Shown here: piece after piece, positions 1 to 64,000 of the stretch
How positions within the stretch are numbered: position 1 is the stretch's first letter
How the letters are laid out: each line of letters starts with the position of its first letter
DNA from: the human T2T-CHM13v2.0 reference genome, Homo sapiens
Length of the DNA stretch: 64,000 bases
Strand: one strand, 5' to 3'
NCBI RefSeq assembly: GCF_009914755.1
Contig: NC_060936.1
The notes under the pieces: model-generated
Databases searched by the model: none
Told to the model about the DNA's origin: nothing
The model's input: only the letters and a program-made list of their open reading frames with translations
Made by a program: the position numbers and the translations under genes

Positions 1-197
<197 letters not shown>

Positions 198-287
198 TCC
201 AGCTCCTTATTTTTAATGGATTACCTTAATTTGTAGTATTCCTTTCATACATTTTTCTCACTTTAATAATCACAATTTTAAAATATG

Positions 288-355
288 AATACTTTAGTAG
301 CATTGCTAATACTACTTTATATAATAATACTTTAGTAGTATTGCTAATACTACTA
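288..355. repeat. Two-copy tandem duplication (period 38 bp), each copy with an internal inverted repeat
   Basis: aatactttagtag(c/t)attgctaatactact at 288-316 and 326-354. Confidence 0.85.
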
Positions 356-419
356 TTACAAGGATAACTACTATTGGGAAGCATTTATTGCGCAACTACT
401 ATATGTAAACTGTTCCAGG

Positions 420-580
420 TGTTTCATGTGTATTATTTTTCATCCCCACAGCAGCCCTGTGGGGTGGGTATTGTTCTTCACATTTTAGAAGTGAGGAAAC
501 AAGCTTAGAGTCGTAGTGATGTGCCTAAGATGACACAGCTGATAAGCAGTGGAGCAAGAAAGGAGCCTGGGATGTGGCTC
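420..580 (-). mobile_element. MIR SINE
   Basis: 'cattttagaagtgaggaaacaagcttagag...aagatgacacagctg' resembles the antisense MIR core. Confidence 0.7.
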
Positions 581-741
581 AACATTCATCTTTTTTCCAT
601 TGCCCCTTTCACAGACCTTTATATTCCCATTTATAGACGGGGCTGAGGGCCTCCCTAAAGAACCTATAGTTAGTCAAAGGCAGAGCTAGACCTAAGCCTA
701 GCTTTTCTGACACTTCTCGTATTAGACCTGCATTGTACGTA

Positions 742-862
742 TTTTTTTTTTAAAGACTGGTCAAATGCAGTAGTGAGAAGGGGGAAGGAGCAGAACAAGG
801 ATTTGGATCTGTAACTGACTGTGAACAATCAATTGAGATAGGGCACTACCTTTGGACCACCC
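742..862 (-). pseudogene. Y1 RNA (RNY1-derived) retropseudogene with poly(A) tail
   Basis: Reverse complement reads GGTGGTCCAAAGGTAGTGCCCTATCTCAATTGATTGTTCACAGTCAGTTACAGATCC...CTTCTCACTACTGCATTTGACCAGTCTTT followed by A10, matching hY1 over its whole length. Confidence 0.93.
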
Positions 863-964
863 CCCACGCTCTTTCCAGATGCACCACAACAGTCCTTTCC
901 CCAGGTCACCACCACTCCCTCAGCCAGGGGCTTCAGCCTTGGCCTCTAAGAGTCAGCAGGGGGT

Positions 965-1132
965 CACAGTTGGCTTTGAAACCAAGCAGACAGGTGTTTG
1001 AATCCCCACTCTGCCACCTTACAGCTGTGTGGCTTTAGGTAGATGGTTGTGAGAATTTAAATGGCATAAGCATATAAAAGCATTTGGCGTAGAGTCTGGC
1101 ACATAGTAGTGCTCACTAAATGGTAGTCATTA
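965..1132 (+). mobile_element. MIR SINE (internally deleted)
   Basis: 'tttgaatccccactctgccaccttacagctgtgtgg' and 3' end 'ctggcacatagtagtgctcactaaatg'. Confidence 0.75.
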
Positions 1133-4100
1133 AAGATACAACCTGGGACAGTGGCAGCTAGTTTAACAAACCACCACACTCCGTAGCACCTCTCACCTGG
1201 GTGCAAGTGCCCCAGGCCACACTGCAGTAGCTGCACGCTGAGGGTGTCCCCAGATATATAAGAAGCCTCTCCAAGGGCCACAGAGGTTTTTTGATGGCAA
1301 ATGGTTTAAAACATCGTTTTTATATTAAGTTGTATAAAATATACTATGTTATAAAATGCAAAGTTTGCATCATTTTAGAGCTAAAACTTAAGGCCACAAA
1401 AGAATCTATTTTCTTATTAATAAAAAATCCTATTTTTATATAATGCAAATAACGAAGATGAAGTAACCTATTATTTAATTAAACATGTCTTTAAAAAAAA
1501 AAAAAAAAGAAATAATTGGTCCTTGCTAATGGCCCTTCAGGGCAAGCCCCCAGACTGCTGGGGTCCAAGTTTACCCTCCTGCCTCTAATATCAAAGGGAC
1601 TTTGGCAGAAAAGTTTGAGAAACCCTGTCAGGAACAGAGCCTACACAAGGACCACGAAATCTGACTTCTTCATTCTTTAAAAGAACAAAACAAATAGCAA
1701 CATTGTTTTTTCTACCTTCCTACTGTTTTACCTTCAAGTTTAGCATTAAGAACATGAAATGTTTTGTTTAAATTTATGATTCTTATTTCTGATTCCTTTC
1801 TGTTTAATAATTACTAGCTGAATCATTAATCATCAACCAAGTGAATGGTCACACTTTATAGAAGGCTACAAGGTGGAACACAAGATTTGTTGGATTCTTA
1901 AGAAAGAAACTAAAAGCTGCTTGCGACTTAGATGCTCCTAAGTTTTATGACTGTGGTGGGAATTTGAGCATCCAGGCCTTGCTTCTGATGGTCCTCTCGT
2001 TCCAGTGCCCCAGTTCTAATCCTCTGTGGGTGCCCTCGGTAGGCACAGCCTTGGGGCTGCCCAGGGCTCAAGGCATCCATGTTTTTAAAGTGCCCAACAA
2101 TGGCTTTTGATTCATCAGAAACTCCACAGGACACCCACCTAACTGGGGCTCTGATACCTAATTCAGCAGCACCCACCACCAAGTCTTTCTAAGTTTTATT
2201 TTCTTTTTAATATTACATGCAATATATGTTAATTATAAATAAACGTAATAATTCAGGTAGGTGAAAAGGAGAAGGAAAAAAGGCCCAAGTAGTTTCCCCA
2301 CTGAGGAAGAACCCTGGTTAGCGAGGCAAGTCACGTGATTTTGGGAATCGTGTTGAATCTACACCCATTTAAGGTGGAAGTCTATATAGCTTGATTCTTT
2401 GGTGGTTTAGAGCTCTGCTCCGTTTAGAGTTCAGGGAGGTGGTATCTACAGGGTGTATTGCTCTGATAAAAATTAGCAGCCTGCCCAAGTTCAAGGTATG
2501 AGGGGACTGATCACAGATTTATTTGAGAATCATTACGTTGGCCCTTTGGTGACTCTAGGGATGAGATCCAGAGTACAAGGGGCCCACACTTCCAAGGGAT
2601 CCCACCACACCTTCAAATAGCAGGCTCATGGAAAGAGGATTCCCAGATTCTCCCCCTCCAGCTACGGCATTGCTTTACAATATTTAACATTCCTTGACTA
2701 AAGAGCAAGTCTAACTTGCAAGTACTCCTAGGACAGGGACTGGCTTAGATCCATGACAGCTCCCTCTCTGAGAGAAGGGCGTGCCTTACTCCACCAGACC
2801 AAACAAAACTAAAGTGACCTCTCTGCTCCCCCCAGAGAGGGGCACTGGGGATGGTAAAAGCATTTCTGTCCCTGAACCCAGGGATGAAGTAGAGAAATGC
2901 CACTTAACCATAGTCAGGACCCAAAGAATTGTGAGACCAAGCTACCAAAGGCTCAAGTGAGGGGCTGGAAAGAGTGACAAAAACAGAGAAGGACAGAACT
3001 GTGAGCCACCGGACTTCATTTAGGAAGTCAGTGCTAGGGTAACAGGAAGGATTGGGCGGGCTTTCAGGGGAGTGGAACGTGTTAGAGAAAGAACAAAACT
3101 GAGTGGAGACGCAAGGCAGGAGATGGTTTATAGGTGAATTAGCAGCAGAGGGTGGGTGGTGGCTGTGCCTGGGGCAGGGGTGGTGGGGTGAGGAGGTGGG
3201 GGTGGCAGTGCCTTTGAGGGAGCTCTTGCAGAGGGCAGCCTTTTGAGGTGAAGAGCCAGAGCTCTGGGTCTTAAGAGTTGGAAAGCAGGTTATATTTCAC
3301 ATCCTTCCCTGAATAGAGAAATTGAATTTGGTCAAGAATAAGTCCTAAGAAGCAGTTGTGAGCACCCCACCTGTCCATCTTGTTGATGAATATGGAGTGG
3401 GAGAAAAGTTGAGTGTGGGCATCTGACAAGGTCTTTATGATCCTAGATGCACTTACTATACCTTCTTCCTCCTCCTCTGCCTTGGCTAATGGGTTGTGGG
3501 TACCCACCGCACAGAGGGCTATAAGACAGTCCTTGTGGCTGATGCAGAAGCTGGGCCCTGCCCTCCTGGCCTTCTGAGGAAAGTGATTATCGTTTTTGGC
3601 TTGTTTTTCAACTATCCCTTTGCCCCCAGCAGGACTGAACCTTTCCACTCTTACCATCTCTGGGTCCCTTCAGATCTTTTATAGCCTTGAACTACCTGCT
3701 ACAAGATTTTTTTCTGTCCTAAGAATGGAGGTCCGGTCTGCTTCCTAACATTAATCCCTTCCACACGGCACAGCCTTGTTTCCTCTAGATCAGAGAGATG
3801 GCTTCTGGATTCATCTTTCCCTGCAATCCAGCTTCTCCTCCTGGGGCCCTCATACTGGAGACTGGGATCATCATCCAGGCTTTTGCACTGGGCCAGGAAT
3901 TTGGGAGTCATCCTGGATCCGTCTGCCCCTGTCAACCTTTCTCTGTCAACGGATATTTATTGGGCGTCCTCAACAGCCAGGCCCTGTTCATGGTGCTGAA
4001 GAACAGCTTGTATAAAACAACCCTGCCCTCACAGGGCGATCACCAGTGACCTGTGGTGTGGAGTCTCCTTTTACCTATGTCTCCTCCTTCCCACTGTCAC

Positions 4101-4520
4101 CATCCTTGGTCCTCCTCTGTCACCTGGAGTACTCCACTTGGTAACCAGCATGATCTTATAACGCTAGTTTTACCCTTGTCAGCACTTTGCCAAAAACCTC
4201 AAATAAAGACTTTTTTTTAAAATGTGCAATGGAAAAATAAAGTTATAAATTATATCATAACCATTGGACCTCTTTTTAAAATGCACTGAAGCCTTATAAT
4301 GTTATTCATGGATATATATCTATGGTAAAAATAGAAAAAATATATGATGGTGGTGCCTCTGAAAGGGAGGGGAATGGTACTGGGGAAGGGACAAAGGGAA
4401 CTTCAACTTTATCTGTAATGACCTGTTTATTTTGAAAACTCAAGAGCAAAATTGACAAAATTTTAACAGTAACTTAACAAAACCTCAAGTCTGGATAGTG
4501 GGTTCAAGAGTGTTACTTTA

Positions 4521-4810
<290 letters not shown>

Positions 4811-4815
4811 GTGTT

Positions 4816-5110
<295 letters not shown>

Positions 5111-5999
5111 TTACATTAGTTGTCTGTATTGTAGATACACTTGTCAAAATTTAAGCCATAAAACCCTCAGTGTCCCTCACTCTTCCCACCCCCTTAGCCT
5201 GGCCTGGCATACTGGGTCTTTCACAAGCTTGTGTCAACCTCCTCTACAGACTCATCTCTACACTGAGGGACTTGCAGTTTCCAAGTGCTCTGGCCTTGGG
5301 GCCTTTGCCCATGCTGTTCTCTTCTGAATGCCCTTTCCTGCTTTGCTACTTTGTTCTTGCCCTTCTGGATTCAGCTCCTGGGAGGCCCTGTGGATAGAAG
5401 TCAGATGGCTCAAGTAGGCAGCTGGTTAGGACCCAGGAGACAGAAACGTGTCTGGGGAGGACAACACTTTCTTGTCCTGGTTTCTATTCAGCTGCAACTA
5501 GAGAAACAGATCACCTGTTTCTTGTTCAAAACTAGGATCAGTGAGAGGAGGGTGGAAAGAGTAAGATCCTCCACAGTACCCTCCCACCTCCCAGCCTCCC
5601 CCCACATAGACTAGCCCCAAGGCAGAAACTTCCCAGCAGAAAAAGGAAAACTGATAACCTCATTCCTTGGTCTGGCTCTGTTAGGATTATCATCTGGTTT
5701 CCCCTGCTGGTGTTGGAAGAGCTGTGTTGGTGCAGGCCAGTGCTATCCTGTGACTAGAGGGAAGAAGCTCTGCCTGGGCCTGATTTGGCCACAAGCTCCT
5801 AGTAAGATGCTGAAAAGGAACACAAACTCTAGGCCCAGGACGCCCTCCCCATGCCATCCCACACCTGACTTCTGCGCACCTTGTGAGCAGATCAGATTTG
5901 GTGTTGCTTCTTCCACATCATCCTCGCATCCCCTTTCACAGACTCGGATATATCCCCTCATGGGAACCTATGGATCTACAGCATATCTATGGATATGCC

Positions 6000-6350
6000 A
6001 CCCCATGGCAACTGTCCTTTCCCCTTCATAGCATACATCACCCTGAATTATAGCTGCCTGTTTATGTATGTGTCTTCTGCACCAGGTGGTACTCCCTGAT
6101 GGGGCAGGGATTGGGTCTGTCTTGTTCACAGTTGCATCTCCAGCACCTGCAACTCTGCCTGGCTCAGAGTAAGTGCTCAGTACTTTTTGTTTTTGATTGA
6201 ATGATAGAATGACGAGTGAACTCTATTTCCCACTAGACTGTGAGCACCATGTTGACAGGGACCATGCCCTGATCATCTCTGGATCCTTAGGGCCTATATA
6301 GTGCTTGCCACATAGGAGGTGCTCAGTAGACACTTATCGATTTGAGTGAA
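6000..6350 (+). mobile_element. L2 3'-end fragments (two)
   Basis: 'ctagactgtgagc...cagggacc', 'gcctggctcagagtaagtgctcag...gattgaatga'. Confidence 0.65.
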
Positions 6351-6766
6351 CGGACTTCAGTTTCTCCACTTACAATCTGAGTAAGAGGAAGATATTCTTT
6401 GTCCTCTCTCCCTCCTTCTCCAACCACATTGGGGGTTGTGGTTGATGCTGTGAGGTCGTTCCTGCCTTATTCAACTTCATGTCCAAATCTTCTAATGGCA
6501 AAACACAACATGGTGGCCAAGTCTCAGAGTCCAGGCATCCCTCCCATAGCCCATAGCCAAGTATGGGAGAAGGGTGCTTCAGGGTCTCTCTCCATTCACT
6601 TTAGTCTCCAGCATTAGCCAAGATCCCACTGTCTACCCTGAATTCTTCCTGCTATTGCACAAGGCTTCTTTCATCTTACTGTATTGTCAGGGAAAATATA
6701 GCCAAGATTATCTGCTCCTCAACCTGAAGTAACATATAGATTCTGCCTAATTTTAGAACCGGTGTT

Positions 6767-7070
6767 AGCCAGGTGTGGTGGCTCACACCTATAATCCCAG
6801 CATTTTAGGAGGCCAAGGCTGCAGGGGAATCGCCTGAGTCCAGGAGTTCAAGACCAGCTGGAGCAATATGGCAAAACCCCATCTCTACAAAAAAAGCAAA
6901 AAAATTAGCTGGGTGTGGTGGCACATGCCTGTAGTCCCAGCTACTCAGGAGGCTGAGGCAGAGGATCATTTGAACCCAGGAAGTGGAGGTTGCAGTGAGC
7001 CAAGATCGTGCCGCTGCACTCCAACCTGGGTGACAGAGTAAGATCCTGTCTCAAAATAAAAATAAAGAAT
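6767..7070 (+). mobile_element. Alu (AluJ-like)
   Basis: Dimeric Alu with A-rich tail; approximate TSD 'aacc(g/a)gtgtt'. Confidence 0.93.
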
Positions 7071-7899
7071 AAAACCAGTGTTTCCACATCTGGAACTTTC
7101 TTTTCAAGTTTATATCACCTCTCCTTCCAAATCAGGTCTCCCCTCCTCCAGGAAATACTCCTTGATTAAGCCAAAAATGTTTTAATTTTCACCACTTGTC
7201 CTACTACTCTGCATCCCCACAGCACTTGTAGTTTGTACTTATTCCCTATCCTGTTTAAGTGTGTGTTCATCATCCTAACCATACTGCATAAGCAGGCACT
7301 ATTTTAAGTAGGCTTGACAGATTATCAGAAATTGACAAGAAAAAATACACACGAAGAAGAAAGTAGAAGAGGATTTTTTCTTTTCTTTTCTTTTTGCTTT
7401 ATCATAGAATTTCTTGTCTTGGTGCTTACAAGCTGTGTAGCACAATGAGAGGAGAATGTGATTTCTGCAAAACACTTCAGGAAGCACAAAGTATCTGTAA
7501 ATACCCAGGAATAATGACCATGTCTTTTATTTGTATTATTTTTCTAATTCCTCCACTCTATAGGGCTTGCCCAAAGTCCTTGATTTTAGCCCTTGAGTGT
7601 TGGTTGGCTGACTTAGCTTTGGATTGTGGTCCCCTGAGATCGCTGGATCTTTTTAAGCTTTAGAGTTATGCCCTGCCATGTGGATGCAAGTGGAGGAAGG
7701 ACTTCTCAGTGTGACCCATGAGAGGAGTGGCTCTCCTGGGCCCCAGGCCCCAGGCTGCATGCGTATGGGAGGGAGGAGGAGAAGCAAGGAAAGGAGGAGA
7801 GACAGAAGTATATACTGAGCTGGTAGTTGGGGGAAGGGTTGGCGGGTGTGGAGAAGGGAAGAGAGGAGTCTGGGCCAAGGCCAGAGGTGTCTCCCTGGG

Positions 7900-8980
7900 G
7901 AGTCCTCGGAGCGGGCAGCCGGACGTCGCTCCATCCTTCCCGCCTGACGGATGCGTCTGCTGCGCAGGCACAAGCTGTCGGGCCAGGCCCTGCCAAGGCA
8001 GAACAGTGGCGCTTCTGTGCGCGCTGCTCCGCTCCGCTCCGGAGGATGGGGCCCGCCCGGGAAGCCAGGGAGTGATGGAGAAAGCAGACGTCCCAGAACA
8101 GGAGCCGTGGGGTCACAGAAGCACGCCTGCCTCCCGAAACAAGGGGCCACAGGACGAGGTGGGAGGGGACCGGGAATCAACGCGGGGGAGCGTTTGGGGG
8201 AATTGTTGGTCGAAAGAAGAGAGGCAGAAGGACGCGCGCTGAAGGAGCCTGGGGATGAAGAGCTCGATGATTTGGCCACAAGCCCCCTCACCTTTAAGAA
8301 CAAAGCTTTCTGCATTCAGTTGCAGAGTTTTGTTTCCCGGTCAGATGCTCAGAGACCTTCCACCCTGTCCCCCACCCCTCAGCCTTGCCCATCTCCACGA
8401 GCATCTTCCGCGCCCTCGCCCGGGACTCGGAGCCCACCACCCTCCGCCTCCGCCTGGCCTGGCCCGCGAGATCCCTGCCGCTCCAGTTCGGAATCTGGGA
8501 TCCGCAGGCTCCCAGATCCGCCCCCGGCCCGGCTCCGACCCGCCCGTCAGCCGCCTCCCACTCAGCGTTAATTAAAACTTGCGAGATGGAGAGGCTGGCG
8601 CGGGCGGCTCCGTTTTATTTGCAGCATCTTTCATGCTGCTGACGATCGTAAAGGGCTTTAATATTGAAATATGGGCCATTTTCCCAGCTCCAGCCCTCGC
8701 CGCGCTCTCTCCGCACCCCCACACCCAGCCACCCCGCGCTTGATGAAAGAGCCCCTGCAAATCCATTAAGGAGAGATAATTGAAAACTCCGGGGTAATAT
8801 TTAAGACCGCGTGCCGACGCGGGGTGGAGGGCCTAACTGCGCCCGCTTTGTCCGTCAGTGCTGGTGCGTGCCAGTCCCTAGCGCTCTAGGCCCACCAAGG
8901 CCCCGCCGACGCCCAGCCAAGGCCCGCCGTCTTAGCGGTGCCTCCTCACTCCCTGCACTCAAAGGGCTGGCTCTGCGCTA
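7900..8980. promoter_or_regulatory. Orphan CpG-rich island with embedded homeodomain-motif cluster
   Basis: High CpG density; TTAATTAA 8568, TTTTATT 8613, TCGTAAA 8646, TAATTG 8777. Confidence 0.6.
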
Positions 8981-9910
8981 ACCTGGCTGTGCCTGGAGAC
9001 CCGACTTGCCTGGAGACCCGAGTTCCAAAAGGAGCCACAGGGCACGCTGTGTGACAGATGGATTAGGGCCAGCATGAACGGGGGCCAAAGCATCTTGTCC
9101 CACTGCTTCAGCTTCGGTTTGGTGCACCAGCATCAGGCACTGCTCAAGCTTCTGAGCACGGCATCCCCTCTGCCTGCAAGCTTTTCCCTCCAGCACTTTC
9201 TACTTGCGGAACTGCTGTTCCTCTTTCAAAACCAACCCAGTTCCACCCCAAGTAAGTGCAGTGGGGTATGGAACGTGGGTGGGAGTATAGACACACCAAG
9301 ATCCTGGTGTGACCATTGTTGCAGCTGCATGATGAGGACACTATACTGCTCTGTTTTCGTATGTTTTCAATGTTCCACAACAAACATGTTTAGAAAGCAG
9401 CTGAGGCATCTTCTTTTACGCCTCCCTCTCCCATAAATACAGACTACCTGTTATCTTGTACATTGATGTTCCTTAGCACATCGTGTTGCCATTATCTGTT
9501 TAAAGTCTTTCTGCCTACTCAGCTGTGACATCTTCAGAACAGGGATCAGGTCTAATTTCACTCCTTAGCCCTTGCTCCAGGCCCAGTGCAAGGCACATAA
9601 CATGCGCTCAGTAAACATCACTGAATAGGCTGTTCTCTGGGTACCTAGAAGTCTCTAGGGCTTAAGGTTAGGATACAAGCACACGGAAGGAGGGTAGGGC
9701 AAAGCATGGAAGAGGGGTGGGGTCTGTGAGGCTGGGTTGGGGGTCATGTCTGTCTCCCACAATGACTGGCTTCAGGATGTTCCCAGAATGGGAAAAGGGT
9801 GGAGGACCCTGTTCTGCACTGTGATTTAGGAATCCTTAGGTCTCTACCTGGGACTTTTGGGGATGTTTCTCCACTTCACTCCATTTGGCTTACTCTCCCA
9901 ATCAGGTTAG

Positions 9911-9938
9911 ACACACACACACACACACACACACACAC
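9911..9938. repeat. (CA)n microsatellite
   Basis: Direct reading. Confidence 0.95.
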
Positions 9939-10371
9939 CACCACACACCTTAGACAGGGAAAGAGTGGGAAAGAGGGAAGCAGAAGAGATTATTTGAAGA
10001 CCTACTTGTGCAAAAGGCATGAGTAGTTCAGGCATTTCCATGGATACCCAGCTAACCTCCTACTACAGGGCCTTTCCTACTTACCCCTGTTGCCCAGTCT
10101 TCCCCAACACTGTGTCCAACACCCATACAGGGGTTGTACTCACAGGATGGCACTATCGAGGAAGAGGGGGCTGTTCTGACTCAGCCCCCCTAACCGCACA
10201 TTGGCCCTGAAGCCACAGTTGCAATGATGCCCTCTCTATGGCCAGAATGAGATCCAAACCATTCCAAAGTTCCATTTCCAAACAAGGACTCCTCGTTAGA
10301 ACCACAAAACATCAGAGCTGGAGGCAACCAAAAGAGCACTGTGTCCCCTCTTAGTATCTGTGGGGCAACTA

Positions 10372-10738
<367 letters not shown>

Positions 10739-10879
10739 CTAACAAAACCAGTGCTAGAATCCCAGCAAGTTAGTGGTGGAGCTGGAATTAGAATCCCAAT
10801 CTCTTGACCCACTTAAATATATACAATTGGTATTCGAAGTGCTTTTCACAAACATTATCTCATTTAATTCTCTCTCTCT

Positions 10880-11163
<284 letters not shown>

Positions 11164-12053
11164 TGAGATAGCGTCACAATTCCCATCTACAGATGAGAAA
11201 AATGAGGCTCAGGGAGAGCCATGATTTGTCCAGTGTCATACACGGGTGGAAAACAGATCCAGGATTTGAACCCCAGTTTGACTGGCTCCAATTCCAGTGC
11301 CCTTTCCACTCACTTCTCCAGTATCTCCCCCTACACCCCACCCAGCCAAGTCAGGCCAGTTTCCCAGACACTCACCCTTCATCCCTGGACATCTCCAGCC
11401 AGAGGTCTTTTTTCTCCTTAGCCCAGCTTCCCCCACCCAGGGCAATGTTCTTTGCCCCAGATTTGGAGGTGGCGGTGTGGTAGTCCCCGCCGTGGTTCTG
11501 GGTACAGGCCTCCATGAACTGAAGCCATGCACAGCCTGGCCTCCTGTGCGCAGCCCTACTCCTGTTCGTGGCCACGGAGGCCTCAGCCATAAATCCCCAG
11601 GTCTCAGCTCATAACCATTAGCAAGCGATTGGGCTCATCAGGACGCCTTTATGAGACTCAGGTCAAATAAATGGATTGCCGGAGGTCAGGAACAAGGGAT
11701 CTCCTTGGCTTGCCTTGCCTTGCTTCCGAGATGCTCCCACCACGCAGAGGTTGGCAGATTCTGTTTGACTCACAGCTGTAGGTGGAAGTGGGGGCATTGT
11801 CACAGTGGGATAAAGATGTACAGTATCCCCTGGTACTCCACACCCATAGAAGGAAAAGCGCTTGGAGATGCACATCCTCAGATAGCCCACAGTCATTAGG
11901 GCTGGAGGAACGCACACACAGAGGCACATATACACACTCAGACCCCCATCTCTGATTCAAATCCACTCTTCAGCAACCAACCCCCCAACCCCACCCATCT
12001 CATATCCTCTGATGTCCTCACACTCCATTCCTCCTGTGAGGTATTTCCTGAAA

Positions 12054-12200
12054 CACTGCTTCTCAAACACCACTGCGCATACAGATGACCTGGGACCTGG
12101 TTAAAATACAGATTCTGACTCAGTAGATCTGGGGTGGCACCCGAGCTCTGTTTTCTAACCAGCTTCCAGGTAAGGCCAGGGCTGCTTCTCCAGAGATTTT
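12054..12200. mobile_element. MER5-like hAT-Charlie DNA transposon fossil
   Basis: 'cttctcaaac...cagattctgactcagtagatctggggtgg...ttttctaaccagcttccaggt'. Confidence 0.7.
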
Positions 12201-12202
12201 AA

Positions 12203-12763
<561 letters not shown>

Positions 12764-12911
12764 GACCACCCAATTTAAAGGGTCCCTGCTCCACCCTGTC
12801 TGTGATTACCCACTTCACAACAGGTCTCAAAATTGCATGTATGTATTTGCTAACTTGCTTACTTATTTTTTTGTCTGTTTCACTCTCCGAAATGTATGGT
12901 CCTTGAGTTCA

Positions 12912-13312
<401 letters not shown>

Positions 13313-15949
13313 GATTATCTGAAAGAATATCTGAATCCAGGACTGAGGCCGTAGGTAATCTGAGAAAGTATCTTGGAGGAAGGAAAATGGGAGGAAAAGA
13401 ACATTGTGTGAAGGACTTAAGAAAGGTGACTCGAGGAAAGTGGGGAGGCAAGGGTATTCAGATAAGATTGGCCCCATTGGTCCTGGGTTGATATGACAGG
13501 GGTGAGGAAGGGTCCTGGAGGGAGATATCCTGGGGTTAGCAGCAGATGCTGCAGGGTCTTGGAAACCATAGCAGGCACTAAGAAGACACATGGGCTTCCC
13601 TCCACCTCATGGACAAGGACCTTCATTTTTATTCATTCTTTCCTACACTTGACAAATTCTTACTGAGATCTTATTAGGCACCAGGCACTGTGCTGGGTGC
13701 TGAATATTCAGGAATGAGCACAATGGGTCTGGTTCCTACCCTCCTAGAGATTACAGTCCAGTGGGAGAGACTGACAGTAAACATATTAATATGTTACAGT
13801 TGGGCCAAGTCTACAAAGGATAGGGTATGATAACAGGTATGATGGGTGGGTTCCCTAGGGAGAAGATTCCCTAGGGAGTGACAGTCACCCAGAGTGCTGA
13901 TGGGTGGAGGTCTTCCTTGCCAGCCCCCTGCCAAGCTTTCATCCTGGACATTCCTGCATTCCTCTGCACTGTCCCTTTAAGAGGAGCATCTCTTCCCTGA
14001 GCAAAGGCGGTTCGGGCACACAGCCTGAGCCTGCCAAGGTTGTGGGCTATAAATCAACGCTGGCACTCCCTTGGCAGTGGGCTCTCCTCTGAGCTGCCCA
14101 GATGGCGGGCAAGCCTGGGGCTCCAGGGGCAGCCAGGCACTCAGGAGGGGGGAGGCGGGCATGGTGGGGACACAGCTGGGCCCCAGGCTCCTGATGGCAG
14201 CTGCCCACCTCTGTCTAAGGGCCCTAGGCCAGGGAGAATGCCAAAGTCCTTCTATTCTAGTCCCAGGGACCTTCCGACTCCCAAGTCAGTCTGGCATGGG
14301 GCTGTTGATATTATTGTTCCCACCCCAGCCAGGGACCAGGGCCTTATAGGCATCCTCTGAGACCAAGGGTCTTGGATGACCTCTTGGGATCACAGTCTGT
14401 TCTAACATTCAACCTGAAAGTTCTGCCTGTGGTTTGACCTTCTTTCCTCTTGCTGTAGCCGAGGTGTCTTCTTTTACCCTGCATGAAAGATGAAAGACAG
14501 TAGCTCCCCATTTAGTGGGGGCTTTGGGACTGTGTGATATCTCCCTCCGCCTTCACTTTAAGCCTCCCAGAAAAGCAGAATAAAAAGATTCTTCAAGGTC
14601 AGTTGGAGAGATGGAACTCTGCCCTCTTGGGGGTTGCCATCCCTCTGCCACCCTCACAGGTGCTGTGACAGAGGGAACATATGTTGCTCCTACCCCAGAG
14701 GACAGAGACAACATCTTAGCAGCCACAGCCCCACAGAGCTGGGCTCAGCAGGCCTTGACAGAACTGGAAAGGCAGGCTCTCTCCTGGGCCTGGGCCTGGC
14801 CTGAGCCTGGGTTGTGGGTGGAGGGGTGGAAGCAAAGCCTGTAGACCCCTCCCAGAAAGGAATCAACAGGCTTGACTGCTCTCCCCACGCTCACTCCCAA
14901 ACAGTAGAACAGTGGAAAATTCATGGGTTCCAGAACAATAGAGATTTCCTGGGATGTCCTTGTCCTCAGATTCTCTGTGAGAAGTCAGAGTTTACAAGTC
15001 CTTAGAGATTCTTTCTCACACACTCATCATACAGATTAGGAAACTGAGATGCAGAGAAGTTCACCCAGGTCTTTTTCAGGTTGTTTTTACTACACCACAT
15101 TTGCCACCTGAACAGAAACTCCCAGAGCTACCACTAAGCAGGATGTATTAGACTCTAAAGGTAGTAGTATAGATGGAGGTTAGATAACAAGTAGAACTTT
15201 CTCAGAATAGTAGGTCACAGAAGAAGATGAGAAGCAAAGTAAAGAAAGTGCATTCTCTAAAACAGTGGGGTGGGGGCGGGAGGGATGGAGCCAAAGAATC
15301 AGGTTAGAATTTTGCAAAAAGATAGAAATATAGAGAACACAGGAGAGGGAGCTGGCATAGAGCCCAGAGCAAGGGCAACTGGGGTGTAGAGCTTCTAGGG
15401 TTCTTCATTCAGGACCCCTAGATTTCATCTGTCCCAGGCTTCTGGGTATCACCAGTAGTTTAAAGTCAGGCCTTATCTGGGCTGATTCTCTTGGCTTTCT
15501 CCTTGTTCTCCCGGGATGGCTTATCTGGCTGCCAGAGTCATTTGCCGTCTCTAATTTGTGTTTAAATTAAAGTTCCCACAAACAGAGGTTTAATGTGCTG
15601 TTACCAAGAACTCCCAGGCCCCCTGCAGCTCTGGGAAGTTGAAGGGGCTGGGGAGAAGAGGTCAGTCTGTGCGCATCCCATCGAAGCTGATCCCACTGGC
15701 ATTGGACCTGGAGTGGATAGCCCAACTAAGTGTCTCCGTCCTTGCTGCTCCATCCAGAATGGTGATGACAGGGGGCAGGGCAGGGAAAAGCATGCTCACA
15801 AAGGGCCTGGGACCAACATGCCTGTTCAGGGGCTCCTGGGTGGCTGTTCACCCTTTTTCAGGATGGTGAGGAGAAGGCAGGGGAGGTGGGCAATGAGAAC
15901 AGGGCAGGGGGTGGAAAATAAGGTGAGAGCAGGAGGCTCCATTCTTTAA

Positions 15950-16170
15950 CACTTGTGTATGGTGCTCACTGTGTGCCAGCACTGTTCCTGGGCACCTCAT
16001 AACTAAAAATTCAACCTTCTACACAACCTGTAAGGCAGGTGTTATTATCATTAGCCCCATTTTTATAGATGGGGAAACAGAGGTATGCCCAGTATCACAC
16101 AGCTAGTAAGAGGCAGATCCAAGGAGTCAAGCCAGTGCCGTCTAGCTCCAGATTCCCAGTGCTATGCTGA
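15950..16170 (-). mobile_element. MIR SINE
   Basis: 'ccccatttttatagatggggaaacagagg...cacacagctagtaag'. Confidence 0.75.
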
Positions 16171-18114
16171 CACTTAAGCCAAGATTTATCTGTCACCCTC
16201 CCAATCCCTTGATCACAAGGTGAGGCTTCTCTTTGCCAGAGCAACTGAGACAGAGTGAAGCTCCCATCCTGCTCCCCCGATCTTTACCTCTCTGGGCCGC
16301 AGTCTTCTCATCTGTAAAATGAGGATAAGATACTAAGAGGGGTTGAGGGTCTGAGAAGGTTTAATGAGACAGCTTGTCAGTGACCAGCACCGGGTAGGTC
16401 CCCAGCAGTGGCTGCTTCCTTCTCTGTGGTCTAACCATGAGCCTTCCTGCTGTGCCTTCCTGCACTGCCTCTTAATTCTGCTTTCAAAGGAGCTAGCGGC
16501 AGTGATCCTCGCCCCTTAAAGAAAACCCTCAGGAGAGCGTTGTCCCTCATTCATTTGTCCAAATTCTCTCTCTTCCTCTGGGAAACCCTGAAAAAGAGGG
16601 ATAATAAAGCTGAACTGGAGCCCCAACCTGCTCTGTCCCCACCTCCTCTGCACCCAGGTGAGCCAGTCAGGGCGGCAACAGAAAATAAATGACACATTCG
16701 AAAGGGTTTCACTGAAGGGTTTAGTGATGTGACAGTTTCTAAAGGCATAGACCAGATGAAGAAAACTAATAAGGGCTAGTGTGGCACTAGGATAGAAATA
16801 TCTCTACCAAAGCCCAATGCCAACTGGGGTCACGGGACACAGGAGAGAGGCCACTCAGCAAAGCTGTGACCATGGGGGAACCACAACCACCACCAGAGCT
16901 TCAGGCAGGCAAAAAGGGGGAGTGACAGGGAATGGGGGAAACAAATACCCTGACTCCTCTCTCCCCCTTCTCAGTTGGGACCTCTATTGGCTGAGAGATC
17001 AGGGGGCCCAGGTGACACAGTCTGCAGAGGTCAGCCTCCCTGGGCAGAGCAGCACAGAGAACACAGTGGGGCAAACAGAAAACCATCCCCGTCCCATCCC
17101 ACCCACGAGTCCCTGCTCTGATACCAAAGCCTTCTCTCTGCTGCTTTATTGCCACCTCTGTCACTGCCTGCAGCCAAACAGTGACTGACAGGGAAGGAGA
17201 GTCAAGACTCCTTCAACACAAATACTCCAGCTCACAAGGAAGGTGGGATCCAGGCAGAGGGCAGCTTGAGGGAAGAGGGCTGTGTCTGAAGGGCAGCAGG
17301 GCAGGGACTGCCCACTCCCAGCATGGAGAGACAAAGAGAAGGACCGCACTGGGGGTGAGGATGTCAAACGGCGATAGTAAATGACTCTCTTTCCTCAGCA
17401 TGTGATACAAATCACTGTGGATCTTCCTTCCTCCTCCCCTCTCTAGACCGGGAGCCCCTGTGGGGAAGGGATTTTGTCTTGTTCATCCTTGACATCTAGC
17501 ACAGTGCCTCTTAGGGGCATAATCAGAATTTATTGAATAAATAAGCAAATAGATATGTAAACGAATGAACAAACCCATTTGCAGCTCATATGCACAGCCC
17601 TGGGCCCTGGTCAGGGAGCACTGTTGAATGAATGACATGCAGCATTCCTACAGAAGTTTTCTTTCAATCAGTTCCATCATCTACCACCTCAGGTTTCCTT
17701 TCAGCCACTCAGTCACGGGCCACACAGCCCACGTTTGTCTCCACGCTGGCCAGAGCTGTGCTTTGATAGCACCCACTCAGATGTGCAGTGACCTCATCTG
17801 GCTCCTCCCGATGGAGGAATAAGGGGAGTAGCAAGTGACTTCCTTTCTCACAGCAGCCTTTCTCTGAGCTCTTTCTTGAGAGAAATCTTGATCCATGGCA
17901 AACCGTCTGTGGTATTCTTGGCTGCAGCCCTTGGCAGGAGATGGGAGGAGGGAATGACAGTGCCAAGGAGGCAGCTGAAGGATCGTCACCCTGGGAGCCA
18001 CAGCTCTGGCTTGCTTTTTCCAATGGGCCATAAAGACTGAGGGAGGCAGGCGGAAGCAGGGGCACCAGACTAACAAACTAGAGTTTCAAGTGTTGTCCCC
18101 ATGCGAAGCCGACC

Positions 18115-18300
18115 TGGCGAAGTGGTTAGACACAGACACTGGGGCTGGGCTCAAGATCCCTGTTCTACCACCTGCTGGCTGTACAACCTTGGGCAAGATA
18201 CTTGATTACCATGCCTCAGTTTCCACATCTTAAAAAATGTGAATAACAGTAATGCCTACTTCACATCGTGGTGAAAAAGTAGATGAGTTAATAGTTATGA
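18115..18300 (+). mobile_element. MIR SINE
   Basis: 'agtggttaga...accttgggcaag...gcctcagtttcc'. Confidence 0.75.
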
Positions 18301-18305
18301 GATAC

Positions 18306-18713
18306 AGCCAGGCCTGGTGGCATGGGCCCATAGTCCTAGCTACTCAGAAGGCTGAGGTGGAAGGCTTGCTTGAACCCAGGAGTTCAAGACCAGTCTGGGT
18401 AACATAGCAAGGCCGCTCCCCCCGCTTTTTTTTGAGATGGAGTTTCACTCTTGTTGCCCAGGCTGGAGTGCAATGGCATGATCTCAGCTCACCGCAACCT
18501 CCACCTCCTGGGTTCAAGTGATTCTCTTGCCTCAGTCTCCGGATTCCAGGGATGAACCACCACACCCAGCTAATTTTTGTGTTTTGTATTTTTAGTAGAG
18601 ACGGGGTTTCACCATGCTGGTCAGGCTGGTCTCGAACTCCTGACCTCAGGTTATCTGTCCACCTCGGCCTCCCAAAGTGCTGGGATTCCAGGTGTGAGCC
18701 ACTGCGCCTGGCT
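18306..18713. mobile_element. Old Alu monomer (+, 18306-18420) interrupted by an antisense AluS (18425-18713)
   Basis: The sense monomer '...aacatagcaagg' resumes as 'gcaagacccccatctctct' after the antisense Alu. Confidence 0.85.
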
Positions 18714-19362
18714 GCAAGACCCCCATCTCTCTAAAATGAAAGTTTTGAACTATTTAGGAGAGTACATGATCCATGGTAAGCTCTATATAAATTTTGTTAC
18801 ATAAAATTAAGGTTGTAGTCCCATAAACTTTTTTCTGTAATAAGCTGCTCAGCCTTAGATACCTCTCATATTTGCTGTGAGAAGTGAACAAATGCATGTG
18901 AAAACTATAATGTGTTTATAATTTTTATTATTTGTCATCAAGATCATGTAAGAGACCTGATTTAGCAGAGGGTGAAGGGATGCGAAAGGGGCTGTCAGTC
19001 ATCAACTTTTGATTATCTGCCTTGTTAAGGTCCCCTTCTTGTCAACATCATCAGCTCTTTGGCTTGTTCAAGTCTTTTGTTGACAATATCCAGGCCTCTC
19101 ATGGTCCCTCCCACACACAACGGGCCACACAGCAAGGGCTGGAAGGAAAAAGCCTTTGAAAGCAAAACAGGTCCTTCCCTTCCTTAGCCTTGAAGCGGGA
19201 GTAACCACTAGACAGAAGGCTGTGAGGGAGGACTCTGGCACTTCCACTGTGGCTGCTTTGCCTTTGGGCAGGAGGGGAAACTGATCAGCTCCCTCTGTGG
19301 TAGGGCCGCAGGAAGAGATGTTGGTATTTGTAATGAAGTGCTAGGAATAAAAACACATACAT

Positions 19363-19705
19363 GGCCGGGCGCAGTGGCTCACGCCTGTGGTCCCAGCACT
19401 TTGGGAGGTCAGGGCAGGCGGATCACAAGGTCAAGAGTTTGGGACCAGCCTGGCCAACATGGCGAAACCCCGTCTCTACTAAAAATACAAAAATTAGCCA
19501 GGCATGGTGGCGGGCACCTGTAATCCCAGCTACTCAGGAGGCTGAGGCAGGAAAATCACTTGAAGCCTGGAGGTGGAAGTTGAATTGAGCTGAAATCATG
19601 CCATTGCACTCCAGCCTGGGCAACAAGAGCAAAACTCGGTCCCAAAAACAAACAAACAACAACAAAAAAAAACCCAGAAAACAAAAAACAACAACCAAAA
19701 AAACC
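19363..19705 (+). mobile_element. Alu (AluS-like) with CA-rich tail
   Basis: 'ggccgggcgcagtggctcacgcctg'; TSD-like 'aaaacacatacat / aaacccatacac'. Confidence 0.95.
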
Positions 19706-20729
19706 CATACACACATACTTATCCCAGTGTCCAGAGCAAATGTTCTGCCACTTACTGCTATGGGTGTGATTTCAGACAGCTATTTAAACCTGAGTTTCAG
19801 TTTTTCTCATCTTCAAAATGGAAATATTGATGCCTAATTCAAAGGGTGAAAATTAGTGAACTATAGAAACCCCTTGGTGTATGTCTGGTCCAACAAATGG
19901 TAGCTCTTATTAGCTAACATTTTGTAATATCTGCCCACTCTCTCCTCCAAGGGATGGAGAAGTAATGCTGAGTTCCAGACTAGGAAAGGTAGTGGTAGCA
20001 GAAAGTGATTTACAACTCTGACTTTTTTCACATTTTCTTTCCAGAGCACATAGTAAGTTCTTGTTGGTTCATTCATTCATTGAACAGTGTTTACAAGTTT
20101 GAACAAGCTTGAACAACTTGCCATCATTTTGTTCACTTGTATTCATCTTACTCTCACCACTAGAACTGCAAGGTCCATGAGGGCAGAGGCAGTGTCTGTT
20201 GCTGGGTGAGTGACTGGATTGAGCTCAAAGCATGTCTGAAGACTGAAATGGGCCAGGCAAGGAGATGGAAACTGGAGGCCTGGATTCTGGCTCGGTCATA
20301 CCTCCAAGAACGTAACTTTCCCTCGACCCTGGAGTCTTCACAGACCTTCCTTCTGCTGTGAGGCACTGGAGAATCACTTGAGACCAGACTCAGGAAACTC
20401 TTCCCTGATGGGAAGACATTCATTCATCCACTCCACATCTCTGAAGCCCCAAGAGAAGGATCTGAATCCCCTAGTCTGAAGAGTCAGCAAGTGTCCAACA
20501 TAGCAATCTTGATAAAAAGGGAGAATTGATAAAGGAGGGAGCAGCCCCACCTCAGTAACAAGAGGGAGGAAAATTCCAGCTAGTACATGTACTTAACATG
20601 AAAGCAGACATGTGCCAAGACCCTGCTTTCATGGATATTAGGTGTTCCCAAATATAAGAAACACCCATTCTTGCCCACAGGCCTCACTGGATACTATCCA
20701 AGATGTCTAGAGAATAAGAGGAAAGAGAG

Positions 20730-21200
20730 AATCATAATATCCAAAAGGTGGAAACAACCCAAATGTTCACCAATAGGTGAACGGATAAACAAAGTGTGAT
20801 ATATCCATACAATGGAATATTAGTCAGCCCTGAAAAGGAATGAAGTACTGATAAATGCTACAACATGGATGAACTTTGAAAACACTATGCTCAATGAAAG
20901 AAGCTAGTCACAGAAGGTCTCTTATTATATGATGCCATTCATATGAAAGTCCAGAATAGGGAAATCTACAGAGACTGAAAGTACATTAGTGTTGTTAAGG
21001 GCAAGAAGGAATATGGGGGGATAGGGAGGTGATAGCTAAAGGTTACAAGATTTCTTTTTGAGGTGATGAAAATGTTCTAAAATTAACTATGGTGATGGTT
21101 CGACATACTTGTGAATATACTAAAACCATTGAATTGTACATTTCAAATGGTGAATTGTATGACACATGAATTATACCTCAAGAAAGTTGCTTTTTAAAAA
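20730..21200 (+). mobile_element. Old L1 (L1MB-like) 3' end
   Basis: 'tggaaacaacccaaatg', 'atccatacaatggaatatt', 'gatgaaaatgttctaaaatt', 'tgaattatacctcaa'. Confidence 0.85.
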
Positions 21201-22435
21201 GACAGCGTAAGGGGTGGGGGGCAGTTGAGATGAAGCAGGAAAACTGTGATCAGAAGCAAAGCTCAGGGGCTGTCTGGCCTGGCTGCCCCAAGTCAAAGCC
21301 TGCATTTCATACAGGCAATGTTAGGGTAGCCCCCAAGCCATGATTCGGAAAGATAAATTGACCCCAGATGGAATAGGGCTGGGTCCCTTCTCCCTTGACA
21401 GCTCCCTTTCTGTGTTTTTTCTGGCACAAGAAACTCTGTCATCTTGTATAAATAGGAGAAATTTATGGCAGTTTTCCCTCTTCTTCTCCCTGGTGGGCTA
21501 CTAGGAAAGGTCTAGGGGGAGGAGGGAGCCTGAAATTCCAAAAATATAAATGTGGAAAGACTGGAGGGGGTCGAGGAGTCTCTTTGCCTGCCTTAGCTCT
21601 GGCCCCAGCTCTCCTTTCCCTTTGCATGTTTGACCATCTGGGTGATGAGGAGGGTAGAGAACTGGTGCAGCCCGTCCTCTCTGCAAGCCCAAAAGAGATG
21701 GGTCCCAAAGCAGATATCCGACAGGAGGGGCACAAGGGAAATCAAGGAAATAGGCTTGGCTGTCCCATGAAATAATTGGAGGAGACACAGACCACTGCCC
21801 TCCTTCCTGGATTTGGCTATTTTTGTACTTCCCTGTTTGTTGAGGCAGCCTGATACAGCGGGAAGAGAACTCGTCCTCGATTTAGAAAGATTGACAGAGA
21901 AACTAAGTGTGTGACCTTAAGCAAGTCATATCTTGTCTCCGGGCCTCACCTGTAAAAAGAGGGAGGGGACTGAATTTATCAGGGGTTTTCAAATGATTTT
22001 AACTCTGGGGTCCTTCCTTCAAATAAAACCGTATGCAGTGACCCAACATGAACATGAGTAGTAGGCTGCTGAGCTTCTTGAAGGTAGGAATGGGAGTCTC
22101 AGGGCCCTGTGGTGACTGGCGAGAGGCTTGTCCAAGCACAAGATGATCTCCATGGCTTTTCCAGCCCCGTCCTCAGGAGGGATTTGCCCCCATGGTGAAG
22201 AGGCTCAGTTCTGCACACCCAGTGGGCTTGAAATCCAGCTCCACCCCCTCCTGTGTGTCCCTCAGCACATAACTTACCTTCCTTGAACCTGTTTCCTCGT
22301 GTGTAAATTGGAATAATAGTAACACATATCTCAGAGGATTGTCACATAGATTACACTAAATAATGTGCATAGAGTCCTTCGCATACTTATCTGGCCCAAT
22401 AAATATTATTATAGTTATTCCGTGATCTGATGTAA

Positions 22436-22733
<298 letters not shown>

Positions 22734-22769
22734 CGATACAATCTTTTTAATTTGAAATATCTGGTGTGA

Positions 22770-23200
22770 GAAGGTGAATTAGAAAGGATGACAGCAAAAC
22801 TGCTATAACACAAAGGCCCCAAAACACAGTAGCATATAGAAAACAGAAGTTTATTTCTCACTTAGTCTGGGAGGAAGCGGTTCCAGACAGCAGGCAGCTC
22901 TGTTCCTCCTAGTCAGTCAGGGACGTGTGTTCCTTTCATACCTTTGCTTTGTCTTCCCTTAGGGATGTCTTTTCAGTTGCCTGGTCAAACCTGTCTCAGG
23001 CACATCTGCCCAGCTCATGAAAGAGAGAACACAAAGGAGAATTTACCCAATGTCATCAGGCTTTGAGGACATGCTTGCCTCACATTCCCCTGTGTCTACA
23101 CCTGGCAACAAGAGCAGCTGGGAAATGGAGTGTCCAGCTGGGTGTCTCTCTACCCTCGTGCAGCAAGGAAAGAAGAGATTTTAGTGGACAACGGGCAGTC
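22770..23200. mobile_element. MaLR LTR (MLT1-like) fossil
   Basis: 'ccccaaaacacagtagc...acagaagtttatttctcac' is typical of MLT1 LTRs. Confidence 0.5.
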
Positions 23201-24629
23201 TTAATCCAGGGCTCAAACCCACACCCGAGCTGTCCTCTTCCTCTTCTCTTCCCAAAGGAAGGGAAATAAAGTCTACAGCCCAGAAAACAATGTGACCACC
23301 CATCCCCTACCCCAATCAGGTCCCTGCCATTCATCCCAAGATCAGCAGTCTTGGGAAAGTGGCTTGGAAGCCTCCCTCCAGAAAGACCACCCTTTTGTCC
23401 ATCTTCTTCACATGGGTGGATGTGAGAAAAGTTTCTCTCCCCACTGCCTGCCTGCCACTCCCTGTCTCAGTTTCAGCTCACGCTCTAGCCCTTTGTTCCC
23501 AGTCACCAAGAGTGACTACAAATGCGGGGGAACAGGAGGACCTGAAACTTCATGGAAATTGAGACTGGGACACAGAAGCCATGCTCAGAGGCAGCCTAGG
23601 TGAGGGTTCTGATGCCAGGAAATCCAGCTACTACTGTGTAGCCTAAAGCGGGGATTAAGCTCTCAGAACTTCAATGAACTCTTTTGGAAATAGGGGTAAG
23701 AAGCCCACTTGTCAGGGCTGTTGTGAACATCAAATGTGATCATGTATGTACCTAGTACATAGTATGCCTTCAATAAATGGTAAGGCAAACCCAAGGCAAA
23801 TCGAATTCATGTCCATTACTCTGACCCAGCCTTTGCATAAATTCTTTTTTCTTCTCCTTCCTTGTCAATGCATGGCTCCCTCCCTCTTCTTTACTTCCTA
23901 TCCTCATTCCCCTACCATCTGAACCCTGATGTGGAATCTCTTTTCTCATGAAATCTTCCATGATTGAAAAATTCCTGCTTGGCCACTTCCCACTCCAATA
24001 CTCTATCTTCGCCCATCTTCCATCTACCCCATGGTCCTGGCCCAAGTTCACATGTGTCCCATCCCTCCCTTCAAAAAGCATGCAGCAATGGAAGGGCTTT
24101 AAGTTTGTCATCAAGCAGATCAGAGTTCAGATGCCAACTCTGCCAAGTTCTAGCTTTAGAACTTTGTCAGATCACTTCCTCTCCTTGAATCTCTGTCTTC
24201 CCAACCCTCTGGTGAGGTCAAGTGTGTGTGGGCTGGTACATAAAGGATATTTAATCTCCTCTGCTCTACTCAACCTCCCCCAACTCACACTCCCAGGACT
24301 AACTCTCTACCAAAGGGAGTTATTAGACCAAGAAAGTAATTCTCCCATTACCAGCCCCACCCCAACCCTGCCCAGAGAAAAAGAAGTGACTTCGAGTCTA
24401 TGGGTCTTGGAGGGACCACCAACCCAAGAGCTAGAGCAGAAGAAGGACTTGGATATCCTAGCTTCCAGGGTTATAGGATCTCTCCCCAAGCCCTCATATG
24501 GAGCCCCAGTTGCAGGACTAGCTTCAGGGATAGGAGTGAAAGAGTTGATCTGATTCCAATCTTAGCCTGTAAGTAGTAGCTCACCTGTGCCTCTATTTTC
24601 AGCCTTCCTAGATCAGAAGAGCAACAATA

Positions 24630-25110
24630 TCAATGACAACTAATGCTTACATAGTGTTTCCTATGGGATGGGCATTGTTCCAGGCTCTTCGTACATATAA
24701 CTCATTTAATCCTGACAGCAACCTTTGAGCTAGGTACTATTAACCCCATTTTACAGACAAGGAAACTAAAGCACAAGGGGTTAAGTAACTTGCCTAGGTC
24801 ATACAACTCACATAAGGCATGACTGAGATTCAAAACCAGGCCGTCTAGCTCCAGAATCCATCCTGTTAACCACTCTGCCATAAAAAGAGCTAACATTTAC
24901 TGGCAGTTTCTATGTGCCAAACACTGTGGAAAACACATGGCATGTATTTCTTCTAATTCCAAATAACCCCCTGAGATAAGTTCTATTATTAGTATCCCTG
25001 TTTTACAGGTCAAGAAACTAAGGCAGAGAGAAAAGTTAAGCAACTTGCCCTGAGTCACACAGCTAGATATTAATAGTTTCAGAACCCCTAGCTGTTTTGC
25101 CTCAAATCCC
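24630..25110 (-). mobile_element. Two tandem MIR SINEs
   Basis: 'ccccattttacagacaaggaaactaaagcac...aagtaacttgcctaggtca' and a second copy at about 24990-25070. Confidence 0.85.
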
Positions 25111-27479
25111 ACCTCCCCACCCCTGCTCGAAGCCCCTCCTCTTCTAGGTGGGTTGTTTAGTTCCTATCACCAGTTCTTCACAAATCTGCTTTACCCCCGA
25201 CAGCCTACAACCCTTGTTCTCCAAAACTCCTGTTGACCTCCGTCCCTTTCCCTTCCCACTTTCTCCCTAGTCCCTCCGCTCCCCACAAAGTCCCCCAAAC
25301 CATTCTGTCCCTCTCCCTCTGCTCCCCACCCACCCTCCCCCACAACTCCTGCTGAAACAGATGAATTTCACCAAAAAAGACCATCAGACTTTCCCCAAGC
25401 AGGCCCCCACTGTGCCTGATCGCACACCCCCAGGGGAGGCACCACAGTGGCTAAGCTGGAGACCCAGAAATAAAATCCTCATTCTACTTCCCTGCCCCCT
25501 CTTCCCATCACTCATCTGGGAATCCAGGGCGAAGAAGGGAGCTAAAGTGCAGAGCATTCATTTAATATTAACAAATCGAAATGAATTCTTTTAATGCCAA
25601 TTAACTTCGAGCGGCCCCTTATTAATAGTAATTTAGATTCATACTTGGGAGAAACAGGGACGGGGGCTGGGCCAAATGTGCCCAGAATGTCAATGTGACT
25701 GGGGAACTGAAAGGGGAGGGGGGCAGTTTTACTTCTGCCCAGTTGGGTTCCGTTTCCCTGAGAGAAATGGATAGTCACTGGAGGCGGACCTTTGGGAAAC
25801 ACGAATTACTCTTGTAATTTTATTTTTGTTACTTCAAGGAATCTGAATAGTTTGAAGCCATGTCACACCATTTTAATAGTTTATTTTCACAGTAATGCTA
25901 AAAAGAAGAATTTCCTCAGAGCTGGGATTTACTTCAAACTCTCTCCTAAGCCAAACCTTACTGACAAAAGGGACAAGTCCCCAGGCCAGCTCTCTACCCT
26001 TCTTTGTTCAGAGCTAGAGCCAGAGATCAATATGGGCTTCCCCAATCCCTGCCCCTTCTACCTTAACCAAAACTAAAAGGAAGAATCAACACTGTGTGTC
26101 TCTCTGAGAAGTCTCCCCCAGGAGGTAAAAGACCCAAGGGGCTGACCCCTAAGCTGTTCAGCTTACATTTAAGGAAGAAAAACAATCTGCCTGCACTTTT
26201 CTTAGAATTTAGGGAAAAAATGAGAATTTAAAATTCAATTTCATGTATCAGAGTTCTCCAGAATACAGCCAAGTGTAAAGAACTTAGTCCCAAATGAAAA
26301 AGTTGAACAGAAATTCTGCTCTCACTCGTTTTGCCGGCTTGGAGGTCAGACTGGAGGTGTCCTGAACTAGAACCAGAGCATAGGTTCTGACCCAAGAAGG
26401 ACACTGTCTACTTCCCAGGCATCCCTCCTTGGCTGGGAGGAGAGGGGAGGATGAGTCCGTTGGAAGCTGAGAATTGTGGAAGCTGGAGATGGGAGTTCTG
26501 AGATGGAGGAGGCAGGCGCGTGAAGGAGGTCAGGGAAAGGCAAGTAAATCTACTAACCATTGAAGTTTATAAAATAAAAACCTTAAAAATGGTTTAACAT
26601 GCAAAAGGTTAAATTTTAAAAAGAGGCCAGGTTTTAAAGAAGGTAAAATACCTCAAATTTAAACAAATAAAAACGAGGAAAATACACAAAACATTTCAAG
26701 CAAATTGTTCTTCAGAAGAGGAGAGGTTGGAATTAATCAAAAGACCTTTTTTACACACACACACCCCCCAAGAGTTTCCCAAACAATAAATTCATTTACA
26801 AAACAAAAAGAGGAATCAACGCAAAACCTCATCCACACACAGAGGAAAATAAATTGTGGTGATTCTGTAACAGCTGAAAAACTAGTGAGGGAGGAGAAAA
26901 ATGAATAAACTCTAAATCTATTAGGTGATATTTATAAATAGCAAAATTGGAGGATGGAATGGAGAAAGGAGTTGAACTTATCATTAAAGAAGTAACACAT
27001 GTGAAAACATAAGGTGTAACTCATCCCCAAAGAAAAGTAAACTCTCCATAAAGTAGCAAGTATACAAATTTATTGAAAAGGAAGAAAGTACCACTCACCC
27101 CCCCCAATATAAGTGTATTAATTTGAATTAAAATTTTCTCCAAATCCAAGATAGGTTACACAAAAGAATACAAACATATTTTTTTTCTTTCAACTAAGAG
27201 GAAAAACAAAATCCGATTTAAATTCACGAATGGGACAGGAAGGGAGGCTGTGGTTTGCAGGTGCTAGTAAACGGGGTGAGGGTTGTGAAGAGTTTGAGGG
27301 GTAGAGGACCAGCTTACCTCGCTTTGGAGCCGCGGCGGCCAACAGGAGTGGGCCAAGGACCCTGCCAGTGCCTGAGTGATAGGGGAAATAAGGAATAGGG
27401 GATTCGGGTGCCCCTAGACGAATGAGGAGGATGGAAAGACTGGGGGTGCCCATCTCCCCTCCTCTGCCCGCCTCCCTCC

Positions 27480-27620
27480 CTCCGGTACCCAGGCCTAGAG
27501 AGCTACTGAAAGTTACAAATTGCTTCCATTATTAGCTCATCCCGGGCGGCCTGGTCATTGGCCAGCCCCTGGCCACGTGGTCCCTCGTACCAATCGATCG
27601 AATTCTAGTCGCAATTCTCT
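27480..27620. promoter_or_regulatory. CpG-island promoter, probably bidirectional: inverted CCAAT (27557), E-box CACGTG (27574), CCAAT (27590)
   Basis: Motifs read directly; flanked by divergent consensus splice donors (- strand 27317/27318, + strand 28170/28171). Confidence 0.7.
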
Positions 27621-27725
27621 GTCTGTCCCTCGGCTCTGGGGAGAAAGGGGGGGCTGTGGCGTGGGGGCTGAGGAGGGGCTAAGGCGGGAGGGGCGCCTCA
27701 TCCCTTCACCCTCCCTTTTCGCCAT

Positions 27726-28170
27726 GTGGGGGCCCTGAGCGCCGCCCCAGAAGAGGTCGAGGGAATGTTGTGGGCTGGGGCACACCAGCACGGCAGAAAC
27801 TGGAGAAAGCGAGAGACGTCGCCAGGGACCCAGGGACCTCTCCCTCCAGTTCCCCGGGCCCGCCCGGCCCTGATGGCCACTCACGCTATAGCGCCCACTC
27901 TGTCCTGGGCCATCCCGCGCCAGCAGTGTAGCCCCCAGCCCGGGCGCCTGAATGCTCTCCCTCCGGATCGCTGCTCGGGTCCCCACTTTGGCGACCGTGC
28001 CCCCGAGTCCTGCTTCCCCGGGGCCTGCTCTGTATCAGGCGCCTGCGCCTTCAAGGGTACCCGGCCCGCCTGCCCTCCCCAAGAGCCGAGTTTGCGCTCC
28101 TCCCGGAATCGTTTGAGAGAAGGACAAACTTTTGGCAGGATGGAAATCTAGATGAGCCTGTCCGGAGCAG
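27726..28170 (+). pseudogene. Exon 1 relic of a paralog-group-1 Hox gene (putative HOXC1), hexapeptide region
   Basis: CAA ACT TTT GGC AGG ATG GAA ATC TAG ATG AGC CTG TCC GGA GCA G|gt = QTFGRMEI*MSLSGA-G versus Hox1 QTFDWMKVKRNPPKT-G, same spacing and phase-1 intron; 5' boundary uncertain. Confidence 0.8.
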
Positions 28171-30333
28171 GTAAGCTGGGCCCGGGACGGGTGCGATTCA
28201 GCCCGAGAACAATCTGTCTCTCCCCGTCCCGGTCTCTCCCTCCCCTTACCCCTGTTTCCCCTGCAGGCTGACATATTAATCTGCCTTCCCCCGGGAGAAA
28301 TTTGGGCTGGGGTTGGGCTTCTGTCAGATGCATGGGGTCAGAGCAGCTTTCCTCCCCGAGTTTAGGGACTAAGGTGGTAGCTGGCAGGGGAGGGGGAGGG
28401 TTGCTTCCGAAACTGAGGATTGAGGGGAGGGTTAGGGGCCGAGAAACCCAGAGTCTGAGGGAGACGACTTCTTTCCTCAAACGCAACTTGGGGGAACTTC
28501 GGAAAAGTTTTTTGAGGGGAGATGGAGAAGGGAGCGGAGTTGGGGTTTCGAGGGCTAAAGTGGGAGAGAGGGTGCTCCGCTTCCCGTACTGAAGGAAGGA
28601 TGTGTGTGCTTATTCCCCAGTCGGGACCGATTACCAGCCTAGAAAAACCCAGCCGCGTCCCAAACCCGCTCACCCCAGCAGGCCCTTAGAGACGCTTGGA
28701 GATCCCCAGACACGCCCCGCGGAAAGGGAAGGAAATGCCAGCCCGAGTTGCCGACTCTGCCGGGACGGGGCGGGGGATCCGCCCAGAGCGGTCCCCTGCT
28801 GTCCTGGGCCCTTACGTTGATTCTAAGTTAGGAGTGATCTGAGAGAGGGAATAACTCCCAAAAATCTTTTTTTTTTTTTTTCTGAATCCAATTTGAGTCA
28901 GAGACCCATTTCCTTGAGATGGAGCCAAGCGAGTGCCCCCTCCCGCCTCCAGCACAATCTCCCGCTCTTCTCCAGTTCCCAAAGGAGGGCAAGGAAAAGG
29001 CCCCTACTCTCCTCCCAGGGCTGAGATTTCCTCCCCCACCCAAGAGATGCCCCAGGAGGAAGGAATGGAGAGGTTCTTCAAAGGGCAGTCAAGAGCAGAG
29101 GGTGGGTTCAGAGGTCACAGCTGAACTTGGGGCCCAGGACAAGGGGGAAGGGCGGGCCCAGGCCGGTGTAGAAGCTGCGGGGTGGCCTGGGGAAGTGGAC
29201 AAGGGCAGAGGCCGCTGCAGGTGTTGGGGGGTACCCTGGAGCCCGGGGTGTTCCTGGGCGGGGAGGTCCAGCCAAGCGGCAAGGGTCTGCGCTGTGCCTT
29301 TAGTTTTTAGGTTGGGCCCCTCCTGGGGAGCACCCAGCTGGAGGAGCCAGGCAAGTGGCAGAGGACACCTTCCGACTCCTTGGAAAGGGCCAGGAAGCGA
29401 TCTGGATCCTAGGAGAGAAAATTCCTACGTGGAACATGTGGTGTTCTGGCCCTTCCTGGGTAGACACCTGCAGAGGCCACTTGGCCCTGCCGGGTCAGAA
29501 GCCACAAATCTGCCCAGGCCTTTGTTTTCACTATTCCTGAAGTTTTTCTGCTGTGGCCCAGCACCTGCCCTGGCACCTGCTCGGCATCTGCTCATTGGCA
29601 AGCCCCGGACGGAGTTGGACTGGCCTAGCTGAGAGGTTTAGGAGGGCTTCCGCTGGCACTGCCAACAGGGAGTTTGGCTTGGTCCCCCAAAAAAAGGGCC
29701 TTTGAGAAGGACATGTCCAGGGGCAGACACGAAATCCACTGATACGCAAAACGAATGTAAACCCTTTTCTTTCCTCACATCTTGTGGCCCTTCACACCTC
29801 TGCAGTTCAGAGGATTTGGAATGGAAGGCCTCATCCATCCCCAGTCCCAAAGCAAACGTGGGAGCCAGCTTGGGCGTCTTCTTGCAGGCTGCTGGGGCTT
29901 TGTGTGCTCTGAGAGAAGATGTCTGGTCCTCTGCCTACCCCACTCCCCCTTTGATGAATGTGGTCCTTTTTGCTCCTGCCTCTCCAATACTACCCCTCGC
30001 CCCACCCCCCCACCCCCAACCCAGTCCCACAGATCTATGGGACTATCTCTCTTTTTCTCTTTCCTTGCTCCTCTTCCCCTTTCTTCTTAGGATTGATGGA
30101 CTGACAGCAGTTTGGCAAGGCTTCCCTAAGCCTGTAATAGGGAGCTGTGGACCCAGCCCTGACTTCTCAAGTAGGGGGAAACAGCTCTATTCCCGGGCCC
30201 TTGAGATTGAGTCTCAAGTTGACAGGAGTTGAGAAAGAAATGCATGAAGGATGGCTGGGCTTACGCAGGACAAAAACCTCTACTGGGGAGGGGCCAGTTT
30301 TGTGCCTTGTGCCTACTGCTGAGAGGGAATTTA

Positions 30334-30960
30334 GAAACAAAGGAAGATAAGAAGAAGGCCTAGGGAAACAGCATAAAGGACTGGAAAAATTCAGAACAGC
30401 AAAGAGAAAAAACTGGGAGAGAGGAAAAGATGTGAAAAGGCCCTAATGCTGGAGACAGAAAGGTATTCTGGAAGGGTGGCTGGGATAGAGATAACATGAA
30501 AGGAATATTGATAAAGAGCAGAAGGAAGAAGCAGGACTAGGTTTGTTTGGGTTTTTAAGATTAGAGATAGTCTGGGGCCTGTTAAAATAGAAAATAGAAG
30601 AAAAAAGATTAGAGATAAAGACAGAAAGGAAAAGAAAAGAAAAATAGGGAGAGAAACAGAAAGCAAATGAAAGGAGAGAGCTAGAGAGTAAAAGAAAAAG
30701 GAAGGGAAAGAAAGGGAGGTAAAAGTGAGAAAAAATAAATGGAAGGGAGACAGAAAGATAGGTAGAAAAGGAGGAAAGACAGGGACAAGGGAAAGAAGCA
30801 AGGACAGGGGAAGGAATGGAAGAAAAAGAGAAAGTGAAGGTAGGGCAGAAATGAAGCAAAAGAAGGAAGGAAAAATGAGAAATGAAGATACAGTGAGATA
30901 AAGAAGGAATAAGGGGAGTGAGGGGAAGGCGGGTAGAGAGAGAGAGAAAGAGAAACACGA
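30334..30960. repeat. GA-rich low-complexity polypurine tract
   Basis: About 0.6 kb of mostly A/G on the + strand (core about 30586-30958). Confidence 0.9.
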
Positions 30961-31121
30961 ACTCAACTAAGGTTAACGGTTAACAGAAAGGGGATCCCGG
31001 TTCCTGAGGAGCACAGGGAGGAAAGAGGAGATGGAGGGTGAGCAGAAAGGCCAGTTGGGGCCCCTCCCCGCCTCACCTTGGGCTGCGGAGGCCCTGACCG
31101 CCACCACTCCGCCGTCTCTAG

Positions 31122-31510
31122 GGCCCAGACCTGGGTGATGGCTGCCTGTGAACCGTGGGAGGTAGAGGCAGGGGCTGGCTGCCTGCATACGGGCTTCTCT
31201 TCTCGAAGCAGCTGAGCGAGCTGGAGTTCTTCCTGCAGCCCTACCTGCCCCCGACACAGCACGCCAAGCTGGACACATGGCGTTGAGGCTGTATGACATG
31301 CAGGTCCAGATCTGGTTCCAAAAGGCGTGCATGAAGTACAAGAGGCCAGTGAGGCAGGAATTGTTTGTGGATTCCCACCCTGGCGGCCCCTCTCCCGGGC
31401 TCAATCCTCTCACCCGCAGCCCCAAGTGCCTCCATTCCCACCCTACTGGCAGAGGCTGTCTGAAGACTGGGCAGCTTTGTTCCGGGCTCGGGGGTGCTCT
31501 GGTTCTGTGA
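31122..31510 (+). pseudogene. Exon 2 relic: frameshifted homeobox of a paralog-group-1 Hox gene (putative HOXC1)
   Basis: Branch-like CTGAC 31094 and acceptor AG 31120-31121; frames LHTGFS (31183-31200), SKQLSELEFFLQPYLPPTQHAKLD (31203-31274), [23 protein letters not shown] (31277-31345) align to [55 protein letters not shown]. Confidence 0.88.
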
Positions 31511-31529
31511 GCTTGGGCCTGTTTGATCA

Positions 31530-31872
<343 letters not shown>

Positions 31873-32887
31873 TGATCATTTGTTAAATGAGCCCTTTGCA
31901 CTGGAGGGTTTTTCTGTAGTTTTGGTTAGCCTGCCTGAGTATGTGCAAATGAGACAGGGATGAAGATAAGACCTAGTCCACTTTGCAAGGGTGGGAGGGG
32001 AGTGTGAGGGTGTAGGGGTTGGGAGGATGGGAGGCTGGGAGTGAGATCTTCATTTTCTTCCATTGGTGAGAAGAAAAATCTTCCTCCTTTGCTATCCTTA
32101 TCTCCAACCCTGCCCCAGAAAACCACCTTTCAGGTCAAGGAGTTTCTCCATGCCAGGAGGGGTTGGATTCATCTGCAAAGAGCTTGGGAGGAGGTTTGCA
32201 AATCCTGGAAAAGCCAGAGAAAGGATCTCATACATGAAAGGGAAGGAAGACATTCCCTACCCGGGCAAGTGGACCTTAGGTCTGCAGTAGAGTTCACTGA
32301 ATTCACACACACAAAGAGATTAATTGGTAAGGTGACTTTAGATTTAGCTATAGAGAGGATCAACTTGAGGTTGCTAGGTATCTTTAGCCTGTTGGGCCTG
32401 CACTCCCCATGCCCTGCTCATGTGCTCTGGTTGATTCACAAGGTTTCTTAGAGCCAATTCCTTTGTCTCCCAAAAGTGGGATGGGGCAGGTCACTGAGGT
32501 CAGCCAGTTCCTCCAAGGGCAGTGTATGCCTTGAGGATGGGCTGGGGCACCCCCAAACCACTGGCTAGAAAGGCATGTTCACAGTAAACCTTGCAGTGCT
32601 GTCTCAGGGAGGCCTCTGACCAGCACTGCCTAGCATTGCTCTTTAAGCTTTTCCTCCCCTCTTTTCTCTAGCTTCTCCCTTCCTTTATTTCTCTTTCTCT
32701 CTCTCTTCCTTCCAACCTTTCTGATTTCTCTGTCTCCCTTTTCATCCAGTCCAAGTTGGGGATCTTGTACTATCTTTGTACTCCAGATGGCTCTGCTCTG
32801 AGCCCTTTAGGCTGGTTAACATGTACCCTGCCCTCAAGAGTTCACTATTTGGATGCAAATAGCAGGATTAGAAGATGGGGAGGGAGC

Positions 32888-33250
<363 letters not shown>

Positions 33251-34378
33251 TTAATCATGATTATGACCTTCACATCCCCTTGGCTCACCCCTAGACAATT
33301 CTTCCCCACTCCCAGCCATCTGCAAACCACAGTCAGCCTGTCCCTGCTCCCAAAAATGGAATTGCTGATGCCCTCAAGGCTGTTACTCTCCCAGGGTGAG
33401 TGAGAGTGAGGTCAATGGCGCCAGGTCGGAGCCTCAAACTCTTAAATAAACAAAGCATATTTCCCTATTCCTGATGCAGTTGGGGGTCATCTATCCCTTG
33501 GAATGGAGAGGCTGGCAATTCTGGCTCTTGGCTATCTTTCCACAGAACACCCCTGATTAGCCAGGCCCACCGCCATCCACATCTGCTCGGCAAAGAAGGA
33601 AGGCAGCTTGTTCCAGACCTTGGTGAGCAGCTGCAGACTGCCTGCCTAGAACAGCCTCCTTACTCCAGCCTGGCAGGGAAGGAAGGAACCTGACTTGCTT
33701 CGCAGGATCTGGAAGCTCAGCCGGCAGAGCTGAGAGCCGCAGTTGCATCCTGGAGCCTGATGCTAGAAGCAGCTTCCGTCTTTGGGTTCTTGCTGCCTCG
33801 GCCTCTGCTCTGTTCAGTTTGCTGTTGTGTTTTTCTCCCCCATGTTGGGGTGGTGGGGTACAGGGAAATAAAATGCTTTCTCCCAGGCCCCTAATCCTTC
33901 CCCATGCCTCCATCAGCCTCAAAGCTGCTGACAGTCATGAACTGCACCTTCCAGCCCTGCCCATAAGCTACTCAAAGCAAATTCAAATTCTCTTCTGGCC
34001 AGGAGGAAGGGCAGATGCTCCCTCCTTCCTCAAGCCTCCCTGGCTCATTGATCCATTTTGAGGGCATTTGGGGGTCAAAGTTGAGACCAGATTGCTTCAG
34101 TTTGTATAAAATTAGCATTTCTTATCACACCAAGGCCACACCTGTTCTCTGGCCTCACAAACCAGTGAGGATGTAAAGGTTTGTTGAGGTGGAGGAACAG
34201 AAGTGAAATGAGCAATCTGCTCCATTTAGAAGTCAGTCGCTTCGGCTGTTCATTCCACTAATATTTATCTAGTACCTATTCTGTGCCAAGCATTGTCTCT
34301 ACCTCAGTTTGCCACAAATATGAAAAAAAAAAAATTCTTGGAACTGTGAGGCTTCAATGTGTTGTGGACCAATATACA

Positions 34379-34384
34379 AATAAA
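34379..34384 (+). terminator. Polyadenylation signal AATAAA of the lncRNA terminal exon (alternative AATAAA at 33867)
   Basis: AATAAA followed about 16 nt later by GT-rich sequence. Confidence 0.6.
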
Positions 34385-37300
34385 CCAATGGAAAAGAAAG
34401 TGTGGTTCGGAGTCAGCTGATTTTCATTGCAGCTTTCCATGTGCTGGGTCTAAGAGCCCCTGACTTCCGAGCTCCAGCTACCCAGCCCCAGCTGGTTGAC
34501 AAGCAGGACTTCCCTGGGGCCCATTTGTTTTTCCCACTGGAAAAATGTTAGAATGGGAGCAAGAAGCCTGTGCTGGGATCAACCGCCATGAAAGTCCCAA
34601 AACAAAGGGTTTGGGATGGGCGGCGGTGGGGCCCTCCCAAACATTGCTCCGTCAGAGGTGAGGGAGGGTAGGGGTGATGTGATACGTTTCTCCAGGTTGC
34701 AGAGCAGGTCTGTGAGTTTGCCTTGGTGTAATCACGTGCCTGAAGGTGATAACAAGGGTGTGCATGTGTGAGTGAGCTGAAGGGGGGCAGAGAAGTGTGC
34801 CTGTGCCAGGCTTGTGTACACCGGGCCCAGATGCCTGCACAGGTGCCAGTGTGTGTGTGTGGAGGGGGATAGAGGTGCCTGCAAATCTGAACATGTCTCT
34901 CCATATGTGACCCTCAGTGTATGTGAGAGTGTGTGTACCCGCTGAATTATGATAAAATTACACCGACCCTTACAGAAAATCCATAACAGCCTCGGCCTTT
35001 CTCCCCCGACCTCTCGACCTCTGGGGTGCCTGAGGAAAGGGTTGACCTGGTCACTGCCTCCTCCTAGTCAATGAGTCCCCCTCCATTAGCATAAAACATG
35101 AATCTGCTGGCAGCTTGACAAATTATAACTAGCAGCCAGAGTTTTGCCAACTGGCTGGCTTGGGTGCTGTCTATTTATCATTGAAAATGGTAAATCATAA
35201 GAATCCAGATGACTTAATTATTCAAATCCACCCAGGACCCAGAGAAGCTGCAGGCCCGTCAATCTCAGCCCTGGGCTCACAGAGAAGAGTGGGGGAAATG
35301 CTGTGAGCTTGTGAGCTGGAAGAAGCAGGTTCCATTGCCGCCTCTCCCCTACCCAGAGAGCAGGATTTTTCTCTGCAGCCCCTTCCCCTCCCTGCCGTTC
35401 TGCCCACCTTTCCAGCCAGAAGCCCGGCCAATTGTTTTGGTTGCTGGCCTCCCAAGGCTCTCCCTCGCACGCCTCCCGCTGCCCACCACCCGCTCCTCAA
35501 GCTCAGCCAGTGTTTCCCGGCCTCTCTTTGTGTGGATGTTAGCTCTTTCTCTCTGTTTCAGTGCCCTCATTTTTATTTCTTCTCTTTCTCCTATTCCTTT
35601 CACCATTTCTCTTCGTCTCTCCTCTGCCCACAGATAGACACTGAGCCCCGCACAGGGCCTCTCTGGTGGAGTTTTGCCTGCTCTCCTGGCCCCTTTGTCC
35701 TCACTGTCCCAGAGGTGCCAGCTCAGGATCCCCACGCATACGCACCCCAACCTTAACCCAGCGCTCCGAGTGCTAGAAGGCCTGAATTCGCGTCTCTCTG
35801 CTGTGGGGCCATATGGAAACACACATGTCAGTGGATAATACTGGGCCTGCCCCCACACCCCATACACACAACCTTTCTGTCCCTTTCTTCCGTGGATTTC
35901 TAACTACCATTATGCACAACTTGGGAGGTAGTGGCCAGGCTGTCAGAGATGTGCCCGGACCACTGAGGCAGGGCTTCGTCTCAAGAAGGCCCATCCCTCA
36001 CTCCCAGCATGGAACTACCTCAAGCCCCAGCAGAGGGATTGCTCAACATGAGCTTTCCCAGAAGGAGAAGAAACCCTGTTTACAGAACAAGTCCTAGATC
36101 CAGAGGTCTGCACACTGAGCTTCTGGGGGGCCCTTTGATGTTTGGGTCCTTTTATCTTTGTGTCCCTCACAGTCCAATATAAATATGTCCTACTTTTTCT
36201 TGCAGTCCTGGACCCCGTGAGAAATTTATGCCCTTCTAGACCCACAATGGCAGGTGGGAGGCACATATTCACCAATGCTGATATTGCTTTGACCCCAGAG
36301 GGGAATGTGAGGAGCAAGGAGGTTGCCAGAGCCCCTCTGCTTGAATGGCATCCCGGTCTATTCTTTTGGAGGGCTTGCTTTACCTGTAAGGGCCCTGGAG
36401 GCTCCTCAGAGCCACTTCTGTGTCTGCAGATGCTTGTCAACTTGGTTCTGGGATTCAGTTTGGCTTTGTCGGGGTGTGTGTGTGAGCACGTGCACACCTT
36501 TCGTGGATAACCTGGAGTCTTGACATACTGATGGGTCGTGCCTGGTGGCGTGCATGCCTGCACAAGTGCGCCAGTGCCCCTGATGTGTATGTGGGTGAGT
36601 GTGTATGTGTGCATGAACACACACTTCCAGAAAGAGCCCTTGTGCTGAAACAACGAGTGACAATGTCCCCACCAACAGGACACCTGAGGAAACAGCCCTC
36701 TCCATTCCATTTTAAGGCCTCTGAGCAATGTTGTTGTCAGTGAAATATTGGACTTGGCATATCATAAAACCTTAAAGAAGGAGCTACCTGTTTCTGCTAC
36801 TGAAAGTAAGTTCTTCCTAGAGTCTAGCCTTCTCTTCTTCTTTCAGGGCGGAATATGAGCATAGTCAGAAATCTCGAGAGGGGGCTCCCTACTCCTCCAA
36901 GAGAACATACGTGACATATAGGGAGCCCTTCCACAGCCAGGCTCATCCCCACAGCTTAAACACTTCATCCCCTCACTCTTCCCTTCTTCTCCACCTTTCC
37001 AAGCCAGGGTGATATTTGACAAGGGCAGTGGCGAGGGGTGAAACTTGGGGCGGGTGGCTGGGGGAAGGATAAAGATTCAAAAGCAGGCCAAGCTGCTGGA
37101 AGGCAGGAGATCAATAAGGGGAGACAGATTGGAGACAGGTTTCTCTCACTACTTCCCCACCCCTCGCTGGCTCAGCACCCCCGCCCCAGCTCCTGAAAGC
37201 AGGTGGAGGACAGAGCCAAGCACTGGCCTCTCCCTGCCCTTCTAACTCAAACAGGTTCCTAATCCCTGGGTAGAGGGTAAACAGCCTCTAAGCACGGCCA

Positions 37301-38584
37301 GGATTAACCACAGAAATGCCGCTAATGTATTTCGGGGCACTGCTCCCTGCCCCTACCCCCACCCTGTGTTACTAATTAGCCCAGCAGCAGGGAGAAGCTT
37401 GGGAGGAGCAGCTCAGAATGCCTTTGTGCAGGCTCTGAAAGCACAGGTCTGGGCTCTGGACAGTGTCTCTGGTGCTAGACAAGCTGGGGTGGCAGAGGAT
37501 TCCCGCCCCCTCCCCGCCACTCCTAAATCAGCTCAAAGGCAGACAGGTTTTTCTCTGTGCCCTTCCTGAATCCCCATCTCTCCTTTCCTGTTCACAGCTG
37601 GGAGGCAGGTGGGGGACAAGAGGGAGAGTGGAACCGGCTCTGGAAATCAAACGATGCAATAAAAAATTAATTGTCTAATTAAAACCATGAGGAAGCCCCT
37701 TGCCAGAGTTTGGCTCTGAGTCGTCAGGGCTATAAAGGGTGGGAAAATGAGTCTCAGCTCCTAATAAATTCCTGATTTGCAGCTTGGTCTATCAGCAAAG
37801 GAGCACTGAGCGTTCCACTGGCTAGGCCTCCTGGAGGTCATTCCACCCTCTCTCTGCCCCAACCCAGCCATCACACCCAAAATCCTACACAAGCCCACAG
37901 TCAGGGTTTCCCCAAAAGGAGAGAAAGCGGGGACCCTCAGTCTCCCTGATCTGATGCTTACCCATTTCTTCCTGGTCTTTCCTCGGGAAAGGAAAGTTCT
38001 GGAAACTTCCTCAACCAAAGAGTTCTTCATTTAGGTTAACTAATAACTGTATGAACAAGTTTGCTATGTAGGTTCATTTTGACCTCACCTCTTCCACTTT
38101 TGTGAAAAGTATAATTTATGAACTGATTTATGATTCCCTCTCTTAGATCTTAGTGCTGATTTTTGCAGGTGAATGACAGAGAACCAAGCTAAGAAATTAA
38201 TCTCCCCTCTAAAAGAGGGCTGTGCACCCTGCCCAGTTGACCAAATCCTCTGGAAGAATGAACACAGAGCTAGTCCAGAAAGGAGTGCAGAGTTAGGCAA
38301 CTCTCATGGGCAGATGGATGCCCAAACCTTCTCCCTGAATCACTGAACCATTTCTTCACTTGGGTCTGCCTGTGTAGACACAGGCTCCATGCCTCTATTC
38401 CCTCCCTTTCTTGGCAAAAACAAATGCATTATACATCATCAGAGGTATTAATTCATAATAACAGCGGGAGGAGGTAGTTAGCATACTGCCTTCAACATCA
38501 TATTACATTATTTTATTATACAGAATGCAATATGAACTCTATATCTGTGATTGGCTTCTTTAAACAAACATGGCAGAACAAACA

Positions 38585-38930
38585 AGGGTTGCCCTTCAAA
38601 ACAGTCACCTGCAGGGAACATACACTCATTCCTTATGTGCCTCTATTGATTACAACATACCTGCAGCTTCCTTTTAAAACTGACTTCAGAGCCAGTTACA
38701 AAGAATTCAAGGCAACCATTATTAACTGATTTTTTTGTGGGGCGGGGGGGCGCAGCGGCTGACTGATTCCAAAAAAGCAAAGCATAAAGATTTACCACCA
38801 ATAAGGACGATCAAAAAACTGAGTCACACACCCTGAAGACAATTCCAAAAGAAGGCTGCAAAAAATTGTGTCACTGCACCCTTGTTGAAATAAGGGGGTC
38901 TCCCCACAAGGTGGCTACTCGCAGGCAGCG
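38585..38930. mobile_element. MARNA-like Tc1/mariner fossil with degenerate inverted repeats
   Basis: 'cccttcaaaacagtcacctg...atacactcattcc' and 'ctgaagacaattccaaaagaag...aaggtggctact'; the two ends are imperfect reverse complements. Confidence 0.65.
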
Positions 38931-39269
38931 GTGCCCGTCAGAACCAGTTCTCCATAGCCACATCTGGAGCACATTACTCATCATTCCTGATGATCCTTCT
39001 TTCGTTCATCTGGTTGTTATTTTTCATCCTAAACAATGGACTAAGCTTTCCCTAAGAAGGAGAAAAAAGAAGAAAACAAATTCCTGACCTCTATCTAGGT
39101 CGGGTTCCCATTTCTGATTTCAGCGAGTTCCCATGCGCAAGTGTAGCCATCGTGGCTAGGCCATTCTGCCTCTAAGATCCGCAAACCTAGAGACTGGAGT
39201 GTAGACTCTGCTTCTGTTTCACCTCGTTGTTATCGTTGGTTGTTTGTTTGTTCGTTCGTTTGGGGGAGT

Positions 39270-39555
39270 TTTCTTTGAGGCAGGGTCTTGCTCTGCCACC
39301 CAGGCTGGAGTGCAGTAGCACGATCATGGCTCACTTCAGCCTTGACCTCCTGGGCTCAAGTAATCCTCCACCTCAGCCTCCCAAGTAGCTGGGACTACAG
39401 GCACACACCATCATGCCTGGCTAATTTATTTTTTATTTTTTGTAGAGATGGGGTCTCCCTATGTTGTCCAGGCTGGTCTCAAACTCCTGGCCTCAAGCAA
39501 TCCTCCCACCTCAGCCTCCCAAAGTATTGGGATTATAGGCATGAGCTACTGCCTC
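39270..39555 (-). mobile_element. Alu (AluJ-like)
   Basis: 'ttgacctcctgggctcaag', 'ctcaagcaatcctccc'. Confidence 0.92.
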
Positions 39556-40952
39556 ACCTCGCATTAATTGCCTACCTATTAAATGCCAGGCCCCACTAGG
39601 TGCTTACATATGGGTTATCCTTTCCAATCCAGGGATTTTAAGACTGTTTTCCTTCCCTGATGATGGACTTTTGTCATTTCTAATCTAGCCCAAGACCACG
39701 CACTGCTCCATGGTCCTGTTACTCTGGGAGACAGCTTCCATTCCTGATACCACTTTCATGAAGACTTAACTTCGGAAATCATTTTGTCCATCTCTCTCTG
39801 TCTCTGGGCAAAGTCTCACTTGAATATTGCTAGTTCTCATGTTGGCCAGCTTGGGCTTCTAAACAGAACCCTGACCCAAAAAGGGCATCATGGTGACCCA
39901 TAGTTGCACAGCTCCTCAGGGGAGAGGGGGGCATCTTACACATTGAATTCTATGTGAATGGCACCACCTAGAGTTGTGCTCCAGGAATTCAGTGAATGGC
40001 GCTCTCTGGAGCTCAGCAATGCTGCCACACCCTACCACCCAGAGATACCTGGTGATCAAGTCAGCCTTAGGCAGCATTCAAGGATGAAAAACCTAGGTTT
40101 TGAAAACTAAGGTATCAATATCTCAGCCCCCCAAAAAAGGGAGTGGAGATCCTCTCCACCTCATTGACTGCTGAGAGATCCCTGCTTAGCACACAGCTCA
40201 CCAATCTTCTCTCCATCAACTTCAAAGTCCCCTCCAGCCTCAGGGAGGCCCCCAAGGGTATGAAGCAAAGCTGGTTTGATCTGAGCTTGGTGTTGGGTGG
40301 TGTCACCCCAGCACAGTTCAGGCTAGGCCTAGAAATCACAGTGAGACCAAAGACCCCATCTTGGGAAGGGATAGGAGTGGGGACTGGAGGGGTGGGTACA
40401 ATCTTCAGAGCATAGTATATTGTTTACAATCGCCCAGGTCCCTCCTAGACACAAGGCCTGCCAGGCTCACACTTGGGTCTTCCCTAGCAGGCAAAGCTGT
40501 TTTGCCTGCTCACCCTCTGTCAAGTTTATCCCACATGCACATCCCCCTTCATCCTCTGCCTAGCCCTTCCTTCCCCTTCTCTCATGTCCTTTCTTATTTT
40601 CCTCTCCCAGAGACTCTGAATAAAACCCTCTGACCGCTGTAATCTCCACAACATTCCCCTTGAGCACTGATTCTCTCAGCTGACAGGGCCCTTCAGGCCG
40701 TGTGTCACCAGGACAGGAGCTTCTAATGTGTCCTACTCACCCCCTTATGTCAGAACATCCCTGACTCAACAGCTCATGGAAGCTCAGCCCTCAGAGCCCC
40801 AGACAAAGCTACCACGTGGAGGCACCAGCACTCACAGAGAGGGTCAGCTGGTCCACAGCCAACCTGTCTTGACTGAAGTCTTCCTTCATGCTAGGCACTG
40901 TGGGCCATAGAAACAGTATGGGTAGTCTGGCCCCAAAGAGCATTTGGTCTCA

Positions 40953-41605
<653 letters not shown>

Positions 41606-43931
41606 TCTGACCATGAAGGTGAGCCTTATGGGCAATAAGTTTCAGGGGCAGAAGAAAGTGCTGTCACTGAGGGTCCTCCCAGGAGACTCCCAGAGGCGGT
41701 CAGATAGGAGCTATCCTTGCAGTTTTAGAAAGGCTGAGAGCCCATCAGAGGCCTCCAGGCTGCTAAAGAACCATCCTACGGGTTGTCCTTTGTTTCCCCC
41801 AGAACATTGGTCATGGGAGGAATGGGCTCCAGCAGCAGCAGGGTAGCATCACCGAGCACCTGCTCGCTGCCAGGCACTGTGCTGGGAACTAGGAACACAG
41901 AGAAGAACAAGGAGGTCCATGTCATCAAGGCACCGACAGTCTGGATGGGGAAAGAAACCACGGATCTTTACAAAGCAAGGTGAAAAGAACCAAGACTATA
42001 GGTACACCTAGGGCACCGGGGGAGCACCATGCACACACCTAAACCTCCCTGGGAAGGGAAAGGAAAGGGTCATGGAAGTCTCCCTGAAGGGGAGGAGTAT
42101 GGAAACTATAAGCAAAATTATATGCAAATGGTGCCCCTTTTTTCTCCCTACACTCCTCCCAACTGAAGGTGACCTTCCACCCCAACAATAAATCCTTAGC
42201 TTCTTAAACTAAGGTTACAGTGGGGTGTCAACACCCCAACCGACTCTCACTCATCCTCAAATGATCCAAATCTGAACTGGGATTCCAGCCAGATATGGGG
42301 TGCCTCCCTAACCCATGTGCCCCACAGTCGATCCCACCCTGCCAGCATCATGACCAGACACTCTCTGATTCCTGAGACAGGACAGAGCCTGGGGAACAGG
42401 GAGGGGAGCGCCTACTGTCTCCTGGAATTCACATACCCTACAGCCTTCCTCTTTCATGCCCCTGTGTGTGGAAGATGCCCCTGTTCCCCACCGCTCTCCA
42501 TCTGTGATCTGGCTCCTGCCCTCCTCCTGCTATAGCTGCTCCTCCTCCCCCCTTGGAAGAATGCACCCTCCCCTCAGCTTTCCCTCCACAGAGGCCAGAG
42601 CAGGAGGGAGGCTGCATATGGCCCCGTTTTCCTTGGCCTGGGTAGGCTATTTTGGAAGCGAGAACCCTCCTTGCCCTTTCCTCCCCTCTGGGAAGCACCG
42701 TCCCTCCCCTCTCCACATTCCCCAGAAGTTCTCAGACTGAGATCCGCCCTACGTGCAGTTATGTGGTGAAATCACTGCTTTCCTCCCCGCCGGAGGCGCC
42801 AAAGCTTGGAAGGGAGGGTACTCAAACCTTTGATGTAGGCACGTTTCAGAAGGCCCACCTGTCCCCTCTCTCCCCAGCCCCCAGCCTGAAAGGCTGGAGC
42901 CCCTCATCACAGCTTTCCTGCCTGGATTAGCTGGGGGTAAGATCAGGTCACACACACTCTATCCCGCTGGGGGCAATCAGGCCCAACCACACTCGGGGAC
43001 ATCTGTCTCCAGCAAATAGGGGGCAATCCCAAATTTGAGGGGTTCTGTGACACTTAAAAGCTTCAAGCAGGAAGCTCTGCAATTTCTCTTGGACCAGGGC
43101 CTGCGGGGAGGGTCGCTCAGAAACCCTCGTTTGATGTTGCGCTTTCATGGCTGTGGTTTGATCCAGATGTTCCCCAATTGTGGGATTTTATTTTTGGGAG
43201 GGAGGGGCCCTTGGCTATAAAGGCATTTCCATCATGTGCACATTTGGATCTGGGCCTGCTGGGCGGGGGTGCTCTTCCAGCTCTCACTAACCCCACCCTT
43301 CCCCCTAGGATCATATCCTTTCCCTTCACATCCAGAGAAGAGAAGAGGATCCATAAGGGGGCATTCCCAGCTCCTTGATGGTTTGCTGTGTGACTGTCCA
43401 AAAATGTCTCTACATCTCTGTTTTTCTGGCACCATAAGCTGAAGTTGGTTCCTAAAGATGGTTCCCAGGTCATGGGAGGAATAGGACAGGGAATTCCAGA
43501 ACCAAATTTCTGTCTAAGAAAGAAACAATTATCTAAGAAATTGTGAGTGGAATTGGACTGAACGTGGATGAGTCAGGGCTCTTGAAAAAGAAAGTGGCCG
43601 TCCCTCTTTGAGTCAGTTCTGCAAGAGTGGACAGAAACTTTTCCAGACTCCCAGGCCTCTCTGCTCCCTCAGAGCTTGAAAAGATTAAAGTCATTCCTCC
43701 TCAAGGTCTTCAGTGAAACCCTGGAAATCTTTCCTTCAATTTTAAGAGATTACAGTTCTTCCCATTGTCTAGCCTCTGTCACTACTTGCTGTAGCATGAG
43801 GTGGCTTCCCTGGGGGAAAGTGTACCAGTCCCGCTCATTGGTCGTCTAAGACCTCCCAGCATTCCTCAAGACATTTCTGCCTCATGATGTCAGAAGAAGG
43901 GCTGTCAAATAGATTTTAAAACCCCAGGCTC

Positions 43932-44215
43932 GGCCAGGCACAGTGGCTCACGCTTGTAATCCCAGCACTTTGCGGGAATCACGAGAGCAGAAGATCGAGA
44001 CCATCCTGGCTAACACGATGAAACCCCATCTCTAATAAAAATACAAAAAATTAACTGGGCATCCTGGCAGACGCCTGTAGTCCCAGCTACTCGGGAGGCT
44101 GTGGCAGGAGAATGGCGTGAACCCGGGGAGGCAGAGCTTGCGGTGAGCAGAGATCACACAACTGCACTCCAGCCTGGGCAACAGAGCGAGACTCCATCTC
44201 AAAAAAAAAAAAAAA
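43932..44215 (+). mobile_element. Alu (AluY/Sc-like, short left-arm deletion)
   Basis: 'gatcgagaccatcctggctaacacg', 'gaatggcgtgaacccggg'. Confidence 0.92.
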
Positions 44216-45988
44216 GACTTGGCTCCTCACCTGTATTGTGGGAATCCCAGCCTAAATTGGACATGTGGATGTTGAGCAATAGAGGACAGACAAACAAAGG
44301 AATCTCCAGACCCTGCAGGACCCAAGGCAGCAGCCCACGAGTGGATCCTAAAGGATTTTCATCAGCTGCAAGTCTGGGTAAGTGGGCTTTTTTTGGGGGG
44401 AGGGGAGAAGCAGCCTGGGATGCTTCTTGCAGGAAGAGGAGTTTCAGAGGAGACAAGAGAGGTTAGGAGCCACTGAGTGGGTGAGGAGGGCCTAGCCCAA
44501 GAGGCTGGGGACAACCACGAGAGGCGGGCCAATGGGAGAAGAGGGCACTGTTCCTCAGCGGACTAGGTAGAAGGAGGGGTTGGAGAGAGGTGGGTGCAAG
44601 GAAGGAAGAAGGAGGATGGGGAGCTCCCCGTGGCTGCCCCACCTGAAGAATTTGAGCAGCTGTTCCCAGCTCCCCCTTGCTCTGTGTAACATCAAGCAAA
44701 TGCACGGTGGGGGATCAGCTTTTCCTCTGAAGACCTCAGGGCCAGTTCTCAGGCCTCCCCCTCCCTATGGACTTTAATCCAGTCCAGCACAGATGGATCA
44801 GGTCATGATGGTGATGGGGGTGGTAGCATTGGGTCTCCCTGGCTTGAATTTTTTCTTATTCCCCCATGTCCTCTCCTCCTTAGGTGATAATTTATCCTTT
44901 CGCATGGTCTTACATACTTCACATGTCTATAGCTCAGAGAACTAAGAAGCACCTCATCATTCTTAAGTTGGGCCTTGCTACCTGCAGGCCCCTCCCCTCC
45001 CACACTTACCTTCACACGACTGGGGCAAGTGGTTAGCTTCCCCACGGCCCCCCCAGCCCCTCTCCTCTCCAAGACACCCTTCTTATCTTTCTGACTACAA
45101 TTAGAGCCTCCTCTCCCTGTAGGGGAGTGAGAGGGACAAGGTCAAGGATCCTCACAACTCAATAACAGCTGTAGAGCCTCACCTATCCTGTGTACTCACA
45201 GTGACTCCATGCAGGGGACCAGCAACAAGGGGAAAGGGAGTGGGAGTTAGTGTGGGGACAGGGGAGAAGCATGCATCGGGATTCCCTGCCTGGTCTAGTC
45301 TGGTCTGGGAGCAGGGCAGATGCTCAACAAGGCATCCCAGGTCTCGGGGAGCGGCTGGCAGTGGTGAAACACCAGCTCTCTCAGGGCACGTGAAAGTTCA
45401 TGTTTCCCCTCCCTCTCCTCTCTCCCTCCCACTCTTCATGACTGGATCCAGGGAAGGACACACCTGTCACAAGTACTGCCCTCATCTCTCCCTGTAACTC
45501 CACCTCCACCCCCCATACCCACTTTATCCCTCTGCAGGGTTACTAGAGCCTGACCAAAATTCTCTACTGACCAGAGACAGACAGACAGACCTGTTCCCTG
45601 TTCCCCAACTTCCAGTGGTGCTGCGCATGGAGACGCTGAGGTGGGACCCAAAGACCTGCTCCCGTCTTCTCTCCTTAGGGACTTGCAGAAGCCCCTTTCT
45701 CAGAGTCACCCCTCCCAGGATGAGGTGAAGAGGCTGAAAAGGGAAGGGCCATAATGCTAAGGCTGGGGCAGGGGACAGCGGCGCCCTCCATGCACTCTCC
45801 TGATTAGTGCAGGTAAACATAAGGGTTTCCCCCAAATGCGAGGGTTCTGCTTCAGTGCCATGGAAGGCCCCACCAGCACCTGCTGCCCCTCCTGTTCGTC
45901 CTCCCTCTCTTCAGCCCCACAATTACCGAGAGCGAGTTGTTGAGGCAAGCTCTACCCCAGGCCTGCGTTAAGAAATTTGGGTGGGATA

Positions 45989-46335
<347 letters not shown>

Positions 46336-49300
46336 TTACTGCAAACCCTGCCAGGCTAGAGGTGCCATAATCTGCCCTGTATCAGATCCACAGAGTCATC
46401 CCACCAAAACCCCCCCCAGGATGTATGTGAGACCACTGGACTCATTGGCACTGGCAAATAAGAAGATGGCCAGAAAGCAATCAACACCGAACGCCCACTG
46501 CGTGCTTGGCACTGGGCCAGACTCTGCTGGGGGAGACTGGAGGAAAGGCCCATTTCACTGGTCTTGAGCTCTACATACCATGTTAAGCCAGAGAGGTACA
46601 TATTACAAATACTGGAGACTCTCATGCTTGAGTATAATCCTATAATCTTATACCCACTCCCATTCAGACGTGTGGTCATATGTGAATGTCAAGCACACAA
46701 GCTAGACAGAAGAAAGAACTTCCCTAGGTTGTCAGTACTGTAGAGTAAAATCATCAGACTCGAAGCCCTCATTCTCGGAAGGTGATGAACTGGGAGAGCC
46801 CCCGCCTTGCTGGGCCAGGGGTAAAATAAGGCTCCTGTCTGAAGGCAGGGGGATGGTTGAGATGACCCCTCAAGATGCTACCCAGGAAAAGGCAGAGAGG
46901 TAAAGTTTCCAGTAGAGGGGCATGAGAAGGAGGGACAGACAGATGGATGGAGGGATGGAGGAGTGCAGGGAGCAGTGCTGGAGAGATGAATGGTCTTGGC
47001 TGGACTGATGGGCGAGGCCAAGATGGATGGATGGCAGCTGAGGTTTGTTTACTGGCAGCCCCCAGCCCGCCATCGCCCAGGGGAGAGGAATGGTGGCTGG
47101 CACATCAGAGGGCTCTTAGGGAAGCTCATGGAGATGATTTAGATGGGAATGAATCAGCTCCATATGGATTAAGTGTCCCCGCAAATCCCAGATCTTACAG
47201 ATGAGGGGATGGGGCAAGGGCACTGAGGGGAGGGGAGAGAGTGGGGAAGCAGCGTGGAGCTGGTGCAGGGAAACACGGTCCTGAAGCCAGGGGAAGGGCA
47301 CCCTCAGAGGGCATGGGGCAGGTCAGCCTGGCACAGATGCAACCCCTGCCTTGGTCTGTTGATACCACTGTTCCTCTTGCTTGGTACCAAGCTTTAGGAA
47401 AAGGCCTCCTTCTCCACACCAAACCAACTGTTGGAGTGTCCTTTCTGAGTCCGTTTTGGTCTGTCTCCTCTTGCCTCTGTCTCTTGTTCTCTCTACATCT
47501 TCATCTGTCTTTCATCTTCATTTTTCTGTCCCTCTCACTACCTAGCCTTCTCTGTGTTTCTGTCTCTCTCCTTCCACATTCCCCCGCTTTCCACACTCCC
47601 ACACTTTCCATCTCTTTCTCTAGAGGTATAAATGGTAGAGGGATGCTGCCAGTTTCTCTGAACGTCAGCCTTAGCTCTGCCCTCCTCTCCTGGGGTCAGG
47701 TCTGATGCCTCCCTCCCTCTGTACTGTTCTCTCACACAGACCACAAGTTTGGAGGTGGTCAACAGAACAGGGAAGGTGGTCAGAAAAGTGACTTTTTGGC
47801 TACAGAAAGTTATTTGTGTTCCTCTCTGCCACCCTGCCCTCGTGCCTTCAGCTGTCCCTTCTCCCAGTGCCAGAGGAGGCTTGGATTGAGCACCCATGCT
47901 CTATGGACAACAGCAAGTTGAGCAGACCTTAACATCATTCCCGGGGAGGCAACGGGTCATCTGCTGGCTGGGGTTATCAAAGGCCCCATCTCCTACTCCT
48001 CTCCCATGCCCCACAGTGAAGAGCCCCAGAGCTGGCTGTGGTTATGAAGCCGGCTGCCATGTGGGCGACCTGGAGTCAGAGCACGGGGCAGTCACATATG
48101 ACAATTGGTTGAAATATCACAGCCACTCTCCCCCCACCCCCACTGGTGATCTATGGGCTGCGTGCCCTGTAAAAATTATTTATCGGGGCCTCAGAGTGTC
48201 CTGATTTAGTGCCGCTGCCTCTGGGGCCTTGGGGCCTGCCTGTCCACCAGAGTCTAAGCGTTAAACGACGCTAAAAAGTTAAACAGCCAACGCTGGGGGC
48301 TCACTCGAGGAGGCACCATAAAGCTGTCGGAGCTGCTTAAATCAGGAGCGAGGATTCCCTGGGACGTCTTCTCTCCATACGCCGCAAGCCAAGAAGGCTC
48401 TCCTTACCCCTCTGCCACTCACCCATACCCAGAAGCCCACAGAGGGCAGGGGACACGTGGGCCGGGGGCCTGGAACAGAGCCCAAAAGGAGGCCACGGAT
48501 GACCTCCTCTGCAGGGCTTTCTCCAGCAGAACAGGGGCCGTGGCTCAAGAGGGTAGGGGTCATGTTGTCCAGCTCACCAACTCTGGGCAGGGGTCTCCTT
48601 GTTCCGGTCCAGTTTTTAAAGACTTCCAACAAAAGGCACTGCCAAAGTCTCTCCCAGGGGCCCCTGGGGAGAAGTTGTTTCCCAAGTCTGTCTCACTTCA
48701 ATCCACGCTTCTGTGTGTTGAATCCACTGGAACTCAGTGTCTTCCCACTCAGGTTTGGAGAGGCTGTGCTGGCCACACCAGCCTGTGACTTCTTGCCTCC
48801 TTTCACCCCTCCACACCCACTTGCATGGCTCTCTGAGGAACAGAGCCCCACCCTTCCATCACCACCCTCCGCCAACGCACCCCTGGGTGCTGGCATAACA
48901 CGCAAGCTTCACAGATGGCTTTTCTCAGCTGAAGCCCAGTCCCTGCTGCCACCACCCGGCCGCCGAGCAAGAGGGAAGGTGGGTCTCTGCATGCTGCCTA
49001 TCACACCTTCTTTCAGCAGCAATAAAACTCACTCTTAAAACCTCCGCTTGGGTCCCTAATATTTGCCTGGCTATATATCTCCGATGATATATGGACAGAA
49101 ATTGCTCATAAACGGCTATAAAACCTCTTAGTCAAGCCGGGGAGGAGGCGCATGAGGGTGGGCATGGCCCGGGCTGCAGGAGGATTGGAAGCTGAGCCAC
49201 TCTGCTGAGCACCCCAAACTCAACTCTAGATTCCAGGGACCAGTGGCTGGGTGTGGGGCCTGACAAGGGTGGAGGAAGAAGACCCAGAGGAAGATCTTCA

Positions 49301-51655
49301 AGCCTCTCATGTGGTATTATGGGTCTGTCTTACCCGGGTGCTCCAGGCATGCGCTGTGTGGCCTTGGGCAAGTCACTCAGCCACTCTGTACCATGGTTTC
49401 CATCACCAACATGAGGATAATGACACCTACCCAGGCTCCTTCATTAAGTTGTCATGACAATCAAATGATACAAATTGATACAAATAATTTATCAATGCTT
49501 TGTAAAGTAGAGAGGTTGCATGTATCAGGTGCTACCTCCAGATGGGCACAGTGCATAGAAGGCATACTATGTGCTGGATACTTTACTTAATTATCTCTAA
49601 TCCTGACAACACCTGCCACGTAGGTATTACTGTCATCATGTTGCAGACAAAAACCCTGAGGTTCAGAGAGGTGTTCTCAGGTAGTCAGTGCCAGAGATAG
49701 AATTCCAACCCAGGCCTGACTCCAAAGCATCAGAATGAAATCCTGGCAACAGAAGGGATAACAGGTAAGACACTGGGGGGACTTCCAAACAGGGCAGGAA
49801 GATGGCTGAAGGAGGCCTTCTGTCCCTGGTCTCGCCTCCCCAGAGTGCAGACCTGTCTGTCTAAGAGAGTCAAGTGGTTCCCCTCAGCCTGTTCCCAGTC
49901 ACTACACCTGATCACCGGAGGAAACAGCTCCCAAGGTGGAAGGCAAAAACCTGGGGCTTTGTGGGAGGCCAGAGCCCTCCAATCAGGACACTAGGAGATA
50001 CAGGTGGGCCAGGTGAGGAGAGGCCTTTGTGGGAGCAGGCTATTTAGACTGAGATAGTCCCAGAGTTCCTGGTCCAACCCCCCACCAGCTCCAGTCCCTG
50101 ACTCTCCCATCTGGTTACCCTCCCTCTCCCTCTGCCAGTCCCTGATGCCTCTTCACTCCATGAGGCCCCACCCTCTTCTTCCCCCACCCCACATCCCCTC
50201 TGCTTACCCCCCATTCTCCCTCCCCAACAGTATCCCCCGAGAGCCTGGCTGCTCCTCTGGCTGTTCCACACCCCTTCGCCCACCCATAGTCCCTCCAGTA
50301 CCTGGCTACTCCTTCCCTCCACCTTGGCTGCTGGTTCTCTTCTCTCCCCAGGTCCCTTCAACCCCCAGCTGTTCCCTCTGTCTGCCCACTCATTCCCTCC
50401 CTCCAAGCATCCCCCAGCTCCTGGGTGCCCCTTCCTTTCGTGACCCTGCAGCCCCCAACCTCCCCCTAGCGTTCCTCTGGTCTCTTCTCACCTGCCCTCC
50501 AGGACCCGGCCCCTGCCCTACCCTTTGTCCCCTTCTTGTGACAAACCAAACAGCAGGAAGGCCATCCTTGTGCCCCACACCTCTCCTTCCCCAGTGGCTC
50601 CCACCCCCAACCCCACTTTTCTTTAAGTTTCCAAATCAACCTTCCTCCAATAATAATGATAAAGCAGGAAGCCGGGCCGGAGGACAGTGCAGATTTTTCT
50701 TCTTGACATGGAGTTTCCGATTAAAGGCAAAGGGACATAAATCCTCCCGCGTAATTGCTGTGCTCCAGCTCGGAGCCACTTGGAAGAGAGGCTCCCACCC
50801 TCTCTGCCCCTGCCACTGGGAGCCCCACCCCCAATTTGAGCAGGGCTTGGTCCCCAGAGCCTGGGGGTTGGCTGGGAAGGGGGAGCAGAATATTGCTGGC
50901 ATGGGCACAGCTCTGGGAAGGGGGTGGGATAAACTTGAGCAGGGCTCTCTGCATTTTCCTTCCAGGGGTCCAAGCCTAGGATAGACTGTGGGCCACGGCC
51001 CAGCTCAAAGCACCTTTCTCTGCATCCAGGGAGCCCTTCAGCCCCTCACATCAGAAGCACACTTTACACTTGGACAAAGCTTGTTGGCATTTATTATCAT
51101 TGTAAGAACCTTGAAAATTATTGAACAGATACCAGATGGAGGAGGGGCCCCAAGAAATGAACAAGTGCAACTCCCCTTGTTTTACAGATGGGGAAACTGA
51201 GGCCTGAAAAAAGGACTGTCTGGTGGCAGAGCTGGGAACTTAGAACTTGACATCTCATGCACCACAGAGGGGCTGGCACCGTTTACATCTACTAAATCGT
51301 GGGCCAAATAGCTTTCTCCCAAGTAGTTTTCTCACCTGCTAGAGAAGCTTTTTAAAAATTCAAGAATGCTGGATGTTGTTATTCCCTCTCTACAGACTGG
51401 AGAACGATGACACTAGAAGTGTGTGGGAATTACCTGAGGTCAAAAGCCAAGGGTGGAGCCTGCGGTCCCTCGGCCTCCTGATTCCACATTCATCCTCTTC
51501 CCGTCTCAGGATTTTACACCCAGAGATGCCAATGTCTGGTGACTCCACAGGTTGAACTCAGCCTGGCCTGAAACCAGCCCTCAACCCTTCGAAAGCCACA
51601 GAGCGCCCCCGCCCCCACCCCTGGCAGGGACCTTCCCAGCTCTGTTCCTCCCTTC

Positions 51656-52097
<442 letters not shown>

Positions 52098-54317
52098 TGA
52101 AGCCCTCCTGATTTGAAACCCTTGGCTCCCCTTTTCTTGGTTTCTTCCTGCACTCAACAAGCCCCTCCAGCAATTCCTAAATCAGGTCCTGGTGTGACTC
52201 TCTTCTCTCTCATCGGACTAGGGGAACAGGCCTGCGTCTCCTCCCTCTGAACTGCCAACTACTAACCCCCACCATACCCATTGTCTCCACACCACCTCCC
52301 ACGCCCCCTGAAGACTCAGACCCAAAACAGATCTGTAAAGCATGTGCGTGTGACCATGGGAACCCGGGAGTCCTGTCTCCTCTTCATCCACAGAAATTTC
52401 CACAGAAGCCCCACGGATTCCCATTTCAGGTATGAGACTACCATTGCCTCTGGGTTTCCCTGACCCTCCAGGGACAATCTGGCTTGTCCTCCCCCAGACT
52501 TCTTCCCTCAGCACCTCAGGTGAGGGGAAACCTTCATGTCCATGCCCTGGGCACCCACCCCTCCCTCTACCACATCAAAGCTCAGTGGGGAGCAAGGTCC
52601 AGTGAGGGCTTTGGAGTCTCCAGGAAGACCCCCCTTTCTGGGTCAGCTAGAAGATCAGCTTAGAAGGCTTAGCTGCTCCTGAAGGGGCCTGTGTTGAGCT
52701 TCTTGTGCCATGTTTGGGGTGGCTCTGTGGCACTGCCTGGGCTGAGTAGTTCTGGATGTGACTATAGGGATTTGGGGTGTTACTGTAGATTTTGGATGCT
52801 GTCATAGAGTTTGGAGTACAACTGTGGAGTTGCCCTGGAGATTATGGTGGGGTTTTCTGGGCTTCACACTAGGGTTGCTCTGGGGTTTTTATAGGGTTAC
52901 TCCAAAAGGCCACAGGCCTGTGCTACTACCTGGCCCAGAGGAAGGGAGGGAGATAAGGCTGTAAAAGAAAGCTAGGGAGTTTGGAGGGGGAAGGACGGAG
53001 GTGACCCAGCTTCCTAGAGGAGGGGATAATTTGAAGTTGCAGAGCAGCAAGGCTCTGCTCTACCCCATCTTGGTATTCAAGTCCCAAACCCTGGCCAACA
53101 GCCTCCTTTGTTGGCAGTGAGGGTCTGGGAATGAAGAAGGCTGCTTGCTCCCCTGGAGTGATGACAGGCGAGATGCTGTGCAAGCCCCGGGCTTTCTGTA
53201 GGGAGGAAGGACCAGGCCTGGTCCTGGGCAGCAGTATGGTCCTCCTGGGTGTATGTCCCCAACAATAACTGAGCCCAGAGCTCCCACCTCAGTCTTGGAG
53301 CCCTGCCCTGGGTGTTGCTGGGGCAGGGCAGAGTCCGGAGGAAAACGACATAGACCCTTCTCCCTGGGGACCCTGAACTTACAGGGATGACAGACCCTAA
53401 TCTTGGACCCAAGTGAATAGAGAACTCTTCTTGCAGCTTAATCATGAAAAACTCCCCAAGAGACAGAAGTGTAGAGCCAGGATTGGGCAGAGTCTGAGAA
53501 GGGAGAGGGTTCCAAGTAGCAACAGCTGAGGGAAGGTGCAGAGGTGAGGAAGGATGAGGGTAGTTTAGCCCCAGAGACTTGGCGTAGGGAAAGAAGAGTC
53601 ATTCACTCTTGTATCCATCATTCACTTAGCAAACAATCGAGAGAGCAGCTCTACATCAGCATGGTACCAGGAAACACACAGATGAATTACACAGGCAGGG
53701 ACAGCAACTGGAGAGGCTTCCAGAAACTCAGTCCTCATCCAGAATACTAGCACCAGCTTCAGAGTTCTCTGGGTCCATGCTAGCTGAGCTTCTACCTCCC
53801 CGCCTCTCCAATCCAAAAGAAATCCATTCCCTAGCATTTTACTTCTTCCTCAGAGTCCCACCCCTGCCTCAGTCCTTGCCCCAGACCCACTACTCAAATA
53901 TGCCATGCTCCTCCCCTCTGGGCAGACCCTGGAGCACCTTCTGGACCACAGCTACAGCAGGAGGGATTGGGGCTAGACATTTTGAGCACCTTCCCAGTGG
54001 CAGAGAGCAGTGGTGCTGAGGAGCTGAGCAGAGGGCCAAGGAAGGGATGTGAGCTTGAGTCCAGGCCCGAGATCCTCAGCCTGACTTTGCATCTTGCCGG
54101 GAGAGGCATCATTCATCCACCCAGGGGTGGAGATGGGGCAGGGGGAGGGGAACGAAAAACACCCACAGCCCATTAACCTACTTTTGCAACTTCATTAAAA
54201 CAGAGTCTTCGACATGTTGCCATAAATTGTCTTCTGAGGAGGAAGCCAGATCTCAAGTTCTAGCAGTGAAGCTTCAGAGAAGAGGCTGGGATAGCCAGGT
54301 TAGAAGTTAGAAGGGAC

Positions 54318-54319
<2 letters not shown>

Positions 54320-54393
<74 letters not shown>
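54320..54393. repeat. (TG)~37 microsatellite
   Basis: Direct reading. Confidence 0.97.
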
Positions 54394-54394
<1 letters not shown>

Positions 54395-54911
54395 TCACTG
54401 AAAGGTTTTGCAGGCTGGGCCAGTCTGGCTGCCTGTTGCAGGGTTTCCTAGGTGGCAGGCCACTGGGTGAGGGGCAGGGAGGGAATTTTATATACTATTG
54501 TATCATGGCTGCCCTGAATCTTCACAGCTTCCTGGAGTCCCATAGAAGCTCTTCTCAGCCTTTGAGGCCTCCTTCAAGAAGCCCTGTTCTTTGACGCTCA
54601 GGAAACTCATTGAAAAAAAAAAAAAGAAATCCTGTTCTGCCCCAAAGCCCCTTCTGCAAGGTGTGCACTGAGCATTAGGCTTCCCAGCACTGAGTACAGC
54701 AGACCCCAGCAGCCTCCAGAGAGCCTGAGACCAGCACCGCCCTTGCTAGACAGGTGGCCTGGTACAGTGGAAGGAGCACTGGCTCACAGGTCAGCAGGGC
54801 TGGGTCCCAGTCCCCTTACATGAGTAGTAACTGAGGGCCCAAGCCCTGGAGAGGGACTGCCAGGGTTCAAATTCTGCCTTTGCCATTTAAGGACCTCAGC
54901 CAAGTTATTTA

Positions 54912-55310
<399 letters not shown>

Positions 55311-58109
55311 TTAGGACCTGGCACATCCCTGGGGTCAAAAAACACGGGCTATTGTTGTCATTATTACGTACTTATTTACTTAGGGTTCACAGGCCTGACA
55401 AGAACCTTTGAAGTTCAGGGAATCTGCTCATCTGGCTTTACCCATGAGGAAGCTGAGGACCAGAGAAGGGAAGTGACTTGGGTCAGAATCAGAGCTTCTC
55501 TTCCCAGACTTCCTTTCATCCAACCAAGGGTCTTCCCCCAAGAGGTCCTCTCTGGGCCTTAGTTTCTTCAATTGTGCAGTGAAGGGATTAGAGTAGATCA
55601 GGAGTTTCCTTTTTTGTCATCATCATTATTATTACTATTATTATTGTATTATTATTATTGCCTTAGAACTTCTTTTCAAACAATCCTCACTTAGAATCGC
55701 ACTATGCAAAAGTGGACTAGATCTGGAGAAAACTGCAAGAGCAGGGGGTGGGATGGTCTAGAGCCCCTCTACCCCAGCAACAACCTCAGAGGCCTGTCAG
55801 AGAAACCCTGGGAGGTCACAGACCCCAGGTCAAGACCTTGGCCGGGGTGATGTCAGGGCTTCCACCACTGGCACTCTAGGAGGCTGGTGCCCCCAGAAGA
55901 CCAAGAACTCTCCAAAGCCACACTGGGAGAAGAGGAGAGGCCTTAAGAAGGGCTTCCTGGGGACAGGATTATCTTGACACCCTCTCTATACAGAAAAGGG
56001 GTGGAAGAGGCAGGGATGCAGAAGAACGGTCCAGAGGGCCTCTGCGGAGCAGCTTGTTCTACCTGTCCAGGGATCCCACACCTGATGTGCCTCCACCTTC
56101 TCTCTGCTTCCCAGTTCTGAGCTGCCTGCACTCCTGCCATAGTTGCAGCCCAAGAAAACATGGCCATAAAACAGACATTTGCTTTAGTTGTCACTTGAAG
56201 GGGCAATTTAGCACAGGCTATTTGCAAGCTGTTGGAGTTCTTTACGAGGCTTTATCATGTTTTCCCAAAGTGCTCCCCTCGAAGCGAATTCCCAGGTCAA
56301 AGTTCACACGTAACTATTTAGGGGGAAGAGGGAGCATGGGAGATTGTACAGACTGGAGAATATATATATTTTTTAGGTCAGGTCAAGAGTGGCTGAAAAA
56401 TAAGAGCAAGAGAAAGCCAGGCCGGCCTCTGATTGAGGCAAGTGCTGTGTGACCTTGCCCAAATATTTTCCCTCTCTGGGCCTCCTGCAAGCAAAGGCCA
56501 GTCTCAGTGGTAAAAATGAAACATGTGACTCAGCCCCAGCCTCTAGGGCCCTCACCCTTGCAATGACCCAGATGCTGTGTATTTGCAGCCAAATCACACT
56601 CAATGAGTCTTGACTTGTACTCTCTGGTTTGGATCTCTCTAGCTCTTCCCTCCCGCCAACTACCGCCCCCAGCAAACTGCTGATCCTTCCCTGCCATCAA
56701 TTTCCCCCACTTGGTTTCTTCACTTGTTTTCTGGGGTCCTTCTTCCCTAGGAGAAAGGGCTAAATTTTGCTAGACCTCCCAGCTGCTCCAAGGAGGGGAA
56801 AAGTCACCAACTCCACCTCCTTCCAAAGTTCATGTGGTTTCCCCCCTCGATTTTCCCACAGTCCTTCCCCTCTTCCCTCCAGAGCTCTAGGCTGAGTGGC
56901 ATCAGTGGGAACAAACCTCTCACACTGTAAACAGAGCGGCTTTCCTGAGGCTGGATGCAAGGTCCTTGGAGATCACACAGTGGGCAGGGGCTGGGAAGCT
57001 GGGACCCTGGGGCACCTTGAACATACACCAGTTCCCCTTCGGCTCCCTGCAAAGAAAATCTCCCACCTCTAAGGCCTTATGGAGACTGGGACATGGGTTT
57101 GGGGGTACACTCTGAGGCCTGCATCCAGTGCTCTCCCAAGGGTGACTTGGGAAGTGGGGGTGAGCCAGAGGTCATAATGTAGAATAGGGGTCTCCCCTCA
57201 CTCAAGACCCCACCCCCTTCCTTACATTTCTGAGGAACTTTCCTGGCCTCCACGGACAATTCCAGCCTCAGTATTCCCAGGGAAGGGTAATGAGGCAAGT
57301 GGGACATTTCTCAGGCTGGGAGAGACCCCCAAGGTCAGGGTCAGATAGAAGGCAGGATGTGTGGGAGGCAGAGGAGTCAGGAATATGGGAATCTGGGGTG
57401 GTGGGAAATCCTGTGGTTCCTGAAGCAGCAACAACATTTGCAAAGGAGACTCCACCAGAGGAGCTGCCTGGAGGCTCACTGAGGCATTCTGCAGCCCAGA
57501 CCCACCCGTAGACTACCAGTCAGGGACTGCACTCAGGCCTGATACCAAGCCACTGGGGCTGATGTGAAGGGAGGTGAGTACAGGTTCTCCCAGGCAATTA
57601 TCAAGAGGAAAAGAAACAGAGCAGAGACCATTAGGGAAGAAATGAGAAGGGAGAGGGGCCCCAGACACAATTCTCCAAATAAGTCCTTCTGTGTACTGTG
57701 TGTGAATTAAGCTTCTGCCTACCTAAAGTCCAAAGGAATCTTGTAACGTCAATCCCATTTTTCATATCAATAAATAGAGGGTGCAAGAGGCAAAGGAAGT
57801 AGCCCAGATCACATGGGCTACAGATCAAATGGGCCTGGCCATTTATCTAGTTACCACCCCCCAGCCTCCTCACCTGCTGTGTTGTAAGGGGCTACCTATG
57901 CATCTATTTACATCTGGCTGATAGTCTCCATTCTCACCACCACAAAAACAGAATCTCAGAGTAAGGAGGTCCAACCTCCCCATGGTGCAATTAGGGAACT
58001 GATGCCCAGAGAAGGGAAGCTGCTTGCTTAGGGTCACAGAGCCAGAAGAATCAGGGCAGGGACTTAAACCAATTCAGAAGGCTGCTCTTTCCTAGAGCCA
58101 GGTTCTCAA

Positions 58110-58575
58110 CTATTTACATACACAGATGTCAGACACCATATTAGGCACCAGGGAAATAAAGATGAATGAGTACAGGCCCTGCCTTGAGAGGCTCAGAAGT
58201 GAGGAGACAGGCTCCCCCGACCCAGCCTGTAGAAAGACATCCTCCAGATGCCAAGGACCACATGCTAAGAAAGAAGTTGCTCTAAGCTGGGGAAGTCAAA
58301 AAGGCCACCTGGAGGGGGTGGGCCTAAAAAATGATTAGAGGTGTGAGTGGGAGGAGGGCACTCGCTCTGGTGATCCAGGCGGGAGGAAATGTAAGTGCAC
58401 AGGAATAGTCCTCTTGGGGAAGACACTCCTGCTGGAGGATTATGGGAGACAAGGCTGGAAAGGCAGGTTGGGAATAGACAGACCAGAGAAGAACCTGAGT
58501 GCCGGCTAGAGGGCCTGAGCTTCACTCCATGGGCACTGGGGAGTTATGGAAGGTTTCTGTCTGGGGTGACGGGGG
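58110..58575 (-). mobile_element. L2 fragment
   Basis: 'ttaggcaccagggaaataaagatgaatgag...ccctgccttgag', 'gggcactggggagttatggaaggtttc'. Confidence 0.55.
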
Positions 58576-59276
58576 ATCCATGCAAAGGGACTTACTAGGA
58601 AATTTACTCTAATAAAGTAGGGTAATAAATTAGGGAGCAGCTTACAGGGCAGACTTCCTTGGAAAAAACCTGAGGCATCAAGCATGTCAATGCATCTGTG
58701 GGTTGCCTCTTGGGGTGACTGTGGTGTGAGTGTGTGTGTATGTGTGTGTACGCACACACACAAGTGTAGTGCTAAGACCAGGAAAGCCTGGTTTCACAAA
58801 ACTGCTCCAGTCTGCCCTGGTGGGGAGATGATGGATCACCAGATCCCCACCCCTTCTGTCTCCCTTTCATAACCACCCTGAATGGGCAAAAGCATAGCTG
58901 CCTCCCCACACAGTCTGTGTACCCTGAACCCCAGCACGCACATGAAGAAACTGTCCTAGAAGCAGAGACACGCGCACACACACCAGGGAGCACAGTAAGC
59001 AACCTCTTACCTAACCTTTTCCCTCAAGACTCATGCCAATAGAGAAGGGCACCCAGGGCACTATAAAGGACAAGGGTGAGGGAGGGTCCACCCCACAGCC
59101 TGATGAGCTTAGGAGGACAGTGAGGAGTCAGGTGGGGGGGAATGAGGGGGCACTGCTGCTGAGGACAGCCCAACAATTTGCAATCCACGTAAACCCAGGG
59201 GTGGGGGTGATTGGGAAAAATGCCCTGGGAGACAAATAAAGATTGGCAGGGGACCATTCAGAAAAGGACTTACTGG

Positions 59277-59567
59277 AGCTGGGTGCAGTGGTTCATGCCT
59301 GTAATCCCAGTACTTTGGGAGGCTGAGGTGAGCGGATCACCTGAGGTCGGGAGTTTGAGACCATCCTGGCCAACATGATGAAATCCCATCTCTACTAAAA
59401 ATACGAAAATTAGCTGGGCGTGGTGGCAGGCTGTAATCTCAGCTACTCAGGAAGCTGAGGCAGGAGAATCACTTGAACCCAGGAGGCAGAAGTTGCAGTG
59501 AGCCGAGATTGGGCCACTGCACTCCAGCCTGGGCGACAGAGTGAGAATCCATCTCAAAAAAAAAAAA
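59277..59567 (+). mobile_element. Alu (AluS-like)
   Basis: Full length; TSD aaaaggact(t/c)actgga. Confidence 0.95.
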
Positions 59568-62500
59568 GGACTCACTGGAACATGAGGAGCCTTCCTGCTG
59601 CCTTCCCCCCAACTCCCTTCCTCTCTATCCACACTGACTGACCCCTCAAGGTCTGCTTACCTGGACAACTGGTTTATTTTGTCCTCCTTTTGGGACCGGG
59701 GGTGGAAAGGGACTCAAGGTCCCCTTCCCCCTCTTCCTCAGCCAAGAGATCCCCCAAAATGGGAGGACTATGAGCAATGAATCCTGGTGGAGTTGTCATT
59801 ACTGTGAGTTGCAATATCATTTAATAAGGATAGCAATTATCATAGCCACATCATCATAGCCCCTACCACCAGGAGAAGGGGGCTGGCAGCCAAAATGCCT
59901 GGTGCTACTCACCAGCTCTGTGCCCAACCCTTCCCTACTTTCCCTTCTTGAAACCTGCAGAATCCTAATTTTGGGATTCCTAGGATCTCAGAATCAGAAG
60001 AAATCTTGTAGTGGTCCCATTCCCAAACCACCTGTTTGCCTGCCTCCAGCCAGGGGCACTCACACCCACCAGGCATCCCATTGCACTGGGGTGTTGTTGA
60101 ATACATGCCTCTGCCCCCTAACACCTCAGTGCCCCCGGGGAGAAGTCTGGAGGAGTTCCATCATCTTTACAATCCTGGGGTCTTCCTCATCCCTCCCCAA
60201 GCCAGGCCAGACCTGGAGCCTCCCACACTGATGTGTCACAACCTCCTCAAGCGTCCAGTTCAGTGTCACCCAACCCACCGCTCCAACAAATCATTCCAAG
60301 TTCTACCTCCAGCCCTCCTACTCTAACTCCAGCCTACTTCTGCAGCTATTTGCCACGAGCCACCCACCAGACAGGAAAATGATGATCTGATTCATCTTAT
60401 AAAAAGCTTTCCAAACCTCTATCTCCACCTTTCTGTCTTTTGCTCAAGTGCACTTATCCCTGGCTGCCAGGAAGTTTGCCTTGATATTTAACCTGAATCT
60501 TGCCCTCTGTGGGATGGCCTTGGAGAAAGGTCATTCATTTAATATCCTATCCCAGTTTCCCAAGTCACTTATGATGCACTTTCTCCCTCTGTCAACCTTC
60601 CAGAAGCACTCCTCGCACTCCACACCCCAGGTTAGTGCCCCCACACCCTCCTCACCCTAGGGCAGTTCAGGGAATGCTGCCTGCCTCCAAGCCTGGCTGT
60701 AGTTCAGGTTGTCAGCCCCAGCCCCAGCCCCAGCCCCAGCGGAGGAGAGGGGTCTCATAACAGCCCGGCGTCGAGCCCCCAGCCCTCAGCCCTCACTGAA
60801 GAAGGAGGTAATTAGGAGCTGTGCAGTCCGTCCCCCAACAGGTAGAGCTGAGCAGCTGCATCCATCATCCAAGCAGCTGCCACAGAGCGGGAGGGTCACG
60901 TGGCTCGGCCGGACCAACAGGAGAGTGTGGGGAGGCCTCGGGCTGGGGATTGGCTGGTCTGCAGCAGGAGAGTCAGGGCTGTCGGGGACAACCTGAGAAT
61001 GACCTTGTGGGGACTTCAGCACCCCTGGCGCTTCTCCTCCCCAGAAATCTCTCCACCTGCCCCCAGTTCCCAACTGAGGTCCTACCTGCCACTCTGGCCC
61101 TGGCATTTTCTCTTCCCCTTCAATGTCATTTATCTATGTGTAAGGGCCCCTCATATTCATTTTTAAAAGGAAAATGGTCTCTTGTGTACTTCATAGGTCT
61201 AAGTAGGATGTGGGAGGTAGTTTCCTGGCCTGAATAAGGGCTGATGATTCCATGAGGGAGAAAGGAAAGGAGGGAGGGAGGGGGCCCTGTGTGGATGGAG
61301 GAAGTGTCGGTGCAGGTGCATTTTTGTCTAATTGTCTGCACTAGTGCCAGGATGTGAGTGTGAAGGAGCATGTGCTGGCAGCCGTGTGCACTGCGCATCG
61401 GAGCATCAGCCAGGGCGCAGCCTGGGACGTGTTTTGCATACTTGCACTGACCAGGGTACATTACCACACTGCAGTGCACTTGGGCACAGATGGGCGTGTT
61501 GACCTTGTGCCTTCTTTGTGTGTGCACAGGCTCATGTTCACACATGTACACAGGTTGCTGGGCCTGTCCATGCACACTGACACAATGGGCTTTCACCTTG
61601 ACAGTTTCTGACCCAGAGAGGGGAGCCCCTGAAACTCACCTGTGCCTGGGATCCTTCAGCACAGCACATCTCCCAGCTGAATGGGCAGGGACCCCCCCAC
61701 CCCAACAGCCACAGGTCAAAGATGGCAGCTGGCAGGAAAGAAGAAAGAGAAAAGAGGAGGGGTGGCTCTGCCAACACCTGTGAAGGTTCTTCGTTATATA
61801 TGCAAATGCCCTCATTAGAGATGCACAGCACTTCCCAGAGCTAATCGCTGCTGCTGCAGCAGGTTCTGTGTGGTGGGCTAAGGGAGAGAGAGGAGGCAGG
61901 ACCACAGCCCTGTGGCTGGGCCGTGCCAGAGTTTCCATTCCTCAAGACCTGCTACCCTGGGCAGTCCTGAGGAGGGGTAGGGAAGAGCCCTGGCCAGGGG
62001 GAAGGCCTGCTATAGGCAGGCATGGTGCAATCTGCAGGCCACAGCACCAGGCCCTTGGCTCTGCCTGGGCAGGCTGGCCTGCGCAGAGCCCCCACTCCCA
62101 TTCTGGGACAGGACTTGCCAGGAGGGTCGTAGGAGGAGTGCTACGGCCAACCACACACCCCACCCCTCTCTCCATCCACCACCTCTCCTTCCACGAAGCC
62201 CAAAAGTGAAGGTCTCTCTGGATCCTGGAACAGGTGGCCCTGGCCCCTGCCCCCCAAGGCCTCATTTCTTCCTTTTATCACCTCTACCATCGAACATCCA
62301 GAAAAGTAGTCTCACTGTGACCTTTTCTGTTACCCCAACCTTAGAGAAAGAATCCCGACTCTAGTCAAGCCGCACCCCCAACACTTGTCTCTCAGCCCTG
62401 CTGGACATCCATTTCGAGACCAGCCGTGGCTGGAGGCTGCCTTGTGCTTTTTCAACCTCACCGCCACCAGCGTGGCACCGGAGACAAACACAAACAGTAA

Positions 62501-64000
62501 CACACAGTCAACTCATGCATGCCCTCAGAAACATGCAAACACTCCCTCTCCCCTCACAGGGCACACACTGTCCTGTTATATTAACGTGTCCTTAGACACA
62601 CACCCACGATGAAAGAGTCCCACCAGCCTCCACTGTCCTTGTGCACATCGTCACCCCATTTTGGGGACAGAGTCCACAGAGTCCTCCCTTGCCCTACCCC
62701 CAACCTCTCCTTTCTTCGCTTCTCCCTCCCCCTCCCGCCCTCCTCCCTGGGCACCCGTTTGCCAGGGTTATTTATAGAAGCAAGCAATAAATTCAGTGTG
62801 TTTCTCGGCGCGCAAAGCTATAAATAATGGCACAGATCATTAAACCCCGAGAGCAGGCCCAGCCGCCCCGCAAACAAGATGAAGTACAAACCACCACGTG
62901 AGGAGGAGAGAGGGAGGTACAAGGCAGAGCCCCAGACCAAGGGCCAACAGGCCCCAGCCTGTACCTCTCAGCTGGGTCCCAGTGAACTTGGGCCTCCAAG
63001 GGGCCTTCCCCAGGCACCAGGGGAGGGCAGAGGGCAGGGCTGGGCCTGGACTTGCAGGATGCTCAACAGAGTTTGCCCTACCTAATTCCCACACCCCTCC
63101 TCTTGTACTCTTTCCCATCTCCCCAGCCTCTGCTTCTCTCTCCACTTCTCCCACTGTTCTTCCATCTTTGCCTATATTTTCTTCTAATTCTGTTCATCTC
63201 TCCCTTTCTCTCTCCATATTCCCGCCTCTCTCCTTTACCTTTTGCCTTCATCTGTCCCTCTACATCCACCTGTTCTTCTTTCCAGCCCTTCTCTTCCCCT
63301 ACCCCAAATCCCTGGGCCTCAGGAGGGACCCTGATCCCACCAAGGAGCCCTCAGAGGCAGAAAGTCCCCTGTCAGCAGAACTCTGGAGCTGGCTGCTGAT
63401 TCAGTGACTGTAATCTCCCAGGCGGAGGCGGCAGTGGTAGGGGGAGGGGGACAGGAAAGATAAATGAGGAGCATAAGAACAAAATGGCACAGACACTGGG
63501 GACAGGCTCCAGGCTGAGCAAGGTTCTGGGGAGCAGAACCAGAGCCCTGAGCTACAGCCCAATCCCACCACCGCAGGCTGGTCAGTTGAGTGCAGGAAGT
63601 GCTTTCTGGCTACCAGCAAGTGACAGCACCACAGGGGAGAACATGGCAAAGAGAAGGGAGCAGGGGACAGGCAGGGAGTGGCAGGGAGAAGCCACCAAAG
63701 GAGTCAGAGAAAGAGGGGAGGAAGCCAGAGAAGCAAGGAACACTGATAGAACAATGACCCCTCCAGTCCCACTGCACCCCCAGATCCAGTGTGGACCCCT
63801 GCAGTCATATCATATTCCTGAGCCAGGGCCACACATGGAAGGTTTGAGGGTTCCAACCACAGCTTCCACAAGTCTCACTTTTAGGGAGTACCTTTATCCT
63901 TCAGGGTTCTTCCACCCTGACTTTGGCCTACTTTTTGGAGGTTTCACTCAGCCTCCGCTCTAGGTCACCTACATTCTAGGTCTTTCATTCCTTTCCACTG

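What the first reader, a model, noticed from the sequence alone, without database searches (positions are those of the whole stretch)
27550..31510. Fossil of a lost paralog-group-1 Hox gene (putative unitary pseudogene of HOXC1) with two-exon architecture intact
Seen: on the + strand, in order, a CpG promoter, an exon ending in a decayed Hox1 hexapeptide with a phase-1 GT donor (28170/28171), a 2951-bp intron, an AG acceptor (31120-31121) and a decayed homeobox. Established: mammals have HOXA1, HOXB1 and HOXD1 but no HOXC1-3, while HoxC1 survives in some non-mammalian vertebrates (e.g. coelacanth, zebrafish hoxc1a). Inference: the intron is retained, so this is a gene that died in place rather than a retrocopy. 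If the window lies 3' of HOXC4 as recalled, position and strand are those expected for HOXC1. I cannot tell whether this has already been reported.
Basis: partly seen in the sequence, partly recalled or inferred. Interest (0 to 1): 0.95.

Follow-up and report, generated by a model that had tools for sequence, protein, structure and literature searches.

The report
Decayed HOXC1 gene relic in humans
Downstream of the human HOXC cluster lies the broken remnant of a group-1 Hox gene, most likely the "lost" HOXC1, and the end of its first exon with the old splice site now serves as the first exon of the non-coding RNA LINC02381.

Summary
At window 31183-31369 (+) there is a decayed homeobox. All 13 human paralog-group (PG) nucleotide profiles hit it best (PG1 E=7e-9, PG3 E=6e-10; 0 of 500 shuffles above 4.4 bits). 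About 3 kb upstream on the same strand, 28128-28170 is a decayed Hox1 hexapeptide. It ends in a phase-1 GT donor exactly 28 nt after the hexapeptide ATG, as in HOXA1, HOXB1 and HOXD1 and in no other group examined. This donor ranks 1st of 6186 GT sites in the window.

The homeobox alone favours group 1: top 3 of 38 at codon positions 1+2, and inside the PG1 clade in all trees. It does not exclude group 3 (AU p 0.09-0.24). Exon 1 settles it.

The relic lies about 75 kb 3' of the HOXC4 homeobox, on the HOXC strand and before SMUG1, so HOXC1 is the best reading (~0.87). It has a stop codon, two +2 frameshifts, a 6-nt deletion and lost DNA-contact residues.

The ancestral donor is the annotated end of LINC02381 exon 1, under a maintained CpG island. 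The acceptor is only plausible, and the rest of exon 1 shows no homology. No named HoxC1 protein or other mammal could be compared. No report was found in the searchable literature.

The parts
27500..28200 (.). CpG island over the relic's first exon. It holds the annotated start sites of LINC02381 (27629, +) and FAM242C (27953, -).
   Evidence: GC 0.645 and CpG obs/exp 0.65, against 0.16-0.20 in flanking DNA. Start sites come from the hub's RefSeq table.
27629..28170 (+). Annotated LINC02381 exon 1. Only its last ~45 nt are recognisably the 3' end of a Hox1 first exon.
   Evidence: Hub annotation gives the exon. Homology is limited to 28128-28170.
28128..28148 (+). Decayed Hox1 hexapeptide (T F G R M E I, against TFDWMKV in HOXA1).
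   Evidence: Gapless in-frame alignment.
28149..28151 (+). In-frame TAG stop at the codon that is Lys in HOXA1, HOXB1 and HOXD1.
28171..28172 (+). GT splice donor, phase 1, 28 nt after the hexapeptide ATG. It is the annotated LINC02381 exon 1 donor.
   Evidence: The distance is 28 nt in 3 of 3 human PG1 genes, 49 in HOXB3, 22 in PG4-6 and 10 in PG7-8. It ranks 1st of 6186 GT sites.
28171..31121 (+). Putative relic intron, 2951 nt. Human PG1 introns are 354-465 nt.
   Evidence: RefSeq enhancer marks at 28003-29273 come from the hub table.
31120..31121 (+). Putative AG acceptor after a pyrimidine tract.
   Evidence: Spacing to the homeodomain is 20-23 nt too long, and no transcript supports it.
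31122..31182 (+). Decayed linker between the acceptor and the homeodomain. Its register is uncertain.
   Evidence: Frameshift-aware alignment gives only weak matches here.
31183..31351 (+). Homeobox relic, homeodomain codons 4-60.
   Evidence: nhmmer, codon map, trees.
31204..31205 (+). First +2 nt frameshift, between homeodomain codons 10 and 11.
   Evidence: Codon map.
31226..31227 (+). Site of a 6-nt in-frame deletion that removes two helix-1 codons (18-19).
31281..31282 (+). Second +2 nt frameshift, after codon 37. In the unshifted frame a TGA follows at 31284-31286.
31322..31330 (+). Helix-3 DNA-contact residues are lost: N51>K, R52>A, R53>C.
31352..31369 (+). C-terminal flank R Q E L F V, against REGLL in HOXD1 and KEGLL in HOXA1.

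Best explanation
This is a unitary pseudogene: the in-place relic of HOXC1, the group-1 member of the HOXC cluster. HoxC1 is still functional in lobe-finned fishes, caecilians and some lizards.

The gene lost constraint in the lineage leading to mammals. This is inferred from two things: lizards still have the gene, and the decay is about 0.5 substitutions per site at positions invariant among the three human paralogs. It then accumulated a stop codon just after the hexapeptide, a Trp>Arg change in the hexapeptide, two +2 frameshifts, a 6-nt deletion in the homeobox, and loss of N51, R52 and R53. It cannot encode a homeodomain protein.

Its 5' part did not fall silent. The CpG island persists, and the ancestral phase-1 donor is the donor of LINC02381 exon 1. 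That exon is spliced to a different exon at 33546 and skips the dead homeobox. What is shown: the homology, the lesions, the position, and the coincidence of the donor with the annotated exon end. What is inferred: the 'C1' orthology (from position, not from comparison with real HoxC1), the date, and that the promoter and donor are kept by selection for the lncRNA or for enhancer function.
For: Homeobox:
- All 13 PG profiles have their best window hit at 31.2 kb. PG1 gives E=7e-9 and 30.6 bits over profile positions 26-182 of 198.
- 0 of 500 shuffles scored above 4.4 bits.
- It is the only hit below E=0.001 in the 107 kb from just 3' of HOXC4 to the window end; the only other hit below E=0.05 is an Alu tail, E about 0.01.

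Exon 1:
- 30 of 46 bases match HOXA1, anchored at the donor. This is rank 1 of 6186 GT sites.
- Against 16 human HOX exon-1 ends, the three PG1 genes rank 1-3 (30, 25, 22); the other 13 score 9-18.
- The distance from the hexapeptide ATG to the donor is 28 nt, as in 3 of 3 PG1 genes and in none of the 13 others measured.

PG1 residues: T6, F8, K11, S14 (one change from T), Y41 (one change from N), M43 (one change from T), V45, and the flank RQELF against REGLL.

Codon positions 1+2: A1 72, D1 71 and B1 70 of 110 are the top 3 of 38.

IQ-TREE: the PG1+relic split has UFBoot 100 (positions 1+2), 100 (all nt) and 96 (aa). The relic is sister to HOXD1 at 84 and 93. Without the arm codons that were mapped using PG1, support is 80 and 79.

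Other points:
- The homeobox is single copy in the genome.
- The HOXC4 homeobox is at C12:54020444-54020614 (+), and the relic at C12:54095183-54095351 (+).
- HoxC1 is present in lizards, so the amniote ancestor had it (PMC9498476 passages; chameleon preprint passage).
Against: - The PG3 profile scores 3.6 bits higher than PG1 on all nucleotide positions (34.2 against 30.6). This is probably because GC-rich third positions match HOXA3/B3/B2.
- AU tests on the homeobox alone do not reject placement with PG2, 3, 4, 8 or 12 (p 0.24-0.43 without the arm codons; PG3 p=0.09 with them).
- Y56, P24 (one change from Arg) and L34 (one change from Met) fit PG3 better.
- All 298 single-homeodomain proteins compared (nearly all PG1) have Q at position 56.
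- Pfam and PDB sequence searches are not significant on their own (16.5 bits against a 22.9 cut-off; best PDB E=0.16).
- There is no detectable homology in the 5' four-fifths of exon 1.
- Acceptor spacing is off by 20-23 nt.
- No bona fide HoxC1 sequence and no other mammal could be compared.
Confidence: 0.87

Rival explanations
1. It is a relic of HOXC3 (group 3), which mammals also lack, rather than of HOXC1.
For: The PG3 nucleotide profile gives the best score (34.2 bits, E=6e-10). Y56, P24 and L34 are nearer to PG3 codons. The AU test does not reject it (p 0.09-0.24).
Against: The exon-1 end matches PG1 at 30, 25 and 22 of 46 bases, against 17 for HOXB3. The donor lies 28 nt after the hexapeptide ATG, against 49 nt in HOXB3. 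At codon positions 1+2 the three PG3 genes score 63-64 of 110, against 70-72 for PG1. All five trees put the relic in PG1. The arm T6/F8, K11, the codon 41-43 pattern and the C-terminal flank are all PG1-like.
Confidence: 0.06
2. It is a DNA-level duplicate of another group-1 gene (for example HOXD1) that landed here and decayed. It would then not be the cluster's own HOXC1.
For: The relic is sister to HOXD1 in 4 of 5 trees (UFBoot 82-93). No true HoxC1 was available to break that grouping.
Against: The position, the strand and the order (HOXC4, relic, SMUG1) are those expected for HOXC1. The decay (K about 0.5) is too deep for a recent copy. The homeobox is single copy, with no paralogous flank detected. 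A sister relation to D1 is also what a C/D cluster sisterhood would give (that history is recalled, not tested).
Confidence: 0.04
3. It is a chance resemblance in GC-rich DNA, and no gene ever stood here.
For: The protein-level searches are weak.
Against: nhmmer E is 1e-8 or lower in 107 kb. 0 of 500 shuffles scored above 4.4 bits. There is an independent top-ranked exon-1 match 3 kb upstream on the same strand, with the right phase and spacing.
Confidence: 0.01

Closest known systems
Human HOXA1, HOXB1 and HOXD1 (functional group-1 paralogs)
   Same: Two-exon layout. The hexapeptide is followed after 28 nt by a phase-1 donor. The homeodomain has the PG1 arm and a C-terminal (K/R)EGLL-like flank. 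Each lies at the 3' end of a Hox cluster on the cluster strand.
   Different: The relic is dead: one stop, two frameshifts, one deletion, and N51/R52/R53 lost. Its intron is 2951 nt against 354-465 nt. Only about 58% of bases are identical across the homeobox. The 5' part of exon 1 is not alignable.
Functional HoxC1 of coelacanth, lungfish, caecilians and some lizards (PMC3038165, PMC4470032, PMC9498476, chameleon preprint; passages read)
   Same: It is the expected orthologue by position. Lizard HoxC1 also has an unusually long intron, about 9 kb in Darevskia.
   Different: Those genes are intact and expressed. Their sequences could not be fetched here, so the similarity is untested.
HoxC1a pseudogenes of medaka and pufferfishes (PMC2246111, whole text read)
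   Same: They are in-place relics downstream of HoxC3a with a degenerate, frameshifted homeodomain, found by protein-to-genome alignment.
   Different: They are independent losses in teleosts and much younger. No link to a lncRNA was reported.
psi-HoxD12 remnant of the caecilian Hox cluster (PMC4470032, passages read)
   Same: It is a unitary Hox relic recognised by alignment at its syntenic place.
   Different: It belongs to another paralog group and another lineage.
lncRNA genes built on the remains of protein-coding genes (for example XIST from Lnx3; recalled, not checked here)
   Same: A dead coding gene's promoter and exon with its splice site are reused by a non-coding transcript.
   Different: Here only the first exon and its donor are reused. 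No function has been tied to the relic part.

Membership tests
Hox paralog group 1 (labial/Hox1) | Antp-class homeobox | tested here: met
   nhmmer gives E=7e-9 (PG1 profile), with all 13 PG profiles hitting the same site. 0 of 500 shuffles scored above 4.4 bits. Pfam alone is below its cut-off (16.5 against 22.9 bits).
Hox paralog group 1 (labial/Hox1) | PG1-diagnostic homeodomain residues (arm R-T-N-F, K/R11, T14, N41, T43, V45, Q56) | tested here: inconclusive
   T6, F8, K11 and V45 are kept. S14, Y41 and M43 are each one base from the PG1 codon. Q56 is not met (it is Y, as in PG3), and P24 and L34 are nearer to PG3. The trees favour PG1 (UFBoot 79-100), but AU tests do not reject the other groups.
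Hox paralog group 1 (labial/Hox1) | Hexapeptide of the TF(D/E)WMKVKRN type at the end of exon 1 | tested here: met
   There is a gapless in-frame match in decayed form: 30 of 46 nt to HOXA1, rank 1 of 6186 GT-anchored sites. PG1 genes rank 1-3 of the 16 HOX genes compared.
Hox paralog group 1 (labial/Hox1) | Phase-1 intron 28 nt after the hexapeptide ATG | tested here: met
   The distance is 28 nt in the relic and in 3 of 3 human PG1 genes. In the 13 other genes measured it is 49, 22 or 10 nt.
Hox paralog group 1 (labial/Hox1) | Linker of about 16-17 codons between the acceptor and homeodomain residue F8 | tested here: inconclusive
   The relic has 73 nt against 50-53 nt in human PG1 genes. 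The acceptor is not supported by any annotated transcript.
HOXC1 orthologue | Location 3' of HOXC4 on the cluster strand, before SMUG1 and CBX5 | tested here: met
   The HOXC4 homeobox is at C12:54020444 (+) and the relic at C12:54095183 (+). SMUG1 and CBX5 positions come from the hub table.
HOXC1 orthologue | Closer to non-mammalian HoxC1 than to HoxA1/B1/D1 | not tested
   No protein named Hox-C1 appeared among the 3 x 120 listed hits, nor could any of the 150 representatives be identified as HoxC1.
Unitary pseudogene | Disabling lesions, a retained intron, no functional copy at the locus, and a functional orthologue elsewhere | tested here: met
   The lesions are mapped. The intron is retained. 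Functional HoxC1 in lizards and caecilians is known from paper passages. Presence of the relic in other mammals was not testable with these tools.
Pseudogene-derived lncRNA exon | An annotated lncRNA exon boundary coincides with the ancestral coding-exon boundary | tested here: met
   LINC02381 exon 1 ends at 28170 (hub table). This is the PG1-type donor position.

The most novel reading that the evidence does not exclude
HOXC1 did not simply die. Its CpG-island promoter, first exon and splice donor have been held under selection since the mammalian stem as the 5' module of a lncRNA (LINC02381) or enhancer unit. On this reading the unit still obeys 3'-end Hox-cluster regulation and acts on the HOXC genes, so a 'fortieth' human HOX locus survives as a regulatory RNA gene.
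Probability: 0.25. Interest if true: 0.75.

Novelty: new member of a known kind. Interest (0 to 1): 0.6.

Why it matters
Papers and gene censuses state that mammals have 39 HOX genes and that HOXC1 was 'lost'. [quoted passage not shown]

A recognisable in-place relic matters in three ways:
- It shows the loss was by decay, not deletion.
- It gives lesions (one stop, two frameshifts, one deletion) that can be compared across monotremes, marsupials and placentals to date the loss.
- It marks the ancestral 3' limit of the HOXC cluster.

It also gives an evolutionary origin for the first exon of LINC02381. This lncRNA appears in 200 papers of the held library, those listed being mostly cancer studies, and the one functional paper I searched for the word holds no mention of 'pseudogene'. 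This makes it testable whether the lncRNA's regulation is inherited from a Hox1 gene.

Tried and rejected
- Pfam on five ORF pieces: only helix 3 matched, below the cut-off.
- PDB sequence search: 36 homeodomain chains, best E=0.16, HOXB1 E=1.1. The first half of the homeobox gave 0 hits.
- My first frameshift-aware protein alignment with linear gap costs did not separate paralog groups (HOXD8 95, HOXD1 93, HOXB8 93). I dropped it as a classifier and kept it only for register.
- hmmsearch of a full-length PG1 profile over 2949 ORF pieces: only the helix-3 ORF was significant (E=4e-4).
- Search for homology in the 5' part of exon 1: 11 PG1 proteins against 8 shuffles each, no signal. A 'GHSRYSAHS' match to HOXB1 residues 18-26 is therefore treated as chance.
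- Attempts to obtain true HoxC1: three protein searches, one representative search, a tree of 86 PG1 proteins and two Atlas look-ups. A ray-finned-fish clade named 'Hox-D1-like' or 'Hox-A1-like' could be C1 or D1. The eel paper shows that eels have a HoxD1a, so I did not use that clade as HoxC1.
- Ranking 298 single-homeodomain proteins by identity to the relic: a flat range of 21-26 of 55 (one at 18), not informative.
- Scan for a second relic (HOXC3) over 107 kb: none found. The hit at 46206-46272 is an Alu tail, and 2865-2905 is not significant.
- Retinoic-acid response motifs DR5 and DR2: 0 matches, with 0.3-0.4 expected by chance.
- Rfam over 26000-36000: 0 families.
- Feiner & Wood 2019 (Evol Dev), the paper on lizard HoxC1, is not held. 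It may bear on priority.
Full report
**What is there**

The window is T2T chr12:54064001-54128000 (the hub's table; confirmed as G000:C12). I read 27400-28400 and 31000-31700 and listed all stop-to-stop frames.

Two pieces on the + strand look like a Hox gene.
- 28128-28170 reads, in one frame and without gaps, against the end of HOXA1 exon 1. The residues are T F D>G W>R M K>E V>I K>stop R>M N>S P>L P>S K>G T>A, then the first base of a split Gly codon, followed by GT at 28171.
- 31183-31369 reads as a homeodomain from residue 4 to six residues past its end, once three lesions are allowed for. These are two 2-nt insertions (31204-05 and 31281-82) and a 6-nt deletion (after 31226).

**Is it more than chance?**

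I located 38 of the 39 human HOX homeoboxes in the window's own genome; HOXB13 fell outside the 150 matches scored. From them I built one nucleotide profile per paralog group (PG).
- All 13 profiles have their best hit in the window at 31.2 kb. PG3 gives 34.2 bits (E=6e-10), PG1 30.6 bits (E=7e-9) over most of the box, and the others 7.7-24 bits.
- None of 500 dinucleotide shuffles of 31100-31420 scored above 4.4 bits.
- In the 107 kb from just 3' of HOXC4 to the end of the window, this is the only homeobox-like hit below E=0.001. The only other hit below E=0.05 is an Alu tail at 46206-46272, E about 0.01.
- For exon 1, I compared the 46 nt before each of the 6186 GT dinucleotides on both strands with the exon-1 ends of HOXA1, HOXB1 and HOXD1. 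The site at 28170|28171 is first with 30 of 46 identical; the next has 25.
- The best exon-1 match thus lies 3 kb upstream of the only homeobox match, on the same strand, in the right order and in the right phase. Chance is excluded.
- Protein-level searches are weak on their own. Pfam Homeodomain gives E=0.0075, 16.5 bits against a cut-off of 22.9, on 1 of 5 ORF pieces. The best PDB hit has E=0.16. A full-length PG1 HMM gives E=4e-4 on 1 of 2949 ORF pieces.

**Which Hox gene?**

The homeobox alone is ambiguous.
- Over all bases the relic is about 58-61% identical to HOXB2, A3, B3, B1, A1 and D3 (93-100 of 165).
- At codon positions 1+2 the three PG1 genes are the top 3 of 38: A1 72, D1 71, B1 70 of 110. 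HOXB2 follows at 67 and A3/B3 at 64. So the PG3 edge in nhmmer comes from GC-rich third positions.
- IQ-TREE puts the relic inside the PG1 clade with UFBoot 100 (positions 1+2), 100 (all bases) and 96 (protein). It is sister to HOXD1 at 84 and 93.
- My mapping of arm codons 4-10 had been guided by PG1, so I repeated the analysis without them. PG1+relic then has support 80 and 79, and D1+relic 82 and 83.
- AU tests do not reject placement with PG2, 3, 4, 8 or 12. Without the arm, p is 0.24-0.43. With the arm, PG3 has p=0.09.
- Residues that fit PG3 better are Y56, P24 and L34. All 298 single-homeodomain proteins compared (nearly all PG1) have Q56.

Exon 1 decides the question.
- The distance from the hexapeptide ATG to the phase-1 donor is 28 nt in the relic and in HOXA1, B1 and D1. 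It is 49 nt in HOXB3, 22 nt in eight PG4-6 genes and 10 nt in three PG7-8 genes.
- For HOXA2 and HOXB2 no donor follows closely. For HOXA3, HOXD3 and HOXB7 the hexapeptide was not within the loci I held.
- Anchored at the donor, the relic matches A1, B1 and D1 at 30, 25 and 22 of 46 bases. It matches the other 13 genes at 9-18.
- The arm (T6, F8), K11 and the flank after the homeodomain (RQELF against REGLL) are also PG1-like.

I therefore read the relic as group 1, with group 3 at about 6%.

**Why HOXC1?**

- The intron is retained (2951 nt, GT...AG), so this is not a retrocopy.
- The homeobox is single copy in the genome.
- It lies at C12:54095183-54095351 (+), about 75 kb past the HOXC4 homeobox at C12:54020444-54020614 (+). 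It lies before SMUG1 and CBX5 (hub table).
- This is the place and strand expected for the group-1 member of the HOXC cluster.
- I could not test orthology directly. No protein named Hox-C1 appeared in three searches of 120 rows each, and none of the 150 representatives could be identified as HoxC1. A ray-finned-fish clade with automatic names could be C1 or D1. No other vertebrate genome is held.

**State of the gene**

The relic is dead. The lesions are:
- a TAG at 28149-28151 directly after the hexapeptide;
- Trp>Arg within the hexapeptide;
- two +2 frameshifts;
- loss of two helix-1 codons;
- N51>K, R52>A and R53>C.

At 119 sites where HOXA1, B1 and D1 are identical, the relic differs at 43. 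This gives K of about 0.5. With neutral rates of 1-2.2e-9 per site per year (recalled values), that is roughly 225-495 million years. This is a crude figure, and it overestimates if HOXC1 had substitutions of its own.

The figure agrees with the literature. HoxC1 is present in lobe-finned fishes and caecilians (PMC3038165 and PMC4470032, passages) and in some lizards (PMC9498476 passages; chameleon preprint passage). So the amniote ancestor had the gene, and the loss on the mammalian side came later.

**What still works**

- The region 27500-28200 is a CpG island (GC 0.645, obs/exp 0.65, against 0.16-0.20 around it). It holds the annotated start sites of LINC02381 (+) and FAM242C (-).
- The annotated end of LINC02381 exon 1, 28170, is exactly the ancestral Hox1 donor. 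The transcript then joins an exon at 33546 and skips the homeobox (hub table).
- So the 3' end of the old first exon and its splice site live on in a lncRNA.
- That the island and the donor are kept by selection is an inference. The maintained CpG content supports it.

**Limits**

- Upstream of about 28120 I found no similarity to PG1 proteins beyond shuffles. The old start codon and promoter therefore cannot be placed by homology.
- The AG at 31120-31121 is a good-looking acceptor, but it sits 73 nt before the F8 codon against 50-53 nt in the human paralogs, and no transcript uses it.

**Is it in print?**

- Whole-word 'HOXC1' with 'pseudogene' gave 3 papers, and with 'remnant' gave 1. None reports a mammalian relic.
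- Whole-word 'HoxC1' alone gave 31 papers, 29 listed. I read passages of six of them; none reports a mammalian relic. The other listed titles and abstract starts do not suggest one.
- Six phrase variants for such a pseudogene gave 0 papers.
- 'HoxC3' with 'pseudogene' and 'mammals' gave 2, both on snake genomes (listing only).
- The human homeobox census lists only HOXA1, B1 and D1 under Hox1 (passages).
- The HAVANA annotation paper has no 'unitary' term.
- The LINC02381/HMS paper has no 'pseudogene' term.
- HoxC1a pseudogene relics are known in medaka and pufferfishes (PMC2246111, whole text), so the kind of object is known.
- Subscription papers, notably Feiner & Wood 2019, and the GENCODE tracks were out of reach.

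**Verdict**

It is a new member of a known kind. Interest is moderate to high for Hox evolution and for the origin of LINC02381.

Noticed in passing
window 26300-27673: This stretch has six copies at 97% identity on C9 (four) and C20 (two). This fits the FAM242 family of duplicated loci. The copies end at about 27673, roughly 45 nt inside LINC02381 exon 1, so the upstream half of the CpG-island promoter is part of a recent segmental duplication. The recognisable Hox parts are single copy.
   Followed up: partly
window 46206-46272 (+): The PG4-7 homeobox profiles hit here at E about 0.006-0.04. Reading the sequence shows the 3' end of an Alu with its A-tail, so this is an artefact of the profiles.
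   Followed up: yes
window 2865-2905 (+): Five PG profiles give a weak match to the helix-3 part of the homeobox (E 0.18-0.67 in the 107-kb scan). It lies between HOXC4 and the relic, where a HOXC3 remnant would be expected. It is not significant, and no flanking homeobox signal was seen.
   Followed up: partly
window 27765-28151 (+): An ATG-started open frame of 128 codons runs in the same frame as the hexapeptide relic and ends at the TAG. A frame just as long (159 codons stop to stop) exists on the opposite strand, so this is no sign of coding. The 'micropeptides' of LINC02381 in PMC9373536 are computer predictions only.
   Followed up: partly
window 30200-31000: A purine-rich stretch inside the relic intron has strong skews (GC skew up to 0.71, AT skew up to 0.73). 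Tandem Repeats Finder reports no array there at default settings. It finds only a T/G-rich microsatellite at 31530-31591, next to a masked repeat.
   Followed up: no
proteins P0177, P0256-P0278: A clade of group-1 proteins from ray-finned fishes (sturgeon, bichir, gar, bowfin, eel, salmon, pike, herring) carries automatic names 'Hox-D1-like', 'Hox-A1-like' or 'Hox-A1'. No protein in any list was named Hox-C1. Automatic naming against a human gene set that lacks HOXC1 may hide true HoxC1 genes.
   Followed up: partly
window 38273-38428 (-): An 8-residue match (TQVKKWF region) to the PG1 helix 3 on the opposite strand, E=11. It is treated as chance.
   Followed up: no

What the first reader, a model, noticed from the sequence alone, without database searches (positions are those of the whole stretch)
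28125..28176. Decayed Hox1 hexapeptide (TFDWMKVKRNPP) at the end of the lncRNA first exon
Seen: CAA ACT TTT GGC AGG ATG GAA ATC TAG ATG AGC CTG TCC GGA GCA G|GTAAGC. Q, T, F and M are identical to Hox1. Nine further residues are each one nucleotide from a Hox1 codon: D GAC>GGC, W TGG>AGG, K AAA>GAA, V GTC>ATC, K AAG>TAG, R AGG>ATG, N AAC>AGC, P CCG>CTG, P CCC>TCC. There is no indel, and the intron falls at the same codon and phase as in HOXA1 (..PPKT-G). Established: FDWMKVKRN is diagnostic of labial/PG1, versus YPWM or FPWM in other groups, and the Trp is needed for PBX binding. This assigns the paralog group independently of the homeobox.
Basis: partly seen in the sequence, partly recalled or inferred. 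Interest (0 to 1): 0.85.

Follow-up and report, generated by a model that had tools for sequence, protein, structure and literature searches.

The report
Fossil HOXC1 hexapeptide inside LINC02381
The last 46 bases of the first exon of the human non-coding RNA gene LINC02381 are the decayed remnant of the PBX-binding motif and splice site of HOXC1, a Hox gene that mammals lost, so this RNA gene appears to have grown out of a dead Hox gene.

Summary

- **Match to HOXA1.** It aligns without gaps to the exon-1 ends of human HOXA1, HOXB1 and HOXD1 fetched from the same genome: 32, 27 and 24 of 48 bases. The G|GT donor sits at the identical position and phase.
- **Not chance.** The HOXA1 match is the single best of 127,906 sites in the window. 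None of 300 simulated windows reached it. The "all 13 codons within one base" property is also unique in the window, with 0.017 expected.
- **Paralog group.** Of 22 human HOX hexapeptide blocks, the three group-1 genes rank first. Group 3 scores 16-21 of 48.
- **Second relic.** A frameshifted homeobox lies 3 kb downstream on the same strand, at 31184-31351. By itself it cannot separate group 1 from group 3, so the hexapeptide carries the assignment.

Best reading: an in-place HOXC1 pseudogene whose exon-1 end and donor now serve LINC02381.

Not done: the cross-species alignment, and comparison with a named HoxC1, because no such data were reachable. No report of this relic turned up in the searchable literature.

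The parts
28125..28170 (+). Decayed hexapeptide and linker codons of HOXC1 exon 1 (reads QTFGRMEI*MSLSGA plus G). It carries Trp>Arg, an in-frame TAG and seven other one-base residue changes.
28171..28176 (+). 5' splice site GTAAGC at the ancestral group-1 position and phase (phase 1). It is the donor of LINC02381 exon 1.
   Evidence: Aligned with the G|GT of HOXA1, HOXB1 and HOXD1. The exon end at 28170 comes from the hub's RefSeq table.
27629..28170 (+). LINC02381 exon 1 (RefSeq NR_026656.1). It overlaps most of what would have been HOXC1 coding exon 1. The relic's reading frame is open for 159 codons (27672-28148).
   Evidence: Hub's table; (233 of 20,000 local-composition simulations stayed open that long)
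31184..31351 (+). Decayed homeobox relic with indels, a frameshift and stops. It lies in LINC02381 intron 1, 3.0 kb downstream of the donor. The best-kept part is helix 3 (31280-31366).
27200..29000 (.). CpG-rich island (GC 0.56-0.68, CpG obs/exp 0.45-0.71, against 0.22 for the whole window). It covers the relic exon and the head-to-head starts of LINC02381 and FAM242C.
   Evidence: hub's table

Best explanation
The block is a molecular fossil. It is the 3' end of coding exon 1 of HOXC1, the paralog-group-1 gene at the 3' end of the HOXC cluster, which mammals lost. It still lies in place, 74.6 kb downstream of the HOXC4 homeobox and on the same strand as the HOXC genes.

The gene is dead. The PBX-contact Trp codon is now AGG, a Lys codon is TAG, and the homeobox 3 kb downstream is frameshifted. 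No Hox protein or hexapeptide can be made.

What survives as a working part is the original phase-1 5' splice site. It now ends the first exon of the lncRNA LINC02381 (also called HMS). That transcript starts inside the former exon 1 within a CpG island, skips the dead homeobox, and splices to a new exon at 33546.

**Shown:** the sequence match and its statistics, the donor position, the homeobox relic, and the placement in the cluster.

**Inferred:** descent from HOXC1 rather than from another lost HOXC gene; that the lncRNA inherited the donor and perhaps the promoter; and that the decay is roughly neutral and old. Base retention is 62-63% at sites invariant in HOXA1, HOXB1 and HOXD1, a Jukes-Cantor distance of about 0.5. 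By mammalian rates that I recall, this fits a loss between the amniote and therian ancestors.
For: 1. **Ungapped match to HOXA1.** 32/48 bases including the GT, unique in the window, reached by 0 of 300 simulations.
2. **Codon test.** All 13 codons lie within one base of the Hox1 residue's codon. This is unique in the window, with 0.017 expected. For 13 of 34 distinct real Hox1 15-residue motifs, no site in the window scores better than 28125.
3. **Paralog group.** The three group-1 genes are the top three of 22 human HOX hexapeptide blocks.
4. **Donor position.** It sits at the same base and phase as in HOXA1, HOXB1 and HOXD1. Their junction is confirmed by exon-2 reading and by spliced representative proteins such as ..PPKTGKAGEY.
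5. **Homeobox relic on the same strand.**
   - It is the best tblastn hit of the whole window (E 1.4e-4 with HOXD1 exon 2).
   - It is the top blastn hit for all three homeoboxes (E 4.5e-6, 4.5e-6 and 0.001).
   - 46 of 46 Hox1 representative proteins hit it.
   - Aligned identity is 52-58%, against 74-82% between the live paralogs.
6. **Equal decay in both relics.** 18 of 29 invariant sites are retained in the hexapeptide block and 73 of 115 in the homeobox. This is what one gene that died once would show.
7. **Single copy.** The genome holds the homeobox stretch once and the stretch from 27674 onward once.
8. **Literature.** HoxC1 is part of the ancestral tetrapod and amniote set. It is kept in caecilians, lobe-finned fishes and some lizards and is absent from mammals (passages read in PMC3038165, PMC4470032, PMC9498476 and preprint 10.1101/2024.09.03.611012). 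Lizard HoxC1 has a long intron of about 9 kb (PMC9498476), so a 3-kb intron here is unremarkable.
Against: - Only two short blocks are recognisable.
- No relic of the N-terminal motif was found.
- The 159-codon open frame shows no similarity to any of the 343 Hox proteins in hand; the best E is 1.7.
- Pfam finds no homeodomain in three frames of 26001-36000.
- The PDB search of the helix-3 translation gives only weak homeodomain hits (E 0.009-1). Its top hit is an unrelated designed repeat protein.
- The HOXD1 probe alone is at chance level.
- The homeobox relic does not discriminate the paralog group. HOXB3 is nominally as close as HOXB1, and the Tyr codon in ..MKYK.. is the group-3 state.
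- No protein named HoxC1 was recovered for comparison: none in the three lists of 120 hits each, about 340 distinct proteins in all.
- The cross-species test was not possible.
Confidence: 0.9

Rival explanations
1. Chance resemblance. A GC-rich lncRNA exon happens to end in codons near the Hox1 motif, and the reader found them because it was looking there.
For: - Only 4 residues are identical, and tblastn does not see the block.
- The HOXD1 probe is at chance level, with 41 sites at or above 24/48.
- A second motif-like site at 28681 (GP*RRLEIPRHAPRKGK) also appeared for one query at E 0.004. This shows how easily weak look-alikes arise.
- 6 of 300 simulated windows reach the codon-distance score somewhere.
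Against: - The site is the unique best of 127,906 for HOXA1, reached by 0 of 300 simulations.
- The best site also coincides, to the base and phase, with an annotated splice donor.
- It lies 3 kb upstream, on the same strand, of the window's best homeobox match, at the 3' end of a Hox cluster.
- The site at 28681 scores 14 over 15 codons, which is the usual chance best, and has no GT at the junction position.
Confidence: 0.03
2. The two relics belong to another lost HOXC gene (HOXC3, or HOXC2) rather than HOXC1.
For: - Mammals lost HoxC3 as well (PMC3038165 abstract and passages).
- At base level the homeobox relic is as close to HOXB3 (64 of 96 compared bases) as to HOXB1 (63).
- Group-3 queries hit helix 3 at E 5e-4, in the same range as HOXA1 (0.001) and HOXB1 (0.002) but above HOXD1 (7.7e-5).
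- The relic's ..MKYK.. matches group 3.
Against: - The hexapeptide block scores 32, 27 and 24 of 48 with group 1, against 21, 17 and 16 with group 3 and 16-17 with group 2.
- In HOXA3, HOXB3 and HOXD3 the reading frame runs on past the point where the relic and the group-1 genes have G|GT.
- The relic's KQLSELE stretch aligns only with group-1 queries (TKQLTELE), although weakly, at E 5-13.
- The post-homeodomain ..QELF resembles the group-1 ..REGLL.
Confidence: 0.04
3. A secondary copy of HOXA1, by duplication, gene conversion or retrocopying, rather than an in-place HOXC paralog. The block is closest to HOXA1.
For: - HOXA1 is clearly the nearest at base level (32, against 27 and 24).
- The sequence immediately upstream (22800-27673) belongs to a recent segmental duplication family, so the neighbourhood is duplication-prone.
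Against: - The intron is kept at the genomic position, so this is not a retrocopy.
- A 1.7-kb HOXA1 gene query matches the window only at the two coding blocks, at 65-67% identity, with nothing in intron or flanks. That is the pattern of ancient paralogy.
- The relic itself lies outside the duplicated segment and is single copy.
- The greater closeness to HOXA1 and HOXB1 is expected, because human HOXD1 carries a divergent motif (TFEWMKVKRNASKK).
Confidence: 0.02

Closest known systems
Human HOXA1, HOXB1 and HOXD1 (paralog group 1, labial class)
   Same: - The same motif type (TF[DE]WMKVKRN).
- The same phase-1 intron, 34 bases after the first base of the Trp codon.
- A homeobox downstream on the same strand.
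- A position at the 3' end of a Hox cluster.
   Different: - The relic has Trp>Arg, an in-frame TAG and 9 residue-changing substitutions in 13 codons.
- Its homeobox has 16 gap columns and a frameshift.
- Its identity to the live genes is 52-58%, where they share 74-82% with one another.
- No protein can be made.
Functional HoxC1 of lobe-finned fishes, caecilians and some lizards
   Same: It is the expected orthologue: the 3'-most gene of the HoxC cluster. Lizard HoxC1 has a long intron (passages in PMC3038165, PMC4470032, PMC9498476 and preprint 10.1101/2024.09.03.611012).
   Different: Those genes are intact and expressed. No sequence named HoxC1 could be obtained here, so orthology rests on position and paralog-group features only.
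lncRNAs that are fossils of lost protein-coding genes (Hezroni et al. 2017, PMC5577775; gene-loss relics, PMC10195156)
   Same: A lncRNA exon overlaps residual coding sequence of an ancestral gene at the syntenic place and reuses its splice site.
   Different: This locus is not named in either paper. [quoted passage not shown]
Remnant of HoxD12 in the caecilian Hox cluster (PMC4470032)
   Same: A dead Hox gene still detectable by alignment inside an otherwise intact cluster (passage read).
   Different: A different gene and lineage. That remnant is not described as part of a spliced lncRNA.

Membership tests
Hox paralog group 1 (labial class) gene or pseudogene | Hexapeptide of the TF[DE]WMKVKRN type, not the [YF]PWM type of groups 2-8 | tested here: met
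   It is met in decayed form: 4 residues are identical and 9 are one base away. The three group-1 genes are the top three of 22 human HOX blocks.
Hox paralog group 1 (labial class) gene or pseudogene | Phase-1 intron directly after ..K[TK]-G, 34 bases from the first base of the Trp codon | tested here: met
   G|GT lies at the same base in the relic and in HOXA1, HOXB1 and HOXD1. The hub's table shows that LINC02381 uses it as a donor.
Hox paralog group 1 (labial class) gene or pseudogene | Homeobox downstream on the same strand | tested here: met
   A relic lies at 31184-31351. It is the top tblastn and blastn hit of the window, and 46 of 46 Hox1 representatives hit it.
Hox paralog group 1 (labial class) gene or pseudogene | Group-1-specific homeodomain residues | tested here: inconclusive
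   Base identity and tblastn scores do not separate groups 1, 2, 3 and 8. KQLSELE favours group 1, while MKYK favours group 3.
Hox paralog group 1 (labial class) gene or pseudogene | Conserved N-terminal motif (M..[FY]L[ED]Y) | tested here: not met
   No site in 26801-27900 scores better than chance. This is expected for an old pseudogene and does not argue against descent.
HOXC cluster member (HOXC1) | Lies at the 3' end of the HOXC cluster, in the cluster's orientation | tested here: met
   The HOXC13-to-HOXC4 homeoboxes lie on chr12 + at 53.91-54.02 Mb. The relic lies at 54.092-54.095 Mb on +, before SMUG1 (hub's table).
HOXC cluster member (HOXC1) | Orthology to HoxC1 of species that keep it | not testable with these tools
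   No vertebrate genomes other than this one were reachable, and no protein named HoxC1 appeared in the hit lists.
Functional Hox gene | Intact reading frame encoding hexapeptide and homeodomain | tested here: not met
   There is a TAG at 28149 and a Trp>Arg change. The homeobox carries a frameshift and stops.
lncRNA fossil of a protein-coding gene | lncRNA exon overlapping residual coding similarity at the syntenic locus | tested here: met
   The relic occupies the last 46 bases of LINC02381 exon 1 (hub's table).
lncRNA fossil of a protein-coding gene | Conservation of the lncRNA or the relic in other mammals | not testable with these tools
   No other mammalian genome is held.

The most novel reading that the evidence does not exclude
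LINC02381 (HMS) is HOXC1 turned into an RNA gene. On this reading its CpG-island promoter, first exon and splice donor are the inherited HOXC1 promoter, coding exon 1 and donor. They would have been kept under selection since the protein died because the transcript, or the act of transcribing and splicing it, regulates the HOXC cluster. A published report has HMS stabilising HOXC10 mRNA (PMC8363838). The unusually long open ancestral frame would be a trace of that constraint or of residual translation: 159 codons, p about 0.012, ending at the TAG inside the dead hexapeptide.
Probability: 0.15. Interest if true: 0.75.

Novelty: new member of a known kind. Interest (0 to 1): 0.58.

Why it matters
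- **A physical trace of a lost Hox gene.** Mammals are described as having 39 Hox genes, with HoxC1 simply "lost". A recognisable HOXC1 carcass in the human genome gives that loss a physical trace. The TAG, the Trp>Arg change and the homeobox frameshifts can be scored across monotremes, marsupials and placentals. That would date the loss and show whether it happened once.
- **An origin for a studied lncRNA.** LINC02381 (HMS) is much studied in cancer. This would add a Hox-cluster example to the known class of lncRNAs that arose from dead coding genes.
- **A point of method.** A 46-base block with only four surviving residues can still assign a paralog group when the homeobox cannot.

Tried and rejected
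- **Pfam.** A scan of 26001-36000 in three frames, with stops read as X, found 0 families.
- **N-terminal Hox1 motif.** 45-base probes and 18 motif variants found nothing above chance.
- **Upstream open frame.** The 159-codon frame against 343 Hox proteins gave a best E of 1.7.
- **Second motif-like site at 28681.** It is at chance level and has no donor.
- **Homeobox-like 23-mer on the minus strand at 38345-38367.** The flanks show nothing homeobox-like, so I treat it as chance.
- **Other homeobox relics, such as a HOXC3 remnant, in the window.** Group-1 and group-3 protein queries hit only 31280-31411.
- **Retinoic-acid response elements.** DR5 and DR2 patterns gave 0 matches, with 0.30 and 0.36 expected.
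- **Finding a named HoxC1 protein.** Three word-index searches and one exhaustive search were run.
  - The two candidate clades turned out to be HoxD1 of lungfish and basal fishes, and HoxD1 of ray-finned fishes.
  - An unnamed representative, P0215, is nominally closest to the relic in both blocks, but only by 2 units of 31-33. That is not enough to claim anything.
  - The Atlas look-up did not identify it.
- **Feiner & Wood 2019.** Two of the papers I read cite a 2019 paper for HoxC1 in lizards; the authors, year and DOI are my recollection. The DOI I recalled for it is not held, so whether that paper mentions a mammalian remnant is unknown.
Full report
**1. The observation**

Window 28125-28176 reads CAA ACT TTT GGC AGG ATG GAA ATC TAG ATG AGC CTG TCC GGA GCA G|GTAAGC. 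It translates to QTFGRMEI*MSLSGAG. The hub's table places the end of LINC02381 exon 1 at 28170, which is exactly before the GT.

**2. Real group-1 sequences for comparison**

The window's own genome can be searched. A back-translation of the motif quoted in the finding matched three places and none in the reversed control. They lie on chr7, chr17 and chr2.

Their translations identify them as HOXA1, HOXB1 and HOXD1. The N-termini read MDNARMNSFLEY.., MDYNRMNSFLEY.. and MSSYLEY.., each with a homeodomain in the second exon. Their exon-1 ends read:

| Gene | Exon-1 end |
|---|---|
| HOXA1 | QTFDWMKVKRNPPKT-G\|GT |
| HOXB1 | RTFDWMKVKRNPPKT-G\|GT |
| HOXD1 | STFEWMKVKRNASKK-G\|GT |

**3. Is the match more than chance?**

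- **Ungapped base match.** The relic matches the 48 bases of HOXA1 (46 coding plus GT) at 32 positions, HOXB1 at 27 and HOXD1 at 24. MAFFT aligns all four without a gap from the codon before Thr through GGTAAG.
- **Scan of the window.** Sliding the HOXA1 probe over both strands gives 127,906 sites. 28125 is the only site at or above 32, and the next best scores 27. The Poisson-binomial expectation is 1.8e-4. None of 300 order-1 Markov windows reached 32; the simulated maxima averaged 27.0 and peaked at 31.
- **Other probes.** The HOXB1 probe ties with two other sites. The HOXD1 probe is at chance level, with 41 sites at or above 24.
All 13 codons of QTFDWMKVKRNPP lie within one base of the residue's codon, with 9 changes in total. 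This holds at one site only in the window, with 0.017 expected. A total distance of 9 or less appeared somewhere in 6 of 300 simulated windows.
- **Real Hox1 motifs.** I took 34 distinct 15-residue motifs from 46 Hox1 representative proteins. For 13 of them, no site in the window beats 28125.

In addition, the best site coincides to the base with an annotated splice donor in the right phase.

**4. Which paralog group?**

I fetched 30 human homeobox loci and named the HOX genes by cluster order and translation. Hexapeptide blocks were found for 20 of 23 HOX loci examined; HOXA3, HOXD3 and HOXB7 were not within reach. HOXA3 and HOXD3 were added by a pattern search.

Matches to the relic, out of 48:

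| Gene or group | Matches |
|---|---|
| HOXA1 | 32 |
| HOXB1 | 27 |
| HOXD1 | 24 |
| HOXB3 | 21 |
| HOXD3 | 17 |
| HOXA3 | 16 |
| Groups 2 and 4-8 | 13-19 |

- Only group 1 has D or E before the Trp and KVKRN after WM.
- Only in group 1 does the block end in G|GT at that offset.
- In the three group-3 genes the frame runs on past that point.

**5. The homeobox relic**

Three kilobases downstream on the same strand lies a decayed homeobox.

- **Reading.** One frame reads ..GLLFSKQLSELEFFLQPYLPPTQHAKLD.. and, after a shift, another reads ..[30 protein letters not shown]...
- **Search hits.**
  - It is the best tblastn hit of the whole window for the human group-1 exons: E 1.4e-4, 0.007 and 0.013.
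  - It is the best blastn hit for all three homeoboxes: E 4.5e-6, 4.5e-6 and 0.001.
  - All 46 Hox1 representatives hit it, as do all 30 human homeodomains.
- **Alignment.** MAFFT aligns it over the full homeobox (31184-31351) with 16 gap columns. Identity is 52-58%, where HOXA1, HOXB1 and HOXD1 share 74-82% with one another.
- **Failures to detect it.**
  - Pfam does not detect it.
  - A PDB search gives only weak homeodomain hits, including HOXB1 chain 1b72_A at E 0.085. The top hit is an unrelated designed repeat protein.
- **No group assignment.** The relic does not tell the paralog group.
  - At base level, HOXB3 scores 64 of 96 compared bases, HOXB1 63 and HOXA3 62. HOXD1 and HOXA1 score 61, within a cluster of seven loci at 61-62 that also includes HOXB2 and two non-HOX homeobox loci on chr13.
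  - tblastn scores for groups 1, 3 and 8 overlap.

**6. One gene, one death**

At sites invariant in the three live paralogs, the relic keeps 18 of 29 bases in the hexapeptide block and 73 of 115 in the homeobox. That is 62% and 63%, or Jukes-Cantor distances of 0.53 and 0.50. Equal decay in both blocks fits a single gene inactivated once.

By mammalian neutral rates that I recall rather than computed, a distance of about 0.5 points to a loss somewhere between the amniote and therian ancestors. This is an upper estimate. The ancestral HoxC1 need not have shared every base that is invariant in the other three.

**7. Context**

- **Position.** The HOXC13-to-HOXC4 homeoboxes lie on chr12 + at 53.91-54.02 Mb. 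The relic's homeobox is 74.6 kb beyond HOXC4 on the same strand, before SMUG1 (hub's table). That is where a HoxC1 should be.
- **CpG island.** The relic exon sits in a CpG-rich island at 27200-29000. This island also holds the head-to-head starts of LINC02381 and FAM242C.
- **Splicing.** LINC02381 splices from the ancestral donor to 33546, bypassing the dead homeobox. At the position aligned with the HOXA1 acceptor AG the window has GG, but that alignment is weak.

**8. Literature**

*Passages read*
- HoxC1 is present in lobe-finned fishes and caecilians and absent in mammals (PMC3038165, PMC4470032).
- HoxC1 is kept in some lizards and so was present in the amniote ancestor (PMC9498476 and preprint 10.1101/2024.09.03.611012).

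*Papers with no mention*
- Two catalogues of human homeobox genes do not contain the word HOXC1 (PMC2211742, PMC4584094).
- Papers on LINC02381/HMS do not mention a Hox origin. I checked passages of PMC8363838, PMC9373536 and PMC11020647.
- Two systematic studies of lncRNAs derived from lost genes do not list this locus, in their main text or in the supplements held as text.

*Searches that found no report of a mammalian HOXC1 remnant*

| Search terms |
|---|
| HoxC1 + pseudogene |
| HoxC1 + mammals + remnant |
| HoxC1 + amniotes |
| HoxC1 + remnants |
| HoxC1 + lncRNA |
| LINC02381 + Hox |

The lizard paper that two of these papers cite (by my recollection Feiner & Wood 2019) is not held under the DOI I recalled and might bear on novelty.

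**9. What stays open**

- No N-terminal relic was found.
- No similarity was found between the open frame and any Hox protein.
- No named HoxC1 sequence was compared.
- No cross-species alignment was made.
- The relic's frame is open for 159 codons upstream of the TAG. Only 233 of 20,000 local-composition simulations stayed open that long. I cannot say whether this is chance, residual structure or constraint.

**10. Verdict**

It is a new member of a known kind, a lncRNA built on the carcass of a lost coding gene, in a famous gene cluster. It is of moderate to good interest, mainly for dating the mammalian loss of HoxC1 and for the origin of LINC02381.

Noticed in passing
window 22800-27673: The sequence directly upstream of the relic belongs to a recent segmental duplication. 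Six other copies at 95-98% identity lie on chr9 (4) and chr20 (2). The duplication ends at about 27673, which is 44 bases inside LINC02381 exon 1 and about 450 bases before the hexapeptide relic. This probably explains the FAM242 family name. The relic itself is single copy.
   Followed up: partly
window 27672-28148 (+); ATG-initiated ORF 27765-28151: The ancestral reading frame of the relic is open for 159 codons and ends at the TAG inside the dead hexapeptide. Only 233 of 20,000 local-composition simulations stayed open that long. It holds the longest ORF of NR_026656.1 (128 codons). Its translation resembles no Hox protein in hand. A published 'LINC02381-aa' micropeptide is a software prediction only (PMC9373536, passages read).
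   Followed up: partly
window 38345-38367 (-): A 23-base stretch is 91% identical to the helix-3 part of the HOXA1 homeobox (it reads ..QTQVKKWF..). Nothing homeobox-like lies around it, so it is probably chance.
   Followed up: yes
window 28648-28782 (+): A second weak look-alike of a HoxD1-type hexapeptide region (..GP*RRLEIPRHAPRKGK..) appeared for one representative query at E 0.004. It is at chance level by codon distance and has no GT at the junction position.
   Followed up: yes
protein P0215 (unnamed representative): This Hox1-family protein sits in a clade apart from the HOXA1, HOXB1 and HOXD1 clades. Its motif RTFDWMKVKRNPSRT and its ..IATALQL.. are nominally the closest to the relic in both blocks. 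It could be a HoxC1, but it carries no name and the margin is small.
   Followed up: partly

What the first reader, a model, noticed from the sequence alone, without database searches (positions are those of the whole stretch)
28125..28176. Decayed Hox1 hexapeptide (TFDWMKVKRNPP) at the end of the lncRNA first exon
Seen: CAA ACT TTT GGC AGG ATG GAA ATC TAG ATG AGC CTG TCC GGA GCA G|GTAAGC. Q, T, F and M are identical to Hox1. Nine further residues are each one nucleotide from a Hox1 codon: D GAC>GGC, W TGG>AGG, K AAA>GAA, V GTC>ATC, K AAG>TAG, R AGG>ATG, N AAC>AGC, P CCG>CTG, P CCC>TCC. There is no indel, and the intron falls at the same codon and phase as in HOXA1 (..PPKT-G). Established: FDWMKVKRN is diagnostic of labial/PG1, versus YPWM or FPWM in other groups, and the Trp is needed for PBX binding. 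This assigns the paralog group independently of the homeobox.
Basis: partly seen in the sequence, partly recalled or inferred. Interest (0 to 1): 0.85.

Follow-up and report, generated by a model that had tools for sequence, protein, structure and literature searches.

The report
Fossil of lost HOXC1 in LINC02381
The last 46 bases of the first exon of the human non-coding RNA gene LINC02381 are most likely the decayed PBX-binding motif and splice site of HOXC1, a Hox gene that humans are said to have lost, with a decayed homeobox 3 kb further on.

Summary
Window 28125-28172 reads QTFGRMEI*MSLSGA + G|GTAAGC and ends at the annotated end of LINC02381 exon 1. It matches the HOXA1 hexapeptide-to-donor 48-mer at 32 of 48 bases without a gap. 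That is the best of 127,906 positions in the window (next best 27).

Among the 23 human HOX genes with a hexapeptide, the three group-1 genes rank first to third (32, 27, 24; best other 21). Only they have the donor GT at that codon and phase.

About 3 kb downstream, on the same strand and inside the lncRNA intron, lies a frameshifted homeobox relic (E = 8.7e-11). It is the only one in the 106 kb between HOXC4 and the window end. Taken alone it favours group 1 only weakly.

The best reading is an unprocessed HOXC1 pseudogene whose exon-1 sequence and splice donor are now used by LINC02381 (also called HMS or CyCoNP).

No HoxC1 or HoxC3 sequence and no other vertebrate genome could be reached, so orthology and age are untested. 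General-purpose nhmmer gives the hexapeptide site alone only E of about 2-3. My searches found no paper describing a mammalian HOXC1 relic.

The parts
27400..28400 (.). GC-rich island (62-68% GC). It holds the start of LINC02381 (27629, + strand) and the first exon of FAM242C (27885-27953, - strand). I infer that it is the old HOXC1 5' region, now a two-way promoter.
   Evidence: Composition profile; RefSeq table supplied with the finding. The promoter role and the inheritance from HOXC1 are inferred, not tested.
27629..28170 (+). LINC02381 exon 1. Its 3' part overlaps the relic of HOXC1 coding exon 1 in the sense orientation.
   Evidence: RefSeq annotation (NR_026656.1); alignment to the HOXA1, HOXB1 and HOXD1 exon-1 ends.
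27672..28148 (+). Stop-free run of 159 codons in the reading frame of the hexapeptide relic, ending at the in-frame TAG (28149-28151). Possibly the still-open remainder of the exon-1 reading frame.
   Evidence: 151 stop-free codons upstream of 28125. 97 of 5000 first-order Markov simulations gave a run this long in a fixed frame. No protein similarity to HOXA1, HOXB1 or HOXD1 exon 1 in this stretch.
28125..28170 (+). Decayed group-1 hexapeptide region, QTFGRMEI*MSLSGA(G), corresponding to QTFDWMKVKRNPPKT(G). The PBX-contact Trp is now Arg (TGG>AGG) and a Lys codon is now TAG.
28171..28176 (+). Splice donor GTAAGC (CAG|GTAAGC), at the same codon and phase as the donors of HOXA1 (CAG|GTCAGT), HOXB1 (CAG|GTAGGG) and HOXD1 (AAG|GTAAGT). 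It is still used, by LINC02381.
   Evidence: RefSeq exon end at 28170.
31163..31394 (+). Homeobox relic with flanks, inside the LINC02381 intron. Homeodomain positions 1-60 fall at about 31174-31351. There is a 2-nt insertion near 31204-31205 and a 6-nt deletion of codons 18-19. There are further indels between positions 28 and 36, and a TGA at 31284-31286 in the upstream frame. The distance from F8 to W48 is 118 nt instead of 120.
   Evidence: tblastn E = 6.6e-5 (HOXD1), 0.004 (HOXB1), 0.02 (HOXA1). nhmmer E = 1.3e-6, 1.2e-5 and 2.9e-4. Profile of 39 human HOX homeoboxes: E = 8.7e-11, 37.7 bits. Codon map.
33546..34399 (+). LINC02381 exon 2, downstream of the homeobox relic. No Hox similarity was found in it, so its acceptor is not the old HOXC1 acceptor.
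   Evidence: RefSeq annotation. tblastn and nhmmer found no hit there with E below 0.5.

Best explanation
The finding is the 3' end of coding exon 1 of an unprocessed (unitary) HOXC1 pseudogene.

Shown:
- A decayed group-1 hexapeptide region ends at a splice donor in the group-1 position and phase.
- A decayed, frameshifted Hox homeobox lies 3 kb downstream on the same strand.
- Both lie 3' of HOXC4 in the HOXC orientation.
- The donor and the exon-1 sequence are today the first exon and donor of the annotated lncRNA LINC02381.

Inferred:
- The gene was HOXC1 rather than HOXC3.
- It lost its coding function in the mammalian stem lineage, after the split from reptiles, some of which keep HoxC1.
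- Its GC-rich 5' region survived as a two-way promoter for LINC02381 and FAM242C.
- The donor survived because the transcript is still spliced there, now to a new acceptor beyond the dead homeobox.

The hexapeptide codons have no protein function now. The Trp is lost and there is an in-frame stop. They are simply lncRNA sequence.
For: 1. The site is the top match in the window to the HOXA1 hexapeptide-donor 48-mer: 32 of 48, rank 1 of 127,906, next best 27. That equals the identity between HOXA1 and HOXD1 over the same 48 bases, also 32 of 48.

2. Group-1 specificity. HOXA1, HOXB1 and HOXD1 rank 1-3 of 23 HOX genes. After the WM codons they match 17, 15 and 14 of 30 bases, against 10 or fewer for all others. 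Only group 1 has GGT at the donor position.

4. The homeobox relic has E = 8.7e-11 and is the only one in chr12:54021598-54128000. It is collinear with the hexapeptide hit in the HOXA1 nhmmer search: HOXA1 688-743 aligns to 28121-28176 and 1254-1427 aligns to 31193-31364.

5. Protein-level paralogue tests favour group 1.
- Profile scores: PG1 32.0 bits, PG8 28.0, PG3 24.7, PG2 24.3.
- BLOSUM sums: HOXD1 126 and HOXA1 110 are the top two of 39.
- Amino-acid ML: PG1 best, ahead of PG2 by 5.5 lnL and PG3 by 8.8.
- All-position nucleotide ML: PG1 best, PG3 rejected at AU p = 0.006.

6. Position. 70 kb 3' of HOXC4, + strand like the whole HOXC cluster, 21 kb before SMUG1.

7. The hexapeptide frame is stop-free for 151 codons upstream (97 of 5000 simulations).

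8. Literature, passages read.
- HoxC1 was present in the tetrapod ancestor and is kept in caecilians, newts and some lizards (PMC3038165, PMC12506533, PMC9498476, 10.1101/2024.09.03.611012).
- The lizard gene has an intron of almost 9 kb (PMC9498476).
- HoxC1a pseudogene 'imprints' exist in teleosts (PMC2246111).
Against: - nhmmer gives the hexapeptide site alone E = 1.9-2.9, so it is convincing only together with its context.
- DNA-level nhmmer scores of the homeobox relic are highest for HOXB3 (33.5 bits), HOXB2 (32.1) and HOXA3 (27.4), ahead of HOXB1 (26.3), HOXD1 (23.8) and HOXA1 (19.7).
- Raw identity does not separate the groups. PG1 gives 86-98 of 162, PG3 gives 91-97 and PG2 gives 85-95.
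- With first and second codon positions only, PG2 is marginally better than PG1. On amino acids, PG2 and PG3 are not rejected (AU p = 0.30 and 0.24) (run with the -fast option).
- Some relic residues look like group 3: Tyr56, and Pro24 one step from Arg (and my reading of the codons).
- No N-terminal MNSFLEY relic was found. The best candidate is 19 of 30 at 27531, and Smith-Waterman scores are at chance, with fractions of 0.84, 0.28 and 0.23 of shuffles reaching the observed score.
- No HoxC1 or HoxC3 protein could be retrieved, and no other vertebrate genome is available here. Orthology, age and constraint are therefore untested.
Confidence: 0.8

Rival explanations
1. The homeobox relic is what is left of HOXC3, which mammals also lost. 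On this view the group-1-like hexapeptide 3 kb upstream is a chance resemblance at a lncRNA splice donor.
For: - The DNA-level nhmmer ranking puts HOXB3 and HOXA3 above the group-1 genes.
- Tyr56 (MKYK) matches group 3, and Pro24 is one step from the Arg of group 3.
- PG3 is not rejected on amino acids or on first and second codon positions.
- Only one homeobox relic exists in the 106 kb, so either C1 or C3 has vanished completely.
Against: - The group-3 hexapeptide regions match the site at only 16-21 of 48 bases. After WM they match 4-10 of 30, which is chance level (7.5), and they have no GT at the relic's donor position.
- All-position nucleotide ML rejects PG3: 39.4 lnL worse, AU p = 0.006.
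- The protein profile favours PG1 over PG3 by 7.3 bits.
- The C-terminal flank (RQELFV) is nearer to the group-1 KEGLLP motif than to the group-3 flank (motif from PMC7706710).
- A chance origin of the hexapeptide site has a Bonferroni-corrected probability of about 6e-4 before its coincidence with the only internal + strand donor annotated in the window is counted.
Confidence: 0.1
2. Both resemblances are chance or compositional effects in a GC-rich lncRNA locus, and there is no Hox gene remnant here.
For: - The hexapeptide site alone is not significant by nhmmer.
- Alu sequence gives weak spurious homeobox-like hits elsewhere in the window, at 6948-7057 and 46200-46270.
Against: - The homeobox relic has E = 8.7e-11 against a 39-gene profile and 1e-6 to 3e-4 against single genes, spanning nearly the full 180 nt.
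- It is not repeat-masked and is single-copy in the genome.
- It lies next to the HOXC cluster on the right strand.
Confidence: 0.02
3. It is a processed pseudogene or a recent duplicate of HOXA1, HOXB1 or HOXD1, inserted by chance next to the HOXC cluster.
For: The hexapeptide segment is closest to HOXA1 at the DNA level: 32 of 48, against 27 for HOXB1 and 24 for HOXD1.
Against: - The hexapeptide and the homeobox are separated by 3 kb, with the donor kept at the exon end. The gene structure therefore has its intron, unlike a retrocopy.
- Divergence from all three paralogues in the homeobox is deep: 86-98 of 162, against 120-133 of 162 among the paralogues themselves.
- No near-identical copy of 31100-31500 exists elsewhere in the genome.
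Confidence: 0.02

Closest known systems
HoxC1a pseudogene 'imprints' in medaka and pufferfishes (PMC2246111, passages read; the Fugu pseudogene is cited there from Aparicio et al. 1997)
   Same: A lost group-1 gene at the 3' end of a HoxC cluster, still recognisable as degenerate N- and C-terminal portions and a degenerate, frameshifted homeodomain.
   Different: Those are teleost HoxCa clusters, and they were found by aligning intact HoxC1a proteins of related fish. The human relic is older and more decayed. It was found without a HoxC1 reference, and part of it is now a lncRNA exon.
Conserved mammalian lncRNAs that are fossils of ancestral protein-coding genes (Hezroni et al. 2017, PMC5577775; abstract seen, term search of the main text). 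XIST/Lnx3 is the classic case, recalled from memory.
   Same: A lncRNA exon overlaps the remnant of a coding exon of a gene lost in mammals. It does so in the sense orientation and re-uses an ancestral splice site.
   Different: The main text of that paper has no occurrence of Hox, HOXC, homeobox, LINC02381, LOC400043 or SMUG1. Its supplementary tables could not be read.
Functional group-1 Hox genes HOXA1, HOXB1 and HOXD1
   Same: Two-exon layout. The hexapeptide is followed nine codons and one base later by a phase-1 intron. The homeobox lies in the next exon. The position is at the 3' end of a Hox cluster, in cluster orientation.
   Different: There are stop codons and frameshifts, and the Trp of the hexapeptide is lost. 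9 of the 13 motif residues are changed. The intron equivalent is about 3.0 kb, against roughly 350-470 nt in HOXD1 and HOXA1 (my arithmetic). No N-terminal motif was found.
psiHoxD12 remnant in the caecilian HoxD cluster (PMC4470032, passages read)
   Same: A remnant of a lost Hox gene detected in its expected cluster position.
   Different: A different gene, cluster and lineage. It was detected by global alignment with other gnathostomes.

Membership tests
Hox paralogue group 1 (labial/Hox1), as a relic | Hexapeptide region TF[DE]WMKVKRN rather than [YF]PWM plus other residues | tested here: met
   Only HOXA1, HOXB1 and HOXD1 of the 39 human HOX genes carry F[DE]WMKVKRN. The relic matches their DNA at 32, 27 and 24 of 48, against 21 or fewer for 20 other HOX genes. 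4 of 13 residues are identical, and all 13 codons are within 1 nt of a codon for the motif residue. Met as a decayed DNA relic, not as a working peptide.
Hox paralogue group 1 (labial/Hox1), as a relic | Phase-1 intron nine codons plus one base after the Met of the hexapeptide | tested here: met
   GGT sits at alignment positions 46-48 in HOXA1, HOXB1, HOXD1 and the relic only, among 23 genes. The donor is the annotated end of LINC02381 exon 1.
Hox paralogue group 1 (labial/Hox1), as a relic | Homeodomain with group-1 residues (for example F8 and K/R11-Q-L-T14) and the C-terminal KEGLLP-type flank | tested here: inconclusive
   F8, K11, Q12 and L13 are present, and S14 replaces T. PG1 is best by protein profile (32.0 against 24.7 bits for PG3), by amino-acid ML and by all-position nucleotide ML. 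PG2 and PG3 are not rejected on amino acids, and nhmmer DNA scores favour HOXB3 and HOXB2.
Hox paralogue group 1 (labial/Hox1), as a relic | N-terminal MNSFLEY-type motif about 200 codons upstream of the hexapeptide | tested here: not met
   The best candidate, at 27531, matches 19 of 30 bases of the HOXD1 N-terminus and lies 600 nt upstream in frame. Local alignments are at chance level.
Hox paralogue group 1 (labial/Hox1), as a relic | Position at the 3' end of a Hox cluster, transcribed in cluster orientation | tested here: met
   The HOXC genes are on the + strand and HOXC4 ends at chr12:54021597. The relic is at 54092125-54095394 on the + strand, and SMUG1 starts at 54119277.
Orthologue of vertebrate HoxC1 | Best similarity to, and synteny with, HoxC1 of species that keep it | not testable with these tools
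   Three protein searches returned only Hox-A1, Hox-D1 and Hox-B1 relatives. None was named Hox-C1, and the 8 unnamed or odd hits that I inspected look like A1 or B1.
Unitary (unprocessed) pseudogene | Disabling mutations with the ancestral exon-intron layout kept, at the ancestral locus, and no intact copy in the species | tested here: met
   In-frame TAG in the hexapeptide. Frameshifts and a TGA in the homeobox. An intron-like 3 kb gap with the donor kept. The homeobox relic region (31100-31500) is single-copy in the genome; the hexapeptide site itself lies outside the duplicated stretch. Papers state that human lacks HoxC1 (PMC4470032, PMC3038165, passages).
lncRNA derived from a dead protein-coding gene | A lncRNA exon overlaps the coding-exon relic in sense and shares a splice site with it | tested here: met
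   LINC02381 exon 1 (27629-28170, + strand) ends exactly at the relic's donor (annotation).
lncRNA derived from a dead protein-coding gene | The same locus encodes the intact protein in other vertebrates (synteny) | not testable with these tools
   This needs lizard, amphibian or coelacanth HoxC loci.
Processed pseudogene | No intron, poly(A) tail, insertion away from the parent locus | tested here: not met
   The hexapeptide and homeobox relics are 3 kb apart with a donor between them. The location is the expected cluster position.
Hox paralogue group 3 (a HOXC3 relic) | Hexapeptide region FPWMKESRQ with the donor further downstream | tested here: not met
   HOXA3, HOXB3 and HOXD3 match the site at 16, 21 and 17 of 48 bases. 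After WM they match 4, 10 and 6 of 30. None has a GT at the relic's donor position.

The most novel reading that the evidence does not exclude
LINC02381 (HMS, CyCoNP) is the transcribed fossil of HOXC1. On this reading its promoter, first exon and splice donor descend directly from the Hox gene. They have been kept in use since the coding function died in the mammalian stem lineage. The RNA's enrichment in spinal cord and neural progenitors would then be the surviving HOXC1 regulatory programme. Humans would carry a 40th Hox locus that switched from protein to RNA rather than disappearing.
Probability: 0.45. Interest if true: 0.75.

Novelty: new member of a known kind. Interest (0 to 1): 0.65.

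Why it matters
Papers on Hox evolution state that mammals lack HoxC1 (PMC3038165, PMC4470032, PMC7875771, passages read). Two catalogues of human homeobox genes and pseudogenes have no occurrence of HOXC1 or HOXC3 in their main text (PMC2211742, PMC4584094).

A recognisable relic would do four things.
- It fixes where HOXC1 was in the human genome.
- It lets the loss be dated along the mammalian lineage by comparing species.
- It gives an evolutionary origin to a lncRNA that already has functional literature in cancer and in motor-neuron differentiation (PMC8363838, PMC11381359).
- It adds a Hox case to the class of lncRNAs born from dead coding genes.

It also suggests a concrete hypothesis: the expression pattern of LINC02381 is inherited from the HOXC 3' regulatory landscape.

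Tried and rejected
1. Retrieving HoxC1 or HoxC3 proteins. Three searches were made, and no listed hit was named Hox-C1 or Hox-C3.
- HOXA1 exon 1, residues 170-216: 122 of 135 candidates passed and the best 120 listed all look like Hox-A1.
- HOXD1 exon 1, residues 170-217: 54 of 54 candidates, all placental Hox-D1.
- A 166-aa HOXD1 fragment, residues 41-127: 4500 of 4503 candidates passed, and the best 120 were listed.
- I inspected 8 unnamed or odd hits.
- The Atlas search was uninformative.

2. N-terminal motif. The best site, 27531, matches 19 of 30 bases, and local alignments are at chance. Rejected.

3. Protein-level detection of the hexapeptide relic. tblastn and a HoxA1 HMM built from 107 of the 120 proteins held then (lengths 290-350 aa) found only the helix-3 part of the homeobox.

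4. A HOXC3 relic. None was found in chr12:54021598-54128000. The HOXA3-like hit at 6948-7057 is Alu sequence.

5. Retinoic-acid response elements. There were 0 matches to the strict DR5 and DR2 patterns, with 0.30 and 0.36 expected.

6. Rfam. No family matched in 20000-40000.

7. Control genomes of the genome search. They gave no homeodomain match, so they were no route to other vertebrates.

8. A 13.7-kb self-search of the genome was swamped by Alu hits.

9. Locating the old acceptor of exon 2. Several AGs lie between 31121 and 31171, and none could be singled out.

10. Literature.
- 0 papers hold both LINC02381 and HOXC1.
- 0 papers hold HOXC1P, 'HoxC1 pseudogene', 'HoxC1 remnant' or similar phrases.
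- 31 papers hold HoxC1 as a whole word, and no listed title concerns a mammalian relic.
- Subscription journals are not covered.
- Supplements are closed. The fossil-lncRNA tables of PMC5577775 and Table S3 of PMC11381359 (TransMap homologues in 11 mammals) could bear on novelty and conservation.

Statements from memory, not from a call: no jawed vertebrate is known to have HoxC2; the XIST/Lnx3 example; and the true exon ends of the group-3 genes. That PBX binding needs the hexapeptide is supported by passages of PMC7706710. That the Trp is the contact residue is recalled.
Full report
**What is there.**
Window 28125-28176 reads CAA ACT TTT GGC AGG ATG GAA ATC TAG ATG AGC CTG TCC GGA GCA G|GTAAGC, which translates as QTFGRMEI*MSLSGAG. 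The GT follows base 28170, the annotated end of LINC02381 exon 1.

The window is chr12:54064001-54128000. HOXC4 ends at 54021597 on the + strand. LINC02381 spans 54091629-54098399 on the + strand. SMUG1 begins at 54119277. The site therefore lies 70 kb 3' of HOXC4 in HOXC orientation, where genes 3' of HOXC4 would be expected.

**Comparison with the human group-1 genes.**
I fetched HOXA1, HOXB1 and HOXD1 from the same reference genome. Their exon 1 ends TFDWMKVKRNPPKT-G|GT in HOXA1 and HOXB1, and TFEWMKVKRNASKK-G|GT in HOXD1.

Without gaps, the relic shares 32, 27 and 24 of 48 bases with them. For scale, HOXA1 and HOXD1 also share 32 of 48, and HOXA1 and HOXB1 share 40 of 48. The donor contexts are CAG|GTCAGT, CAG|GTAGGG and AAG|GTAAGT, and CAG|GTAAGC in the relic.

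**Is it more than chance?**
- I slid the HOXA1 48-mer over both strands of the window. This site ranks 1 of 127,906 positions. The next best has 27 matches, and the mean is 12.0 with SD 3.1.
- The binomial probability is 1.5e-9 per site. After correcting for all positions and three queries it is 5.6e-4. With a deliberately pessimistic match probability of 0.30 it rises to 0.067.
It has a chance of 1.2e-7 per site, or 0.015 per window. It is met exactly once, here. The total distance is 9 against 12 for the next best, and none of 20 block shuffles reached 9.
- Less favourably, nhmmer gives the site E = 2.9 (whole HOXA1 gene, third hit) and E = 1.9 (three-gene profile, fourth hit). A HoxA1 protein HMM does not see it.
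- The site alone is therefore suggestive. Its context makes it convincing.

**Context 1: the splice donor.**
28170 is the only internal + strand exon end annotated in the window. The relic's alignment puts the group-1 donor exactly there, in the same phase.

**Context 2: a homeobox relic.**
- tblastn with the exon-2 frames of the three genes finds [26 protein letters not shown] at 31280-31357 and onward. E = 6.6e-5 for HOXD1, 0.004 for HOXB1 and 0.02 for HOXA1. A weaker upstream piece, SKQLSEL--EFFLQPYL, lies at 31203 in another frame.
- nhmmer aligns nearly the whole homeobox, with E = 1.3e-6, 1.2e-5 and 2.9e-4.
- A DNA profile of all 39 human HOX homeoboxes gives E = 8.7e-11.
- It is the only such hit in the 106 kb from the end of HOXC4 to the end of the window.
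- The relic is frameshifted. It has a 2-nt insertion, a 6-nt deletion and further indels, and F8 to W48 spans 118 nt instead of 120. It carries a TGA in the upstream frame.
- It lies inside the LINC02381 intron, not in exon 2.
- It is not repeat-masked and is single-copy in the genome.
- In the HOXA1 nhmmer search the hexapeptide and homeobox hits are collinear and on the same strand.

**Which paralogue group?**
The helix-3 part of the relic matches all Hox groups about equally.

For the whole homeodomain, evidence favouring group 1:
- BLOSUM sums rank HOXD1 (126) and HOXA1 (110) first. HOXB1 (100) falls behind HOXB8, HOXA3 and HOXB2.
- Human-only group profiles give PG1 32.0 bits, PG8 28.0, PG3 24.7 and PG2 24.3.
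- In constrained ML on amino acids, PG1 is best, but PG2 (5.5 lnL worse) and PG3 (8.8 lnL worse) are not rejected.
- In constrained ML on all nucleotide positions, PG1 is best and PG3 is rejected at AU p = 0.006.

Evidence that does not favour group 1:
- With first and second codon positions only, PG2 and PG1 are tied.
- DNA-level nhmmer favours HOXB3, HOXB2 and HOXA3 over the group-1 genes. Within each group the GC-rich B paralogue scores highest, which points to a composition effect. That reading is my inference.
- Raw identities do not separate the groups.

The homeobox alone therefore says 'anterior Hox, probably group 1'.

The hexapeptide region is what decides the group.
- Of the 23 human HOX genes with a hexapeptide, the three group-1 genes rank first to third.
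- The post-WM segment matches only them: 14-17 of 30, against 10 or fewer for the others.
- Only they have the donor at this position.

**Other observations on the old exon 1.**
- The hexapeptide frame is stop-free for 151 codons upstream. 97 of 5000 simulations gave a run this long.
- No protein similarity to group-1 exon 1 survives there.
- No N-terminal motif can be shown.
- The region 27400-28400 is 62-68% GC. It holds the starts of both LINC02381 and the antisense FAM242C.

**Interpretation.**
The simplest account is an unprocessed HOXC1 pseudogene.

The literature fits this account (passages read).
- HoxC1 belonged to the tetrapod complement. It survives in caecilians, newts and some lizards, and has been lost repeatedly (PMC3038165, PMC4470032, PMC12506533, PMC9498476, 10.1101/2024.09.03.611012, PMC7875771, PMC3707753).
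- The Darevskia lizard HoxC1 has an intron of almost 9 kb (PMC9498476), so a 3-kb intron equivalent is not odd.
- HoxC1a evolves fast, and leaves pseudogene imprints in teleosts (PMC2246111).

The identity level of the relic is 53-60% over 162 homeobox columns. By my rough estimate this is compatible with some hundreds of millions of years of near-neutral decay. I could not test this.

**How it works now.**
Nothing suggests a protein. The Trp is lost and there is an in-frame stop. Published coding-potential tools call the RNA non-coding (PMC8363838, passage).

What is still in use is the donor, and presumably the promoter. LINC02381 splices from the old HOXC1 donor, over the dead homeobox, to a new exon at 33546-34399.

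The RNA has been studied as HMS (PMC8363838) and as CyCoNP. The CyCoNP work reports enrichment in spinal cord and neural progenitors, and putative homologues in 11 mammals (PMC11381359, abstract and section 21). Neither paper, in the passages and sections I read, links it to HOXC1.

**Novelty.**
- 0 papers hold LINC02381 together with HOXC1.
- 0 papers hold phrases for a HOXC1 pseudogene or remnant.
- The 31 papers that hold 'HoxC1' as a whole word show no mammalian relic by title.
- Two human homeobox catalogues and the fossil-lncRNA paper do not mention it in their main text.
- Supplements and subscription journals were out of reach.

The kind of thing is known: Hox pseudogene remnants, and lncRNAs derived from dead genes. 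This looks like a new member of that kind.

**Limits.**
- No HoxC1 or HoxC3 sequence and no non-human vertebrate genome could be used. Orthology, dating and constraint are open.
- A HOXC3 origin of the homeobox keeps about a one-in-ten chance.

Noticed in passing
window 25896-27673 (left limit not determined): A segmental duplication. This stretch is about 97% identical to four copies on chr9 and, over 27400-27673, 95-97% identical to two copies on chr20. The boundary at 27673 is sharp and lies inside LINC02381 exon 1. The duplicated stretch covers the FAM242C second exon (27318-27371), which fits the 'FAM242' gene family name. The hexapeptide relic lies outside it.
   Followed up: partly
window about 30560-30960, + strand: A purine-rich (GA-rich) tract of about 400 bp, with GC skew up to 0.71 and AT skew up to 0.73. 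It lies in the intron between the hexapeptide and homeobox relics and accounts for part of the enlarged spacing. It is not reported as a tandem repeat.
   Followed up: partly
chr12:54021598-54128000 (L040, L049, L041, L050, L042, L051 plus the window): No second homeobox relic was found, so nothing is detectable of HOXC3, the other HOXC gene that mammals lost.
   Followed up: yes
window 6948-7057 and 46200-46270: Alu 3' halves give weak nhmmer hits to the HOXA3 homeobox (E = 0.23-0.71). This is a trap for anyone scanning for homeobox relics.
   Followed up: yes
window 27531-27560, + strand: This is the best + strand match in the window to the HOXD1 N-terminal 30-mer (19 of 30). It lies exactly 600 nt upstream of the hexapeptide TTT and in the same frame. 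It is not significant on its own and lies within the duplicated segment.
   Followed up: yes
window 31530-31591, followed by 31525-31876: A T-rich microsatellite (TTTGTTG-like, about 8 copies), then a repeat-masked element (Alu-like by its translation), directly 3' of the homeobox relic.
   Followed up: no
window 31360-31395: After the homeodomain relic the reading frame gives [10 protein letters not shown]. Pro/Ser/Gly-rich stretches follow the homeodomain in both group-1 and group-3 human genes, so this could not be used to choose between them.
   Followed up: partly

What the first reader, a model, noticed from the sequence alone, without database searches (positions are those of the whole stretch)
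31094..31345. Frameshifted homeobox whose decay carries a CpG-deamination signature
Seen: repairing two 2-nt slippage insertions (TC near 31201, AC near 31275) and a 6-nt deletion (ELE[KE]F) gives [55 protein letters not shown]. Several lost invariant residues are CpG transitions: R5 CGT>CAT, R30/R31 CGG CGC>CAG CAC, T43 ACG>ATG, R53 CGC>TGC. F8, K11, the inferred T43 and QV-IWFQ favour PG1 over PG2/PG3, although the MKYKR end alone would fit PG2/PG3. Splicing from the phase-1 donor gives G-P-R-P-G-stop (31136-31138), so another lesion lies in the linker. Inference: this exon became methylated and drifted neutrally while exon 1 stayed in a CpG island.
Basis: partly seen in the sequence, partly recalled or inferred. 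Interest (0 to 1): 0.85.

Follow-up and report, generated by a model that had tools for sequence, protein, structure and literature searches.

The report
Dead HOXC1 gene inside LINC02381
This is the decayed remnant of HOXC1, the fourth "group 1" HOX gene that humans are said to lack; its homeobox is a frameshifted wreck, but the end of its first exon and its splice site still serve as exon 1 of the lncRNA LINC02381.

Summary
A homeobox lies in three reading frames at 31177-31351 (+). It is broken by two extra dinucleotides (31204-05, 31275-76) and a two-codon gap. In a frameshift-aware search, 31 of 31 human homeodomains had their best window hit there (57-94, against at most 52 in 40 shuffled windows).

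The homeobox alone does not fix the paralogue group: my PG1 model scores 40.4 bits, GBX 39.3 and PG3 32.4. An upstream piece settles it. Window 28128-28170 plus the GT is the best of 127,912 window positions for the last 43 nt of HOXA1 exon 1 (hexapeptide to donor). It matches PG1 genes at 22-28 of 43 nt and PG2-5 at 12-19. Its donor (28170|28171) is the annotated 3' end of LINC02381 exon 1. This is an unprocessed HOXC1 relic, and the lncRNA reuses its 5' exon and donor.

The CpG-deamination claim is arithmetically possible but not demonstrated. At 97 informative sites there are 15 transitions and 18 transversions, with no CpG excess (Fisher p=0.36). The relic keeps a CpG o/e of 0.47, twice the window background. 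I found no paper describing a human HOXC1 relic. It is a new member of a known kind, of moderate interest.

The parts
27531..27563 (+). Tentative relic of the start codon and N-terminal motif (ATT where PG1 genes have ATG)
   Evidence: 20 of 33 nt identical to the first 33 coding nt of HOXD1. It is one of 3 positions in the window, both strands, that reach this level. It lies 597 nt (199 codons, in frame) upstream of the hexapeptide relic; the same distance is 609 nt in HOXD1 and 591 nt in HOXA1. Post hoc and tentative: the sum over three paralogues ranks only 46th in the window.
27629..28170 (+). LINC02381 exon 1 (RefSeq NR_026656.1), inside the CpG-rich block at about 27200-29000
   Evidence: Hub annotation table. 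GC 0.67 and CpG o/e 0.61 for the exon; 27500-28800 has GC 0.62 and o/e 0.61.
28128..28170 (+). Relic of the last 43 nt of HOXC1 exon 1, from the hexapeptide (TF..M) to the phase-1 end; holds an in-frame TAG at 28149-28151
   Evidence: Identity is 28/43 to HOXA1, 24/43 to HOXB1 and 22/43 to HOXD1, against 12-19/43 for ten PG2-5 genes. With the GT added, it ranks 1 of 127,912 positions for HOXA1 (30/45), ties best for HOXB1 (26/45), and ranks 1 for the sum of the three (80/135).
28171..28176 (+). Splice donor GTAAGC, the ancestral HOXC1 donor now used by LINC02381
   Evidence: Sequence. It coincides with the 3' end of LINC02381 exon 1 in the hub table. It sits the same number of codons after the hexapeptide as in HOXA1/B1/D1.
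28171..31121 (+). Former HOXC1 intron (2951 nt), now the first part of the LINC02381 intron
   Evidence: Inferred from the flanking relics. CpG o/e 0.34.
31120..31121 (+). Candidate ancestral acceptor AG after a pyrimidine-rich tract (inferred, not shown to be used)
   Evidence: Sequence. Read in phase 1 it runs into TGA at 31136-31138, and 62 nt separate it from homeodomain codon 5, so the linker holds a further frame lesion.
31177..31203 (+). Homeobox relic, homeodomain positions 2-10 (first frame)
31204..31205 (+). Extra dinucleotide (+2 frame shift) in a TTCTC-TTCTC run
31206..31274 (+). Homeobox relic, positions 11-17 and 20-35 (second frame); 6 nt (positions 18-19) missing between 31226 and 31227
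31275..31276 (+). Extra dinucleotide (+2 frame shift) in ACAC
   Evidence: The placement is not unique: other alignments put the shift at about 31267-31273.
31277..31351 (+). Homeobox relic, positions 36-60 (third frame, helix 3 with WFQ); N51, R52 and R53 are lost
   Evidence: Pfam PF00046 E=6.2e-4. tblastn gives E=1.4e-4 for HOXD1, 0.007 for HOXA1 and 0.013 for HOXB1, and the HOXD1 hit is the best in the whole window. 54 PDB sequences match at E<=1, nearly all homeodomains, including HOXB1 1b72.
33546..34399 (+). LINC02381 exon 2; the transcript skips the homeobox relic and splices here
   Evidence: Hub table; AG at 33544-33545.

Best explanation
The finding is the homeobox exon of an unprocessed (unitary) pseudogene of HOXC1. 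HOXC1 is the paralogue-group-1 gene of the HOXC cluster. The relic lies in its original place, about 73 kb 3' of HOXC4 and on the HOXC strand.

The gene had the usual two-exon HOX1 layout. Exon 1 ended with the hexapeptide and a phase-1 donor at 28170|28171, followed by an intron of about 2.95 kb. Exon 2 carried the homeodomain at 31177-31351. The coding capacity is destroyed. There is an in-frame stop in the hexapeptide region, at least three frame lesions and a 6-nt deletion in exon 2, and the DNA-contacting residues N51, R52 and R53 are lost.

What still works is the 5' end (partly shown, partly inferred). The CpG-rich promoter region is transcribed as LINC02381. That transcript's first exon ends exactly at the old HOXC1 donor, skips the dead homeobox exon, and splices to a newer exon at 33546.

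The homeobox relic appears to be decaying without protein-level constraint (inferred). CpG transitions probably contributed to the decay, as in any mammalian pseudogene, but they are not a demonstrable signature here.
For: Homeobox is real:
- 31 of 31 human homeodomains peak at 31345 (+) with scores of 57-94, against a shuffle maximum of 52 (n=40).
- Pfam hits one frame piece at E=6.2e-4.
- tblastn finds its best window hit here.
- A profile built from 31 human homeodomains scores the coordinate-built read-through at 43.4 bits, E=3e-12 among 2137 window ORF pieces. The untouched frame-c ORF alone scores 22.2 bits, E=1.2e-5.

PG1 assignment:
- Per-group profiles give PG1 40.4 bits, against PG8 32.8, PG3 32.4, PG2 28.6 and PG4-7 25-26.
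- The exon-1 end matches PG1 at 22-28/43 nt and PG2-5 at 12-19/43.
- That site ranks 1 of 127,912 window positions.
- The donor lies the same number of codons after the hexapeptide as in HOXA1/B1/D1, while PG2 and PG3 have no donor there.

Unprocessed and in situ:
- An intron is retained, the strand is that of HOXC4-13, and the relic is the 3'-most element (hub table; coordinates).
- No present-day human homeobox is closer than 59% at the nucleotide level.

Link to the lncRNA: LINC02381 exon 1 ends at 28170 (hub table) and GT follows.

Literature frame: HoxC1 is functional in coelacanth, lungfish, caecilians and some lizards. It was therefore present in the amniote ancestor and was lost separately in mammals (passages read in PMC3038165, PMC4470032, PMC9498476 and 10.1101/2024.09.03.611012).
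Against: - The homeodomain alone does not separate PG1 from GBX (39.3 bits; 24/57 identities) or clearly from PG2/3 at nucleotide level. The C-terminal MKYKR resembles PG2/PG3; none of 211 PG1-like homeodomains fetched has Y56.
- The exon-1 relic is not found by an nhmmer profile of the PG1 junction (no hit at E<=10). A protein-level alignment of the hexapeptide region scores 21-26, below the background of 35-45. Its support rests on an ungapped nucleotide scan and on the coincidence with the donor.
- The rest of exon 1 shows no credible similarity to PG1 proteins. The weak P/S/A-rich tblastn hits lie in other frames.
- No true HoxC1 sequence from another species could be obtained. Orthology therefore rests on synteny and paralogues only.
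Confidence: 0.85

Rival explanations
1. The relic belongs to another lost HOXC gene (HOXC3 or HOXC2), not HOXC1. HoxC3 was lost later than HoxC1 in the textbook scenario, so a recognisable relic would be less surprising.
For: MKYK at homeodomain positions 54-57 is the PG3 pattern. Nucleotide identity to HOXA3 and HOXB2 (0.591) is slightly above that to PG1 (0.544-0.585). Review passages state that HoxC3 was lost independently in mammals (PMC3707753).
Against: - The hexapeptide-to-donor stretch matches PG1 at 22-28/43 nt, HOXB3 at 19/43 and PG2 at 15/43. PG2 and PG3 have no donor at that place.
- F8 and K11 are PG1 states.
- The PG1 profile beats PG3 by 8 bits and PG2 by 12.
- First and second codon positions: 70-72/114 for PG1 against 64-67 for PG2/3.
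Confidence: 0.07
2. The homeobox relic is not drifting freely. It is kept as a non-coding functional element (an enhancer, a Polycomb/CpG element, or an alternative LINC02381 exon), which is why it is still recognisable.
For: CpG o/e is 0.47, about the 88th percentile of GC-matched 175-bp windows (median 0.21, 90th percentile 0.51). The relic is still detectable although the gene is absent from all mammals according to the papers read. RefSeq enhancers flank it at 28003-29273 and 34224-35148 (hub table).
Against: - The Jukes-Cantor distance is 0.45 at formerly constrained sites, and the transition:transversion count is 15:18, which looks like old, saturated, unconstrained decay.
- There are three or more frame lesions in about 230 nt.
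- No RefSeq functional element overlaps 31094-31351 (hub table).
- Cross-species conservation could not be tested here.
Confidence: 0.12
3. A retrocopy or segmental copy of another homeobox gene (for example HOXD1 or GBX) landed here by chance.
For: The best single-sequence scores come from GBX1/2 (94) and HOXD1 (88). The closest of 318 fetched homeodomains is a protein that its source names turtle Hox-D1, at 27/57.
Against: - A PG1-type exon-1 end with its donor lies 3 kb upstream on the same strand, so an intron is retained.
- The GBX score needs 4 frameshifts.
- Identity to every candidate parent is at most 59% nt.
- The location and orientation are exactly those expected for HOXC1.
Confidence: 0.03
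4. Chance similarity; there is no gene relic.
For: Each frame piece alone is short. 2 of the 3 pieces give no Pfam hit.
Against: Scores of 82-88 against a shuffle mean of 42-44 (sd 3.8, maximum 52, n=40). All 31 queries hit the same place. An independent exon-1 relic ends exactly at an annotated donor.
Confidence: 0.01

Closest known systems
HOXA1, HOXB1, HOXD1 (human paralogue group 1 HOX genes)
   Same: Two-exon layout. The hexapeptide is followed by a phase-1 donor at the same codon distance. Homeodomain states F8 and K11, and helix 3 with V45 and IWFQ, are PG1-like. The relic sits at the 3' end of its cluster on the cluster's strand.
   Different: It is not a gene any more. There is a stop in the hexapeptide region, at least three frame lesions, a 6-nt deletion, and N51/R52/R53 are lost. 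Only 22-24 of 57 residues are identical. The intron is about 2.95 kb.
Functional HoxC1 of coelacanth, lungfish, caecilians and some lizards (from the literature)
   Same: The expected orthologue: the 3'-most gene of the HoxC cluster. The lizard gene also has a large intron of almost 9 kb (PMC9498476 passages).
   Different: Those genes are intact and expressed, and the human one is a wreck. No HoxC1 sequence was available to me, so the orthology is by position only.
Hox pseudogenes left in place (psi-HoxD12 of the caecilian, HoxA7 pseudogene of bichir)
   Same: A decayed Hox gene remains at its cluster position (PMC4470032 and PMC1845163 passages).
   Different: This one is in the human genome, which the papers I read describe simply as lacking HOXC1.
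lncRNAs born from dead protein-coding genes (Xist from Lnx3; recalled, not checked here)
   Same: The promoter and a 5' exon of a pseudogenised coding gene persist as the start of a spliced lncRNA.
   Different: Here only the last 43 nt and the donor of the exon are shown to be inherited. Any function of LINC02381 rests on cancer-cell studies, of which I read passages of one (PMC8363838).

Membership tests
Homeodomain (Pfam PF00046) | Score over the Pfam gathering cut-off (22.9 bits) | tested here: not met
   Frame c alone scores 20 bits, E=6.2e-4, covering profile positions 36-57. The other 2 of the 3 pieces give no hit. The read-through was not sent to Pfam. A profile of my own, built from 31 human homeodomains, gives it 43.4 bits.
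Homeodomain (Pfam PF00046) | One open frame of about 60 residues with W48, F49, N51 and R53 | tested here: not met
   The domain is spread over three frames with a 2-codon gap. W48 and F49 are kept; N51 is K, R52 is A and R53 is C. It is a relic, not a working member.
Hox paralogue group 1 | PG1-diagnostic homeodomain residues (F8, K11, T14, A29, T43, Q56) | tested here: inconclusive
   F8 and K11 are present. S14, T29 and M43 are one step from the PG1 state. Y56 is not PG1: 0 of 211 PG1-like domains have it. The PG1 profile is best among the Hox groups (40.4 bits), but GBX scores 39.3.
Hox paralogue group 1 | Hexapeptide TFDWMKVKR-type motif with a phase-1 donor 13 codons after the F | tested here: met
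   28128-28172 matches PG1 at 22-28/43 nt and PG2-5 at 12-19/43. GT is in register. The site ranks 1 of 127,912 positions. Protein-level and nhmmer tests were not significant.
Hox paralogue group 1 | 3'-most position in a Hox cluster, on the same strand as the cluster | tested here: met
   The relic is on the + strand, about 73 kb 3' of HOXC4 (C12:54020444-54020614). No other homeobox was found in the 43 kb between them or elsewhere in the window.
Unitary (unprocessed) pseudogene | Disabling lesions, retained intron, no intact copy at the locus | tested here: met
   Stops at 28149-51 and 31136-38, at least 3 frame lesions, and a 2.95-kb intron between the relics. No coding gene is annotated here (hub table).
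Unitary (unprocessed) pseudogene | A functional orthologue exists in other species | not testable with these tools
   Known only from papers. No HoxC1 sequence was retrieved.
CpG-decay (methyl-cytosine deamination) signature | Excess of CpG-to-TpG/CpA changes over transitions at other sites | tested here: not met
   2 of 8 invariant CpG sites show transitions, against 13 of 89 other sites (Fisher p=0.36). Overall there are 15 transitions and 18 transversions. Of the CpGs in each paralogue, 4/13 (A1), 4/8 (B1) and 5/10 (D1) are TG or CA in the relic. The sample is small, so a real effect is not excluded.
CpG island (Gardiner-Garden and Frommer criteria; recalled) | Longer than 200 bp, GC above 0.5, CpG o/e above 0.6 | tested here: met
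   27500-28800: 1301 bp, GC 0.62, o/e 0.61, which is borderline. The homeobox relic has GC 0.58 and o/e 0.47 and does not meet the criteria.

The most novel reading that the evidence does not exclude
LINC02381, a lncRNA studied in several cancers, is the surviving 5' end of the fourth human HOX1 gene. Its promoter region, the end of its first exon and its splice donor descend from HOXC1. HOXC1 would then have stayed a working gene in the synapsid lineage after the split from reptiles, and would have been turned into a non-coding transcription unit rather than deleted. If so, the lncRNA may still carry HOX1-type regulation, such as early anterior and retinoic-acid-responsive activation at the 3' edge of the HOXC domain.
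Probability: 0.45. Interest if true: 0.6.

Novelty: new member of a known kind. Interest (0 to 1): 0.45.

Why it matters
Reviews and genome papers state that humans, and mammals in general, have 39 HOX genes and simply lack HOXC1. A recognisable in-place relic shows that the gene was not deleted. It gives a sequence whose shared lesions could date the loss once other mammals are compared. It also fits the newer view, from lizard genomes, that HoxC1 was still present in the amniote ancestor. Finally, it gives LINC02381 an origin: its first exon ends at a HOX1 splice donor. This is a tidy case of a developmental gene turning into a lncRNA, but it does not change how HOX clusters are understood.

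Tried and rejected
- **Second relic (HOXC3).** I scanned the 43 kb between HOXC4 and the window start, and the rest of the window. The best + strand hit, at C12:54060464-54060601, scored 48-52, within the shuffle range, and its sequence looks to me like an interspersed repeat. Rejected.
- **Minus-strand homeodomain-like stretch at 38322-38433.** Score 57, but only E=0.07-0.19 against my own profiles. Not significant.
- **Exon-1 junction by other methods.** nhmmer with a PG1 exon-1/intron junction profile gave no hit at 28128 at E<=10. Protein-level alignment of the hexapeptide region scored 21-26, below background.
- **N-terminal SFLEY-type motif.** The sum over three paralogues ranks only 46th. 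Only the HOXD1-based match at 27531 stands out, and I keep it as tentative.
- **Obtaining real HoxC1 proteins.**
  - The HOXD1 exon-2 query returned Hox-D1 and fused models in its top 120.
  - The relic ORF as query returned nothing.
  - The 150 unnamed representatives held three homeodomains sharing the relic's rare P27. The closest, P0186, is named Hox-D1 of a turtle by its source.
  - No HoxC1 reference was obtained, so no tree was built.
- **DNA local alignment to PG1 homeoboxes.** Only helix 3 aligns.
- **Not available or not useful.** Feiner and Wood 2019 (Evol Dev), which may discuss relics, is not held. A bacterial promoter scan was a wasted call with no bearing on the finding.

Full report
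**What is there.** Window 31177-31351 (+) reads as a homeodomain spread over three frames. It places a +2 shift at 31204-31205, a two-codon gap at homeodomain positions 18-19, and a +2 shift at 31275-31276. The repair is not unique. PG4-8 queries place the second shift some 5-10 nt earlier, and GBX reaches its score with four shifts. It lies 62 nt from homeodomain codon 5, so the linker holds at least one more frame lesion.

**Is it more than chance?** Yes.
- I took 31 human homeodomains from the window's own genome (gene names are my inference from cluster order). All 31 have their best hit in the 64-kb window, both strands, ending at 31345 (+). Scores are 57-94, against 35-57 for the next best place.
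- In 40 first-order Markov shuffles of the window, the maximum per 128 kb was 44.1 +/- 3.8 (maximum 52) for HOXD1 and 42.5 +/- 3.7 (maximum 51) for HOXA1. The relic scores 88 and 82.
- Pfam Homeodomain hits the third frame piece alone at E=6.2e-4 and 20 bits, under the 22.9-bit cut-off. The other 2 of the 3 pieces scanned gave nothing.
- tblastn with six PG1 exon ORFs gave 13,499 rows at E<=1000. The best row of all is HOXD1 against 31283-31390 at E=1.4e-4, with HOXA1 at 0.007 and HOXB1 at 0.013.
- A profile built from the 31 human homeodomains scores the coordinate-built read-through at 43.4 bits, E=3e-12 among 2137 ORF pieces of the window. The untouched frame-c ORF scores 22.2 bits, E=1.2e-5. 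The read-through E-value is flattered because its frames were chosen to fit a homeodomain.
- PDB sequences matching frame c at E<=1 number 54 and are nearly all homeodomains, including HOXB1 (1b72, E=0.065).

**Which homeobox?** The homeodomain alone does not decide.
- Identities are 22-24 of 57 to PG1, 21 to PG2 and PG3, 24 to GBX1/2, and 17-21 to the rest.
- Nucleotide identity is 0.544-0.585 to PG1 and 0.591 to HOXB2 and HOXA3.
- At first plus second codon positions PG1 leads slightly, 70-72 of 114 against at most 69.
- Per-group profiles give PG1 40.4 bits, GBX 39.3, PG8 32.8, PG3 32.4, PG2 28.6 and PG4-7 25-26.
- F8 and K11 are PG1 states. Y56 is not: 0 of 211 PG1-like homeodomains fetched carry it.

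The decisive evidence lies 3 kb upstream. Window 28128-28170 reads, codon for codon, as a mutated TFDWMKVKRNPPKT-G end of a HOX1 first exon, with an in-frame TAG at 28149-51, followed by GTAAGC.
- In register it matches HOXA1 at 28/43 nt, HOXB1 at 24/43 and HOXD1 at 22/43. Ten PG2-5 genes match at 12-19/43.
- I scanned all 127,912 positions of both strands with the 43 nt plus GT. Position 28128 (+) is the single best for HOXA1 (30/45), ties best for HOXB1 (26/45; 3 positions reach it), is one of 12 positions for HOXD1 (24/45), and ranks first for the sum (80/135).
- The donor sits the same number of codons after the hexapeptide as in HOXA1/B1/D1. PG2 and PG3 have no donor there.

Two other tests did not see this site. 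An nhmmer profile of the PG1 junction gave no hit at E<=10. A protein-level alignment scored 21-26, below background.

A possible start-codon relic lies at 27531 (ATT; 20/33 nt to HOXD1's first 33 coding nt; one of 3 such positions in the window). It is 597 nt upstream and in frame; the corresponding distance is 609 nt in HOXD1 and 591 nt in HOXA1. This is post hoc and I keep it as tentative. The rest of exon 1 shows nothing credible.

**Link to the annotation.** The hub table gives LINC02381 exon 1 as 27629-28170 and exon 2 as 33546-34399. The lncRNA's first exon therefore ends exactly at the old HOX1-type donor (GT at 28171-72). The homeobox relic lies in its intron, and the transcript splices to an exon 2.2 kb beyond it (AG at 33544-45). 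FAM242C starts antisense inside the same exon (27885-27953, minus strand).

**The CpG claim.** The cited codons are correct, and four of six conserved Arg codons have become H, Q, H and C. The ancestral codons, however, are assumed.
- At position 31, HOXA1 and HOXB1 use AGG. At position 43, only HOXD1 has ACG.
- At 97 first or second codon positions invariant among HOXA1/B1/D1, the relic differs at 33, with 15 transitions and 18 transversions.
- The four invariant CG codon starts (positions 5, 28, 30, 52) became CA, CC, CA and GC. Transitions hit 2 of 8 CpG sites against 13 of 89 other sites (Fisher one-sided p=0.36).
- Of the CpGs present in each paralogue, 4/13 (A1), 4/8 (B1) and 5/10 (D1) are TG or CA in the relic, and 0, 0 and 1 are still CG.

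The pattern is compatible with CpG decay, which is expected in any mammalian pseudogene, but it cannot be told apart from plain saturated decay.

The composition contrast is modest. CpG o/e is 0.47 in the relic (7 CpGs in 175 bp), 0.61 in 27500-28800, 0.34 in the intron and 0.22 in the window. GC-matched 175-bp windows have a median of 0.21 and a 90th percentile of 0.51. The relic is thus less CpG-depleted than its surroundings, which does not fit long, fully methylated neutral drift. Methylation data are not available here.

**Age (inference).** The Jukes-Cantor distance at those 97 sites is 0.45 substitutions per site. This includes any divergence of HoxC1 before it died. With mammalian neutral rates of roughly 1-2 x 10^-9 per site per year (recalled), this means some hundreds of millions of years. 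That is old, and compatible with a loss early on the mammalian stem. It cannot be dated without other genomes.

**Literature.** I read passages only, not whole papers.
- Liang 2011 (PMC3038165), Wu 2015 (PMC4470032), Pascual-Anaya 2013 (PMC3707753), the lungfish genome paper (PMC7875771), the elephant shark survey (PMC1845163) and Singh 2020 (PMC7706710) all describe HoxC1 as lost or absent in mammals. None mentions a relic.
- The Darevskia genome paper (PMC9498476) and the chameleon preprint (10.1101/2024.09.03.611012) report HoxC1 in lizards. They conclude that it was in the amniote ancestor and was lost repeatedly.
- The two human homeobox catalogues do not contain the word HOXC1 (PMC2211742, PMC4584094).
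- Full-text searches gave 3 papers for 'hoxc1' + 'pseudogene' (whole word), none about a human relic; 1 paper for 'hoxc1' + 'mammals' + 'pseudogene'; and 0 papers for 'linc02381' + 'hoxc1'.
- The LINC02381/HMS paper does not contain the word 'pseudogene'.
- Feiner and Wood 2019 is not held, and subscription journals are not searched. 'Not in print' therefore means only 'not in this library'. I opened no supplements.

**What could not be done.** No HoxC1 sequence from any species was obtained with the three protein searches and the representative search. The closest fetched homeodomain (27/57) belongs to a protein that its source names Hox-D1 of a turtle. Orthology, shared lesions, constraint and ancestral CpGs therefore remain untested.

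Noticed in passing
window 38322-38433 (minus strand): A weak homeodomain-like stretch resembling helix 2-3 of PG4-type HOX proteins. The frameshift-aware score is 57 with HOXC4 (shuffle maximum 52, measured for other queries), but E is only 0.07-0.19 against my own profiles. Probably chance.
   Followed up: partly
outside the window, C12:54060464-54060601 (window -3536..-3399), + strand: The best homeodomain-like hit in the 43 kb between HOXC4 and the window (score 48-52 with PG3-5 queries). It is within the shuffle range, and the sequence looks to me like an interspersed repeat. No HOXC3 relic was detected anywhere in the 43 kb or in window 1-27000.
   Followed up: yes
window 27885-27953 (minus) versus 27629-28170 (plus): The first exon of FAM242C lies antisense inside LINC02381 exon 1. 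Both lncRNAs therefore start within the CpG-rich remnant of HOXC1 exon 1 (hub table).
   Followed up: no
window 27557-27594: ATTGG (27557-61), CACGTG (27574-79) and CCAAT (27590-94) lie just upstream of the LINC02381 start at 27629. They would fall inside the presumed old HOXC1 coding region.
   Followed up: no
window 30390-30980: A purine/pyrimidine-rich low-complexity tract in the former intron. It produces long artefactual minus-strand ORFs of 178-191 aa and has almost no CpG.
   Followed up: no
window 27672-28151 (+): A 159-codon stop-free frame in the same frame as both the hexapeptide relic and the tentative start relic at 27531. It shows no detectable similarity to PG1 exon-1 proteins, and an open frame is not surprising at 67% GC.
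   Followed up: partly
PDB hit 8pjx_A for window 31271-31357: The best PDB match of the helix-3 piece is a designed protein named SAKe6FR (E=1.1e-4), ahead of all natural homeodomains. Unexplained.
   Followed up: no
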